Positions 1 through 64,000 of a stretch of 64,000 bases of DNA are shown here, piece after piece; position 1 is the first letter of the stretch; the number at the start of each line of letters is the position of its first letter. The stretch is from Acanthaster planci. Taxonomy: Eukaryota. Where the stretch lies: positions 1,205,588 through 1,269,587 of the forward strand of contig NW_019091361.1 in the NCBI RefSeq assembly GCF_001949145.1, in the 5' to 3' direction. Under the pieces are notes generated by a model. The model did not search any database. It saw nothing but the letters and a program-made list of their open reading frames with translations, and was not told the origin of the DNA. The position numbers and the translations under genes were made by a program.

Positions 1-73
1 TAATCATATCCATGGTTTGGGCATATTAACCCCTTTCCTCAGGGTTTGATTTTGTCTGGGACACCCTGTGTAA

Positions 74-373
74 TATGAATAATAATGACGGAAGTACAAG
101 TCCAAGAGGGTTCCCACCCATCACAATGTATTAGTCAGAAGATTATGATACTCATTCCCTACCCGTACACACACAAAAAGGGGCTCGTTTCATTTTAAGT
201 TTGAAAAGATGCTCACTCCTTCCAGCATGGATTTACATGTATAACATGTACCCATCCTAGGCCACATCATTTTGAATCACCATTGATCCTTTGAACCTCT
301 TATGTGAATCGCACGCCTGGCACTTGGAAAGGAATGCAAACCCTCTTCGACTTGTACGTCATTGTTATTCATA
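74..373. mobile_element. MITE-like element with about 35-bp imperfect TIRs
   Basis: tatgaataataatgac..gtacaagtccaagagggtt at left versus aaccctcttcgacttgtacgtcattgttattcata at right. Confidence 0.65.
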
Positions 374-1372
374 GAATTCACATAATATTTCATATTTTAT
401 ATTCATCTAGTTTTTGAATTATCAACACTCGCGAAAGCTTTGGACTTGACATCTTGCCCCAAATCACAAGAACAGCGCCACCTGTCACTTAATTGAAATT
501 ATCCTCGCAGCGGCTGGTGTTCGGTACTACATGTACTAGTACTGTGTTCATAAAGGAGTTTCGACAACATCCGCCTTCCGAAATCAAGCGTGGAAAGTGC
601 AATATACGCTCTGGCGTCGTCAACGTCGCATTGCTCAAACTTCGTCATCAAATGAGTAAATGAAAGGTCCATACTGTCGGTGTAAGGGATCACAAAATGG
701 AAGACAAAGACAGTTTATCACCTCCAAGTGAGAAAAAAAACGTTTGCAAGCGTTTTTTTTTCAAGTGTGTGCAAGTTAATCTCAGATTATTGTGTTTATA
801 TAGGCTATAACTGTTCGGCCTGATAACAGAAGGTTGTTTTGCTCTCGTTGTGGTAAAGGAACTCCCCTCTACTATTCTTTGGTCAATATGACAAATTCAG
901 TTCACTGAAATTTGTATTTAATGGACCGATTCCAATTTTTACAACTGCGGGAAAAATCTATCTGTTGAAGATCAAGTTTTATTTAAAACTCGGCCCAGTC
1001 CCATTCGCATCATATTTTGAAGTTCCATACTCTTTTTAATTCCCCAAAATCTACATCTGGGTCATTGGAAAAATACTAGTAAAAAGTTTAGGTCTACTAT
1101 TTTGGATCCGGCGGTCATCGATCGCAAACACTTTCGGCATATAACTGGCACCCATTATGTGAACAAAATAAAAGGGCTGTCCCCTCTTTTGAAAAAAAAA
1201 ACCCCGGATGTTTTACTTTGATATTCGAACGAGCACCTTATAGTTTTGGCTCTTGACGCCCTAGTCGACTGCAGTCTTTCAAGAAGAGCTGCTTTATTTT
1301 TTCCATGCTCTATCCATGGAGGAAGGACACTTCCGAGTCCATTTCATGTGCCATGCCATCGCCAGCTGGTTG

Positions 1373-1411
1373 GTCTTCCCATAGAGCTACAACCCAGCTC
1401 TATGGTCTTCC
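1373..1411. mobile_element. 25-bp CATAGAGCT...AGCTCTATG mini-element with 7-bp direct repeats (GTCTTCC)
   Basis: gtcttcc|catagagctacaacccagctctatg|gtcttcc read directly. Confidence 0.6.
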
Positions 1412-1559
1412 ATTCAGGATCTGACGGTGTCCAAATAGACTCTTTTGTGGCTACAGCCGCGTTTCTTTCCATGAACTTACTATGCGATGGGCAGCTGAAG
1501 CCGCAAACAGTGATACCCATTTAGGGCAAGGCTGTAGTCTTAGTTCGAGATATTTGACT

Positions 1560-1931
1560 GACATCACACTCAACGAACAATGCAAGAGGGCGCTACATGT
1601 ACATGTACGTGTAACACGTAAAAATTTCGGTTGATAGGTGCTTAGTGTATCAAAAATACAATAGCGTCTTGAATGAAGGCTAGGCTAACGTGAGTTCGTA
1701 CCGGGTACGCGTCGCATAACGCACTCTCTTGCTTACACTCGGCCAACGTACGTACGTACGTATGCTCTCGGCCTGTTGTATTGCACGCTCGCGAGCTCGA
1801 AAGAGCTGTCGAATTTCGTCCACATTTGTGGTCGATTCTCTCGGTCTCTGATGACGATCTTGCCGTGTAACTTATCAGCATCTGCATGTGACTGTGTGAG
1901 CTTTCAGCTGTTGGTCTTCACTTTTGAAACA
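1560..1931 (+). promoter_or_regulatory. Probable promoter and non-coding first exon of the furin gene (donor after 1931)
   Basis: Locally CpG-rich stretch in a CpG-poor background, ending in ACA|gtgagt at 1932, upstream of the acceptor at 3162. TSS unknown. Confidence 0.5.
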
Positions 1932-3188
1932 GTGAGTATTTCGTGTCGAAATACCTCTTGAATTTAGGTAGAAATTTCGGTTCCCGGTTCGTCCGTGTAC
2001 GCACATTGTAGACAGTGTCGTCATATTGTGACTTCCATACGGGAAAGACGTGACTGGTTACGGCATTTGCCGCATAGATACTTCCGGCTAAATTGTGGTT
2101 TGCACCATGGATTGCCACACATGGTGGTGCAGCCCACAGACATGGAAAACCGGATCTGCAGTGCCATTTTTAATCTTTTGTTGCTATGTCACTGTCAGAA
2201 ACCTTCATTTGAGAAGTTGTTCTGAACGCAGTATTGCATTTCAAATTTTGTGCATTTACAGTCACCAACACAGGACATGTGCATGCGGTACACTAGACTG
2301 TGAACAAGTACAAGTAGGCCTAAGTCTAGACTTAAGTTCCCCGTACAACTAAAAATTCTGACTTGAACAGTGTGGAAGAACAAATGAACCGGTGTCAGAG
2401 ATCAGTTAGATAGCCTACTTCAAATCTACAATTAGCCTACGGTGGAACATTATCCGAGCCTGCTGTCCTTTGAAAGGCCAATTTCCCAGTTGTGACAAAA
2501 CATTTGGAAAAATTCCATATCCAGCCACTATCTGACTATAAATCAAGTTTTATTAATTAATACAACAAAGGGTAAGTGGTAAGAGTTTCATGTACGCTCA
2601 TGACTAATTTTTCCCTGTTGTGTCTCTGTCACATCTGTCAGCCAGTAGAAAGTGATAACATATTATGAAAAAATGTAAAATTTAGCAGGGAAAGTAAAGT
2701 GGACACGGGGTTCCAGCCACCGGCTGCGGAATGGGATGGCCGGACGGCCATTGTCCCCCCTTCCACCCGTGAAAAGGTCGTTATTTTGCCACCCCACCCC
2801 CCATATTATAGACCTAATGATGAGGGCTTGTTCCATTGCTGTTGGTTCCAGCCCACAAATTTCAAATTCTACTCTGAGTATAATACAAAAATGTGTACAT
2901 GTACGTTGATCTGACAAGTTGGGTCCCCATCTAGCCCAGTTTGGAGGTCCGTCTGTAAAGTAGTATCATCAGGGAGTCCAACTGGGCAAGGGCACCATCC
3001 CAGTTGCAAAATAATGGCTTCCCATAATCGTGGTGAAAGATCATGTACACTGTAGGCCTATTTTAGACTTTTACACATGTACGTGTAAGAAGGTATTGCC
3101 AGGTCACTTTGCACATTTTTGAGGTTTATGACCCATTGTTTTCCATTCTTTCTCCTCTGCAGGTGAGCAACGGTGCCTTCCCTTTGTC

Positions 3189-3434
3189 ATGCTTTACCAG
3201 TTCTGTGGGGGGGTACTCACGAGGATGACAGGTGGAATTAGGACGTTACCCCTGGGAGTACTGTTTGTACTATCCCTCCAAATTGTTTGCCTGAGCTCAT
3301 CCCCGAATGGGCCACGATCTGGGGATGGGTCCAAACCGGCAGTGTTCACCAACACGTACGCCGTCCACATCAGTGGTGGGATTGAAAAGGCCGATGAGCT
3401 CGCTGAAAAACATGGCTTTGTTAACCTAGGCAAG
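3189..3434 (+). CDS. FURIN: Furin coding exon 1: signal peptide and start of prodomain (exon begins at 3163)
   Basis: Acceptor ttctttctcctctgcag ends at 3162. ATG at 3189, second ATG at 3225 followed by hydrophobic [42 protein letters not shown]. Donor AAG|gtaaga. Confidence 0.9.
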
Positions 3435-6400
3435 GTAAGAACATGTACATGCATTCTGGGATTGCTTTTGGAAAATTGTCTAGTGCTGCAAGTAGGTGCC
3501 AAGGAAACAAGATAAAATTAGATTTCCAGCGAATTGTGTTTTTGTTATTTTTCACGAAACAAGTTCAACTAAACTATGCTTTTGATGTGTCAGAAGAACC
3601 TTCAGCATTCTTTCCCAGGATGGCGCCCACGTGGCCAAAGGGGCGATCTTCTATCAGTCTTTTTCTAACGAATAATGGCATTTTGTTATTTGAGATTGGC
3701 GAACAACTTAGAGATCTGGCAAAATTCCATTGCAACGTATTTACACTACGACTTTGATCAAACCAAACGAAAGGCAAATTAGGCTACCGCTCGAACCAAA
3801 TCTTGTCATGCGCTGGATCGCTGCACTGGCCCGCCTGGCAAAGTCAGTTTTCCCTCCGGAGTTGCCTTCGATCGAGCAGGAATCCGACTGTGATTAGCAT
3901 CCAATCAAAAATCATTTTTCACAGCCATTTATGACATCGTTGACCTAATATGGAATGTAAGGGCGTGGCTATCGGAGATTGGCAAACTTAACCCTAACTG
4001 CCCAAAACCTGCCATACTCCAACAGCAGGTTTTCTGNNNNNNNNNNNNNNNNNNNNNNNNNNNNNNNNNNNNNNNNNNNNNNNNNNNNNNNNNNNNNNNN
4101 NNNNNNNNNNNNNNNNNNNNNNNNNNNNNNNNNNNNNNNNNNNNNNNNNNNNNNNNNNNNNNNNNNNNNNNNNNNNNNNNNNNNNNNNNNNNNNNNNNNN
4201 NNNNNNNNNNNNNNNNNNNNNNNNNNNNNNNNNNNNNNNNNNNNNNGTGAGGTTCAGTACGCTTTCTAGTGCAGAAGCCTAGGGGGTTAGGGATAATGTA
4301 AATCTGAATATTTATAAGCACAATTGGATGTAGTGAGAATTTAGAATTGTGTGCAGCGGAAATGTCGTATGTTGCATGTTCTCGGTTGATTATTAGTGAA
4401 TTCTCACCACGTGCTTTTTACAACCATTGCGTAATGCAGGGCCACCATAAGTACTTACATGTACAGTGTACATTTATAGTACCTTCGTGATGCACATGCG
4501 CTAACACACGCTGGGGCGGCATAACTCGTTATCCATTGTTCGTCATGTTTGCTTTTTTTTCTTGCATGCATTCTGTGCGCTAGTAATGCCATGCAATATT
4601 AAAGCCATATCTGAACTGACCCTTTCGGTTCAGTTCGAGTCGAAAGTGCCATGTTCAATGATTTTTGGTTCAGTTCGGCTGCAGCACTAGTACTATCTCA
4701 GGCAGTCACTCTGAAGTCCTTCCTCTCACAACCCCCCCATCGCTATTTTCACTTGTGTCTTCATTTCTGAAATGCAGTTCAGATTGCTTTCTTAGCTTTC
4801 GTAAACATGCAGACTCATGTACATGTACATGTAGTTAATTAATAGTTGTATGACCTGTTTTTATTGATCATACTCAAAGCTCTGTAAAGTCCTGAACCCA
4901 TCTAAATTGAGAGAAATTTGTGAAGAAACCTTCAGTCTGTCTGATATAAACCATGACAAACAGTGCACTGTGCATTTTCCTCAAACTAAAGAAAGTCTTA
5001 AGATTTTTTAATCTTTTTTTTCCCCACAGATCGTTGATAACCATTATCATTTTCTGGATCATCACGCCATTGAGAAAAGATCGCTGTCCTCAAACAAGGA
5101 AAGACATCTGCACCTTAAAAAAGAAGAACATGTAAGTACACAGAGCAAGGGACATTTACAGTAAACCTTACATGCTTGATGAAGGCCTTGCTATGCACTT
5201 AGGCTTTGATGGTATTTAAGTTTTTAGGGCGGTAGTTTTTCAGTACTGAAAAATACTGACTGGCGATCCATAAATACGAAATTACCAGCAAATACCATAT
5301 GGAATTTTTATACCATGGTATTCTTGCTAAAAAAAAATAAGGAAAACCCCCATATGGTCGTATTTCACTCCACCTCTTCCAAGTTCATATACCGGAACAG
5401 CTGTCCTTGATGAAGAACAGTACATGTACATTGTACATGTGTGTGTCTGTGTACAGGGTATAAAATGTACAATGCATGTACATGTAGATACATTTGAATG
5501 GTTTAATATTGCCTCTTTCTACATGTACATGCACATGTTTACATATGTTATGCACAAATGTACATGTACATAACACAATATGTCACTATTGCATACCATA
5601 CATGTACATGTACATGTTTAGATGAATATACATTTCATAAAATTTCCACCGTTTTAAGAAATTATATCTGTTAAAAGTACAGATAGATGGGACCACGGAC
5701 TGCATTTGGAAGTTTCCAAATTTGGGGAGATAAATGTAATTCAGTTATGTACACGTATTGTCCAAGACATCTACATACATCTTGGACATGTATGTAAAAG
5801 TTGGACCAACAATGCCGATCAATTCCTTTATGTCTGGGTTTTACTCCAGCTTTTTTAAATTCACTCTCACAAGTACATGTCTTAAAGTGACATTGGGGAA
5901 CTGAAACATATATACCCAGCAAGAAATGAGACCAAGGGGTACCCCCCCAACATGTCCAATCCCTATACACATTCCAGACTATTGTTACTTAACACATCCC
6001 CCCCCCAAGATGTCTGAAAGGAATTCCCCCGATTCCTGTGAGACAATGACCAACACAAAGCAGGGGGGGGGTTCTCTCCGTCTCATACCTTGCTGCATAT
6101 GTGTTTGCCAACCACAAAGTGCATGTTGTCACATGTGAGACCATGGTCAGACCAGATGGTCAGATGGTCAGGTTCTCAATAGCACAGTGTACATGTACTG
6201 TACATCCACCTCAGTCACCACCTCAGATACATTGTACGTGTACAGTAATTAGGTTGGCAAAAGCAGTTGAATTTCGTTACCAAAATCAGTTCTCCCCATC
6301 CAAGGAAATTGAACCAATTTCTCCCATGTTGGGAATAGGCATGTACATGTACCTATACTAGTACATGCAGTGTACAAGAGCATGTACTGTACATGTACGT

Positions 6401-9400
6401 GTACATTTTCATGTACAAAATTGTTCATGCACAAGTACCATCAGTACCGTACATGTATGAAACTTGTATGTTTTTGCTGTACATGAACATGGAATGGGCA
6501 TGACGTGCAGATTTACCAATACGTACCGGTACCGGCACATAAAACATGTACATTGTAGATCAGATCCATACTGGCACATGTATGTTAAAGTGAGACGCAT
6601 ACCAGTACATGTACATGTGCTGTAATTCTTGACAGCATCTTTGTGACATGCTTTTTCTCATTTTTGTATGAGTGGACTTGAGACTTAAATCGTTTGTGCC
6701 CTGTTGTCATTTTCTTGTATTCGTATGTACCGGTATGTACATGTATGTTCCATTTAAAAAACAGCGTCTCCAGTGACCCTTTTCTCTGCTTCATCAAAAC
6801 ATACCGGTACATGTACATGTACCAGTGCATGTACATGTATGTGGGTCTTTATTTTAATATTGGGGGCAAATATGTATTTCAGGGATATCACAATTATCGT
6901 GACCATTTAAAACAAGACCAGTTTCACTTTCCCATTTAATTTTCATATATTTGTCGATTAATACATGTATGTGTTGATTACATTAAATTCATTTACATTA
7001 AAAAAAGTTGATTTACACAATAATTACAAAGGAAAAACCTCATCGTTTCTCACTATTTTTTCAGTATTTAGTGTGACATTTTGGATGACCTGTTTCACAT
7101 GACATATTCCTACCACTGGCAAAACAAATAAATTGTTTATTTTCTAACTAACCTATCAACAGAAAGGTAAATCATGATATCAGATAAATCTCCAAATGAA
7201 ATTCATTCTAATTGAGAATACAGGTGCCGTCATAATCTGATATAACAATGTTAAATTTCGTTCCTCCAGTTGTTACGAAGTTAAAATAATTTTTGGCTTC
7301 TATTCATCAATTTTGATGTCATAAAGCATTATTACTGTCACCAAACATTGCCCATATTGTTGTGGGTTCAACATTTGTGAATAAAAAAAGAAGCCTTTTA
7401 TAATGAAAATGTAGAAACACGAAGGATTGGGGCATAAAAAGAATTCTTGTTAAAGGAGAATCTTGTACTTAAAATGCTGTTATTAACGAGGTTGGACTGT
7501 CATGACTGAAGGGGTAGGCCCATAAAAACTTGTCACGCACCCACTGGCCTACTTGAAAGTTAAAAACATAACTGCTGTCTTTACTTGATAATGAAGAAAA
7601 TGTCAAAGAAAGTTGCAGAGATACATGTACTTAGATGCCGGTTCACATTTGTATTCAAGTGGAATGCAAAGAAAGTTTGATGTCACGAAGCATTTATGCC
7701 AAAAAGTTCAACAAAATCCCCACGTCCAATTTTGTGATTTGAGCTGTATGCTAATGTACATGTATGTTGATGACGTCACAGCGCGCCGGCCTAGCGGACC
7801 ATTCACAAAATAGCACCAGCATGCTGAGTCGGCCGGCGTGGCGCACGCGCGCCGGTGACTGTTTCCTGAGAGGCGTAATGTGCATTGCACTGTTTCCATG
7901 TGGTCACTGCCACCGAACGTTCCGCCGCTCACAAGATAGTCGCCGGCACACGTGTACCGACTTGACACAGCACACTGTTAATGGACTGCTAGGCCAGCAT
8001 GTCATGACATTGTTAACGGACATTAGCATATAGGTAAACTCGCAAAATGAAAAATGGCGACGACGACAAGTGTCTCCGATTCGAAGGGGAAAAATGTTTC
8101 CTTTCTTCCATACGCTGTTTTAAGTGGCTATCGTGCTCCTCTTTTTGGCAAATACGTTCAGTTTCGGGTAAATTTTACCTTCATGTCTTGAGGAGAAACC
8201 TGCAACCCGTAACTTTTTGTCACAGCCTAACGTGTGAGTAACAAAAACTTTGATCGAAATTTCTCGACGTTGAAAGAATGGCAGGAACTTGGCATGTTTG
8301 TGTCAGGTGACAAACACATGACAGCGCATGCTGGCTTGCAATATGATCCCGACTCGGGTGAACGTTGGAAGTTGCACGAACGTTTTTGTTTACAAATTAA
8401 CGATTTTGCGAGTAACCAAAATATTTTTTGACGAGAATTGACAGGGATATCTTCAGAAATGTTTGGGATCTCAGGTTAGTAGGAGGTATTTTGGGGGGGG
8501 GTTACTCAGAGTTGATATTTTAGGTTTTGAAAATGATTTGCAACAGCTTTTTGTTTGTTTTTAACAGCAAAAAATGATTTTAACTTCATAACAACTGGAG
8601 GAACGAAATGTTACATTGTTATATCAGATTATGACGGCACCTGTATTCTCAATTAGAATGACATCAAAATTGATGAATAGAAGCCAAAAAATATTTTAAC
8701 TTCGTAACAACTGGAGGAACGAAATTTAACATTGTTATATCAGATTATGACGGCACCTGTATTCTCAATTAGAATGACATCAAAATTGATGAATAGAAGC
8801 CAAAAATGATTTTAACTTCGTAACAACTGGAGGAACGAAATGTTACATTGTTATATCAGATTATGATAGCATCTGCATTCTCAATTAGAATGAATTTCAT
8901 TTGGAGATTTATCTGATATCATGATTTACCTTTCTGTTGATAGGTTAGTTAGAAAATAAACAATTTATTTGTTTTGCCAATGGTATGAATAGTCATATGA
9001 AACAGGTCATCCAAAATGTCACACTAAATACCGAAAAAATAGTGAGAAACGATGAGGTTTTTCCTTTGTAATTATTGTGTAAATCAACTTTTTTTAATGT
9101 AAATGAATTTAATGTAATCAACACATATTAACTGACAAATACATATGAAAATTAAATGGGAAAGTGAAACTGGTGCAGTTTTAAATGGTCATGATAATTG
9201 TGATGTCCCAGAAGTACACATTGGCCCCCATCTCAAAATAAATGTACATGTACTGTTAACAGTTTGGGGAAGAGTTCAAGGAAGTCACATGTGAAGTTGT
9301 GTGCGCTTGTCAATATCAAAAACCCTAGCCTCTGTATTGATTGATGCATTGAATACATTTGCCAGCCATTGAAGACATGATTTGGAAATCTCCCTGCCAA

Positions 9401-12400
9401 CCTTCCATTACCTTATATTGGTGTACCATCACTGCAGGTGCATTGGGTGGAGCAGCAGGTAGCCAAGAGCAGGATGAAGAGAGACAGTACCACTCCTGCC
9501 AGTTCTCAGCTCAACGATCCAAAGTGGCCGCTGTGGTATCTGGTGAGGGGAAGTTATTTTGCTAACCTGCATCCCTCCCTTTCTATCCTCAATCCCCCCT
9601 CAGTGCTACTCAGGGGCAATGCATATGTTTCATGGCATTTGTTTATTAAATGATATCATTGTTGTGAACAACGGAATGCAGAAGGAATCCAGAAAAAAAA
9701 AAACCCAGACAAAATATTGGTACCAGGCTGTTCAGTAGACCATACACAAGACTTTACAAGTTCAGGGGTGAACTTTGACAAAGGAATGCTCTTGTTGCAG
9801 CTGATTGGAATAGTTTGTGACCTGACTTCAGACTGGACATCATGTGTTGGTCTTGTAATGGTCTTGTTACATGTACGGGGGGTATGTGTAGGGTGTATGT
9901 GGTCAGAAGGGGTCTCTAGATTTTGACTGTGACACTGATGGCACATTTTCAGGCTGCAGATTTGCAAATGTTGAACACAATTCAATTTTGGTGAATTTCA
10001 CAGTAAATGCCTTGTAATACCGTGCATGTTTGAAATTTTTTTTGCCTTTTTACATCGTCGGGAAGCATGAACCAACCAGTACTTGCAGGTCAAAAAAAGG
10101 AAAAGTTGGAAGATTGAAATACTATTAAAAATAGTACATATCTGAAAATGATATACTGCATTTTACCACCTCTACAAGCACATGTACATTACCAAACCAT
10201 TCATTTTTTCTGCTGTTTTTACTTTTTTCTAAACCCAGCAAAGAGAGCCAGGCCTTGATATGAATGTAATTCCAGCCTGGAAAAAAGACTACACAGGCAC
10301 TGGTGTTGTGGTGTCCATTTTGGATGATGGAATCGAGAAAAACCATCCAGATCTGAGTGCCAACTACGTAAGTACAGTAGATGATGTCATGGCATTAACT
10401 GCAAACTTTAGCAAATGGCATACGAGTCAAACCTTCCAACAGATTTTTAAAAAATCCTTACAGCTTTTCTTTTTACCCTGAAGCACGTCACCAGTACTTG
10501 GGGAATTTGATGATGGACTACCCATCTGCAAAGAGAAAGAATTCCAAAAAGCAAACATTTCAGAGAATTGGAAATTGGTGTGGTTTCCTGGACGTTCAGT
10601 ACATTTTGCCTGGTAATGCCTAAGGCATGTGAACAGTATACTGGTACATGAACCCAAGAATGGGTGTTATAACTTCCATCGATAATGATGTCAGAAACTG
10701 TTTGTATTTCCTCCTTTCAGTCTGGTGCAGCTGAAGATGTGGTTCACATTAACATGAACCCTCTTGCTGTAAACAGTGGATAAAACAATCATCTGGGACA
10801 TCAGTTGCAATATCCAGTCAAACTGATTTTTTTTAAGTAGCATGACTTCAGTTCGGTAATATGTCTGTCGACAGAATGGCATTCAAGGTCTTTAACATGT
10901 AAAAGTTTTGCAAGTTACATGTTATTTAAGCCGTGCTTAGAGCCTATTTTGCTTTCAGGTTTTCCAGTTGCTTTATTCCAATTTCTCCCAAGTCGCAGAT
11001 GGGAGTTGGTTTAAAATTCCCTATAGGGCAAGTCCTCAATGTCATGCCTGCTTTGCACCAACCTTACATGCATTGGAAGTTCCACCTTCAAAGACATTTC
11101 TGGATTTCAGTGTTCTTTATTCTCTTGTTGGGTGTCTGGATGGAAAATACCCACGCGAGTTTTTTCCTGATTGAGTGTCCAAGTGTTTGAGTGATGACTG
11201 AGTAATTTAAAAAGAAAACATGGTATTACATGTGGGACAAAAAGGGGGCTTTTTTTGTGGACTTACCTGTAAAATGTTCAATAATTGGTTATCTACAGGT
11301 ACATGTATGTGTTGACATGTTGATATTTTACATTGTGCAATCTTGATGTCGGCATAAGGGTGCTCACTTCCATGTGTAAATTGTTTGGAAGGTTTCGTAC
11401 TTTTTTCTTTGTTTATGCGCTATACACATACTTGTACGTTTACCCGTTTGTGCCTACAAGTCACATTGTTCAATGTTGTATTAGAAAATGTGTTGGCTCA
11501 AAGTAGCAGTTTCTTTGGATTTTGTTTGTTTTGGTACAGGTGCGAGTGTTTGATGTAGTGCTTGTGAATGTGCCTGGTTTACCAAAAATTACAAAAATGC
11601 CATTTCCTGCAGTAAATGGCATTTAGTCTTTATGCTCACTCAATAGAGCTGACACGTTTGTGTACGGTGCCTCTTTTTAATTCTATAGTTCTCATCCCCA
11701 ACTGACCCCACATGCACCTGTATTGTTGGCAAAATGAGAAACCTTGTTTGGAACTGCCAACCCTTTAGAAAACTTAAAAGGAGAAGACACTCTTCCCAAT
11801 TCTTTGGGGAGGAGGGAGGGAGGGACAGAGCAAAGTGCAATGAGCTGGTTTTAAAGTACCTGGTACCGATAGTACAGGTACGTTAAAAAACTGCATCTGG
11901 GGCTTGGCGATGTTGGCTCCAAATCTCTGGCCAGTATTAATGCATGACGTCGTACGGGTACTTGATTATATTAAACCAACCTTTCACCATTTAGTCCTGT
12001 TTCTAAATGCTGTACATGTACACATATGTGTACATTTTCCTCTATAATAAATATATTTATGGTAGAAAGGATCAGAAAACTTTAATTCTAGTGGTTTTGC
12101 TTGCACATGTGGTGCTCCATTGGCCCCCCCCCATGAATGCATGTTCAAAATAGTTGAAAAAACTTTCTAGGCGTGTTTTATTATCTGATAAAACCACCCT
12201 CACGAAGTCCTGTGGACTAATCATAGTAGTCAGTCTTTAATACATGTACATGTACATGTATTATGATTAAGGGAATACATGTGTAATTGTTTTGGAGAAG
12301 TTTTAAACTAGTACATGTAGATTTCAATCCGGATAGGGCCTGGGAACAATACTGAAAGTCCATTATTGGTGCCAGGCCCCCTTGCTGTTTGAAATTTATT

Positions 12401-15400
12401 TGTTTAAACTGCTTCATCACACTTTTATTCCCATTCATATATGGTAGTACGGTACCTTTTTGCTTTAAAGTAGACTTACATGTAAGTCGATAATTCATGC
12501 TGTTAATACTCACCATTTAAATTTTTTTTTAAACCAACTGGTCACCTCCTGAGGTCAAAAATATATGAGAACTATAGAATACAAAAGGGACATCATAATG
12601 AGTCAACCACAAGTCAGTCACAAGTTGTGTGACATTGACAAGCCAGGGCACAAGTATTGGAAAGTAGTAACAGTGGACAGTGAAAATATTACACATGTAT
12701 AGGCCTACATGTACATGTGTGTTTGTGATGGTTCAGTTTTGAGTATGACTTGACTTGAGACCAGATGACTTGTGGTCAGAGGTGTAATGTTCCAAAAATG
12801 CATTGATAACCATTGTATTACATGCCACAGGCATTTACATGTAATGTATATGCGGTCATGATGGCCATTGCATGTACCTGTAAAAAAGTGTTCTCTTGTA
12901 AATGCTTGCATTCTTATACAGCCGTACTTGGTGTGATTCTTTCACTTGCAATGTCTGCAAAATCTATGGTCATCAGTGGTTTGCATGTTGTTGTTTTATT
13001 GTGATGTTTTATTTAATATATCAGGATCCAGTTGCCAGTTATGATGTGAATAGCCGAGACGACGACCCCCAGCCCAGATATGATTTCACCAACGAAAACA
13101 GGTGTTGTGTGTGTGTGTGTGTACATGTACAGGGACCCCATTCTCACCCACATTGACCCATCTCGACTTGGGCTTGAACCCTGTTCATGCATTCATTGTG
13201 CAGGTTGATGGACCGGGGCAGGAATTCCTGACCCCCCAAAACTGCATGGGTTGGCCCAGCACATTCATTTATTGGTAAACTCTGATGTTAACACAAACAT
13301 GTAGTGTGAATATTGATTTTTGCAGAGGTTTAAACTGGGGGCTGTTCTCTTTTTTATTTCTGTTTTCATTTCACAGGCAAGCATTAAAAGAGTTGCTTGT
13401 GATGAATGAGGAAAATGTCCAAAAAAGTTCAGAATATTCTTGATGATTCCTTTCAAAGAAAAGGTTTCATTCATATTGAGGGGCTCTTCGCAAAACGCAC
13501 AGACAGTTTTTCCAAGCATACCCCTAGCTGCTAAATATATTACTCAAGATTTTAGCTGCCTCAGAAGCTTACCAAACATTTGTGTGTGACATGAGAAGCA
13601 GATGCCTAGGCGTTTGTGAAAATTCCTCTCTGCACAGCAGTCCATTTCCTGCAGAAAAAAAAATATTTCGCAGGATTGATGTTCCCACCGCCAACTTGTT
13701 TGGCATCAACAAGTTGTGGTTTTTTTCAGGGAAGATTAAGCGGTGGGGTTGTACGGTACCCGGTATCCATCATTACCTCCACATGGTCCACAATTGGACC
13801 AGCAGGTGCGGCCAAAAATCGAGCTGGGTTAAGATGGGGGGGCATTAGTGCATGATCTGCGGCCTCGTCCTTTTGCACTCAGACTTCATTTTCTTTCCTG
13901 TGCCATGCTCCCATTTCAGCTTCTGCATGCCGTGCTGATTGAATTCAGTCAAACCTTTTCATTTGCACGCAGTCCTTTTACAGTGTACTGAAGTTCAACG
14001 TGATTGGAGTGTATCAGAGCAAATAGTAGGTCACCTAAGCAAAGCAGTTTTGGATTCCAATGGCATTGTAGTTTGCTGTAGCTGTGTGTCACAGTACTCA
14101 AGTCCAACTGCGCAAACTTATGTACATGTACCATTACCAACTCTATGACCTATGGTACATCAGGCCCTAATGAATACCGTGATTGTTCCAAGACAGAGGT
14201 TGTCAGTTCACCTTTCATTAAAAATGGATAAAGGACATTACATTCTAGAAAGTAGATAATAAACATCGCTGAGTTGCTGACGGTGTCATTACACGGGTAG
14301 CTGTGTATGTAGACACTTCAAACGGTAAGGTACCGACATTCAGCCTACATGTACCGGTACATGTTCATATACCTAATAGGAAGTACAGGTACCATACAGT
14401 GTTTCACACACCCTAGTGCCTGGTTCTGTTAAAATTCAAATGTCACCAGTTACACCTACTGGGTACCTGTACATGTAGGTTTTCAAAGATTCCGGCAAAC
14501 CTGTAAATGTGATGTGTGCAAAGAAAAGGATTTCATTCAGCTGCGCCTGCTTGCATGCATTTTGTGTTTTTATTTCACACATACATGTACATGTAACTCA
14601 TCGTTTTGAGTTTTCTTGTCTTCAAGACTGGAAGTAAAGGTCATGTTTCATACTTTTTGAGTTTCGAGTTTAATTCCGAAATCAGCAATTTTGCATACCG
14701 TATACGTGAAATAGATACATTTGGCACATTTACCTACTGTGCCCAGTAGTATGTACATGTATGTGTTCACGCTTCTGTTTGGAAAATACCTTGGCCAGAA
14801 GGTACAGTGTAAGTCACAGTGAAACTGACGCCTTTGCTCTAGAGCCAATCGTATAGATAGATTTGACTGAGCTTTTTCACAATATTTTTAGGTGATGCTA
14901 ATGTTGTACACGTACGTGTACGAATACAAAACAGCAATGTTGGATAAGAGAAAATAAAATGCATAAACTTTGATTCTCATTCAATTTCAGTAACTTGACA
15001 AATTTGCAGAACTTACAGCAGTGTAACATGTTAGGACATTTTTTTCAAGCAGAATTTGTGTAAACTTACAACGCAGTACACATGCTGTGTTGCCTCGATG
15101 CCGGTACATAGGTACAACACTTGTACGTGTCACATCGATAAATTTGTTGGTGTGGAACAAACCTGCCTTGTACCAACCATTTATAAATCCCTAGAGTTTT
15201 TTGGAATGAAGACAGACATGGACTTGTACAAGAATCGGAATCTAGTGGATTGGTGCCTGAGTACTGTTGTCAGTTTCACTGGAATTAACTAAATTTTCAG
15301 CCTCAACTAATTTCAAAATCATTCAACTTTTAACCACCTGCTCACAACTTGCCGTTCATTCTTTCCTATTTCAACCATTGCAATCCTTGTCACAATGCTA

Positions 15401-18400
15401 ACAATATAAAGGATGCACCGGGCAGTTGGGATCTAAATGATAACGACGAGGATCCACAGCCTCGCTACTCACCATCTAACATAAACAGGTTGGAACTTTG
15501 TAGAACATAGTTTTATGGTGTTATTTATTTATCTTTAGTTATTCAGTTAGTTATTTTAAAGGTGTTTTTTATTTTATTATTTTGGTGTCGAGATGCTTTG
15601 TGTTTGGGGATTTTACCCTTCATTGACGTATATTTATGACATTATACATGTATGTTCAGTGTTGTCATGAGGGCTTGGAAAAAATAAAAAAAACTTAGCT
15701 TGGATGGGGATCAAGCCCATGACCTCCTACCTACTATGGCAGATGTCTTATCACTCAATCACCGAGCTTGCCTGGGCTGGCTGGCTGGCTTGGGTCAGAT
15801 GAGCATCGTTACTAAGCCAAACATACAAACGATGTGGTTTTTGCATCAGGAATGTTTTTTTTTTTTTTGTACCGGGAGTTCTTGGCCCTTCACCAATGTA
15901 TAATATTTTTTAACTGAAATAATATTTGGATAGCTTCTTGCACTGGTATAAGAGTCCCTTGAAGTGTGTTGAGGAGGTTCAGTGGAGAAAACAGTGTTTG
16001 TGACTACATATATATCCAGGTTAAAAACAAGTCCAAGTTTATTTTAGGGAGAGGTCTTGTGGATGGTACTACATGTAAGCCATTTGCGAGTTAAATTTGA
16101 ATAAAATCTGGTACGCTGAGCTCTTAAACTTCACGTGAACATAACAACTTGAATTCTCCATACTAAAACCACTGTTGCTATACCTCGTGATTAAGCTTAC
16201 CCCTCGGGGTAAGCTTTTGCTTAGTTACATAAGAGATGCCTTGCAATAATGCACTGTTTTCAATGGGTAAGGAGGGCACAAAGGAACCAGTCCATTCCAG
16301 AGATGGTGGTCACTATGCAAAAGCTTGCCCCAGATCAAGAGGTATACATGTAGCAACAGTGTCTTTAGTCTGGGGAATTCAAATTATGTTTCTATGCAAT
16401 CAGATAATACAGTGTACCAGATTTTATTCAAATTTAACTCGCAAGTGGGTTATTTGCAAATGAGCATACTTGACTGGTTGCTACAACCTCTAAGGCTATT
16501 TCCATGATAGATATGATTGATGTGGTTTTTTTTTCATTGTTAGTTTCTCTTTTTGAATGGCAGATTTTGGTTGCATGATTAAGGAACAAGAAAAAAGTGC
16601 TAGTGTCTCCAAAAAGAAAAAAAAGAAAACAAAAAGAAAACCAGCCATGCACAGCATGCAAAGAATCTAGTGCTATTTGAGCAGATTTTGACGTCAAGAT
16701 GGATTGATCTGTAAAAACTTCAACAGTTTTTATAATACCGACCGTCACAATGTATTTTGGTCAGCACTGGCTTTGGAAACTCACTTTAAAATTCCAAATC
16801 CTAATTTACTCTCAGGTTTTTAAAGGAACTGGTCATTCAGAGTTGTTCTGTGCTGTTGAACCTTGAAAGAAGTGACTACTTTGGTCTGATGTGTCACCTA
16901 CCCGGTACATGTTCAGTGTTTTCCCTTCGCGAAGTCTATTTGTTCATTGCACTCCCACGCACCATGTCGGAGGAGGAGCTTGTCATAAAGGCATCAAAAC
17001 TTTCGCCCGTCAAATAATATCCAACACAGAATATTACCACAAGAGGTTTTTTACTGTGTGAGTGAGTTTCTGCATGCAACTGTGTATTGTGAGTTTGAAG
17101 TCAGAGGCATTGCCCTTCGGCGCATAGGAAGTGAACAAGTGAAGTACATACTGTGTAGGAGGAGGGCACTTCATTCAACGATCTACGCACATATGGCTAG
17201 AAGATTTCCTCTCTTTCGATTTACCTGAAATGAAATTCCAAAAGATTTTTTTTTTCAAGGGCAAATTAAATTGAATGTGTGGGGTATTCCCTCTTGTAGG
17301 AAGGATTCAGGAACGTTGGGAACTGACATCAGAATCAGGATTTCCCTAGTCCAGTTTTTATTGGAAAACCTTTTCGGCTTAACATCAACCACTGGTTGTC
17401 CTTCCTTTGGAAATCCTCAGAATCATATTCAAAACTTCACTTTCACCGACATGCGTGTATTTACTACATGTGTTCCTTCACTGGTTTATTTTTAACGTAA
17501 TGATTTATGGTTTTATTCATTTGAACCTGCTTTGTGGGGGAGGAGGGATTTTTTTGTGATGCTTTATAATTGAGCAAGACCCATACGTGACCCATGCACA
17601 AAGAGAAGTTTTTATAGTTACTGGTTTTAGGCCAATTGTGCATTTCCATGATTCACACATCTCATGGTGGAAGGTCGTTGGAAACATGCTATTACTAATT
17701 AGTTTTTTCTGTATGCTTTTAAATATTGGGAAAGGGCATCTTTTCAGAGTTTAGCTTTGGTGGAGCCTTTTAAGAACTGACCCTAAGAATAAGCTTGAAA
17801 GTGTAGACAGAACTTTCATCATGTTTGTGTGTTGGTGCATGCATACATAAAAGAAAGTAAGCCCAGAATTGTAAATGAATTAATATGAAGCTACTTGCAT
17901 TTAGTTCTACTATTGCTCTTTAAAACTAGCCCCATTAGGTCATTCATTTGTAACAAACCCAAACTACATGTAGCAGAAAGCAGAATTGAGAAACAAAAAT
18001 ACCACAAATGCTCTCCTGACGGGCCTGAATTGAAAAGTGGGGATTTTTATCGTATATTTTCAAAAGTGGTGCGTCATACAGGTATGCCACCAATTCAGGT
18101 AGAAGCAAAAGTGAAATGGTAAAGAAAGAAACAACAGGAGCATTTAGCTCCTTTTGCTTACATCACCTGGCTCTAGTTTCAAAAGGGCTCTGGACCAGAT
18201 AGCCAAATCTCATTCAGATTTCCCGAGTATTAGATTGGCCTCCTTTTCAGTGTTGATATCATCAGTGCATGCAGACATACCGGTACATATTGTTTTTTAG
18301 AGGAATTTCCCGTGTAAATCCAGCTCCTTTCAGCCTCATTATATGCCTTGTTATATTTGGCAAAAATATAGAGATGTTTTAATTACCTTGTTATTAATTC

Positions 18401-21400
18401 CAGTCATTAGTGGTAGTGTGCATGTACATGTATACATTATATTTAAATGTGTTTTTCCCATGAAGCTTGACCTTTTCCCCCAAATTGCTTCAAACGTTAA
18501 TCCTGAGCCATTTCAATCTTCCTAAGTAGCCTATCTGTGCAGAATCGCCCATCAATCAGGCTAGGAACAGTCAAAACACACCCTTTTACTAAAGTAGTTC
18601 TTTTGCATTGGCTCAGCTGCTTTCGATTCTTGATGTCAAAAGGTTGGGTAAGTCTTAAATCCTAAGTTGCCTCACCCACACAACTCCTACTGTTGTCCCA
18701 GTTCAAGTGGTCAAGATTCTGCCTGTCGTCCCCCCCTCCCACTTTGTTTCCATCTTTCCAAAGACAAGGTTAGAAATGTCATGCTTTCATCTCTCTGGCA
18801 AACAGATTATTCCAGCCAGCTCAAATTTCCACTTATTCAGATCAGTGTCCGATTAACGGCATCTGATTCAGTCTTGGTTCTTGAGAGAGGAAAGCATTTT
18901 TTACCACCGTTCTGTGATAACGCCCACACAGTGAAACAAGGATCCCTCTGACTACCTGGTTTCTTTAATTTACAGAGAGCTTTCATGAAATAGAAAAAAA
19001 ATGAAAAGATACAAGTCCTTTTATACGAAGACAGTAACAGAAAAAGAAGTACAGATATTTTTGGTTTCCCCCCATAGTAATATAAACATGTTGGACTGCG
19101 TCAGTGTCTGTCCGACGTCCCATTGCAAAATGAGGCTCAAGGAAGTCATTTTCACTTATACCAAAAGAATGATTCCATTACAGTGCCCAATTGCATATAA
19201 CACTCATTTTATTATTAAGCCCCAGGCTCTCCAAACATAATTGTGGAGGAATGTTTTTAACCGTGTGTTCAATTTCTAGTCCAGATGCCGTCCGATACCT
19301 TTGTCTTCAGCTCTTTAGCTAACAAACAGATTTTAATTAAATTTTGAAGCGATGACGCCCGAATTCGTGAGGTGCTTTGTGTTGGTAGTGTTACATGTAC
19401 ATACAGATCCTCCTATGTAGTAATTAAACGCCCACTTGCAGGATATCAAGTTGACATTTTAGTTGATTGGAAGTAAAGAAATCCTGCTGTCGCGACAGAA
19501 AATTTATTTTGCATAGATTACTGTGACCTCTAAACGTGTTGGTATATGCATGCATACAGCATATCTGGTGACAGTGCCTTACAAAAGTGCCTTTCAGTTG
19601 AACATCACAGATTTTACAAGTCACCAAGAAATGGAAGGAAACAATATGATTGCAACGCATGAAACTCACAGGCATTTCAGCATTAATTTCAATTAATGAA
19701 GCTTAAAAAAAACCCAGCTGTTTATAATTATGACATGGTTTATAATTTTCCAGCTTTTTCATCCAATTTAAGCTTTTCTGTCTTTGGAAAATAAGTGAAA
19801 AAAACATGTACCTTTAGAACTTACGCTTGTACATGTATGCATGTACATTAGTTCGTTGATCCTATTAGCATTAAACAGATTTTAAAGTGCGCACACTGAA
19901 TCTGCTGCTGAAGATGACAAAGTACCTTTCTCGCTGAAATTTGTGAGGTTCAATTTTGTTTTCCAACCTAAGTTTCATCCTCTTGATGTTTACACCTCTC
20001 GGGGTGTAGAAAATGCACAAAGGTACAGTGGCCCCAGTTGGGTGTCTGTAGAACATCCTCATGCATTGTTGATGTAGGAAAGTTGTGATGGCTCCCAACA
20101 TGTGGCTCGGACTGCCTGCTCGCTACCGCAGTCTCCCCCCTTGGGTGGCCCAGTGTCAGTCAGTCAGCTTGTACTTTGGCAGCCTTTCTCAGCTGTGTTT
20201 CTTTTTAAACCCGGGTTCAAACCCTCCCCAGAGCAGTATTTGAATGGTGATACCAGGTTTGGAATTCATGTGGATTTGCCCTGTTAGAGTGATGTTTGTT
20301 TTTGTTAAAATTCAAATGAATTTTTGCAGCTTTTTTGAATTCAGACATGTAGAAGTTTTTGGGTTTTTTTCAGGGAATTTACATCAGTGTTAAAGTTTAC
20401 TGATCTCTGTTTTTTTTTTTAACCAGGAATTCAGGATGCACACATACGTGTACATGTACGTCATTTGCTTGTAGAAATACTAAAATACTGTGCAGATGGT
20501 TGAGCAGAAAATTAGTTAGGACTTTTATAATTTATGTTGGCAAAGGGCAAACCCAAATAAGAAGGACTTGACCTGTGCCCTTACATCGGTGTATATGCAT
20601 AAACATTGTATACTCTGTTTTTGTCCGAGAACTTGTTAGATTTTTGTTGTTTTGGTGTTATATTTGAATCCAGTCCTCAGACGCTTTAGATTGGAACGAG
20701 GGTACTTTGTTCGAGTGGGAATAATGCGTCTTTGAAAAAGCAAAAATTGAATGCCGCAGAAACTATGCCCTTGAGTAGCCTCTACAATATTGCTGCTGAG
20801 GTATTCCAAAAACCCTCCAGGTAGAGCCATAAATGCAAATTTAGTTGTGGTCTAGTCAGAGGAAGCACTCTTGTAATTTTGTGAGGACCCTTTGGGCGAA
20901 ATCTCTTGTTGTTTGTCCACGCTTTTTATTACTATTAGAAAGCGGTGTCCCGGTGAAGTCGATCACGTTGCTGTCAGATCAGCTGCAGCATGAAATGTGA
21001 GTTTCTTTGGCCCATGGGGAAGAGATGATTTTTATTTCTCAGTGATTCTCAGAGTCTAGTGGAACAGACTCATCTTTCAACATTAGGCTAACTTTATTTT
21101 TTTTCTTGAGTAAATTTTTAAAGTGGAAAAAAATTGCTGGAGACGGCTCAGCGTACTGCCGTATGCGGAAGGTAAAGAAAAATGAAAATGACGTTCATTT
21201 GAAAGGTTGAAGGGATTAGAGTGACAGATGTTACGCCGGAAAATGAAGGAAGTCTTGCAGGGGTAATTTTGGCTGGCAGGTTGAGAAGTAGGGAGAGGCG
21301 AGGATAAGGTTTCAGACTGCCCTGAGTGCATGCAAAGTTGATCTTGGAATGAGCTGCATATTTGCATAATGTGGGTTGACTGCATGCAGTTCTTACTGTG

Positions 21401-24400
21401 CGTTGTAGTGTGCCGTGCATAGATGTAGGTACATGTTTATATTTCTTTTCTTTTTTTCTCCAAAATTGCACTAGAAAAACATTTAATTTGAATTGGAACT
21501 GAAAAACAAGGTTTGTGTTCTGTTGGGTTTTAAGTTTCATTTATACGAAATGATCTCAGTGCTAATAGGCAAATGAATGTTTTTGTCTTTTTGGAACAGA
21601 TGTTTTGAACTGGGAACTTAAGGCTTGTTTGTGTTATTGTGTTTTGCCTACGTGCACTAGTAGTGTCAAGGCAATATTTGCTGGTTTTTTCGGGGGTAAC
21701 AATTTTGCGTTAGAAAAGTTTCCAAACTGCTATTCCTACTACACATGAATTCATTCTCATCATCCATTGGGATTACCACCATCATGCATCAAAGCAGTTC
21801 TTTCATCTCTTCACCTCACTTACTCATACCTTGAAAAGTTTTGATACTAACTTATAAATATACTAAAAGATACTTTAACATACTAACTTAACCCTAACCC
21901 CAAGGGCATCTGTAAAATTGTATTGAAATTGGAGGATTTGGGACTGTTAGGGTTAAAGTAATTGACGATACCTCCATGATGGGTTTGCGGGTTTTTTTTC
22001 AAAAATCAGTATCTTCAGTTTTTATCCATAGTCCTATCTCGCCTACATGTATGACATGTCTATCATATTTCAGCGAACAACTCCCATGTTTGCATGTTTA
22101 GATCATTATCAAAAATATGTATTTAAGTAAATGTGCAAAATTCATACTTAATATTACATAATTCAAGACCATTGGATGCATTTTCACAAAAACGTTTGTT
22201 TATTCTACCTTCACTGTAGTTTCACAATGTAGGGCCATTTGGCAGATATGAGGTAATTAAAAGGTGTTGGGCAGAATCACCGCTGTGCTGCACTGAAACC
22301 TCTCGGAACACAATGGTGTAAACAATCCCCTTTGCCATGGGATCAATGCATGCACAACTTCAGTTGAAAAAGGAAAAGACAAACTTCCAATGTACATGCA
22401 GCCATTGTATAAATTGTCAAGTACTGGGTCACGAACAAGCTTGATTTGCATGTATACCTTCAGCTCGTCCTCATACATGAACGTTACATGTATATTCTAC
22501 CATAGCACAGCTTTGCTCTTTGTTAGTGTAAATTTCAAATGCTGTACCAGTAAATTTATTGATAAAGCAAAGCTTCAACATTCACGAGTATACATTTACA
22601 AGTATCCTTCAAGAAAAAAATCCTGGATGAAGGCCCTGTCATGCGTATAAATTACAGTATGAAGATATTGTCAAGCATGCTCAATATGGAGGTATCTTTC
22701 AGTTCAAGTATACCCAGTCCCTTTCTAAGTTGCATGCTGTATCCGAAGTGGGCATAGTTGAGTATGGCTATGGCTTGTCACTGTAGCGTGTCATTGGCAA
22801 ACAGCAAAGCCATATCCATTGAATGCTCTTTTCAGACATGGCCGTAACATGTATGTATTACTTTTCCCGTCATTTCTGTCTTGGTTTTTTTTTTCACAGG
22901 CATGGTACAAGATGTGCAGGAGAAGTAGCTGCTCTGGCCAATAACAGTATATGTAGTGTAGGCATTGCCTACAATGCAAGAATTGGTGGTGAGTGAATTG
23001 ACAGTGTGTGTAATGTACATGTACAGAGAATGTGGTGTAGATAGTGATGTTGTTGTATTTTAAATAAACAGTTGTTGCCTTGTAGATATCTTGATAACGT
23101 TCTTGTTGAGAAATGGAGGCAACACCAATATTGATCAAACAAGCCCAGACCAAAACTGAAAGGATTTTTCTGGTTTTTTTTTTCTAAGTTTTAGTGTGTA
23201 TTATTGTTAATACACTTCCGTTCACCTGGGTTGGTCTTCCTAGAATCGTGCTATTTTAAGTGCTTTCTTTGCCGATTTGGCAAATGAGTCAAACTGTTGA
23301 AACATCTTTGGGGAAATTTGTCAGATTGTAAATATCATTACATTAATCTTTGCATTTATCAAAGTAAATTGTATTCAGTAAGAATGTTTTGTGGAGGGGG
23401 GGTGTTGGCCAACCGTTTCATAAAAAGTAGTGTACTTGAAATTTGCTGTATACAGCAAAGTACTGTACATGCATGTTGATTTTTCAAAAGTTTCTCAGTG
23501 GAATATGAACGAAATTTTTACCCTGCTGTGACACATCACAGATCTCCATAACCACTTGCTTGCTTGATTGTCTCGGCTGTTTTTGACAACCTACAGTATA
23601 GTTTGTATAAATGATCAGCAAAGCCCAAAGGTCTCACTCAGTGCCCATGTACACATTTGACCTTACGCTGGTAAATATGCAAACCATATCCTGCACGTTT
23701 CGCAGATACAAACAAATTGTTACACAGACTCTTGGAAACGGTTATATTACAATGTTGTGTACACTCAATTGTCCTTAGCTCAGTGGTTTTGTTAGTTTGT
23801 CAACTGTTGCCCTTTTTACAAGGCCCTCCTTTTTTTGTCGTGCTGGACAAAGAGGAGGGTCTCCCAAAATGCAGGCCAAACTGAAGTGAGCTTATCAGTG
23901 TCCTGCAGGGTTTTGGGTACTGGGTATGTACAATGTGTATGTAAATGTTCATGCAGAGAGGAATTTAATCCTGCTGTTCCAAGCTTTGCAGCCACGTGGG
24001 CTTCATGCATGTTAGACGTATTAAAAATGGGAAAAAGGAATGTTCCAGATATTTGCAAAGCATTGAACATTGTCTCAAACTGTTCCAAAACTTTCTGAAG
24101 TACCTGCAAGCACCTGTCGTCTGATTCAGGAAAATGTATTTTTCCTCTTTAGTGAAAACAATTTGTCACCCTTTCCGAGTAACTTGGCAGATTGATGAGA
24201 GGAATTTTGAAAAGCTCACATGTGTGGTGTCTGGAGTTTTGTATGAATGCTATGGTCTTGGCTGTGCACTTAAGTGGAATTAGCTGTGGTCACGACTGTT
24301 TTCATTCATGGAGACTCTTGTCGTGCCCTGAAGGGTCGTTGCAGACGTGGGCACCATGCATGTCCGTGCCGACCAAATTATACTTGGAATGGTGAAAAGG

Positions 24401-27400
24401 GAATAGAAAAGGCTACAAGTCGTGACTGGGTAAGGATGCTCCTGCTTTTATTTGAGTGAGGTGTTGCCTCATGTCACGACAGCTCCTCTGAGGTATTGTC
24501 TTGCTTTATTCATGTTTCATGCCTCATTGATTCATCAGTATCTTCACGTCATTGCCAGGCGGTTGCATCTTTACCTTTGCTCATGCACGCATGAAGCCGT
24601 TTGTGGTTCGTGAGCTTGTTTGTCGACGGATCGTTGGTGAGAATTTTTTCCCAGTGTCTAGTTTGGGGAATCTTTTCTATCATTTCCTCATGTTCATTTG
24701 TCGCTCAGAAAATTATCGTCATTAATATTGAAGGCTTGTGGGTCTCAGATTTCACCTTGTATGGTTTATTTCCATTTGACATGTTTGAGCCAATGGGCAC
24801 ACTTGGCGTACTCCACATTGTAGTTGTGTTGGGTAACCTTTAGTTTTATGGGTTTTTCTGCAAAGTACTTGTACATACCATATAAGTATAATACCTGTTT
24901 GTCCAGATGTTCTGTATCACGGAGTCTTTATACAGCAACTTGTCCAAGATGAGGAAAATTGTTTTTAGTGGAAAGCATAACTACCGGTACATTGTGTAAC
25001 TAAAACATTTTGGGGAAAGTGCGTCCATCTTAATATAGTATCAGGGTGGAGATTCAGAGAAAAAATAGTGCAATATGTTCTTTAGGTGTTTGCATGGTGG
25101 TTTAGTTGGCATTCATGGACACATTTCCCCGGATGTGAAATGACCTTGCATATGGGGGGGGGAAAGTGTCCGTGGGAGTTATCAAATGGGTCTAGTGTGA
25201 ATGGTTGCTGGGGATTTGGTGGGATAAAAATCTCCCGGATTTTCGTAGGCATTTATTCCCCGGGGATTCGCTCTGCAGTGTGAAAAGGCCTTAATATAGT
25301 TAGTAGCAGGGTGGAGTTTCAGAGAAAAAAAAAGCAGTTTGTTCTTTATGTGCGTGCAGGGTGGTTTCCCAGTAGTTGGCATACATAGACATCGGCCCTT
25401 TCCAGTGCTAAACATCAATCTTGATGTACGAGTAAATCCCTCCCTCCAAAAAACAAGGACTTTATATCCAGGAAATAGGCTTTCATGCCATTAGTGGATA
25501 CCGGCAGATGTGTGCCATGTTTTTCCCCTCAAATTGCTCCTGTGTTTGCCAATTATCAAAGACTAATGAGCTGTCATGACCTGCTTGGTCGGCACTTTGT
25601 GCAGCCAGAGAGACTCCTAGCCTTGTGCCTACGATGTGTGAATTTTAAAAAAAATCTGTGGCTAATTGTAGCGATCATTCACTGGGTGTCAAGTCCTTAT
25701 CAGAGTTCCTCAGCTTATGTACTCAGTAAAGGCAAACGGTTCACTTTTAAGTACCCACATAATCTTTCACTTGTTGTGAAGCCACGCCTACTTAAAGGTT
25801 TGCACATGGAGGTGTAAGTTCCTTCAGGCAGGTACATGTATGGAGGCCCTGAGAGCATTCTGCTGTCATCCGTTATCATATAACACTTGATGTGAGCATC
25901 CTATCAACGTGAACCAATGAAATCAAGAGTCAGTTCACTGGTACTTTGCCATATTTCCTGTCATCTTGATTTCTGTCATGATTTTAAGTGCCCATGTTGA
26001 TGTGCAAGTGCATGTGCATCTTTCTATTTCTCTGCCTTGGTGACAGTGCTATCCTAATGACTTGGACCCTACTAATTGTTTTTCAGATGCGGACATTGTC
26101 TCATCATGGCTGCATGGTCTAGTTGGTGATCTGCAATTGCCAAAGAAGCCATTTGCGAGTTGAATTTGAATAAAATCTGGTACACTGAGTTATCTCATTG
26201 CACATTAACATAACATTTGAATTATCCAGACTATAGACACTGTTGCTATACCTCGTGATTCGGGGCAAGCTTTCGCTCAGCGACCATCATCTCTGGAATG
26301 GACTGGTTCCTTTGTGCCCCTCTTATCGATTGAGAACAGTGTATTGTTGCAAGCCGTCTTTTATTTATAAGCAAAAGCTTGCCCCGAATCACGAGGTATA
26401 GTAACAGTGATTTTGGTATGGAGAATTCAAATTGTTAGGTTCACGTGAATTTAAAGAACTCAGTGTACCAGATTTGGGTCAACGTTAACTCACAAAAGGC
26501 TTGTTAATAATCGATGACTAGACCAAGTTCAAATGTTATCACATAGAAAGTTCCAATACATGTAGGTCAGACCTCAGACTGGTGTGGGGCAGGAGCTGTC
26601 ATGGAGGTTTGGAAACTGTACCAAGTTTAGAATATCCGTATATCCCGCTAAGCACATGGAATTCATAAAGTCCAGAAGGAAGGATGATGATGACATCGGC
26701 AAAATCAATTGTCAAGAAAGTAACCTGCACAAACTGTGCTACAGCATGTCTGATGAAGGGAGGATGGCACAGTTGGGTCTTCCTTTGTTCCATTCAAAAA
26801 TGAGGGGTGCGCCTGTGGCCCAATTGCCCTCTTCAAAAACTTGGAAAGAAGGGGTTTATGTATGCCTGTGTTAGAGTTTATAGTTGCATATACACGTACA
26901 GCACAAAGCAAGTTCATGGACTGATAATTGTGTCAGGGTTGTACGTGTTCTGCCATAAATGATGACCCCTTAAAATACATGTAATACAGAGTACTGAGGA
27001 ACAGATGCTGGTGGTCAGTTATTCAGGCTTGGTTAAATTATTTGACATTCCTTACAATTTGACAACAGTATTAGTAATACATAATTCCACTGCCTGGGTA
27101 CCTGGTGTTCCACGACCCCTGTACTGCCGAAAGGAACGACAGGAAAGGGGGGGAGGGGAGCCGTTAGCTGCACTTGGATCTGTTTCTATAGGCACCCATA
27201 TTTATTTCATGCAGCAGTAGAATGACATTCCTGTACAGGGCTCCCTCACCTCAGGGCATTCCATAAATCAGGTATCAGAAAAAGCCTGCTTTGTGGATCT
27301 TGCTGTTACATGTAGAGGGCCGGGGCATCTGTCTGCAGAAGTGCATATTGTCATCCACTCACAGTGTAGATGATTATAATATTGAAAGTCGTGGCAAAAT

Positions 27401-30400
27401 CATGGAAAATTGGAGAAGATATGGGTTTCCGGAAATCGAGATTATCTTAGGGCGACGTTGATGGTGTACACAACTGTATTTTTGAATTGATTAGAGAATA
27501 GTGAGAAATTTGCTGGCTGCGCAGTACTGTACATGTATATCCTTGTCAGTCTGGAGTTGTGGACATGGAATTCTTTGAGTTTATAATACCAAACCTTTCT
27601 CTGTGAATGGCATTAAATGGAAAGTCCTTGAATTTGTTTTCAGATTTTCTGTGGGAAACCTGTTCAAGGAAACTTTCCTGCTCCTGAGCACTTCTGTACT
27701 GCCGTCTAAGTTAACAGCATGCCAGACACTTTGTTTCATCCACGAACCTTATCTGAGTGTAACACTTGTTAGTTTCGTTTGGTGTCAATTAAGGTCATTA
27801 CTTATTTCTGTCATACATTTAAGTTCATTTCTCACTGTGCTCAAGTAGTGTGAAACTTCCCAACTGCACCTAAATTGAGGTTAAGAATACAACAATATGT
27901 TCAGGTAGAATTCTCCTGGGCCCTTTAATACAGAATTCACCAAACTGAGAAATTAAGCCTTTCACCAGTTACCCACAAATTTAATGGGATTATGCATGAG
28001 ATCTCAATCATTCACTTCCACAACTTGCCAAGCTATGTGTGTAGTGTGCTTACTGTATTTCAAATGCAGTCATTCATGTGTAAAAAGCAAGTCTGGTCCA
28101 AGCCAGTTTGACTCATCAGGCCGGTGTTTATCTCCGGTTTCCTTGGCATGAAAGGACTGAGAATATTTCTATTCCCCCTGGATGGGATGCCAGTCCATCA
28201 CAGGTTGCTTCCCCGGCTAATGGTGGTACCCATTTATGCTCCTGGGTGGAAAGAGGCAAGCAGGGGTGAAGTGGCTTGCCTAGGGCCACAACATACTGCC
28301 AGCTGCTGGATTCGAACCTCCAACCCTATGATTGGAAGCCACAAACCCTAACCACTTGGCCACATGCCACATTCATGTGTAGTACATGTGCATGTACATG
28401 TACATGTAGTTCCAAATATTGTGTGATGTTGTGCTTCAGTACATACATGTCTATATGTATGCATAATCATGGGACTTCCTCTGAGGTGTAATATTGCAAA
28501 TTCAAACACCATGGCACACATTTGAAGAACTGGGTGAAAACATTTAAAAAATTTCTTTTGTATTGCTGCCAACAACAAAATGTTGTAATTCCATGCAAAG
28601 GTGGGAATTGATCGTGAAATTCCAATCACATTTTATCCATAATACGTCAACAAAGCTTGTTTGTTCAGTAAATGAAAAAAGAAATATAATGTAATTGTTG
28701 TTGGTAATTCCAGAAATTAGGGGTCGAAAAGTTTGACATATTCATGTCCCTGTTACATCAAACCTTTATTGTTAGACATGGAAATATCACCGGAATTGAT
28801 TTCAAACTATTACTATTTGTTTGGCAGGTAATTTGCATTAATTCATCACTCTTGAAAATTTGAAAATGTGTTCTGAATTTACAAAATCATATGTCAGATG
28901 TGACAGAGACACACACACACACACACACAAAGAACCCCTATTTTCTGGAATTACTGTTACATATACTCCCACTATTATCTTTTGAAAAAAGAAACTTCTT
29001 TTGTGTTTGAATAAGAAAAACAATATGGCCAATTTCCATTGTTGCATGGAAACACCCCATGTTTAATGAGAGCATTCAGCAGTTTGTTTACTTTATGCAA
29101 GTATTCTGACAACTCCAGATTACATTGTGAACTTTAATGTACATTAATGACCTGTAATCAAACCATACTGTCAACTTCCAGCAACATGGAGGAAAAACAA
29201 TTTCATAGTTATTTCCACAAGTTGTGCACCTGTTCTGCTTAAAAGCTGTACAGTCTCAATACATCTTACCTGACTGCGGAATAACATGTACATGTATGCA
29301 TAGGGATGAATGGCCAGAAATACTCATTGAAGGAAGGGCAGTGGTCATATTGTATTGACTTGTACATATATCTGATTAAGTGATCAAGGGAATCAGATTA
29401 GAATTAGTGGATCTGAGGTTTAGTGATTGAGGTTTGGAATCCCAGCAGGGGACTGTAATGCTGGTCAGCAGGTGTTTTAGGGAGGGGACACGTTATGAGG
29501 GGGCACTTGCTTCCCAAAGTCTTCCCCGTCAACACTGAGGAATAATGATGAATTATTCACCTGAACAGCCTGGTGTATTCAAATTAGCAGGTAACTTCTG
29601 TGTGACTGAGTACACTGCACACTCCCCTTGGAATTTGGGAGTGACTAATCCTATCACTCACTCTCTCCTGCAAAGTACAGGTGCATGTATGTTTAGATGA
29701 TAGGTGTACAGTGCCTGTTCAGTTTAATAGGGTGACCCAGATACACTGTATATGCCAAATTGTTATATATGCATAGCACATAAAAACCTGTTCTTTTCAA
29801 AATGCCGTACCTCTTCGAATTAGTGGTCCACCTGTTTTGAGTCACTCACCCTTAAATGTTTTGGACTATTTCATGAAGTTCATGACTCCTAAAACAGACT
29901 TGGGTCCGAAACGTTCAACATGCGATAATGTTGGGCACAAATCCCTTGCCTTCCCCCACACGCAGAAGCAAAGTCATCTGGGAAATTCCCAACTTGTTGA
30001 TGTAGCTGTCCCATCAGCAGTCACCGTATGATATCCAGCCTGTAACTGGGTTGCACAAACAGCACAATGTTATTGGGATGTTTTTCGGAGAGCGGCTCTC
30101 TGCTACCATTCCCCCCCCCCCATTGGTTGTCTGGAAATCAATTGACACCCTGCGCTGAATCCCGAGTACGCACTCTACCGCTATTTATCCCCTGCTACAT
30201 CCTGCATTTACCAGAGGGAAAGGGGGTATCGATTGCCGTGTGCGGTAAAGGTCGGAAGAAGCGATAAAGCAATCAGGTTCCTCCAGGATGGGCTGCTGTG
30301 GCGGTCGGCCACATGACTCCGAGGGTGGCAATTAAAACCGAATTACTTGGCTAGTCTGTTGAATGCCGGCAGCAAGGTTCCGTAGGGTTCACCCGTGACT

Positions 30401-33400
30401 GCTGATGATACGAAATTGCTGGATCTTGATGTCGTCGGAAAAGGATGAGTGTAGTTCATTGCTATTGGAGGAAAGAAAAAATGCTGCAGTGCTGCTGATA
30501 AAGTTATACCCTGGTGCCTGTGTTAACATACTGTACGCTCCTTTCGTAACTCTGATTTGGACACTGAAAGTGGATAGGTTTATATGCAGGGGACCAATAT
30601 ATGTATGTACATGTACCACAGAGGGGTTCGAGTACCTAGATTTGCTTGTTGAAGTAAAATTCATGTTAATGTTATTACAATTCACCTTACTTTGAGCCCT
30701 GTCATCAGTCACAAATACATGTGCATGTACCCACACTTGTAGTGAATGATCTTTAAGTTTTTATCGCGTGATTCTGCTTGGTGATGGGTTCCATATGTTG
30801 GGCGTCCATAAACTGCATAGGCATGCCATGCTGACTTAATGCAGATGTACTTTGTGCATTGTTTATGTGCTGGCTCATCTTTCTGCTTGAAGCAGATCTC
30901 GTAGACCATTGGCCGAAATACCTAGCTTTATGTAGAGGGCCTGGAGCGGCATGTGCAGAGTCACTGCAGGGTCATGCATGTGTCGCATGTAATGTCTGAG
31001 GATGGGAAACAACATTGGATCAGGTTGCAAAGACAACATTGGGTCACCAGTGTCGTTCATCACGTGAATGTTTGGCTGTCAAGGGCTTCACTGGGAAAAC
31101 AGAAGTTGACAGGTGTTTTTAATACCATGACAGTTCCTGGAGCATAGTCTGTTCAGCAAGTGTACCCCAAACAAAAACCCACCATCACCTTGAGGGCTTT
31201 GTATACCCAATAACATCGCAAAATTAACCAGAAGAAAGCAGAGCTTGATGAAAAGGTTTCTGGTTGAAAAGTTTATCCATGTCTTAGAGCTCTAGACACA
31301 AAACTGGTCTGAAATTGGTGAAAGGGATTCCGTAAAAATTGTTGCGCCCCAACATGCTACAGCAGTATGAACTCAACAGATAGAGTCATAAATAAATATC
31401 TTTAACATTGTATACACACGTTAGCAATTAGCTTTATGCCTTGTGTTAGATAGAATTGTGCAACATGAAGTAACTTAATGATTCTCATCTGTTTCCAGGT
31501 TAATGTGTAATTATGTATCAGTATGAATAGATTGATAAAGGATACATCTCTGTAAATTTGTGTCATTTGTCTTTGTGTTTCCAAACAAAGTTACCTAGTT
31601 GCAAGTACATGTATGTGTACGTATGTGTGTACACGTACCGATATGTATAAGGTTTTCATAGACAGCTGCAGGTACCACTCTTGGCTCTCTCTTACCATTG
31701 GTCGTGGTTCCAGACTACCTATTATATGTTTGCATGCATGTACAATAACAGTAGAAGCTTTATTATAGTTGTGCATAACTAATATACATGCATTCTCATC
31801 TGCTGCTGCAGGAGTCCGTATGCTGGACGGCGACGTGACTGACGCGGTAGAGGCCAGATCATTAAGTCACCGGCCGGACCACGTGGATATCTACAGTGCC
31901 AGCTGGGGCCCAGATGATGACGGCAAGACTGTGGACGGCCCCGGCCCCTTGGCTAAAACGGCATTCTGCGAAGGGATCACCAAGGTACAGTGGAACGCTG
32001 CTATAACAAACACGCCAGGTCCACGCTAAATGTTCGGTATAACGGTCGTTCGGTATAGCGGAATTCACTGCCGAACATTTTGTTGCCATGTTGAATAACG
32101 TCCTCTCTTGTCTAACTGAAGTGCATTCTCTCGTGATACTATGGTTCACTGTTTTTGTGATGTTTTGCTGTTGCATTGTACCTGTTCATTATTTTGGTTT
32201 CTTTTAATTCTTAAGTTACAAACGTGATTTCAGGTTTATCCTAAAAGTCGTGAAGCTTCTGCTCAGGATCGATCTCTGATGCAAGCTGGGGCAAATCTCG
32301 GTGGCTTGTGTATCAGCAGCGCCCTCTTTAGACTAATGTTAGTGCAATGCCGCAGCGGTGCGCATGCGGCTTTCTTCCTCACCCAATCACTGGGAGTCGC
32401 AAAACCAGCGTCCAGTCAATACTGTTAGCAGATTGACAGTGTGTGCCCTGGCCGTCACTAGAAGACGACTTTGAACAAGTGCGGACCAATGTACCCAGTT
32501 TCTCAGCTAGTTGATTACAATTAACCCTCCAACAACTAGTGACTTTCCCTTCTAATCCTTGGGGAAATAATGGCCAATTGTCACTCTTCAACATAAAAAA
32601 AACGACTGGTTTTATGAAGTTGACGTTAGGGAATTACAGACGGCGACTGCATTGTGTTCGGTAGGTTTTGTGAACAAAATATTGGGAGCCAAGGACAATG
32701 TTCGATACAGCCAAATGTTCAGTATAGCGGTGTTTGGTATAGCGGTGTTCGGTCTAGCGGTGTCCCACTGTAATTACGGACCCCATGCCTAATGACCACT
32801 CATGGTCCCAAACTAATTACCAGTATGTTCATCAGGCCAGTATTTACAAGGCACATCCAGTTTCCTTGGCATGAAATGACAGAGAATTCCCCCCAGTGAG
32901 ATACCAGTCTGTCCAAAGTTGCTCCGCAGCTGAAGCCAGAACTCATTGAAAAATACTCCTGGATGGAGAGAAGCAAACAGGAGTCAAGTGGCTTGCCCAA
33001 GGCTGCGGTTTATTACCAGCAGATGGATTCAAACCCATGAATCAGTGATCTTGAGTCCAAACCCTGTCCAGGCGACATGCATGTACCCTCTAATTTTGAA
33101 CAGTAACATCTCTGTTTAATCTTAATGCTGGAGACATGCATCCTGGGACCCTTTAAAATCCTCCCCTGCGCAGGAAATCTAGCGGCACATTCGCTGCACA
33201 GTAGTCCAATTGTGTTAGTAATCCCAGCACGCACTGATAGATTTCACACCGTCACTATTAGATTGTATCCATTTGCATGCATTATCACGGTCCTGCCTGC
33301 ATGCTTCATGGGTAATTCCCCAGCAGAAGTTGGCTGGAATGAATTCCACAAAGAGGCCGTCTGCACAGATGAATGCAGATGAAAGAACCATAGACGATAT

Positions 33401-36400
33401 TTTAAGAGCAGTGCTTCCTGTTATGTTTCTGTTCTTCCCCTCCCCCGTCTTATGGTTCTCCTAAACGGCTGGGGATTCCATTTTTCCTTGCTCCATAATC
33501 CGGGCAAAAACATATTTATATTATGAGACAGGTTGTAGTGTATATGTACATGTATGTACTTCATATGATATGTGCTCAATACATACATGTAGGAAATGAT
33601 TTCATGTTTCCAGCTTGGACCAGATGACTGTGCTCTTTGCCCTGCTACAAGCTTTTCATAACGTGACATGATCATGCTGATGATGTCTCTTCTAAAGTGC
33701 CACATATATAAGGTCATCACTCAGCACAACCACAAAACCAGTTCCATTACTGCCTATTATGTCTGCTTTCTTGACCTCATGATGACTTGAGAACCATATT
33801 TTAGGAGCATTTGGAAACATGGTTATATGTAATGCACTGTACGTAAAAGTCAGATCGTCCGACCTGATGGAAGTTTAACGGTGCTTAAACATAAACATTA
33901 TTGGCCATCCAAAATAGCTTACATGGTATCCAAAGGACACCCAGACACACATTTGGCAAATGATCTTGACACAAGCACAAGGAAGAACTAAGAACATTAT
34001 AAGTCTTGTATGTTCCTTTTGACAATAGCACTTGTTGTTTGTCATGATGCAGTCATGGATGATTAGGTTTTCATTGGCACTGAAGATATTCAACACCATG
34101 CTATTTCAAGTGCAAGTGGGTCTCAGTGTGACGTGACAGTCCACAGAAAACCATCCTTTCTTGTTCTGTATTTTCCCAATGTGAGAAAAGTAATGTATGT
34201 GTCAGCAAAATACTGACCGCATGTGGGAGGAACCCCATGTTCTGCTTTGCTTTTGATCAGGCGTATTCGAAAAGATGTGCACAGATGCAAGTTACTCTTC
34301 AATGTGACTTAAAGCTGACAAAGTAACAGGCATACTCTGGGGAGTAAAGCATAGATGTACACGTACATACAAATTGTAGCTGTACCAAAAATGTAGACAG
34401 CATTTAGAAAAAAGAGTTCAAAGTGCTTCTTGTATTCAATGTAATGAAATGTCATATTTCCAATTTCCCTGCTAACACTAGGCACATGAGTGTACTGGTA
34501 ATAATATATTGTGTTTGCAGAATTCCATGAGAAACAGAATCATGAACTTGGGCCTTAAAACTTCAGCGCATGACTAAAAGAGATGAATTTGTAGAATCCA
34601 TTCTAAATCCAGCCACAGGATCTCCCACTGGTCCATCGTTTGCTCAGTGTTAAACATACTGCGTTCTGTTCCCATTTGCCACAGGGCCGTGGTGGTCTGG
34701 GTTCCATCTTCATCTGGGCTTCGGGCAATGGCGGCCGGTCCAAGGACAGCTGCAGTTGCGATGGCTACACCAATTCCATCTACACCATCTCGGTTAGCAG
34801 CGTATCGGAGAGGGGCAACATTCCCTGGTACTCGGAACCCTGTGCATCCACGATAGCCACCACCTACAGCAGTGGCAGTAGCGGTGAACAGGAAGTTGTA
34901 AGTTGGCGTGATATGAGGAGGAGAAGGTGGCAATTTCAAATTGGTTCAATGTCCCTGAAATAATGCCACATATACGCAAAGAATATTCACAGATTAAAGT
35001 TTGCCATTTCCTATTTGATGAGAGCCTGTCACATGGTTGGTTTTGACGAATGTTAAATTGCAGGCGCAGTCAATTATCAACCCCGGCCCCTATCCTGTTT
35101 TAATCATATTGGTTTAAAGATATAATACAAAACTGCTGCAGATTGCTTGCTGACTACAGTGACGTAATATACAAATCTCAAAATATGGAGGGCCTGACGT
35201 TTTGATCCTAGCAGAATCTCTCTCAAAGGCAAGGATATTGAGAAAGATTCTGCTGGGATTTTGCCTTTGAGAAAGATTCTGCCAGGATCGAAGTGTCAGG
35301 TCCTCCATATTGGTTTAAAGCACTCCGTCGCAGTTTTATTCCCTTGTTTGCTCAACATAAAGAGGAACAGTTAAAGAAAATGGCAACAAGAATCCAGCTT
35401 ATTCACAGCTCAAGAATAGTATTTCCATTGAGATTTCTTAACATGACAAGAAAACATAACGTGATGCACTTGAGGAATTCTCCAACTAGAGTTCATTGGT
35501 CCCTGTGGTGAAACCAGTACATAAACTTGTTTATTGGGTCAGATTTTATTCATGCCACACTTGAGCTGTCTGTAGGAAGAGTGACGTACTACCCCTTAAC
35601 CCTTTCGTGGCGGGATTCTTTTGACCGCAACTGCTGGGCTGTGGTATGCCCAGTATGCAAAGCTCTGTCCAGCAGCAGGCCCCATTGAACCAGCAGCTGC
35701 ATGGTGAATAGACTGTACATGTATGTGTGGTATGCACTATAAATCCTCACACAGTGGTGCGGCGTTTGCAGTCTTCAGTCATGAAGGAGTTAAACATTGT
35801 TGGCCGTTCCCTTTGGCAGATAACAACTGACCTGAATCTGGGCTGCACCGATAAACACAGCGGCACCTCGGCCTCGGCCCCGCTAGCTGCCGGCATATGT
35901 GCTCTGGCACTTCAAGCAAAGTAAGAAAAACATATCTGGTTTAATATTTCCTGTCATTTAATTGAAATCAGATGGGACGTTGCCAATATGCTGTCGGTGA
36001 TCAACATTTCAGAAATATGCAGTGTTGACCCCATCACGTTCTGAGTTGGGATGTTTGTGGCAACAGTGCAAGCTTTGCGCCCCTGAATCAAGCTTGACTT
36101 TATTCTTAGTACCAGCATGGAGGTATCAGGGTACCAGCAATATGGTCTTTTAGCCGGTACCCTGTATTTTACAGAGTGCTAGCTGAGATGCAGTACAGGC
36201 CTTTAGAAGGAAGTAAATTCAACACCTGCTTTGTTTCAATCAGTTTGCTGTCCTTTCTCCAAGACTGAAGACCTTCTTAATTTTCATTCTCCTGCTGTGT
36301 TTCCATTGCAGTCCCCATCTGACATGGAGAGATCTTCAGCACATAATTGTCTTGACATCCAGATGGGAGCACTTGAATGCACCAGACTGGATGAGCAATG

Positions 36401-39400
36401 GTGTCGGCCGTAAAGGTACCAAGTGATGTGATTGGTTGATCATTAATGATATCTTCTTTGCCAAAGACTAGCTTCCGGTGGTACCTCAAGCTGTCAAAAG
36501 TTTCATTTGGAAAGTGCTTACGAAACTCTGTGGGTGAGAAGCATAGTTGTATTGAGATCCGAAGGGCTAAAGCGCTTAACTTAAAGTATTTCCGGCACTT
36601 TATAAAACACAGTGGACTTCAGTGTGCGTCATTTATTTAAAGCGAACTTCCCAGTTGTTTAGCCTAGTTTGTGTTTTGAAGGTCATATTTCTATTAAATG
36701 CTTTCCTTGCTCAGAACTGCAGTCCTTTTTAAGAGCTAAAACTCTCTCAAGAACATTCTACAGAGTACGTGGAAAAAGTCACAATACATCCAATGATTTT
36801 TTTTCCACTGAAAAGGTCATTGAAAGCAGTTGATTCACACCAAAGTTGTTGTGCACGATCAAAGATTTGGTGTACTCATGAGTAAAAGAAGTTTCCTTGC
36901 ATTTCGCAGTGAGCCATTCCTATGGTTACGGTCTGATGGATGCTGATGCTATGGTAACTGTGGCCAAGACATGGAACCGAGTGCCTGAGCAGCATATTTG
37001 CACTGAGAATGCCTTGCCTCTACCCAAGTAAGTAACGTGTGGCAAAGGAGTCACTGTAAAGTCTACTTTGACATAGACTTGAAAATTGGCAGGCCTTTCT
37101 TTGACAAAACCATCAAAATGCTCCCAAAATTGGATGTTGTTCTCAGTACTCTGAGGTTAGTTAAGGTAGGCAGTTAACTTGACCGCAGGATCTGCCGCTT
37201 CAAGTTATCATTGTGGTTCTTTTCTCGAGTACCTCAGCTTTACCAACTGTAAGAATGTTCAGGTTGTAATGGTTGTCTCCATTTTTCAGAGGCAAATTAA
37301 GATCTTCTAAACACCGACCAAAGAAGAACATGTATGTTAGAATCCTGTTTTGACAAGAGGTGCATGGAGTGTGCTGAATCAGTCGTTCGTTAGTGCTTGA
37401 ACCTTTTTCTCCTTCCACTTCCAAGGGAAATACCTTCCAGAGGAAAGCTGGTGATCCACTTCAATACGACTGGCTGTGGTGGCACCTCCAACTATGTGGA
37501 GTACCTGGAGCATGTGCACGCCCGCCTGACGCTGAGCTTTAGCCGTCGGGGCTCACTGACCATCAAGCTGACCTCCCCACTGGGCACGGAGGCCACCCTC
37601 CTACCGGCCAGGCCCAGGGATTTCTCCAAAGAAGGGTTCACCGATTGGGACTTCATGAGCGTCCACTCCTGGGGCGAAAGCCCGGCTGGGACCTGGACCC
37701 TAGTCATCCAGAACACTGGGGAAAGATCCTACAGTGGTGAGTGCACTATGGGTTACCTGAGTTTGAGCAAGTAAGGGAGTATGAGTACTGCATGAGTACA
37801 AGTACATGGAAATTTTGCTCTTCGTGTACGAGCATGGGTAGGTTTTCATGAGCATGAATACCCCCAAAATACTTGAGTATAAAATGCTAGGATGCTGTGG
37901 TGAGTGCAGTATTCCTGTGGCTTACTCAATTTGAGCAAGCGGGGGAGTTCATGGGTGAGCATGTTGGATGTGACTTTTACTGGAGCTGATAAGCAGAGAG
38001 TGTCATTGAGCAATTTGATCAGAAGGGAAACCAGTCTCAAAGAAGAATCAAAAGATATTTAGGCTGGTAACCAGATTTTACTGAGCAGATACCGTACAGG
38101 CCTGGCAAGAGTTGGCCCCTGCTGTGTCAGTACAGCTCTGATCTTATAAGTTAGGCTCAACAGTTAGAATGCTGGATGGGTGGATCCCAGAAGTTTTCTT
38201 CTGCTAGGATTGAAACATCAGTTTACCCTTAAAAGTCATATGATAATGCATCCTTTTATTGCATCCAGTAGCAGGTGGCTGCAGCCTTGATATTTTGGTT
38301 TCTGGTAATTGCTTAAGTAAAAAAAAAAAGTTTTAGGACTGCCTGCTAAACGTCTTTCCCAATATTGTCTCATTGTTAGTTTTATTTTTTTTCATATTTT
38401 TTCTTAATTTCCACATTTATTTGTTACTCCTTACCATGCATCTTCTGCAAACTTTGAATACATTGTGGAATTTGCTCACATATTGGAGGCTTTGAAATAG
38501 AGTTTGTCTTTCAGTTCCTAAAGTTAGTTTTATTTCCTTTGTGTTATCATTTCTTTACATGTTTATTATATAGTACAAGATTTTGTGGTGTCAACCCCAA
38601 TGTCAAGTGCTGAATACTGCATTTGAAAGGTTTTTGTTTGCTTCTCAAAAGTAATCAAAAAGTGCATCAATGTCAAATCTTTCTGCATAAATTCCTTTTG
38701 ACAGTTTTGGCAGAATCATTCAAATTTATACACAAAAAAAGAGAAGATTGGACATTGATGCACTGGGAGCAATACGATGATTGCATGCTTGCCTGGTTCG
38801 GACATTTGTATAATTTCCTTCTTGCCTAGGTTCTGTTGTAAACTGCTCGCTTGTCCTATACGGCACTGCTCATGATCCACTGGCCCCCCGCCATGGTCCC
38901 TCTAACTGCTCCTCTGCCTACCGTCTGTCTGTGCATGGCACTCCGGGCCTGGGGCTGTATGGTACCTGTGTGCGCGCGGACTGCGTGCCCAGCACGTGCT
39001 GGACGTGCCCTGAGGCAAAGTCCGGTGCGTGCCCAGGCCAGTGCGGCCCCGGAGCCCCTGTACTCTGGACTCTACTATTCCACACTGCCGGCCTGTTGCT
39101 TACCACCGCTCTCCTTTGCGCCTAGGTACGCTCAAGCACTGGACATTGGTGATGTATGGCACGGAGGTGCACCCGCTGGAGGACCACATCGGCCCCAACA
39201 ACTGCCCCAAGGGGGAGTTCTTGTCCACGGATGTCCGCACTCACTCTGACGGACTGGTTGACAACACCAGTATTGTTCACACCTGCCAGCCGTGCCACTC
39301 CACTTGCGAGACATGCTTTGGGCCCAGTGAGGCCCAGTGCCTGACCTGCCCCTACAGCTACATCAAGCGGGACGTGTACTGTATAACCGTGCGGCCGTAC

Positions 39401-39646
39401 GACCAGAAGATTTTCCTGAGCATGCTGCTCATGTGCGTGGTCCTCTTGGGAATATTCCTGCTTTTCTTTCTAGCCTTGCAGGCTTACAGCCAGGGATTTT
39501 GCTCCTGGAACTACAGTGGCATGTCCAAACAGAAAGGGTGCGATTATGAATACCAGGAACTGACCAAGGATTTTGACTCTGATCCTGAGAATGAGGACTC
39601 CGTTTTGTACACTGAGAAACCTATATCCACAGTCTCCCATATTTGA
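3189..39646 (+). CDS. FURIN: Furin-like proprotein convertase (kexin/PCSK family), whole gene span; 13 coding exons per isoform; about 762 aa (TM isoform) or about 687 aa (alternative-tail isoform) from the first ATG
   Basis: Hand-spliced GT-AG exons join in frame (2289 nt for the TM isoform). Signal peptide, prodomain ending RMKR|D, catalytic ILDDG / HGTRCAGE / WASGNGG / GTSASAP, P domain, Cys-rich repeat, TM segment, YQEL plus acidic cluster. Furin versus PC5/PACE4 orthology was not tested by phylogeny. Confidence 0.9.
5030..5131 (+). CDS. FURIN: Furin coding exon 2 (prodomain)
   Basis: ccccacag|[34 protein letters not shown]|gtaagt; 102 nt, phase 0/0; internal KR secondary cleavage site. 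Confidence 0.9.
5885..6088 (-). repeat. Dispersed repeat family X, copy 1 (inverted relative to copies at 42752 and 57155)
   Basis: gtccaatccctatacac..ttgttac..caatgaccaacacaaag is the reverse complement of ctttgtgttggtcattgtt..gtaacaata..gtgtgtatagggattggac. Confidence 0.7.
6848..9242. mobile_element. Foldback-like element: about 480-bp inverted arms around a CpG-rich core; right arm carries a 116-bp unit x3
   Basis: 6848-7322 is the reverse complement of about 8770-9242. taacttc..aactggaggaacgaaat units start at 8581, 8697 and 8813. Confidence 0.8.
8570..8892 (+). repeat. Tandem repeat, 116-bp unit, about 2.8 copies
   Basis: Near-identical units at 116-nt spacing. Confidence 0.85.
9438..9542 (+). 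CDS. FURIN: Furin coding exon 3 (prodomain end, autocleavage site)
   Basis: ctgcag|[35 protein letters not shown]|gtgagg; 105 nt. Confidence 0.93.
10239..10367 (+). CDS. FURIN: Furin coding exon 4 (catalytic Asp)
   Basis: cccag|[43 protein letters not shown]|gtaagt; 129 nt. Confidence 0.95.
13025..13101 (+). CDS. FURIN: Furin coding exon 5a (mutually exclusive variant A)
   Basis: atatcag|[25 protein letters not shown](R)|gtgttg; 77 nt, phase 0/2. Confidence 0.92.
15412..15488 (+). CDS. FURIN: Furin coding exon 5b (mutually exclusive variant B)
   Basis: tgctaacaatataaag|[25 protein letters not shown](R)|gttgga; 77 nt, phase 0/2, open frame, 14/26 aa identical to exon 5a. Confidence 0.85.
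16076..16452. mobile_element. MITE family Y, copy 1 (long TIRs, TA at the termini)
   Basis: aagccatttgcgagttaaatttgaataaaatctggtac ... gtaccagattttattcaaatttaactcgcaagtgggtt. Confidence 0.8.
22900..22988 (+). CDS. FURIN: Furin coding exon 6 (catalytic His)
   Basis: ttttcacag|(R)[29 protein letters not shown](G)|gtgagt; 89 nt, phase 2/1. Confidence 0.96.
26146..26502. mobile_element. MITE family Y, copy 2, inverted relative to copy 1
   Basis: Same TIRs. Core accatcatctctggaatggactggttcctttgtgccc is the near-exact reverse complement (one mismatch) of the copy 1 core. Confidence 0.8.
28095..28370 (-). mobile_element. tRNA-derived SINE (Nin-domain-like body)
   Basis: Reverse-strand B box (ggattcgaacc) and A-box region (aaccacttggccac). 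Body ccatttatgctcctgggtgga / ccccctggatgggatgccagtccatcacaggtt / catcaggccgg resembles invertebrate SINE2 bodies as I recall them. Confidence 0.7.
31812..31984 (+). CDS. FURIN: Furin coding exon 7
   Basis: ctgcag|(G)[57 protein letters not shown]|gtacag; 173 nt. Confidence 0.96.
31988..32770. mobile_element. pogo/Tigger-type (Tc1/mariner superfamily) non-autonomous element with TA target-site duplication
   Basis: TA|cagtggaacgctgctataacaaacac ... gtgttcggtctagcggtgtcccactg|TA; subterminal tgttcggtatagcgg repeats at both ends. Confidence 0.8.
32826..33070 (-). mobile_element. Degenerate copy of the SINE at 28095
   Basis: catcaggccag..gtttccttggcatgaaa..ctcctggatggagaga..aagtggcttgccca..ggattcaaaccc is collinear with the 28095 copy. 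Confidence 0.6.
34685..34897 (+). CDS. FURIN: Furin coding exon 8 (oxyanion-hole Asn)
   Basis: ccacag|[34 protein letters not shown]...[14 protein letters not shown]|gtaagt; 213 nt. Confidence 0.96.
35820..35920 (+). CDS. FURIN: Furin coding exon 9 (catalytic Ser)
   Basis: ggcag|[33 protein letters not shown](N)|gtaaga; 101 nt. Confidence 0.96.
36312..36415 (+). CDS. FURIN: Furin coding exon 10
   Basis: ttgcag|(N)[34 protein letters not shown](V)|gtacca; 104 nt. Confidence 0.94.
36910..37027 (+). CDS. FURIN: Furin coding exon 11
   Basis: ttcgcag|(V)[38 protein letters not shown](K)|gtaagt; 118 nt. Confidence 0.94.
37426..37736 (+). CDS. FURIN: Furin coding exon 12 (P domain)
   Basis: ttccaag|(K)EIPSRG...[29 protein letters not shown]...[34 protein letters not shown](G)|gtgagt; 311 nt, phase 2/1. 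Confidence 0.94.
38830..39125 (+). CDS. FURIN: Furin alternative terminal exon A: end of P domain, Cys-rich repeat, hydrophobic C-terminus (candidate GPI signal)
   Basis: tttccttcttgcctag| phase 1, open for 97 codons: (G)[26 protein letters not shown]...STCWTC...[21 protein letters not shown]. Paralogous to the start of terminal exon B. Confidence 0.8.
39126..39646 (+). CDS. FURIN: Furin terminal exon B: end of P domain, Cys-rich repeat, TM helix, cytosolic tail
   Basis: ctcctttgcgcctag|(G)[12 protein letters not shown]...[22 protein letters not shown]...[23 protein letters not shown]...[19 protein letters not shown]...HI*. YxxL motif plus acidic Ser cluster are typical of furin tails. Confidence 0.93.
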
Positions 39647-41623
39647 AGTGTAACAATACCACGGCCGCATCTGAAAAACGAGACTACGACTGACATTAAT
39701 GCATGCATAGATGAGAAACGGTTGTAGCCATTAATCCAAAGCCTACGGACGGCTCGTGTGTTTTTGCCAGTTGTAGCCAAATACAATATCATTCAGATGC
39801 GGCCATACATGTACATGTACTTAAAGAAAGGTGTCATTGCAGAAAAAAATTTGTAATAGAAGTTATAGGAATCGTCATATTTATTGGTTTAATTTGTTGG
39901 AATTGTACAGCTCCGGTTGTACAGAATAGATTCATATTTTGCTCACAAAGATTAGTTAGCCACAGTCCGTCAGGAAAGAGAAACCCAGAGAACTCTGTAC
40001 TGTGGAGATGCGGTACACAAAAATCCATCCACTGCTGTGTTGTAAAAATTCTTTCCTGCATTCAGGTTTTCATTAACTGTTTTCGTGAGTTGATGAAAGT
40101 ATAAATGGAATCAACCATTCTTTATTGAATGGTTAAACCGTAAAGTCGTGCAGATTATTTTGGTCAATGGTAACCATTTTTCACGTCTTCCTAAAAAGGC
40201 TGGTAAACTTGTAGTTACTCCCTTCACAGGCTGTGCATGCAATCCTGCTGCAAATGCCAAAGGTTTCAGAGGTTTTTACCGATGTGTAGGTGGAGAAATG
40301 TACAGGTAAGGTAGCACCGAACACATACATTCATTTTATGTACAAGCTGAACCAGATGGTTTCATAACCAAGTGGCCATCCGAATCGTGTGCCTAAGGCA
40401 AGGTCTTTCGTACATTGCAAATGTGTCTCTGCACTTGGTGACAATAGATACACCGGTACATGTAGCTATGCTCTGGAAGCCCATGTTGGACATAACTTGC
40501 TCACACTTGCACAGCAGCTTTCCCTCTTGGAGCCTGAAGGTTCGTAGGGGAAACCAACGTACACCAACAACAGCAAAAATGTGACCTTGTTTGTGCAGCA
40601 TTGCTTGTAAAAGATGTTATCCTCAGCGTGTTATCAGGCGTGTTTTTCTTTTTTGGGGGGGCCTTTTTTGTTGGGGATAGTCCAGTCTGAAAGTTCTTGT
40701 GCAAGTATGTATTGAGAGAAATGGTGCAAAAACTATAATATAGATGGTTTTGATAAAAATGTGTAGGTTGTTGGGGAGTAACGTGTTGAGTCTTCACTAG
40801 CAGGGTAGATACCTAATGACTTTGTGGTAGCCTGGTCACCTCATCTTATGCTGGTACCCTTCTACCCATTCTCAGTCACCACTGCTCAGGTTATCAAACT
40901 GCTTGTCCATTACTTAGTTTGTACATGTATGTAAGGCCGTGTATTTTTCAGCGATTTCGAAAGATGCATACTTTTTTTTATTTTTGTTGTTGGATTAAGT
41001 TTTTACCAATTACACCTGTACGTGAAAAGACAAATGGCACTCTGACCTCCATCTGAGTAGTGTAGAAATGACAGTGTGTGATTTACAGTACTTTGGAATT
41101 GAAAGTTAATCTGGGGATGGCAAATTCTTTCCCCCTTTTTTTCTCTTCCTAGGGAAGTTGGAAAACATTCTCACAGCTTTTTGCACAAGTTGGAAAGTGA
41201 AAGGAAAGTTTTCCCATTTCAATTCAGTGTTAACTTTCAATTAAGGTGTACTGTACACACATTTCTAGAACTTTAGAGATCCAAGATATGACATCACGCT
41301 TCTCAGGGACCAAATGATATGCAGCTGCTTAGCAGGAAATCTTGCCGAGTAAATTTATGCGCTAAGCAAACATGAGCAGAGCACCAGTCACAGGCAGTAT
41401 GAAGGTACCTACATGTACGTGCCTGACTTTTCGGCCGGTAATACATTTTTGCTTAGCAAATATTTTCTTTGCTGAGCAAGGTCTAGAGCTTTGCAACTGT
41501 GTGACATTGTCCTTCGGTCATCTGCAGTGCTCTCACTGCAGATGGAATTCTACTATACTGGCCAACAGCAAGAATGCTTCCTAAACAAATGAAGTCAAAC
41601 CTGACTAATTCTGGGTAACCAAG

Positions 41624-41629
41624 AATAAA
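41624..41629 (+). promoter_or_regulatory. Candidate furin polyadenylation signal
   Basis: AATAAA about 2 kb after the stop, followed by GT-rich gttgtttggctctcgttttc. Confidence 0.3.
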
Positions 41630-42751
41630 AATGCTGCTTAAGTTGTTTGGCTCTCGTTTTCAAAATACAGTATCGAGTCAATGTCTACATGTACACATGC
41701 ACATGTCTAGGAATAAAATTTATGATTGATTGGAAACAGCAGCCAATCAGCAACTGTAGTTCATGTATCATCAAAATCCATTATAAAAACACTGTTAATC
41801 ACGTCACTGGTACCTCCAAAGCACACAGTTCAAAAACACAATTTGACCAGTGTAGCTGGACATTGAAATATTTGCTTCTCTGTTCTAAAGTGACACACAG
41901 CATGGAATTATTCCTGGTATATATGTATGTGTACTATATCAGTATTTGTAAATAAGATGGAAACCACAGTGTGCCTTTAATAACAATTTAATCATATCAA
42001 TATTGTGGTATTTTTAATATACATATATACATGTAGCTACAGAAACAATTGTGTAGGGTTACGGTGTTGAATTTTGGCAAAAAGTGAGATTTTTATTCCA
42101 TGTACAAGCACCCACCTTTGTACATACTCATACAGTGCACTGGTAGGCACTCCTGGTGTGAAGGGGCAATTTCTTTTGTTAGGAAAGTTGAGAGTGAGTT
42201 ATCATGGTTATGGGGAATTTTTAGCCGTAATGTTTTTGGCCGCCACAACGTCTATCTTTCAGCGCATGTGTAGTCCCCGTTCACATGGTACATGTGTTTA
42301 CCTGTGTGTGCAAAACCAATTTATACTCAGTACATATCTTTGCATTTTAATTTTAAAGATGAGAAATTAATGGTTTACTCAGTCTGAGGCATGCATGCAG
42401 TGATAGCCTGCATGTAGGATTACCAAAAGGTACATGTAATAACTTTTGCTCTCGATTTTGTCTCGTCAGATGTACAAGACCTGAATAGCCAAGTCCGAAT
42501 AGAGTCAAGGTCAGATACGGTCAGGGGGCCTTGCCCCATCCAAAGGGCAGTGTTGTTGTAATAATTAGAGAAGGGCAACTGTGGGCCCCTTTGGCCCCCC
42601 CCCTTCAGGTTCTGGATCTGCTCTTGAGGGTCTGCAGTCATGCGTAACTCACACCTGTTCTTAAACTGTAAATGTTTGTCAAGTAACAACACCTATTGCT
42701 AGGTGTGGAGCAGTTGCAGTAATTGCGCATATCAGTTCATTTGATGCAAAC

Positions 42752-42950
42752 TATGGGACAGAGAGAATCCCCCCTGCCGCCTTTGTGTTGGTCATTGTTA
42801 CACTGGTATCTCAAGAATTCTTTTTAGATATCTGGGGGGGGGTATTAAGTAACAATAAGCTGGAGTGTGTATAGGGATTGGACTTCTTTGGGGGGTACCT
42901 CTCTGTCCTATTTCGTACCTTGTAATATTTCAGTTGCCAGTTTCCTCTGT
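42752..42950 (+). repeat. Dispersed repeat family X, copy 2
   Basis: gagagaatccccc..ctttgtgttggtcattgtt..gtgtgtatagggattggac. Confidence 0.7.
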
Positions 42951-43174
42951 AGTATTTTTTCTTGCGTGAGCGGCCGGAGCTTTGACCATTGGTCAGGGCT
43001 GGCAACTTGTTTGCTGCATCAGCCACAGCTCCTCTATCTCTCTGACTGGGTTAGTTGCTGTCACTCCACGACCAGGTAGCCCCCTAGCCATAGCAAGCTT
43101 TGCACAGTGTTGTAGTAAAGTCCCATCACACATTCTGGCATTTTCAAGATGTATTTTTTGCGTTGGGGAGATGT

Positions 43175-43379
43175 TAATTTATACAACGGGTTTTGCCCTA
43201 CCCAACATATATATTGATAAACACTGTACGCTCAGTGCTTGTCCGAGAGCTTGCGAAAAAATTCACAAGCTTACTCGGGTGGGAATTTTTTCGCAAGCTC
43301 TGGGACAAGCACTGAGCATACAGTGTTTATCATTACATGTATATATGTTGGGTAAGGGCAAAACCTGTTATATGAATTA
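43175..43379. mobile_element. Near-perfect 205-bp palindromic MITE-like element
   Basis: ttttgccctacccaacatatat..tgataaacactgta.gctcagtgcttgtcc.agagcttgcgaaaaaattc is mirrored on the right across a loop of about 20 nt. Confidence 0.75.
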
Positions 43380-46300
43380 GCATTCTGGCATGTCTACCAC
43401 AAGTCATCCAGTCTTAAGCATTCCTTTCTCATTGTCCACCCAGTTACTTGTGACTGGTCCTGTGATGGACTTGACCACAACACTGGCTATGTACATGTAC
43501 TTGTCTACCACTTACGGCCCTGTATTGTGTGCTCCTATGTCTAGTTGTTGACTGAATCATTCCATGTGCCTAAAGTGTGCCTAGAGGGTTTTAGCATTAT
43601 CCTTGTACATGTACACAGCTGGGTCCAAACCTGTAATTTACATGTAATTACAGCGAAGCCATCGGCTCACGTGGGTGAGAACAGTGACCAGTCACGACAA
43701 GATACAACAGGTGTAGTTGCATGCAACAAACAAGTTGTTCAGCTTCATCCTCTATTCAACAGTATCATTCCACATCGTGGCTTTGCAAGATTGATGTAAT
43801 AAGATAGGTCAAGAGAATGTGACAGTATGTATCAGAAAGGGTGGGTTTGTGATCAGCGACGCTGCACACTGCTGATTTCTCAGCCACACTGCCGGTTCGT
43901 AAAACTTGGAACAAATATTGCTCTCTTGCAGATTTCACTGCAAATGTTCTGCAGTGTTAAGTGGATCTCTCTTAACACTGGAAGGCATCTTTGTGGGAAT
44001 ATTGCAACTGTGTACAACGCCAACAGGTGTGTGCAGGTGTGGCATACATACATGTAGTGTGAACAAATTTGAAGTCCACATAATGTAGGGTATGATGGCG
44101 TTGTGTGGACTCGCACACGTCCGCACAATGTTTTCCCCTCTCTGAAAAACAGTTTCAGAGGCCTTTTGGGGGTCAAGATTATGATCTGTGGCAAAATGAA
44201 GAGGAACAGTCCAGAAAATCATCAAAAATCCAGCTTAAAGGTGTTATCCTAGTTGGAGAAAAAGGAACATTTTCCTCAAGTTTCCTTAATCACAGGAGAA
44301 CAAAGGAATGTCCACACTTTGTATGTAAAACAGGTATGGGTGTGTATGCGCGGTGTGCAAAATGTTCTAAACTTGTGCTCATGCTGTTCCAAAGACTTTC
44401 GAAATAAGGTGCAGCTCATGAAAATTGAAGTAAAAAATGCCGATACATGAGGCAATCTGTAGGAATTGACAACATTTGAGAGAGACCTATCAGCTCTGTA
44501 TTCACACGGACATAAAGTTTGATCCAGCCTTTAACAGTTGCACATGTTGTTCAAATAGAACTTGATGATGGTTCCTTGGTTTTCAAAGGGGAGATAGTTT
44601 CAGCCGATTTATGAGCATCCAACCACACACTACAGGTCTCTCACAAATGACGTCACTTCCTACAGATGTGTGTTGGCATTTCAGACTATGCTCTATTTCA
44701 GAGATACTTGGACCAACACGCATGCGTGTATAGACCATTTTGCACAGCGAAGACGCACCTGTTGGTACTGTAAACACAGTTGTAAGTTTCCTACGGGGAT
44801 GGCGTCCTGTGATAGAGATCTTATACTTGCTACCACTTTGTAAGCCAGAACCTAATTACATGCTGCCTTTGTGAAGATCTATTTAGCTATAATGTTTTTA
44901 ATGCGTGTTACTTCAGCAGCTTTACCCAGTATGTAAGCAGGCTCTACTTTAGTTATGCTTATTAACACTGATTTAAGATTAACCTTGTGTGTGTGAGGTA
45001 TTACCATTAAATGTTTTGACTGCTACTTTAAAATATGCAGTAACAAAACTTAAATCTTCCGTCAGTTTTTCGTTGGGGAAATGCTCAGTACAGAAAGTTA
45101 CTGTACTGAATATGAAAGCAGTTAGCATTGGTTTTTCAACGCCTGACCTTAGATAATGCTAATTTTTAGGCATCTTTTATTTCAGGAAACCAAAACCCAT
45201 TGCAACTGCATTGTTTGTGTTGTATATCGTTTGTACATTTCCATGAGTCTTCTCGGTGACGGTGCAAATGCATTTACACCAAGAGATATGTAGATTTTTC
45301 GTTTGGAGTAAAGATAACACACAAGAAACAAACGGCCATATTCACTATGGATTGAAGTTGGTGATCGTGGGGTCAAGTCATTTATAATAATTGCTTGTAC
45401 ATGTATGTACTCACTGTCACAGCAGTGCCTCAAGGCCAAAAACTGCCAGACGTCCACAAACAACACCTGAAAACTCAAATGGATATCCAACAGACACAGT
45501 CTATCAACTATTTGAAACTCAAACAGTAGTTATTGAAATGATAGAATTTTAGACATTTTTCATTTGAGGTTGTTGTTTCACTGTCTTTAGTCTAGTTGAC
45601 TACAATGAAAATGAAATTTTCATTATCCCATATTAATTCAAATTAGCCGTAAGTAGTTGTAATTAGTAGTTGTAATTAACAAGATTGAACAAGCTTTGCA
45701 AAAGTATAAATAAGGTCCTTTGTTCTACCAAGAAAACATTCACCATTCATAGGTACATCTGTGAACTCAAAAACACAGTTTGACCACAAGTGATTCTTTT
45801 GCATAGGTAAGTTGCATAGGTGATGTATAGTGTGCAAGTGATTTGGTTTTGCATGAATTTCTCCCCATCCACTTTACACATTATACTTCGTGCCATTTTA
45901 CATGCACTTGTGTCTGATCTGAAAATGGTCTTCCAAGTAGATCATGTTATACTTTGGGGATGTACACTGTACAGGCATTCCAAAATCTCAATAACACTCT
46001 GGGCATTCAAAGAGGTTACTCTTTCCCTTAATATATTCAGGATTTGGAACTTTCTGTTCCCATTATAAGCTTGGGAATACATGTAAAACTCAGCTAAGTA
46101 AAAGTATCACATTATAAACTGAAGTGCTGAATTAGGCTCAATTGTGTTGGTAGTGTCTGGGCGCACAAATGGCATTTGGATATTTTTTCAGAGATATTGT
46201 GGCGCATAAAAAACGGCAAACTTCACACAAAGTGGCATGAACACTACTGATGTGTACACGAGCAACAAGGTTAGAGGCAGGTGCACTGAAGCAACCAGAA

Positions 46301-47356
46301 GCATTAATTTATGCAGTTCCAAGATCTGCCTTCTTCAACTCCTAATTTTTTTTAGCATGGAATACTGAACCACTGCACGTGGGAACTGATGAACATTAGC
46401 GTGCAAGCAAGTACATGTAGATGCTTTCCTTAGGTGATGAATGAACCCTAACCACACTAGTTATCTTGCAGTAGGAATCGAAGGCGGCATTTTTAAAATG
46501 TCTGGTTCAGTGCATTCTTCAAAAATGGGAGCTGTCTAAATGACTGTTGTGTGAAAGATGCTTTAGATAGATTGGAAATCAAAGCTTATTTTAATGGTAA
46601 TAAAACTGCTTGAAAAGCCCCAAATCCTTGAACTGTTAATGCATTCCATCTCTTCCTGTATTCCAGCCATTCCTTTGGATGTAAATTTCTGCTCATTATC
46701 TTCCTGTTGGGCGAGTCGATGCACAACAGCCAGGTATGCATGCACAGTGTTGCAACTCCCTAGCAGTTTAAATTGGCCTTTCCATTCTCATCTTAACACT
46801 CCTCAGTCCTCCAACAGGTGAAGGATTGAGGAGGGTTAGGGTTAAGGTCTCATGTGGATCCTGATATTCTTGGACAGTCACGGTGGATGTTTGCAAATTG
46901 CAAGCTTACGCATGCAGACACTATTAAGTGCACTATATGTGAGAAGGTAGCTTAAATCTAACGGCGTACTTTTAATGAAGTCACTTCAAGGACTTGTAGT
47001 ATCCAGCCCTAGGGGTAAGTATCCATGGGATGTGATTCCTCAGGATTTAACCAAATTTCAGGGTTTTGACCACAATTTTTTTTTCTAAAGGATTCATCAT
47101 GAAGTCTTTTGCCTACTGTACTAACACCCAACCTGGGGCTAACATAAAGCCACTGCGGAAGAAACTCCTGCCTTGTGAGCTACGAACAATAAGTCCCAGC
47201 AGTTTGGTCACTGCTTCGCCTCCACTGGACGTTGCGTAGAATTCTCTTCATCCCCTCATCTCACACTGGTCATACCCTGGGATACATCACCACTTCACTG
47301 TGCATTATATACAAACCTCCTCTGGTCTCTGCCGCAGTTGGCCTAGTGTGGGTCCG

Positions 47357-47503
47357 TCAAGGTGCCAGAGCTCCCTCTGCCTGGCTGTAGTACTTGTTGA
47401 AGTCCAGTCTGAGTAACAGCTGGCTGAGGTGGGGGCTTGCCTGATGGTGGCTGCGCACACTGGATAGGATTTTGAACAGGAGCGAGGACTGCCGGCTAAA
47501 GCC
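47357..47503 (-). CDS. TUBGCP4: TUBGCP4 exon 14 (last coding exon)
   Basis: GFSRQSSLLFKILSSVRSHHQASPHLSQLLLRLDFNKYYSQAEGALAP*; TGA at 47359-47357. Confidence 0.92.
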   Translation of the reverse strand, partial: GFSRQSSLLFKILSSVRSHHQASPHLSQLLLRLDFNKYYSQAEGALAP

Positions 47504-50500
47504 CTGTCAAAGAAATGAGATACCGTCATTGCCAGGAGCATTTCCCCATGTTCTTTTTCTTTTCGAATTCAGTCAACAACAGCGCGCCATGTTCTTGGTA
47601 AAGGGCTGGTACTACAGTATGTGCTGGAGGTCACGGGATCAAATCCCACTCCAGTTGATATCTTTGTTCATGTATGTTCATTAATAAACAGCATCAACGG
47701 TTAAAATACTTCAGAAGTTTCAGCATAGCCAACACCAAATTTTGGCAGCAGAAAAAAAGAGTTCACACCTCTTCAGCACTGACATTTCTTCCTGTGTTTA
47801 ATTCTGGTCAAATAAATGAAAACCAACAGGTCCCAAAACAGAAAGACAATCTATTTATGTCAAGATCATATTCCAGGCAAATTACCAATACACGCTTTGC
47901 GTGTCGGCCATCTTACAGGACAGAGTGAGGTTTCCTGGTAGAACAAACAAACTGCCCTGCAAGATGGCTACCATGCAAAACTTCCATGTCCAGAGACCAA
48001 AACCCGGCTCTAGGCAAGAGATTCTGATGTCATCGTACATACCTGTGATAGTTTGTCCATGTGGGTCACTTCTCTGTCCGTCATGCTGGCTGCGTGTGTA
48101 ATCAGTAAGACAGCGAATGAGTGACACAGCTCCATGATTTCATTCAGACAGTGGCTCACCTAATGCAAGGGAGGAACCAGGAAGAGATACAGCATAAAGT
48201 CTCTGCGCCAACAAAAATCATGGTTTCCATTTTTCTTACAGAGCTCAGCAAGTCCCACAATCCGCTCCGAGCAGAAACCAAAAGGCACGTTTTTACATAG
48301 CAGCGCCAGTCCTGTGGAGGGAACTCGCTGTGTGCGCACACTTCCATTCATGCGTGTTCGGTGGGGGACGCATCGAGCACAGTTGAACCATTTCCAATAA
48401 ATTGAATATACAGTCTTCGTGTATGCAATGTGCACAAGCCAGGCTTGAAACCCTTGCACCAGCCTGTCTCAATTTTGCCAATGAGGGTGCGCCTCCACTC
48501 CGAGCAGATAACTACACATTAATACTCTCTATACCATTAACAGTTCTTGTTCTTATAACAGCATCACTAGGCCTGATTTCCCAACTTTCCCAACAGCCTG
48601 TGTTGGAGAAAAATTCCCACAGCACCTCACATTCATAGGCAAATGACACAAAGCACAGTAGAGGGCGCAAGTCAGGTTAGCAGTGTTTTCCCTGCAATTA
48701 TAAATTTCTGGAAGGGTTTCAACACCCAAAAGCATTTTATATTTGTGAATTTAGTCATGCAGGCTTAAGTCTGAATGAAACAGTAAAACACTTTGTGATG
48801 CCCTTTTTGCAGTCGAAGAGGGACGGAACAACATTTACCTGTCAAGTTTGACATTTTAAGTCAACACAGATTTTTATTTCAAAAGAGAAACAGGGGAGTC
48901 AGGTTGGCGTAGTGGTTCTTTCCTAGCGCCGTCCACCTCTGGTGGCCTGGGTTCAAATCTGGCTAGGTCTACATGTGGATTGGGTTTTCAGTCCCTACTT
49001 GAGTCTGTGGGTTTTCCTCAAATAATTTTTCAGGGTTTTCCTTCAACCTCTAAAACTGAACATTTCTTCATGGTCTTCTTCACTCATTTATCATCCTGTA
49101 ATTGGGGCTAAATGCGCTGTTGGATGAACAGATAAAATAAATGAATGAAATTTCAAAACAGAATTCACTCTCTGGCCTCAATTCAGTTTTAGCCTCCACA
49201 CTGAGACACAAATGAAGAACGGGTTAAGGAGTGCTCAAGATCTGACAAAAATGCAAAATCATTGGGGAAACATTTCCAACACGACAGTAACTTGCTGGTC
49301 CCCTTGACTGTGTTTTGTGCCAAATGCCTGGAAAGCAGGGCTTATTTCTCACCAACCACAGAGACTCACTGGTTTCATGAGCAGAAAACACTGGCCCAGG
49401 AGAGAGGTTAAGAACTGGTCGTGGGCCAGCCGTACTGCCTCAAAGTCCCTGGTGCTGCTAATCTTGTCAATCAGTTGGGTGAACTGAGTCTCCAGAACGT
49501 CCACCTGAAATCAGTGGACAGGCAAGCCAGAGCTGTAGTTGAGCTTATCAAGAGTCTCTCTAAGTCCATCACAAGTCCATCAAAAATCATCCAGCCTCAA
49601 GCCAAGTCAGAAACTACTCAAATCAACTGTGATAAAAGTAATTCTTTGCCATTGTTCATCCTGACTGGTCTTATGACTGGACTTGTGATGAATTCAACAA
49701 AGGGTGAAGAAAGTTGTAATAACCAAGTGCTTAACAAGACAAGGCTCGAGCATACATACACTCAAAGGCATGGTGAAAATTGTTGAAGTCAGCATGAATA
49801 TCATCCTTTGTACAATTACAGCACATGTGGCAAAAGAAAAATGACGACAGAAAAGAATGTGTACGAAGGACGGAATAAAAGAGCACCCAACGGGACACTT
49901 TGAAGCAAGATATTCAAACAAAGATCAAGATTGCATGATTCTGTGTGAACTCGACAAAACCAGCAAAAAGTTTCAAATGGCCACCCACTGTGCTGAAGCC
50001 ACAAGCCCAAGACACCATCTTTTCCCATAAGCTAATAAAACTCTTTGAAATCAATACCTGCAAACTAATTGGACTGCGGCTTTGCATTAACCCACCTGCA
50101 AGTAGTACTGTAGATTATCCACCAGGAAGGCCATGTGCGATCGCAGCCGCCACTTGCTGGCATCCGACTGCTCTGCGGGGGCATGCTTCCGCTGCATCTG
50201 GAGAGCCCAGCACTGCTGCAGTTCCAGCTGGACGCGCTTGATGCTCAACAGGAAACGGAACAGGGTGTTATATCTGAAGGTCCAGAGCAAAAGCTGAAGA
50301 TTTGACAGTGCAAGAGGCAGGTCTTTCATAGTGAGGAGCTACTGATGGTCACTGAATACAAGTAATGCAGTATTATCAAACGGGCTAAGTTGTGAACAGG
50401 TGAACAAGTCGCTTTTGTCAGGGGTGGAATCGGAGGAAATTGAAAAATCCATGAAATAATCACCAGCTGGGGCCAATTTCATAGAGCTGCTTAAACACAG

Positions 50501-53500
50501 AATATGCTTAAGCACATAAAACCTTGCTTACTAAACAAAGGTTACCAGCTCAAACTCCATGTGATTGTCATGCTAACCAAAAAAACAGGTAAATACCATT
50601 CCAAAACAACACCACAAGAACGTTTGGCTGGTAACCTGATTTGTCAAGCAAAGTTTTTTCATGCTTAAACAAATGTTTCGCTTAAGCAGCACTATGAACT
50701 TGGCTCCAGGCGTTTTGAGGGCTCCTGAGACAGGCTGAAGTCTACGGTATACATGTACCTTTGTTTTTGCCTATAGGCACCCTTTAAAATACCCTGTCTT
50801 GTGTTCTGTATCAACTGTTGTAGATTATGGAACAAATGGAATGGTAAACTCAGATTAATGCCAAAGTCAGGAAAATCCTGATGAAAAATCCTGAGATCAG
50901 GAAAAATCTCGACATATCTCAGCCCTGTAAAAAATTTTTTTTGGGGGGGGGTTGAACACTCACTTCTCCAAAGCCGCAGCATTGAAGAGTGTGTGTAGTG
51001 GCCATTGTACATTGTACGTCATGCCCAAGCAGTTCCAACCAATGTCTCCACTGCTCTTAGACTGAGGGGCGGCCTCCGACTCTGTGCAGTGACAATAAAT
51101 GAAAACATGATAAAAATGAAGGACATACAGTGAGATCAGATATCATTGGATTTGATAAACTACAAATCTATGCGTGATTAAATATGTACAAAGAGCAAAA
51201 ACAAGAATTGAATTTCATTATTCCATGTTAAGACTGGAAACTTTGAGTCCCATCAAGGTGGTGCATCTCTATGTGGAGGCCACTTTGTATTATCTTATCA
51301 GAGTACTGTTAGTTTCGTCTGTCAGCCTGGGAAATTGTAACTTAGATCAATAAAAAGAGCCTAATATGTACACAATGGAAAAATGCAACCGTGACCAGCA
51401 TACTGCTCATCATAACCAAACAAGGGATGATACTTAGTCTACGCGGGATCTTACTTTTGCTGGCACCCTTTATCGGAGTCTTAGAAGTTGCGGTCAGTCG
51501 CACTTGGCCCAGGGATGTGTCGTCTTCAAGGAGAACTTTGTGAGCAGCTTGACGAAAGGCCAAGTTGACATCTGATGATGGAAGAAAGGGGCAAGAGTGA
51601 ATTATTACATGTGTGACTGGCTCTGCCAAAATGGCCCTTGGGCTTATGTGTGACACATTGATTTTAAGTGATGTCTACACATAGAGAGGCACTTTATTAA
51701 AACCCTCCTATGCTGAAGTCACTCTTTGGGTCATTTGGTGAACACCTCAAAGAAGCACAGCTGTGTTGTGTTGTGCACTGCACCAACTGTCCCTCACAGA
51801 AATATCAGATTGCACTTTTGTGCTGCCTAACAACTGTGCTTCACTGTTTCATGTGCATAATTGTGCAGTAANNNNNNNNNNNNNNNNNNNNNNNNNNNNN
51901 NNNNNNNNNNNNNNNNNNNNNNNNNNNNNNNNNNNNNGGATTAAATTTGTATATTTTTGACCGCTGTCGCATATTCTATTGCTGAGATACAGTACAATTT
52001 AGATTTGATCTCTGGCAGGTGTACGGAATGGTCTGTTACATACAGAGGCATAGCATGACTTAAGGGCCTTTTTTGCAGAGTGGGTCACATATGAGAAAAA
52101 ACACAATCATTTTGTGACACTTTGGATTCTTCAGAACTACACTGTCCCACTGTCCTGGTAAGTACAGAAGTACTGGTGGCAAAATGAAAACCAAACATGT
52201 TAGACAAAAAAAAAGACACATTGGAATTCAGTAGGTGTTCATTTTCGTTCGCATTTTAAGCAGGTAATTCTGACAAGTCCCTTTTCTTTTACCTAGTACA
52301 GTCATACAGCTCGAAGTCGGAAAGGAAGAAATTCCATACACCATATAAAACAGTGAACATGTACATGTATTTGAATATTGAATGGGGTGCACGAAGATTA
52401 GAGGAAATGTTGCAGCCTCCCACTCAACCTTAGCTTGCTACATCCAAAGAGAAATTGTTTAGCCTCATTAAAAATAGAACTTTAGACCATGTTAATGTCT
52501 AAGTATCCAATTGAAAATTTCCTCCTAGCCAATCTGTTCTACACTTACCATGCTCGGTCGTGGAGGTGGGCGGAGTTTTCAGCAAGTTTTGGGCATGGTC
52601 GATGAAGGCTAAGAACAGCTCTCCTCTTCCCAGGAGGAAAAAGTCCTTGAGTGTGTGCAGCTGGCCTACAAGATCTGATTCTTCAACCACTAACCTCCAC
52701 AGGTGCTGCAATGAGAAATCACTCATTGGTCCATGTTTATCAGCTCTCCAGTGTCTCCTGACGACGGACTGAGCACGCAGTCTGAGACGTTGAGTATACT
52801 CCCGGGTTCTTTTCAGAATCACCCCATACTCCTAAGAGATATATTCCTTTGCATGGTGCTAGCGCAAACCTTTCCACTTATTGCTGTCTTCCATCATGAA
52901 CAGCCTGAAATTCCATTTACCGGCTCTATTGACACTTTCACTTCAATATTTAACAGTAAGTATGGTACTTGAAATGAATTCGGCCCAAACATTGCTTCAA
53001 AGTGACGCTCATGATGTCCACGTCGTGCTCTTTTTCATCCTCAAATCACTTTAATCCACTGATTTCCCCATGCTTTTTGTTAGGAACAATACTATAGTAG
53101 CATGTATCAGCAACACACTCCAAGGAAACCACGCTTATCTACTGATATTAAACTTGCACCTTCCAATGCAATCCATTTCAAAGCCCTCTGATGTGGGGGG
53201 GTATTAAACATATCCCACGACTGGCCCAAAATAACATCGGGAAAGCAAGGATTAACAGAAACTGTCCACTACAAGTCACCAGATCAAGAAATGATTGACT
53301 ATGTCAGACAATTATATGTACAAGAAATACATGTGCAAATGCTGGTGTACCTCGGCCACACAGGATCGGATTCCATCGATGGCATCTTCGAAGTTCTTGA
53401 TGGAGAAGAGTGGTTCTTGCCTCAGCTGGTGGAATCTGCTCGCAAATATGTCCTCCTTGTCTCCCAACACCGAGTCTAGCAGAAAGTTATTTTGTGTCAT

Positions 53501-56500
53501 AAAATGAATCATTGAAGAATGCAACAAATCACAGCTTCAAGTTATGAGTGTGGGTCGAAATACAAACTTGTCAATAAAATCAAATTGCTTCTAACCCTAA
53601 CCTAACTGACAGCTACAACATAGTACCTAGAAGTAAAATGTGTTACACAGTACTGTGGCTTGTATGAGTATATGACCTTATTGGTGTCTGAAGCCATAAT
53701 ATATGCCAGTGGGTTAGGTCCTCAANNNNNNNNNNNNNNNNNNNNNNNNNNNNNNNNNNNNNNNNNNNNNNNNNNNNNNNNNNNNNNNNNNNNNNNNNNN
53801 NNNNNNNNNNNNNNNNNNNNNNNNNNNNNNNNNNNNNNNNNNNNNNNNNNNNNNNNNNNNNNNNNNNNNNNNNNNNNNNNNNGTATGCTGTAGTGTTGAG
53901 TCTCGTACCCCAGATCATATGCCAGGGGGTTAGGGCTAATAAATAGATGTCGCTTTTAATTACTGTTCTTTTATTTCCTATCAACTTTCATTAAAATGCC
54001 CAAAACAAAAGAATCATCTTCACCTACACTGTTTCAGAGTGTTTTAATCACAGATGCTCCTTCCTTATATTACTACTCTTTTACAGCAAAAACCACTCCA
54101 TTTGCTTGTACTCTCTATTGCAGCGAACCAAAATCTGACCTGTGTATTTAGAAGCCACAGTCTGCTTTCGATTCTCAAACATCTGAACCGATTCCCCGAC
54201 AAAGAGGATCTTCTCAGCCACTCGTACTGGGATGTAGCTAGGCAGCATGGCGGGCCTGATGGCGTACAGGGTGTGGGCTGGCCGCTCTGGAAGTCTTCCG
54301 TCTTCATTCAGTTGCTGAAAAATAATTCCCAGAAAGTCAGAGATGTCAACACTTCAATGATCAAAGTGAAATCAATATTGGTAAACCTTATGCACCGCAC
54401 AGGGCCACAGAAAAATGAAACCTTGGATAAATGTTCATTTTTTCGGCATTCTTAGTGATTATTTAGTCTTGATTATCTGAGTGCTCTTGGCATTCCTACA
54501 AGGAATGAGCAAGTTGTGTATTTAAACAGCACATGTCCATCATGAAGCACGCTGTACATCCCTCACGTACATCGCACACTGACAGAACATATTCAAACTG
54601 ACATGCCCATTTCTCAAATACCCTTGCCTTGCTGAGACACTGAACTGGCTCATATTTCCTAAATCCTCCAAAATGCCACCAATGTACATGTACAGGGAGG
54701 AGTCAAGGCCAATTCTTCATGGTCCGCCTTTAAATGGGCATCAAGCCCCATAAACAGCAATGAACATTGGGATCTACCTTCTAAGAAGGCTGGGTGAGCC
54801 ATAATAAAGACTTAAATTATCATTCAGATCCCATATGACATAGAAGAACCAATAATTTCAAGAGAACAAGTCCTGTAATCGGTGGATCTGCCTCTACCAA
54901 CTCACTCCAACCATAGCTTTAACTTGTGACCTGAGGTACCCAAAGCACCCCACTAGAAGGACATTAACTTCTACGTCAACCTGACGGCTCAAACAGACTA
55001 CAATGCAAGTCATGCAGGAATAAAGCGCACATCTTACCATGACCTCCCTCATCTGTCTTCCAGTCACCCCACCAATACCAAGATCATCATCGTCATACTG
55101 TCTCTCAACCAGGCTGGAAACGGCCGACTTATGGATGAAGAATTCACTGTGTCTGTCCAGGAGCATGCCGTGAAGCAGCCAGGCAGTGACTTGACGGTAC
55201 AGGACGCAGTGGCACACAAACAGAATCCTGCGCAGGAAGCGGGATCCTATAACTCTCACATTCTTTCTTCCACAACCTGCCAACATTTTTCTCATCATTT
55301 TCAAATGTTGAAACTGATTCCTAAGTGCTACCTGCGCCAAATAATGCAGAGTACATTCCAAAAATGAAGGTTTGAAATTTTAAACTCTTTGAGAAGAGCA
55401 GAGCAAGAGGTGAGGTGAGCTAAGATGATCTTGGCGGTTTCAAAATAAGTTCGTAGTGTCATAAATGTAGTGATTATATTATGACTTGAATCTTGTTTTC
55501 TTGTACCGAATCAAAAATATGCCATTTCTACAATGACAATTAACAACTAGTCTTTAAAAAATGCAATCTTCCTAGAGAAACATACTTCTGAAATGCATCT
55601 TTCACCATTGGCTTGCCGCAATTACAGTGTTGGTGCACTATCTCCAGGATGTGGCCTCCATGTCCCCTCTGGTACCGGATCTGCTCTATAACTGCCCACA
55701 GGTCGGGGAACAGCAGCTGATATGGCTCTAGCACCTCCTGGATGTGGCATGGTGTCAAGTGTGGGTCTAACAGGATCTGAAAAACATCCAGTCCAAAGCA
55801 TCATATCACCACTTCAAGTTCTTGTAGAATTCAGGCTAATAAAAAGTATTTAGAGCAAAGTCTTTGTTCAAATGTACTTACATGTACGTCATACGTACAA
55901 GTGTAATGGGGTCGGAAAAACAATTTCTTTGCAATCTTATGCAACAACACAAAAGAATATCAAAATCATACAATACCCTCTTGGTTGATTCCCCGTTTGC
56001 CTCCATAGTTTGTGACTAATACAAGTGTTAAACAAATTTATTACACAGAATTTGAACGGGCAGGTCATGTTTCTTTAATTTGATTCCCAATATTAACCCA
56101 ATCAAAAAACAGCAGTGCAAAATTGTCTCTTACCTCCTGTTCGAGCCGAAGTAACTCTTTCCTATACGGATCCAACACTTTGTCCAGACCAGCACAGAAG
56201 GCTCGAAGGTACAGACCGTCTCTAAGTTTGAGGTGATCTGCAGCAAGGAAAATGAAACTTGGCTGTGACCGTATCCTCACACAAACCTGTAGCACAATAT
56301 CNNNNNNNNNNNNNNNNNNNNNNNNNNNNNNNNNNNNNNNNNNNNNNNNNNNNNNNNNNNNNNNNNNNNNNNNNNNNNNNNNNNNNNNNNNNNNNNNNNN
56401 NNNNNNNNNNNNNNNNNNNNNNNNNNNNNNNNNNNNNNNNNNNNNNNNNNNNNNNNNNNNNNNNNNNNNNNNNNNNNNNNNNNNNNNNNNNNNNNATACA

Positions 56501-59500
56501 TGAACAGGAAACTCTAGGTAAAGGGGTCAAACAACAACTTGCCCATTACTAAAAAAATTGTACAGCATTCCTTCAAACCAAACTCGAAGAACACCAAGGT
56601 GCAATTCCAAGTTAGAGTACGAAGCCATTTGGAACGTACTGGCATTAAGAATAGCAACTACATGTAGCACTAGTACAAGCCAGACATCTATTTATGTATG
56701 CACCTGTTTACATACCACTAGGGTATATGCTGGCACCTGTACACACACTCCCACACATAAATATATCTATGTACACATAAAACAAAACATGATCATGACA
56801 AAGTCAAAGCACAGCAGCTGTTAAGATACATGCATTCCCATTTTTTCTTTATATTGTAACACACATATTGTCATTGTCCACACATTGTACCTTTACCTTT
56901 TGGAGCATCTCTGGATGGATCTAATGAGCTACTTGGCGAGCCGCTATATTCCTTGATAAATTCTCTGAAGCGTCTGTAGTGTGTTCCAAGTATGCACAAC
57001 CTGTTCAGAATAGACACCTCGCTGCGGTGAAGAAACGGTATATCTGGAACCACCTGCCAGCAGAAAAATGACCCCATTACATGTACATGTACGTTAAGCA
57101 TGTTAAGTATCATTTCAATGGTGAAATACCGGTACATGTGCATATGACGCAAGATATGGGGCGGAGAGAACCCCCCTCATCGCCTTTGTGTTGGTCATTG
57201 TTTGACCAGAATCTCAGGAATTCTTTACAAACTTCTGGGGGGATGTGTTTGGTAACAATAGTCTAGAGTGTGTATAGGGATTGGACATGTGTGTGGGGGG
57301 AGGGTTACCCATCGGCCCCATATAATGCACAGTATCTACATGTGTGAACAAAATACATGTACATATAGTTGGTTCTACAGTGGACTCTACCTGGCTACGC
57401 ACGTCATACATTACATGTACGGGTACGTAATGTACAGTATGTGTACATTTTTGGGGGTCAAGGTTAATTTAACTGCATTGGTGTTAAAATATCAATTTAA
57501 GTGGGAAACTATATGTACATGTATGGTTATGTACATTGTACATTACAAGTGCATCATACATTGTAGGTACATGTATCTGCAATTGACTCTGTAGCATGGT
57601 ACATGTACAGGGTACAACTTACATACNNNNNNNNNNNNNNNNNNNNNNNNNNNNNNNNNNNNNNNNNNNNNNNNNNNNNNNNNNNNNNNNNNNNNNNNNN
57701 NNNNNNNNNNNNNNNNNNNNNNNNNNNNNNNNNNNNNNNNNNNNNNNNNNNNNNNNNNNNNNNNNNNNNNNNNNNNNNNNNNNNNNNNNNNNNNNNNNNN
57801 NNNNNNNNNNNNNNNNNNNNNNNNNNNNNNNNNNNNNNNNNNNNNNNNNNNNNNNNNNNNNNNNNNNNNNNNNNNNNNNNNNNNNNNNNNNNNNNNNNNN
57901 NNNNNNNNNNNNNNNNNNNNNNNNNNNNNNNNNNNNNNNNNNNNNNNNNNNNNNNNNNNNNNNNNNNNNNNNNNNNNNNNNNNNNNNNNNNNNNNNNNNN
58001 NNNNNNNNNNNNNNNNNNNNGTACATTGATATTTAATATGTTTGCATTACATGTACATGGTATGGTGGTGCCATAAGAAGCTACATGTACATGTATGTCT
58101 AAATGTAGTGTAATCCAGTATAGGCCTACTAGTAAATCTAGTCAATTCATTCTTGGGGGAGTGCATGAAACCAACAGAGACAGGACTCAGGTACAGGTAC
58201 ATTTCAGAACTGAGAACCTCTCAGCGACAACGTCCTGGTAAAACTGTCATTCTTGATGAAAGCCGAACTTTGAATCATAAAAGTTGCACTTCCTTCTTAA
58301 CAGTTGATGTTGATTAATCTTAAGGCAGATATTGTGGAAAAATTAATCGGCGACTTTTTGGGGTGATGGGATTCCTTTCTTGCAACTGGCATGACTGGTG
58401 GGTTGAATGCTAATGATGCTGCATACCCACACATACATGGACATGTATGTGTTCATCCCACTTTGTTGAGTTATTAATCTCAGTCAACATCTAATAAAAG
58501 TTAAAACATTACTGATAGGCGCAAGTTTACATGAAGAACGGACTCTGCATTAAACCACTCTTTCCCTCACTGCAGCTTCTCAATATATTACTGCTTGTAA
58601 TCTAGACTTGGCCTTTGATGGTACGGTACTAATGCTCAGTAATAATAACTGGCACCTATGTACAGCAGCAACAAGTGTTCATGACAAATTTAAACCCACA
58701 AAGCCACGCTAGGCGTCTCTCAGTATCTTGGACAGCGATCAGTGGAGCTGGGCAAGCTTCAAACCAATCCAATTAGGGCCAATCACATTTGACAGCATAC
58801 AAATGAAATGTGGTTGCATGAAAGGTCTCAACCATGTCAACAGACCAGTCCGAGTACAATGTCTACTAGCACTGACTAGCCCTGCAGCCCAAAGTATCTG
58901 GTCTGGAGACTGCACCAACCTCTGCTCTGATACACTTGAAGCTGATGATCCAAAGAATAAAATAATCCTGTGTAACAAACTACATGCAGTTGGACAAGCC
59001 AGAGACTGAATGTCATCATAAGACGGAACTTTTCATGGTTTCTGAGTTTTTTATTGAACAAGGATGCTGAATGCAGTCATTAATGCAGGCTTTATCTTCT
59101 TAAACTTTCTTTTGAGAGTGAAACTAACCACATTTTAAAACCAAACACTCCTTGACAGGGAACTGCTTGATCATAACTGAAACAAGGTCAAACCGAAACC
59201 GTTTGTTTACAGTCTGCCAGTAACCATGGAAACTACTACAAAACGTGCAGAAATTAAAACCACTTCAAATTCTACAGCACCAGAGGCCCAGTTTGCAACT
59301 GAATCAACACCATTTGAAACTGTTGCTGGAATTTTTCTGGTACTGACCATCTCTGCAAACTTCGTCCTGAATCCCCTGATGCTTGTCACCTTACGGCGCA
59401 CCACCAGCATCCAGCCTTTAACCAAACCGTTCATGGCTTCTCTCGCCCTGGCCGATCTTTGCAGCAGCGTATGGTGGATCTTTCACACAACAGAGGTGTT

Positions 59501-61670
59501 TGCTGGGACATGGTTGATGGGCGACTTTTTTTGTGTGGCAAATAGTGTGCTCCAACACATATTTACGGCAGTGAGTATTTACTCACTAGTACTTCTGAGT
59601 ATAGATCGTTACATTGCTATATCCCGTCCTGTGAGATATCCATCATTAATGACTCCATTCAGATAAAAAATAATGGTAGCCGCAACATGGGCTTTGATTG
59701 GCATATCGAGCACTCTCCTCTTTGGGCTTTATGATCCTGTTTTTCCTGTCCAAGCTGGTCCAGGAAAAGTCTACTGCTCCAAACTAAACAATGAGAACAG
59801 TTTATTTATGCACTGTTACAATCACAATTCCACTATTGACAATATTTATTCTGTATACGCATATCACGCTAATATCTCGCAATCAAGCCAGGCGCATTGC
59901 TGCTGAAAATCGTGCAGGCAACGGCCAAGGTGGGCAGAGAATAAACACTAGATCAACCACCACCATCATCATTATAACTGGAGCTTTGATGATCAGCTGG
60001 ATTCAAATAGTAATTATATTTTTATTACTATCATTATTAGATTTTTATTATGTCTCTTACTTGGCCGCCTCTTTCACACAAACTCTTCTCTTGTCAAATG
60101 GCTGGCTGAATGTTGTTATCTACTATCTAAGGAACAGGGATCTTTGGCTGACAAAATGGAGTTTATTATCTGACTGTTACAATGTACCAGAACCTGCGTC
60201 AAAGAATCCTGCCATAACTTATGTACATGTACGTCATCACGGCCATGGAGGAAGGAAAAAGCTTGAACACAGGCTTTAAACAGCCTAATGTAACCTGACA
60301 TACCGGTACATGTATATATCCATATAGTCTGGGTATACATGTATAATTCACTTTCCATAGACAGTGACAGAGCCAACATGTACATGTCAACAACAAACGC
60401 CTGTATGTAAATTTCATATGATCCCGAGTGCCTGTAATACACATGTACATGTAACTGTGATATCTATTCATGCATTCAGACATGTGTCCCAAGCTGTCAA
60501 TAGTGTAGCCTTGGTACATGTAACTGCTGGACAGCAAACTTTTCATCTCAGGAATTTGACAATTTCAGTGAATAATACCTGCAAAATGTTTCAGACCTTG
60601 AAATGTGTTTTTCTTGAATTTGACAGCATCAGGTCTCATCTGTTTTTAGCACGGACAGTGGAACTAGCATCTCCAAGCATGCCAAGCAAAAACGATGAAG
60701 GGAATCACAAGTACAATATTTAAAAATCTTTGGCGCTATAATCCTCAGCAACTGGAAAGAAAAATAAACGCCTGTAATTTTAGCACTGCATAAAATGTAA
60801 ATATCTCTCATAAAAAGTGTGCATTCTGCTAAAATGATTTGTACAATGTACGCCGTAGCATACATGTACGTACATACATGTATGTGTACGTACAGCACAT
60901 GCTCTTGGCTGCCAAGATTATGTCTTGTCAATCGATCTTTGTACTACATGTGTAAAATGGAGTCATAGGAGATTCAGTACGGCCACTGACCATGACGGTA
61001 ATAACATGCCATTGAGATACTGGGGATTATTAGTGCTGTCCTGGGTAACTTCAACAGCAAGGATACATTCGCTAACTTGCCAATGAAATGTGGCGGGTTG
61101 GTGATTTTTTTGTAGGTGGCCCGAATCTTACATCACTGGTACTTTGACTTTGAGAACTCTTACTTCACTATCCCATCAATGCATGTTGGCATGTGGCAAT
61201 GTGCATGATGTGTGGAGCCTCACCTACCCCCAGAACTGTGGACATCAGACCCTACAGCTCTCCAAAGAACTGTGACTGAGGTCCACAGTCATGACAGATC
61301 TGGGGTAGGCCTAGCACGCCTACATGTCATGGCCTAGGGCCTCAGCATCTGACCATGCTCACCGCCAGCCTAACACACCCATACTCAGATATTTGCAATG
61401 CCTGCATGCCGAGAGAGCAAAGAATACAACGAAGCCTACTCAGAGTCTTAACGTTCCGCCATAGACCTGGAGGAGAAAAAACATTCTCCTCCAGGTCTGT
61501 GGTCTGACAGTACACAAGTGACAGTACCACTGTTGGCCCATGGAGGAATGGTTGGCCAATTCTTTCGAATTTAAAAGCTGACAGTTTATAACCTTTATAG
61601 TTCCGTTTTCTCCGTTAACAAATATGCTTCCCGGGAATCCACTCAAAGACAGAAGTAACTCGTGCAACAT
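47357..61670 (-). CDS. TUBGCP4: Gamma-tubulin complex component 4, whole gene span; 14 coding exons, about 662 aa
   Basis: Hand-spliced exons total 1989 nt in frame. MLHELLLSLSGFPGSIF start; YLRAFCAGLD; LPSYIPVRVAEKILFVGESVQMFE; KDFFLLGRGELF; HMAFLVDNLQYYLQVDVLE; LLLRLDFNKYY. These match the GCP4 sequence as I recall it. Confidence 0.95.
48043..48159 (-). CDS. TUBGCP4: TUBGCP4 exon 13
   Basis: VSHCLNEIMELCHSFAVLLITHAASMTDREVTHMDKLSQ|gtatgt; 117 nt. Confidence 0.92.
48892..49150 (+). mobile_element. tRNA-derived SINE in TUBGCP4 intron 12
   Basis: A box tggcgtagtgg, B box ggttcaaatc, body atgtggattgggttttcagtccc, AT-rich tail ataaaataaatgaatgaaat. Confidence 0.65.
49370..49504 (-). CDS. TUBGCP4: TUBGCP4 exon 12
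   Basis: VDVLETQFTQLIDKISSTRDFEAVRLAHDQFLTSLLGQCFLLMKP|gtgagt; 135 nt. Confidence 0.95.
50096..50273 (-). CDS. TUBGCP4: TUBGCP4 exon 11
   Basis: YNTLFRFLLSIKRVQLELQQCWALQMQRKH...KWRLRSHMAFLVDNLQYYLQ|gtgggt; 178 nt. Confidence 0.95.
50467..50709. mobile_element. MITE with ctggggccaatttcatagagctgcttaa TIRs
   Basis: Right end ttaagcagcactatgaacttggctccag; internal ggttaccagc/gctggtaacc symmetry. Confidence 0.75.
50964..51081 (-). CDS. TUBGCP4: TUBGCP4 exon 10
   Basis: (K)SEAAPQSKSSGDIGWNCLGMTYNVQWPLHTLFNAAALE(K)|gtgagt; 118 nt. Confidence 0.88.
51455..51571 (-). CDS. TUBGCP4: TUBGCP4 exon 9
   Basis: (D)VNLAFRQAAHKVLLEDDTSLGQVRLTATSKTPIKGASK|gtaaga; 117 nt; donor choice slightly uncertain. 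Confidence 0.85.
52549..52705 (-). CDS. TUBGCP4: TUBGCP4 exon 8
   Basis: HLWRLVVEESDLVGQLHTLKDFFLLGRGELFLAFIDHAQNLLKTPPTSTTEH|gtaagt; 157 nt. Confidence 0.95.
53351..53475 (-). CDS. TUBGCP4: TUBGCP4 exon 7
   Basis: (D)SVLGDKEDIFASRFHQLRQEPLFSIKNFEDAIDGIRSCVAE|gtacac; 125 nt. Confidence 0.92.
54140..54314 (-). CDS. TUBGCP4: TUBGCP4 exon 6
   Basis: QLNEDGRLPERPAHTLYAIRPAMLPSYIPVRVAEKILFVGESVQMFENRKQTVASKYT|gtcaga; 175 nt. Confidence 0.93.
55038..55227 (-). CDS. TUBGCP4: TUBGCP4 exon 5
   Basis: ILFVCHCVLYRQVTAWLLHGMLLDRHSEFFI...DDDDLGIGGVTGRQMREVM|gtaaga; 190 nt. Confidence 0.93.
55586..55776 (-). CDS. TUBGCP4: TUBGCP4 exon 4
   Basis: ILLDPHLTPCHIQEVLEPYQLLFPDLWAVIEQI...VKDAFQ(K)|gtatgt; 191 nt. 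Confidence 0.92.
56134..56237 (-). CDS. TUBGCP4: TUBGCP4 exon 3
   Basis: (D)HLKLRDGLYLRAFCAGLDKVLDPYRKELLRLEQE|gtaaga; 104 nt. Confidence 0.9.
56897..57053 (-). CDS. TUBGCP4: TUBGCP4 exon 2
   Basis: VVPDIPFLHRSEVSILNRLCILGTHYRRFREFIKEYSG...DAPK|gtaaag; alternative in-phase donor 6 nt further (exon end 56891). Confidence 0.88.
57155..57322 (+). repeat. Dispersed repeat family X, copy 3
   Basis: Same core as the 42752 copy; bounded by atatggggc / gccccatat. Confidence 0.7.
57627..58020. other. Assembly gap (largest; others at 4037-4246, 51872-51937, 53726-53882, 56302-56495)
   Basis: Runs of N. Confidence 0.99.
59226..60279 (+). pseudogene. Intronless rhodopsin-class (class A) GPCR pseudogene nested antisense in TUBGCP4 intron 1
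   Basis: TM2 FMASLALADL, ECL1 WLMGDFFC, TM3 LLSIDRYIAISRPVRY, TM7 SNGWLNVVIYYLRN. In-frame TAA at 59664-59666 and a frameshift near 59800 between ORFs 59673 and 59791. Confidence 0.85.
61593..61670 (-). CDS. TUBGCP4: TUBGCP4 exon 1
   Basis: MLHELLLSLSGFPGSIFVNGENGTIK|gttata; 78 nt. Confidence 0.92.
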
Positions 61671-61699
61671 ATTTCAACCTCAAGTTGGTGTGATATTTC

Positions 61700-61980
61700 C
61701 TGATGGAGGCGGAGACTTTGCCGACTAAATTCAGATCTTTCTCGGCTGGAACGGTCCTGTAAAATGTTAAAAATGGCGGCTACTTGGTGACGTCATGAAA
61801 CTGTGTCCAAATCAACTGGCTGCGCCAGCGCTCCTCGAGTTGCTCGTGTCACTTATAGCCGCAGCCGTAAGATTTGAACAGAGCCGGTACTTGCCAGGGT
61901 TAATCAATCGATCCAGCCTGGGTCATAAACTTTGACCCCAACGTCATGTTTGTAAACAACACCACGTGTTAATCCGGACT
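61700..61980 (-). promoter_or_regulatory. TUBGCP4 proximal promoter/5'UTR
   Basis: CpG-enriched; YY1-type AAAATGGCGGC near 61770 and CRE palindrome TGACGTCA near 61788, about 100 nt upstream of the ATG. Confidence 0.55.
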
Positions 61981-62025
61981 CTGCAGTATGCTTGTGGGTT
62001 CAACTTATACATGTACATGTACATG

Positions 62026-62252
62026 TAGACCTTTTTCCTGTGATGTCATAATCTTGCTAGACCGCGTGATGGTAATGAGTGGATAGTGTTGTAATGGTAA
62101 TCTACTTATTCAAGATAAACTAGTCAAGCATGCAGCGTTCGCGCATGCGGTTGTTTGTGGTTGAAGCTGCCATAGGAATAAATGCGATCACCGTGGCCAA
62201 GGCGGTCCACACGTTTAGCGCGATCCAGTCACGTGGGTGAAATAGGTCTGTA
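62026..62252. mobile_element. Short MITE-like element upstream of the TUBGCP4 promoter
   Basis: tagacctttttc ... gaaataggtctgta terminal inverted repeat. Confidence 0.45.
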
Positions 62253-64000
62253 GAGGTTATGCGTTGCTGGCGTCTCAATGATGTCTCAGAGGGTGTTTTT
62301 GTTACAACAAATACACAAAAGGTTTACTCGAGCCTATCCCAGTGATACAAAATTTTTGCCCTCAGAGGACCCTAAGAAGCAAGAGATGGGTGGGGGGCAA
62401 TTGGGGGCCAGCCGTCCCCTGGAGAATTTTTTTAAATGTGGTGGGTGATTTTTTGTCAATTTCCGTTTCTCTTCCTTCCAAAGGTATGCTATGTAAAAAA
62501 GGCACCAAAATACTGCCTCAATGAAAGGTCACAAAGTAATTTTCAAACATTTCTGGCCTCCCCCAGAAAATTTGCCTGCCCCCGAAAGTTTGGTCCTGAA
62601 GTCACCCTTAAATCAAAGAAGATATATACCAAATTTATTGAACAAAGTTAAAGAGACCCCCCAAAATGCATAAATCTTCCCAAACTCACCCAAAGTGTTT
62701 CAAATTAATTAAAACTAACATGGCGTTGCAAACACAATATGTGTATATCATGCTTTGTTTTGTCCAGTCACAGCATAATGCCTGACACACTGTTAGTCTT
62801 TGAAAATCATTTTATTTCTAGCTCTTACCATCCCTTTAGTACATCAGAAATTCTACAATTGATCAGAACACATCTCAGAAATGTATCTCCAAGTAACATT
62901 TATTTTAACCCAAATGCTACAGTTGGGTTAACATACTGTACAGCATCATGGGCTACAAAAAGTACAAGACAATTTTGGGCTGCAGCAAGCAATGTATCCC
63001 CCAAATTTGAAGGGAATCTGCTAGTTCAAATGTAGAAAGGACTGGTTAAATGAGGAAAAGAAAAATTGTAAATCATTTGAACTCCCCCCCCCCAGTCTGA
63101 TGGCAGTACAATTGAACAGAACATGCACATTATGTTAAAATACGATGGAATGTATCTATGAATGGGAGAGAATCTTGAAGTTAGGATGAACCCATAAGTT
63201 GTGGCTCATTGAATGTGAAATGTATCAATTGGGGTTATCTTGGGAGGGAAAACAATCGTCCACTCCTTTTGTAACTTCAGGATAATGACCATTTTGTTTT
63301 CCTGGCTTTAATGGTTTCTTGAAGTATAATGCAACAAAACTTAATCTATCTCATATACAAATTAATCACTTTCAGTTGAAAACTAATCCAATCATACATT
63401 TTCAACTTCATTACAGCAGCACTGATTTCTGTTGATTTCTAAAAATCTACGTATTGAACACAACAATGAAAACACCCAAAATGAAGATGTAACTGAACTG
63501 GCTGGAAAGTTTACACAGTAATAGGTTACCCAGGTAAAGCAAAATTACTTGCACATACATCATGAAAAAAAGGGTTTGAATTTCAGAAATTGATAGTTGA
63601 TCATTTCAGTATTAACAAAAGACTAAAGCAGTGCTGAAATTTACATGTATGTACCATACTATTTTCATGTTAAGTATGGCCATGTAAAGATAACTTGGCT
63701 GCGGCTTCAATATACACACGAGTCTATGGTTCTGGCTTCAGCCATTTCCCACTGGTTTTTACACAAGTTTACGCCACAACTAAGTCATTTGGACATGGCC
63801 CAAATGTTAATTCCGCAGAATTTAATTCCACAAAAAATCCACCTTAATAAAAACATACTTTAGTTCAATTCTCCATTTGAGGGAATTATGCATCGACAAT
63901 GAAGGAACGGGTTATCATTTGTTGAGTTCGCTGATTAGAGAGCATCTGAAACCCTTCCCATCTAATTCTGGAACAGTCCATCTAATTCTGGAACCAGTAA

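What the first reader, a model, noticed from the sequence alone, without database searches (positions are those of the whole stretch)
13025..15488. Mutually exclusive 77-nt exons swap the loop just before the catalytic His of furin
Seen in sequence: two exons of identical length (77 nt) and phase (0/2), [26 protein letters not shown] and [26 protein letters not shown] (14/26 identical). Conserved residues often use different codons (e.g. CCC CAG CCC AGA TAT versus CCA CAG CCT CGC TAC), which suggests purifying selection on both. Including both exons gives a stop (AGG ATG CAC CGG GCA GTT GGG ATC TAA), and skipping both gives TAA in the next exon, so only single inclusion is productive. Established, from recalled human furin numbering: this exon spans about residues 168-193, with Ca-binding D174/D179/D181 (kept in both copies) and D191/N192 lining the S2 pocket next to H194. 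Inference: variant A keeps an acidic residue (E) at 191 while variant B has Ile, so splicing could retune P2 substrate specificity within one gene.
Basis: partly seen in the sequence, partly recalled or inferred. Interest (0 to 1): 0.87.

Follow-up and report, generated by a model that had tools for sequence, protein, structure and literature searches.

The report
Echinoderm furin swaps its pocket loop
The starfish furin gene holds two interchangeable copies of the exon for the loop beside the catalytic histidine; database gene models give the same two-version loop in sea cucumber, sea urchin, feather star and acorn worm, and in echinoderms the rarer version would likely change which precursor sites the enzyme cuts.

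Summary
Observation confirmed. The window is a furin gene matching Acanthaster planci RefSeq models X1 (exon A) and X2 (exon B). Both exons are 77 nt, 14/26 identical, and only single inclusion keeps the frame. Isoform pairs differing only in these 26 residues are annotated in 6 of 12 ambulacrarian species seen (two starfish, sea cucumber, sea urchin, crinoid, hemichordate), and in none of 14 outside clusters. Exon B is 23/26 identical between the two starfish (exon A 20/26). All 6 B versions have Leu175 (Val in 78 of 81 other segments). All 5 echinoderm B versions have Ile/Met/Leu at furin position 191, an S2-pocket residue (0 of 81 others). Against: exon B was not seen spliced in 7 RNA runs, all of which show exon A; the hemichordate second copy keeps Glu191; arthropod furins have Ser191; no kinetics exist. 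Verdict: a real, old, selected mutually exclusive pair with B as a minor isoform (about 0.9). That it retunes P2 preference is plausible but untested (about 0.45). Ten literature searches found no description, though the isoforms stand in databases as automated predictions.

The parts
3189..39646 (+). Furin-like gene, 13 coding exons per isoform (3189-3434, 5030-5131, 9438-9542, 10239-10367, A or B, 22900-22988, 31812-31984, 34685-34897, 35820-35920, 36312-36415, 36910-37027, 37426-37736, 39126-39646)
   Evidence: Exon chain with AG/GT ends translates exactly to P0001, XP_022105565.1; P0038, XP_022105574.1, differs only in the exon
10239..10367 (+). Constitutive upstream exon with the catalytic Asp (furin 153) and Asp154; strong GTAAGT donor
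   Evidence: joints 9542^10239 and 10367^13025 in reads
13025..13101 (+). Exon A, 77 nt, phase 0/2, furin residues 168-193, Val175 and Glu191; the major form
   Evidence: Joint 10367^13025 in 4 of 4 raw RNA runs (8, 3, 22, 19 reads) and in contigs of 3 of 3 further runs; in P0001
15301..15411 (+). Unusual acceptor of exon B: 109 nt free of AG, AAG acceptor, 45% pyrimidines in the last 20 nt; candidate distant branch points 78 and 101 nt upstream (predicted)
   Evidence: the other 13 acceptors have AG-free zones of 16-69 nt and 60-90% pyrimidines; 2 of 724 AG-to-AG gaps in 10368-22899 reach 90 nt
15412..15488 (+). Exon B, 77 nt, phase 0/2, Leu175 and Ile191, keeps Asp174/179/181, Asn192, Arg193; the minor form
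   Evidence: In RefSeq model P0038; 23/26 identical to the Asterias rubens X2 segment; no joint seen in 7 runs
22900..22988 (+). Constitutive downstream exon; supplies the last base of Arg193 and the catalytic His194

Best explanation
The gene holds two homologous 77-nt exons of which only one at a time keeps the reading frame, and the rarer copy B, likely kept since before the echinoderm classes split, would replace an acidic S2-pocket residue with a hydrophobic one and so likely shift which basic sites the enzyme prefers. Shown: the anatomy, exon A splicing, and matching annotated isoform pairs in six species. Inferred: (1) B is spliced in a restricted tissue or stage; it has a weak, possibly distant-branch-point acceptor, so A is the default; (2) double inclusion and double skipping are cleared by nonsense-mediated decay, since both shift the frame; (3) the pair arose once by tandem duplication in the echinoderm, perhaps ambulacrarian, ancestor; (4) the B enzyme is active, keeps Asp154/Asn192/Arg193/His194, and depends less on Lys/Arg at P2 or cuts such sites less well, because position 191 loses its acid and the 185-193 loop is one to two charges more positive. 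About 0.9 for a real, selected pair; about 0.45 for the P2 step.
For: Frame logic. Same-length isoform pairs whose differences all lie inside the 26 residues in Acanthaster, Asterias rubens, Apostichopus, Lytechinus variegatus, Antedon and Ptychodera. B is 23/26 identical between the two starfish, A 20/26, the 42 residues upstream 37/42. Leu175 in 6 of 6 B versions against 1 of 81 other distinct segments; Ile/Ile/Met/Ile/Leu at 191 in 5 of 5 echinoderm B versions against Glu 48, Asp 16, Ser 16, Thr 1 of 81. Loop 185-193 is more positive in B in 6 of 6 pairs. The five echinoderm B segments form one side of a branch in the exon tree, support 74/91, not starred. Residue 191 lines S2 and differs between mammalian paralogues: Glu in PC1, PC4, PACE4, PC5; Phe in PC2; Gly in PC7 (PMC2820236 Table 2). 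Predicted B isoform matches furin 5jxg at TM 0.96 by target, rmsd 1.5 A.
Against: No read or contig joint into exon B in 7 runs; X5 had zero depth over 15412-15912 with 8 reads on the A joint; X9 had 22 A-joint reads and no listed B joint; contigs of X14, X17, X18 had zero depth on B. All 8 full-length echinoderm-type furins with a Logan source are A-type. Six of 12 ambulacrarian species show one version only. B-to-B identity between classes (12-18 of 26) is hardly above A-to-B (10-17). Ptychodera X2 keeps Glu191; Antedon B loses Asp181 and Tyr186. An acid at 191 is not needed in general: Ser in 16 of 81, and Ile/Leu/Met/Val in 25 of 150 unnamed hits of a B-biased profile search. PMC2820236 puts mammalian specificity differences on 230 and 257, not 191; a passage of PMC11859198 describes inhibitor contacts to the Asp191 main chain. 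The model's loop 211-220 has pLDDT 59, so it says nothing on pocket shape. Other species' DNA was not seen: that their pairs are exon pairs is inferred.
Confidence: 0.55

Rival explanations
1. The pair is real and selected, but B tunes something other than P2 preference: the low-affinity Ca(III) site, propeptide release and activation, overall activity, or sensitivity to an inhibitor such as a serpin.
For: The exon carries the whole Ca(III) site and half of the A/B differences lie in residues 169-180 around it; the one residue shared by all six B versions is Leu175, not 191; Antedon B loses Asp181; Ptychodera X2 keeps Glu191; PC2, PC7 and arthropod furins do without an acid at 191.
Against: Position 191 is the only pocket-facing position that switches class in all five echinoderm B versions, and the three Ca ligands are kept in 5 of 6.
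Confidence: 0.3
2. The second exons arose more than once (for example in starfish, in other echinoderm classes and in hemichordates) and converged on similar changes; only the starfish B is surely orthologous. This concerns origin and is compatible with either function.
For: B-to-B identity between classes 12-18 of 26, like A-to-B 10-17; clade support 74/91 unstarred on 26 columns with two long branches, bootstrap not settled; PMC8373072 reports such repeated origin for ACOX1 (passage).
Against: Leu175 in 6 of 6 and aliphatic 191 in 5 of 5, states nearly absent from 81 other segments; same exon duplicated in a gene set that groups as Ambulacraria (93/83); B plus Ptychodera X2 as one clade is not rejected, p-AU 0.48.
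Confidence: 0.15
3. Exon B is a silent leftover or an artefact of automated annotation and makes no meaningful protein.
For: No B joint in 7 runs; weak AAG acceptor without a near pyrimidine tract; all isoform records are automated predictions; 8 of 8 Logan-sourced proteins are A-type.
Against: 23/26 identity between two starfish orders, higher than exon A; open frame and kept structural residues in six species; pN below pS. RefSeq alternative models normally rest on transcript alignments (recalled, not checked here).
Confidence: 0.07

Closest known systems
Tandem exon duplication-derived substitutions / homologous mutually exclusive exons (236 human cases, PMC8373072; FGFR IIIb/IIIc, PMC5703972)
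   Same: Two homologous exons of equal length and phase, one used at a time, kept over hundreds of millions of years, swapping a surface that meets a partner.
   Different: Neither FURIN nor any PCSK occurs in the main text or the one held supplement of the human catalogue. Here the swap is in a protease's substrate pocket loop directly before the catalytic His, and it is seen only in ambulacrarian records.
Furin (PCSK3) and the kexin-like convertases, peptidase family S8B
   Same: Prodomain, catalytic domain, P domain, Cys-rich stretch, transmembrane helix; triad and oxyanion residues align without gaps to mouse furin; TM 0.96 to human furin.
   Different: Vertebrate, amphioxus, mollusc, brachiopod and arthropod records examined show one version of this loop per species; their annotated isoforms differ elsewhere.
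PC2 (Phe191) and PC7 (Gly191) paralogues
   Same: Non-acidic residue at S2 position 191 (PMC2820236 Table 2).
   Different: In mammals the state is fixed per gene and comes with changes at 193, 230, 257, 295; here one gene would give both states while the rest of the pocket stays furin-like.
Distant-branch-point exons (alpha-tropomyosin exon 3, alpha-actinin; PMC1431707)
   Same: Long AG-free zone before a regulated exon; zones of 100 nt or more are enriched for alternative exons (passage).
   Different: Exon A's donor is 2.3 kb upstream, so a distant branch point cannot block A-to-B joining sterically as in tropomyosin; the branch point here is only predicted.

Membership tests
Furin-like kexin convertase (S8B) | Asp/His/Ser triad and oxyanion Asn in register | tested here: met
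   D180, H221, S395, N322 of P0038 align to furin 153, 194, 368, 295 without gaps
Furin-like kexin convertase (S8B) | Prodomain, S8 catalytic domain, P domain, then Cys-rich stretch and transmembrane helix | tested here: met
   PF16470, PF00082, PF01483 precomputed for P0001; helix 683-711 in the model; fold match to furin
Furin-like kexin convertase (S8B) | Orthology with vertebrate furin rather than PC5/PACE4-type genes | tested here: inconclusive
   Groups with ambulacrarian and amphioxus furin-like genes (86/85); relation to the vertebrate furin clade unresolved, few paralogues sampled
Furin-like kexin convertase (S8B) | Cleavage after R-X-K/R-R | not testable with these tools
   No activity data for either isoform
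Homologous mutually exclusive exons | Homologous exons of equal length and phase in tandem between the same flanking exons | tested here: met
Homologous mutually exclusive exons | Each exon is spliced into transcripts | tested here: inconclusive
   A: yes, 7 of 7 runs. B: not seen in those runs; present only as a RefSeq model
Homologous mutually exclusive exons | The two are not joined to each other or both skipped in productive transcripts | tested here: inconclusive
   Both products carry premature stops; the read tool skipped 13095-13137, so joints from exon A's donor could not be read
Homologous mutually exclusive exons | Both versions conserved across species | tested here: met
   At protein-record level in 6 of 12 ambulacrarian species; genomic DNA of those species not seen
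Distant-branch-point exon | AG exclusion zone of 100 nt or more | tested here: met
   109 nt
Distant-branch-point exon | Branch point mapped far upstream | not testable with these tools
   Candidates at 78, 101, 123 nt and one at 10 nt; no lariat data

The most novel reading that the evidence does not exclude
Echinoderms have kept, since before their classes split, a splice switch that turns one furin gene into two proteases: a standard furin and a cell-type-restricted enzyme with a PC2/PC7-like uncharged S2 wall and a different set of substrates. It would be the first active-site specificity switch by splicing in the convertase family, doing with one exon what vertebrates did with gene duplication.
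Probability: 0.3. Interest if true: 0.8.

Novelty: new variant of a known kind. Interest (0 to 1): 0.63.

Why it matters
Convertase isoforms on record in the clusters examined differ in tails and linkers, not in the catalytic cleft. A natural pair that is identical except for the 26-residue loop holding the Ca(III) site and the S2 wall is a ready-made experiment on what residue 191 and its loop contribute to specificity, a question that paralogue comparisons confound with many other changes. If B is tissue-restricted it adds a layer to how echinoderm hormones, neuropeptides, growth factors and matrix proteases are processed, and it adds an old, phylum-wide case to the short list of conserved mutually exclusive exons outside vertebrates and insects.

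Tried and rejected
No whole genome is held for the window, so only the window's DNA was examined. Run search listed no RNA holder of the stretch; RNA runs came by species label. A protein search with the exon B frame alone found no candidate (weak by design). A metagenome scan with the B profile gave 3 loci with 10-14 residue matches, taken as chance and not followed. Repeat search over 10368-16070 gave 41 direct families and 90 inverted pairs (20 and 25 shown), mostly TACATGTA-type repeats; no convincing docking/selector pairing, and no second species' DNA to test one. The first structure job, with 3 sequences, failed (mean pLDDT 37) and was not used; no model of isoform A was made. The Atlas look-up of unnamed P0350 (Ile191) did not reveal its lineage. 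U12-type splicing was rejected: the flanking donors are GT-AG U2-like. Steric exclusion by a short intron was rejected: A and B are 2,310 nt apart. Earlier scan findings: four look-ups returned nothing. In the 81-segment count, 4 furin2-type proteins out of register (P0005, P0052, P0068, P0136) and 32 records without the motif were dropped from 277.
Full report
Observation. Of 262 AG...GT-bounded 77-nt windows, B matches A at 13 of 25 positions and the next best at 5. There is no third copy in the window. pS between the copies is 0.76 and pN 0.34.

The gene. A search with the upstream exon returned P0001, named furin-like isoform X1 of Acanthaster planci. Its cluster has a second member, X2 (P0038), also 762 residues. 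Thirteen window exons translate exactly to P0001, and P0038 differs from it only at 12 positions inside the exon, which read as exon B. So both isoforms are already in RefSeq as automated models. The alignment to mouse furin 1p8j has no gap here: the exon is furin 168-193, directly before His194. Asp174/179/181 form the lowest-affinity calcium site (PMC12649860, passage). Asp154 and Asp191 delineate S2 (PMC11859198, passage); Asp153, Asp154, Asp191, Asn192, Arg193 and His194 are listed as P2 partners (PMC2820236, whole text read; PMC2515848, table passage).

RNA. Four raw RNA runs labelled with the same species, 18-24% of each read, show the joint 10367^13025 with 8, 3, 22 and 19 reads. Repeats crowded that table: 15 of 69 joints were displayed, none into 15412. 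Depth over 15412-15912 was 0 in X5, 0.3 in X8, 0.4 in X12 and 1.9 in X9, the last equal to its intron background. A narrower lay with a complete joint list showed 10367^13025 in contigs of X14, X17, X18 and in X9, no joint into B, and zero contig depth on B. The tool skipped 13095-13137, so joints from A's donor could not be read. Tissues are not stated. Exon A is thus the major form; exon B was not seen spliced in 7 of 7 runs.

Other species. Cluster look-ups gave equal-length isoform pairs whose differences all fall inside the same 26 residues in Asterias rubens, Apostichopus japonicus, Lytechinus variegatus, Antedon mediterranea and the hemichordate Ptychodera flava. With Acanthaster that is 6 of 12 named ambulacrarian species with the segment; Asterias amurensis, Holothuria leucospilota, two Diadema species, Anneissia and Glandiceps show one version, which may reflect annotation only. 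All 8 full-length echinoderm-type proteins with a Logan source are A-type. Fourteen clusters outside Ambulacraria (amphioxus, 15 of 18 members listed; lamprey; Lingula; seven mollusc clusters, with oyster 15 of 23 listed; four arthropod clusters) show one version per species. I did not see the other species' DNA; that their pairs are exon pairs is inferred from the exact overlap.

What B keeps and changes. Between the two starfish B is 23/26 identical, A 20/26, the 42 residues before 37/42: B is under strong constraint. All 6 second versions have Leu175; 78 of 81 other distinct in-register segments have Val and 1 has Leu. At 191 the five echinoderm B versions have Ile, Ile, Met, Ile, Leu; the 81 others have Glu 48, Asp 16, Ser 16, Thr 1. 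Asn192 is invariant; the loop 185-193 is one to two charges more positive in B in 6 of 6 pairs. Exceptions: Ptychodera X2 keeps Glu191 and Antedon B has Phe181 and Lys186. Between classes B diverges faster than A (12-18 against 16-22 of 26), so B-to-B identity is hardly above A-to-B (10-17). In a tree of 26 segments the five echinoderm B versions are one side of a branch at 74/91, unstarred, on few columns; adding Ptychodera X2 is not rejected (p-AU 0.48). A tree without the exon groups the host genes as Ambulacraria at 93/83. One origin before the crinoid split (about 480 million years or more; date recalled) is the simplest reading but is not proved.

Splicing mechanism (inferred). Both donors are weak (GTGTTG, GTTGGA). 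B's acceptor is the oddest of the gene: AAG, 45% pyrimidines in the last 20 nt, and 109 nt without AG against 16-69 at the other 13 acceptors, with branch-like words 78 and 101 nt upstream. AG-free zones of 100 nt or more mark alternative exons with distant branch points in human genes (PMC1431707, passages). This fits a default-off, regulated exon B. The copies are 2,310 nt apart, so steric exclusion is out; no pairing scheme stood out. Frame shifts in the double and skipped products make nonsense-mediated decay the likely clean-up.

Enzyme consequence (inferred). A 103-sequence AlphaFold model of isoform B (mean pLDDT 77.5) superposes on human furin at TM 0.96 by target, but its loop 211-220 has pLDDT 59 and cannot show pocket shape. 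Among mammalian paralogues 191 is Glu in PC1, PC4, PACE4, PC5, Phe in PC2 and Gly in PC7, so B moves furin toward the PC2/PC7 state at this one wall. Against a large P2 effect: that same paper assigns specificity differences to 230 and 257; inhibitor contacts to the Asp191 main chain are described; 16 of 81 segments have Ser; and 25 of 150 unnamed hits of a B-biased profile carry Ile, Leu, Met or Val there, mostly in other convertase types. One of those, P0392, is a B-like segment with Leu175 and Val191 flanked by non-furin, intron-like sequence exactly at the exon borders; its organism is unknown. I put about 0.9 on a real selected pair, 0.45 on a P2 shift, 0.3 on another property such as calcium dependence or activation.

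Literature. Ten full-text searches found no description of this pair. The human catalogue of 236 tandem-exon substitutions has no furin or PCSK entry in its text or its one held supplement (PMC8373072). The Esrp study names sea urchin FURIN only in an expression table (PMC5703972). An echinoderm matrix review says furin's domain organisation does not differ from vertebrates and mentions no isoforms in the passages seen (PMC10381214). The library lacks most subscription journals and older cloning papers, and bioRxiv supplements are closed, so absence from print is not proved.

Verdict. A new variant of a known kind: an old homologous mutually exclusive exon pair, here at the substrate cleft of a proprotein convertase and seen only in ambulacrarian records. 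The pair is well supported; expression of B and its biochemical effect remain to be shown. Interest 0.63.

Noticed in passing
window 38830-39125 (+): A likely second duplicated exon: an alternative acceptor at 38830 opens a 97-residue C-terminus paralogous to the start of the main last exon (E 6e-5), ending in a hydrophobic stretch with no cytosolic tail; its stop TAG (39123-39125) is the acceptor AG of the main last exon. Short isoforms of Antedon (P0181, 14/26 identical at the start) and Anneissia (P0063) end in a similar way, suggesting a conserved tail-less, possibly GPI-anchored or secreted furin. Not in the two Acanthaster records; not tested with reads.
   Followed up: partly
window 16076-16460 and 21897-21961: Dispersed repeats in the intron after exon B that draw hundreds to over a thousand RNA reads with unlike continuations.
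   Followed up: no
window 13033: T>C in all covering reads of X9 and X12, absent from X5; third base of a Val codon of exon A, so silent.
   Followed up: no
window 59181-59903 (+): A rhodopsin-type GPCR-like reading frame (DRY motif; family recalled) interrupted by an in-frame stop at about 59664-59666.
   Followed up: no
proteins P0062, P0115: Antedon and Glandiceps each have a second furin-like gene beside the one orthologous to this window's.
   Followed up: partly
proteins P0280, P0289, P0291, P0297, P0300, P0303, P0350 and others: An unnamed group of convertases with Ile or Leu at 191 as their apparent standing state and a different exon border; lineage not identified.
   Followed up: partly

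Follow-up and report, generated by a model that had tools for sequence, protein, structure and literature searches.

An upstream 3′ splice site in the Acanthaster planci furin gene predicts a tail-less, possibly GPI-anchored convertase

Two endings at the furin locus

The window, a stretch of 64,000 nucleotides of Acanthaster planci DNA, contains the furin gene, and joining its exons reproduced RefSeq proteins XP_022105565 and XP_022105574 letter for letter. Across exons 1–12 the join equals the RefSeq proteins, with all 11 introns of the GT-AG type. The shared exons carry the motifs of an S8B furin-type convertase (RMKR 128, ILDDG 178, RHGTRC 220, ASGNGG 319 and GTSASAP 393); the R-X-K-R prodomain site, the catalytic D, H and S and the oxyanion N were all found, which identifies the enzyme as furin-type. 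Exon 1 encodes a hydrophobic N-terminal stretch (judged by eye) common to the canonical and alternative forms, and a phase-1 donor at 37736 serves both endings. As a sequence-only reading of this DNA had described, the canonical form is of the TM/TGN kind: its terminal exon encodes a P-domain strand, one Cys-rich repeat, a TM, YQEL as the YxxL signal and an acidic tail. Both isoforms in the A. planci RefSeq cluster are canonical at the C-terminal end, with no alternative ending among them.

That reading had also placed a second phase-1 acceptor 296 nt upstream of the canonical one, opening 97 uninterrupted codons. Both features are present: the alternative AG occupies 38828-38829, the canonical acceptor ends at 39125, and the reading frame runs from 38832 to 39122 before a TAG at 39123-39125. 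In side-by-side DNA, the upstream acceptor region looks like the canonical one. Joined to exons 1–12, the segment gives the predicted 687-aa form, which has no internal stop and no cytosolic tail; the TM and the YxxL/acidic tail responsible for TGN cycling are in the canonical form and missing from the alternative one.

The claim of a duplicated terminal exon held in one respect and not in another. The segment is a tandem copy of the last acceptor and the first ~97 codons of the canonical last exon. It is not a separate exon: because the alternative stop codon overlaps the canonical AG and no intron lies between the copies, the two acceptors are alternative 3′ splice sites of a single terminal exon, the new one lying upstream. 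If the 38829 acceptor is used, the canonical coding exon turns into 3′ UTR.

Table 1. Features of the two furin endings, in window coordinates
Feature	Position	Strand	Basis
Shared furin coding exons 1–12: putative signal peptide, prodomain with RMKR at its end, catalytic domain (D/H/N/S motifs) and the bulk of the P domain	3189..37736	+	Exon join matching RefSeq; tblastn map
Penultimate exon (P domain)	37426..37736	+	PF01483 E 9e-24; furin PDB matches; junction reads
Upstream alternative acceptor (pyrimidine tract and AG)	38815..38829	+	Sequence; side-by-side DNA
Alternative terminal coding segment, 97 codons and TAG	38830..39125	+	GC 0.63; crinoid isoforms related
Last P-domain strand, ends LVLYGT	38832..38867	+	Aligns without gaps to tails of canonical and vertebrate furin
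Cysteine cluster C26, C46, C51, C56, C59, C67, C71 (segment numbering)	38907..39044	+	Sequence; predicted hairpin 30-37/46-53
S-G-A, candidate omega triad	39021..39029	+	Rule scan; 33-residue propeptide; predicted only
G-Q-C, second candidate omega site	39036..39044	+	Rule scan; 28-residue propeptide; weaker omega+2
Uncharged hydrophobic C-terminal run, 21 residues, no cytosolic tail	39060..39122	+	Mean KD 1.81
TAG stop of alternative form	39123..39125	+	Sequence; AG of stop is canonical acceptor
Canonical terminal coding exon	39126..39646	+	100% to RefSeq; 16 junction reads, 5 contigs

The RNA check that had been proposed did not show use of the upstream site. At a threshold of three reads or a contig, and with 18–19% of each raw run read, the 37736^38830 junction was listed in 0 of 8 A. 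planci RNA runs. All three raw runs and all five contig runs, by contrast, contain 37736^39126, represented by 16 reads and 5 contigs that skip the alternative segment. About three reads fell on that segment, and none in any of 13 intron bins. Together with the absence from RefSeq, the missing junction favours an explanation that we consider unlikely, namely that an exon duplication, either old or separate from the crinoid one described below, left a silent or decaying relic in Acanthaster, whose hydrophobic end arises from reading through the pyrimidine tract of the canonical acceptor. The few segment reads could then come from 3′-end pre-mRNA.

Constraint and age of the alternative segment

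Likeness to the canonical exon is far above background. The first 35 residues align to it gaplessly with 14 identities, and re-alignment upheld this earlier count, including the LxxYGT strand; residues 2-27 reach an ungapped BLOSUM62 score of 58, whereas the remaining 3576 plus-strand AGs of the window give at best 17 and 20000 shuffles of the segment at best 16. Identity by codon position (first, second, third) is 14, 18 and 8 of 26. On its own, this pattern is compatible with neutral decay of one copy, as the relic explanation would have it, and the length of the open frame is weak evidence, since the frame also stays open in 13% of shuffled versions of the segment, which is 63% GC. Phase-1 openings of 97 codons nevertheless occur at just 2 of the gene's 1677 intronic AGs, and a GC content of at least 0.60 is reached by 0 of its 590 intron windows, compared with 0.63 in the segment. 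To judge from the sequence, 35 codons kept gap-free despite near-random third positions, together with exon-like GC, have likely been under selection; an intact frame, acceptor, LYGT strand and set of seven cysteines over the same near-random third positions, and GC above 590 of 590 intron windows, speak against a relic. An argument from CpG retention was dropped: observed/expected CpG is 0.14 in the adjacent intron, but 0.45 over the gene's introns overall, and 7 of 590 intron windows hold at least 18 CpG.

With its LxLYGT motif, the segment leaves the P domain (PF01483 plus motif) complete. In a model of the crinoid isoform, built on an alignment in which canonical rows abound, the equivalent residues form strand E560-572; the same model matches furin at E 8e-53. 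At the position where Trp is usual, the alternative strand has Cys, and it contains an N-C-S sequon; we count both against our preferred explanation. Of the proposal that the segment has its own Cys repeat, the cysteine cluster survives as a shorter counterpart of the canonical furin-like repeat; the spacing is altered, the repeat's final Cys is missing, and Pfam finds no family in the segment. Searched alone, the alternative peptide had 0 matches among 276 candidates of 171-2000 aa, 0 among PDB sequences, no usable match in the Atlas and a single one among cluster representatives, to an unrelated repetitive protein. Its structure model is low-confidence (pTM 0.40), with no fold match at E 0.001.

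Counterparts turned up in crinoids, and only through a search that included the shared domains. Anneissia japonica X2 (XP_033124087.1) and Antedon mediterranea X3 (XP_071954112.1) are tail-less furin isoforms in automatic RefSeq annotation, and they support the reading of the segment as a tail-less isoform: in both crinoid species with annotated isoform pairs, the switch falls at the codon used in Acanthaster. S1, D15 and R20 are found in all three alternative tails and in 0 of 10 echinoderm canonical tails, and this sharing with the crinoid alternative exons alone counts against a relic. The crinoid forms also resemble the segment in the first Cys pair and the tail-less hydrophobic end; they differ in being shorter (646 and 633 aa) and in missing the extra Cys cluster. 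Against the proposal, none of the Asterias, urchin, holothurian and hemichordate protein clusters that were read showed such an alternative ending.

In no alignment column do the Acanthaster segment and the starfish canonical tails share a residue found nowhere else, and the best ungapped 26-residue match of the segment is Antedon X3 (14/26, score 68) rather than its own canonical exon (11/26, score 58). All three trees that hold the alternative tails place them on one side of a branch (support 92/92, 90/91 and 94/94), with no branch starred and a long-branch warning in two of the three. By p-AU, a starfish-only duplication is rejected on 46 columns (0.014), yet it stands on 26 (0.19), on 34 (0.077) and when the crinoid alternative rows are omitted (0.17). 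Whole-segment local alignment scores run higher for canonical tails (83-93) than for crinoid alternative tails (57-68), a consequence of the missing Cys cluster in the crinoid ends. We dropped as ambiguous an indel argument, that starfish canonical tails have an insertion of 7-8 residues which the segment lacks, since another alignment pairs the cysteines differently. Common origin of the Acanthaster and crinoid alternative tails is thus favoured, not proven. Taken together, the segment is very probably an old, selected and rarely used alternative C-terminus.

The hydrophobic end and a possible GPI anchor

GPI signals place small residues at omega and omega+2 about 10 residues before a hydrophobic run, with a propeptide usually of 17-31 residues; Galian et al. 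2012, by its title, reportedly links moderate hydrophobicity to efficient GPI addition. S and G are among the common omega residues in Table S2 of PMC9520029. All three alternative ends have small residues, then a spacer, then a hydrophobic run, with no acidic tail. Their best 19-residue KD windows lie at 1.75-1.96, each with a small-residue triad upstream; in Acanthaster the value is 1.77, well under the 3.13 of the canonical TM, and structure prediction gives a confident helix at 76-96 after a low-confidence linker at 65-74. Among 42 frames preceding the acceptors of this gene, none is equally hydrophobic, and one acceptor frame hits KD 1.75 by chance. The pyrimidine tract of the canonical acceptor overlaps roughly 13 of the run's 21 codons and favours hydrophobic ones, in line with the relic explanation; against this, the first 8 residues, upstream of those 13 codons, are just as hydrophobic (KD 1.70).

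The suggested fit to a GPI signal was thus borne out in architecture, moderate hydrophobicity and recurrence in both crinoids, and less so in the position of S-G-A, the one textbook omega triad, 33 residues from the end and inside the cysteine cluster. It sits between C59 and C67, cysteines likely to be part of a folded cluster, and in the rule scan small residues nearer the C-terminus are disqualified by Pro at omega+1 or omega+2. Propeptide lengths would be 33 residues in Acanthaster, 37-38 in Anneissia (S-N-G-G site) and 27 in Antedon. On this pattern GPI anchoring of the alternative form is plausible, with chances about even. A real and selected ending could instead serve without GPI, as a weak tail-less membrane anchor or, through translocon slippage, as a route to a secreted or readily shed furin. 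The conservation evidence applies equally to this possibility, the off-centre omega geometry in all three species and the confident 21-residue helix in Acanthaster suit it, and precedents are described for secreted PC5-A C-terminal variants (in the portions available of PMC2121096) and for furin shedding (likewise in PMC6682551). We hold it somewhat doubtful, given that no charged stop-transfer residues follow the run, that its hydrophobicity is well under that of the gene's true TM, a pattern that the title of Galian et al. 2012 reportedly ties to efficient GPI addition, and that small-residue triads lie upstream in 3 of 3 alternative tails.

For the GPI-anchored form, we propose that the spliceosome would join 37736 to 38830 in certain cell types or stages. 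The first 12 alternative codons would finish the P domain, so that the enzyme could fold and mature, and no NMD would be expected because the canonical coding exon would act as 3′ UTR. In the ER, GPI would take the place of the C-terminal run after cleavage at S64, or at G69 if the cysteine cluster must remain intact; lacking the YxxL and acidic signals, the enzyme would evade TGN retrieval. The whole chain, from a likely old, selected, crinoid-shared 3′ splice site to a 687-aa tail-less furin predicted to be GPI-anchored and to act at the cell surface, has in our estimate fractionally less than an even chance of being right. More tentatively still, echinoderms may have kept a splice switch from TGN furin to GPI-anchored surface convertase since before the crinoid/starfish split, and tail-less hydrophobic furin ends in gastropod, octopus, beetles and other invertebrates hint at a recurrent, overlooked invertebrate feature that vertebrates lack.

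Comparison with known convertases and anchor switches

The location of a convertase determines its substrates. A GPI-anchored furin, if true, would cleave ligands and matrix proteins on the outer face of the cell, from which phospholipases could release it; vertebrates bring convertase activity there by furin shedding or secreted convertases. If real, the form would be an isoform absent from the A. planci annotation consulted, and it may give echinoderms a way, open to testing, of maturing TGF-beta-family and other precursors locally as they develop or regenerate.

Vertebrate furin (PCSK3; PDB 1p8j, 4omc) has its catalytic and P domains in common with Acanthaster furin, and the canonical Acanthaster form is like it in Cys-rich repeat, TM, YxxL and acidic tail. 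The sections available of PMC6682551 describe vertebrate furin as getting outside via TGN-surface cycling or shedding, whereas the Acanthaster alternative acceptor would drop TM and tail at the RNA level. Alternative convertase C-termini are already known; new here would be the anchor type and apparent age. Drosophila Dfur1 and C. elegans bli-4 each produce several C-termini from one convertase gene by splicing. The forms of PC5-A/PC5-B, Dfur1 and bli-4 are soluble or transmembrane, and we know of none described as GPI-anchored. For PC5-A/PC5-B, the accessible part of PMC2121096 likewise reports a single gene whose splicing gives several C-termini with altered sorting.

No GPI-anchored animal furin was found in the literature searched. 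NCAM-120/140, CD58 and the CEACAM family undergo TM-versus-GPI splice switches in which a last-exon swap changes the membrane anchor, the logic that the furin proposal shares. Among proteases, the entries consulted in Table S2 of PMC9520029 give MMP17, MMP25 and testisin as GPI-anchored. Neither these three nor NCAM, CD58 and CEACAM include a subtilisin-family convertase. Nearest in enzyme family is Pneumocystis PRT1, a fungal multigene family of kexin-like proteases with a predicted GPI signal. It is like the Acanthaster form in joining a kexin-family enzyme to such a signal, and differs in doing so through multiple genes rather than a splice isoform.

A probable second ending of the furin gene

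The locus encodes the furin-like protein of the crown-of-thorns starfish Acanthaster planci. Exon 37427-37735 is 100% identical to isoform X1, and 13 exons exactly reproduce the RefSeq pair XP_022105565.1 and XP_022105574.1, with GT-AG at all 11 introns separating shared exons. These models differ solely in an internal mutually exclusive exon pair and both carry the canonical last exon. Assembly gaps (4037-4246 and other N runs, 1,021 N bases in the window) lie away from the alternative ending.

Features of the furin locus and its surroundings
Feature	Position	Strand	Description
Furin coding exons	3189-39646	+	13 exons of the RefSeq pair
Mutually exclusive 77-nt exons	13025-13101 and 15412-15488	+	catalytic domain; already annotated (RefSeq X1/X2)
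Alternative ending	38830-39125	+	97 codons, TAG at 39123-39125
Canonical last exon	39126-39646	+	
ORF fragment	54353-54084	-	resembles gamma-tubulin complex component 4 (presumed from a motif); likely exon of a convergent neighbouring gene
163-codon ORF	59788-60276	+	three hydrophobic stretches; by eye, like the C-terminal half of a rhodopsin-type GPCR

The sequence-only reading had placed a second acceptor 296 nt upstream of the canonical one, and the sequence bears this out: 38829 is the last base of an AG preceded by a pyrimidine tract, and reading on in the phase of the 37736 donor gives an alternative furin of 687 aa with no internal stop. As also claimed, the opening 35 residues of the segment align gaplessly with the beginning of the canonical exon (14/35 identical). 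Over residues 2-27 the ungapped score is 58, against maxima of 17 at 3,576 other AGs and 16 in 20,000 shuffles; duplication of the exon start is therefore real. Side by side, the DNA 5′ of the two AGs is similar, a likeness that fits tandem copying of acceptor and exon start. Because the TAG stop supplies the canonical acceptor's AG, a single terminal exon has two alternative 3′ splice sites, one for each ending. Neither AATAAA nor ATTAAA occurs between 38830 and 41624, so the 3′ end is probably common to both forms and the alternative form would be spared nonsense-mediated decay. Another frame also lacks stops across 38842-39246 (135 codons), which high GC probably explains.

Residues 1-12 of the segment would form the last strand of the P domain, where LVLYGTA agrees with vertebrate furin tails; the corresponding crinoid residues come out as a strand (560-572) in a model with a structural match to furin (mean pLDDT 63, with low quality in the catalytic domain). 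Next come seven cysteines, an abridged version of the canonical eight-Cys repeat. The segment's own model (pTM 0.40) has a hairpin, then a linker of low confidence (65-74), and ends in a helix (76-96).

Maintenance and age of the copy

Across 26 codons, segment and canonical exon agree at 14 first, 18 second and 8 third positions: silent sites are nearly random, yet frame and motif are retained. By itself this pattern could also reflect neutral decay of one copy, which should bring indels and reduced GC; the segment has 63% GC, and of 590 windows in the gene's introns 0 are at 60% or more. Open length is weaker evidence of maintenance than frame and GC, because 13% of same-composition shuffles stay open; such an ORF follows 2 of 1,677 intronic AGs. 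We consider a maintained function of the alternative ending highly probable.

Relatives were sought with furin residues 100-600, keeping the best 120 of 2,973 matches, and cluster members were examined for 22 representatives among the matches listed. Two tail-less crinoid isoforms are annotated, Anneissia japonica X2 (646 aa) and Antedon mediterranea X3 (633 aa), and both part from their own canonical forms at the codon where the Acanthaster segment does. RefSeq X isoforms are generally based on RNA-seq. S1, D15 and R20 occur in all three alternative tails and in none of 10 echinoderm canonical tails, and no column sets the segment plus the two starfish canonical tails apart from the rest. Column 15 is D in two hemichordate canonical tails, so D15 may be ancestral; even then it would point to early duplication. 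Over 26 residues, the segment matches Antedon X3 best (14/26). In trees built from 46, 26 and 34 columns, the latter two excluding hemichordate rows, the alternative tails fall together on one side of a branch (support 92/92, 90/91 and 94/94); the branch uniting the three is starred in none of these trees, and two carry long-branch warnings. A starfish-only origin is rejected on 46 columns (p-AU 0.014) and not on 26 (0.19), on 34 (0.077) or once the crinoid alternative rows are removed (0.17). Over the whole segment, canonical tails outscore crinoid alternative tails in local alignment because they alone have the Cys cluster. From these alignments, a single old origin of the three alternative tails is favoured over other origins, short of proof. 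The clusters examined for Asterias, Diadema, Lytechinus, Apostichopus, Holothuria, Ptychodera and Glandiceps list no ending of this kind, a result that speaks for their annotation alone.

Transcripts and predicted membrane attachment

The crinoid counterparts strengthen the proposal of a duplicated exon and tail-less isoform, but Acanthaster junction reads do not show the 38829 acceptor. In three raw RNA runs, with 18-19% of each run covered, junction 37736^39126 has 7, 6 and 3 reads and 37736^38830 is not listed (threshold 3 reads); contigs are spliced across the segment in 5 of 5 contig runs (presumed to be RNA). By depth, the segment carries about 2 reads in run X22, 1 in X23 and 0 in X24, unlike 13 intron bins at zero depth; two randomly falling fragments would both hit it with a chance of ~0.03. 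These reads hint at rare use, at a few percent of canonical depth; 3′-end pre-mRNA could equally be their source. An intronic 35-nt stretch (37777-37811) is covered by numerous RNA reads and contigs whose flanks are foreign to the locus; it is a short repeat transcribed elsewhere and does not belong to the furin transcript.

The segment's last 21 residues are uncharged; their best 19-residue KD hydrophobicity is 1.77, the true transmembrane helix reaching 3.13 and the crinoid ends 1.96 and 1.75. Among 42 frames (21 open) upstream of 14 acceptors in the gene, none attains the segment's hydrophobicity, one getting to 1.75. GPI addition reportedly follows a marginal-hydrophobicity rule, the subject of a title cited in PMC10216265. 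The segment's candidate omega sites appear imperfect: S-G-A, between C59 and C67, leaves a 33-residue propeptide, and G-Q-C leaves 28 residues and would cost the segment just C71; if pairings follow the usual repeat topology, the canonical partner of C71 is absent. Antedon X3 has a well-spaced candidate, N-D-G (27 residues), and Anneissia X2 has S-N-G-G (37-38) or N-F-S (29). Should the alternative form function, its predicted GPI anchoring is plausible, the odds leaning slightly in favour.

Comparison with other convertases

Among 188 retrieved convertases of at least 560 aa, a biased and redundant set, 10 finish with a 20-residue stretch whose mean KD hydrophobicity is at least 1.0: the two crinoid forms, Gigantopelta X2, Octopus vulgaris X2, three beetle proteins and database matches P0026, P0064 and P0155. 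In P0064, S-G-A-C-P precedes the hydrophobic run; one of the beetle proteins, P0112, resembles a genuine transmembrane helix that has been truncated, and others may be read-through models. This wider pattern is a lead only: what these ends share is hydrophobicity, and any homology with the echinoderm exon is conjectural. In mollusc and nemertean furin models (P0028, P0046, P0051, P0084, P0113 and relatives), the final P-domain strand motif is often present twice in tandem, a hint that duplication and alternative splicing recur at this exon boundary.

In the second of the mutually exclusive exons, the acidic residue two before N-R-H, which we take to be furin S2-pocket D191, is altered from E to I. 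Comparable exon pairs with I, L or M occur in Asterias, Lytechinus, Apostichopus and Antedon; a second catalytic-domain variant in Ptychodera retains E. This pair may switch substrate preference, possibly in combination with the alternative ending.

Searches of the open-access literature, much older convertase work being in subscription journals, turned up neither a GPI-anchored animal furin (nor the phrase 'GPI-anchored furin') nor an echinoderm tail-less furin isoform. PMC9520029, including its Table S2, covers GPI omega residues and GPI-anchored proteases, and furin cycling and shedding are documented in PMC6682551. Alternative C-termini are established for PC5 in PMC2121096, where Dfur1 and bli-4 appear as reference titles.
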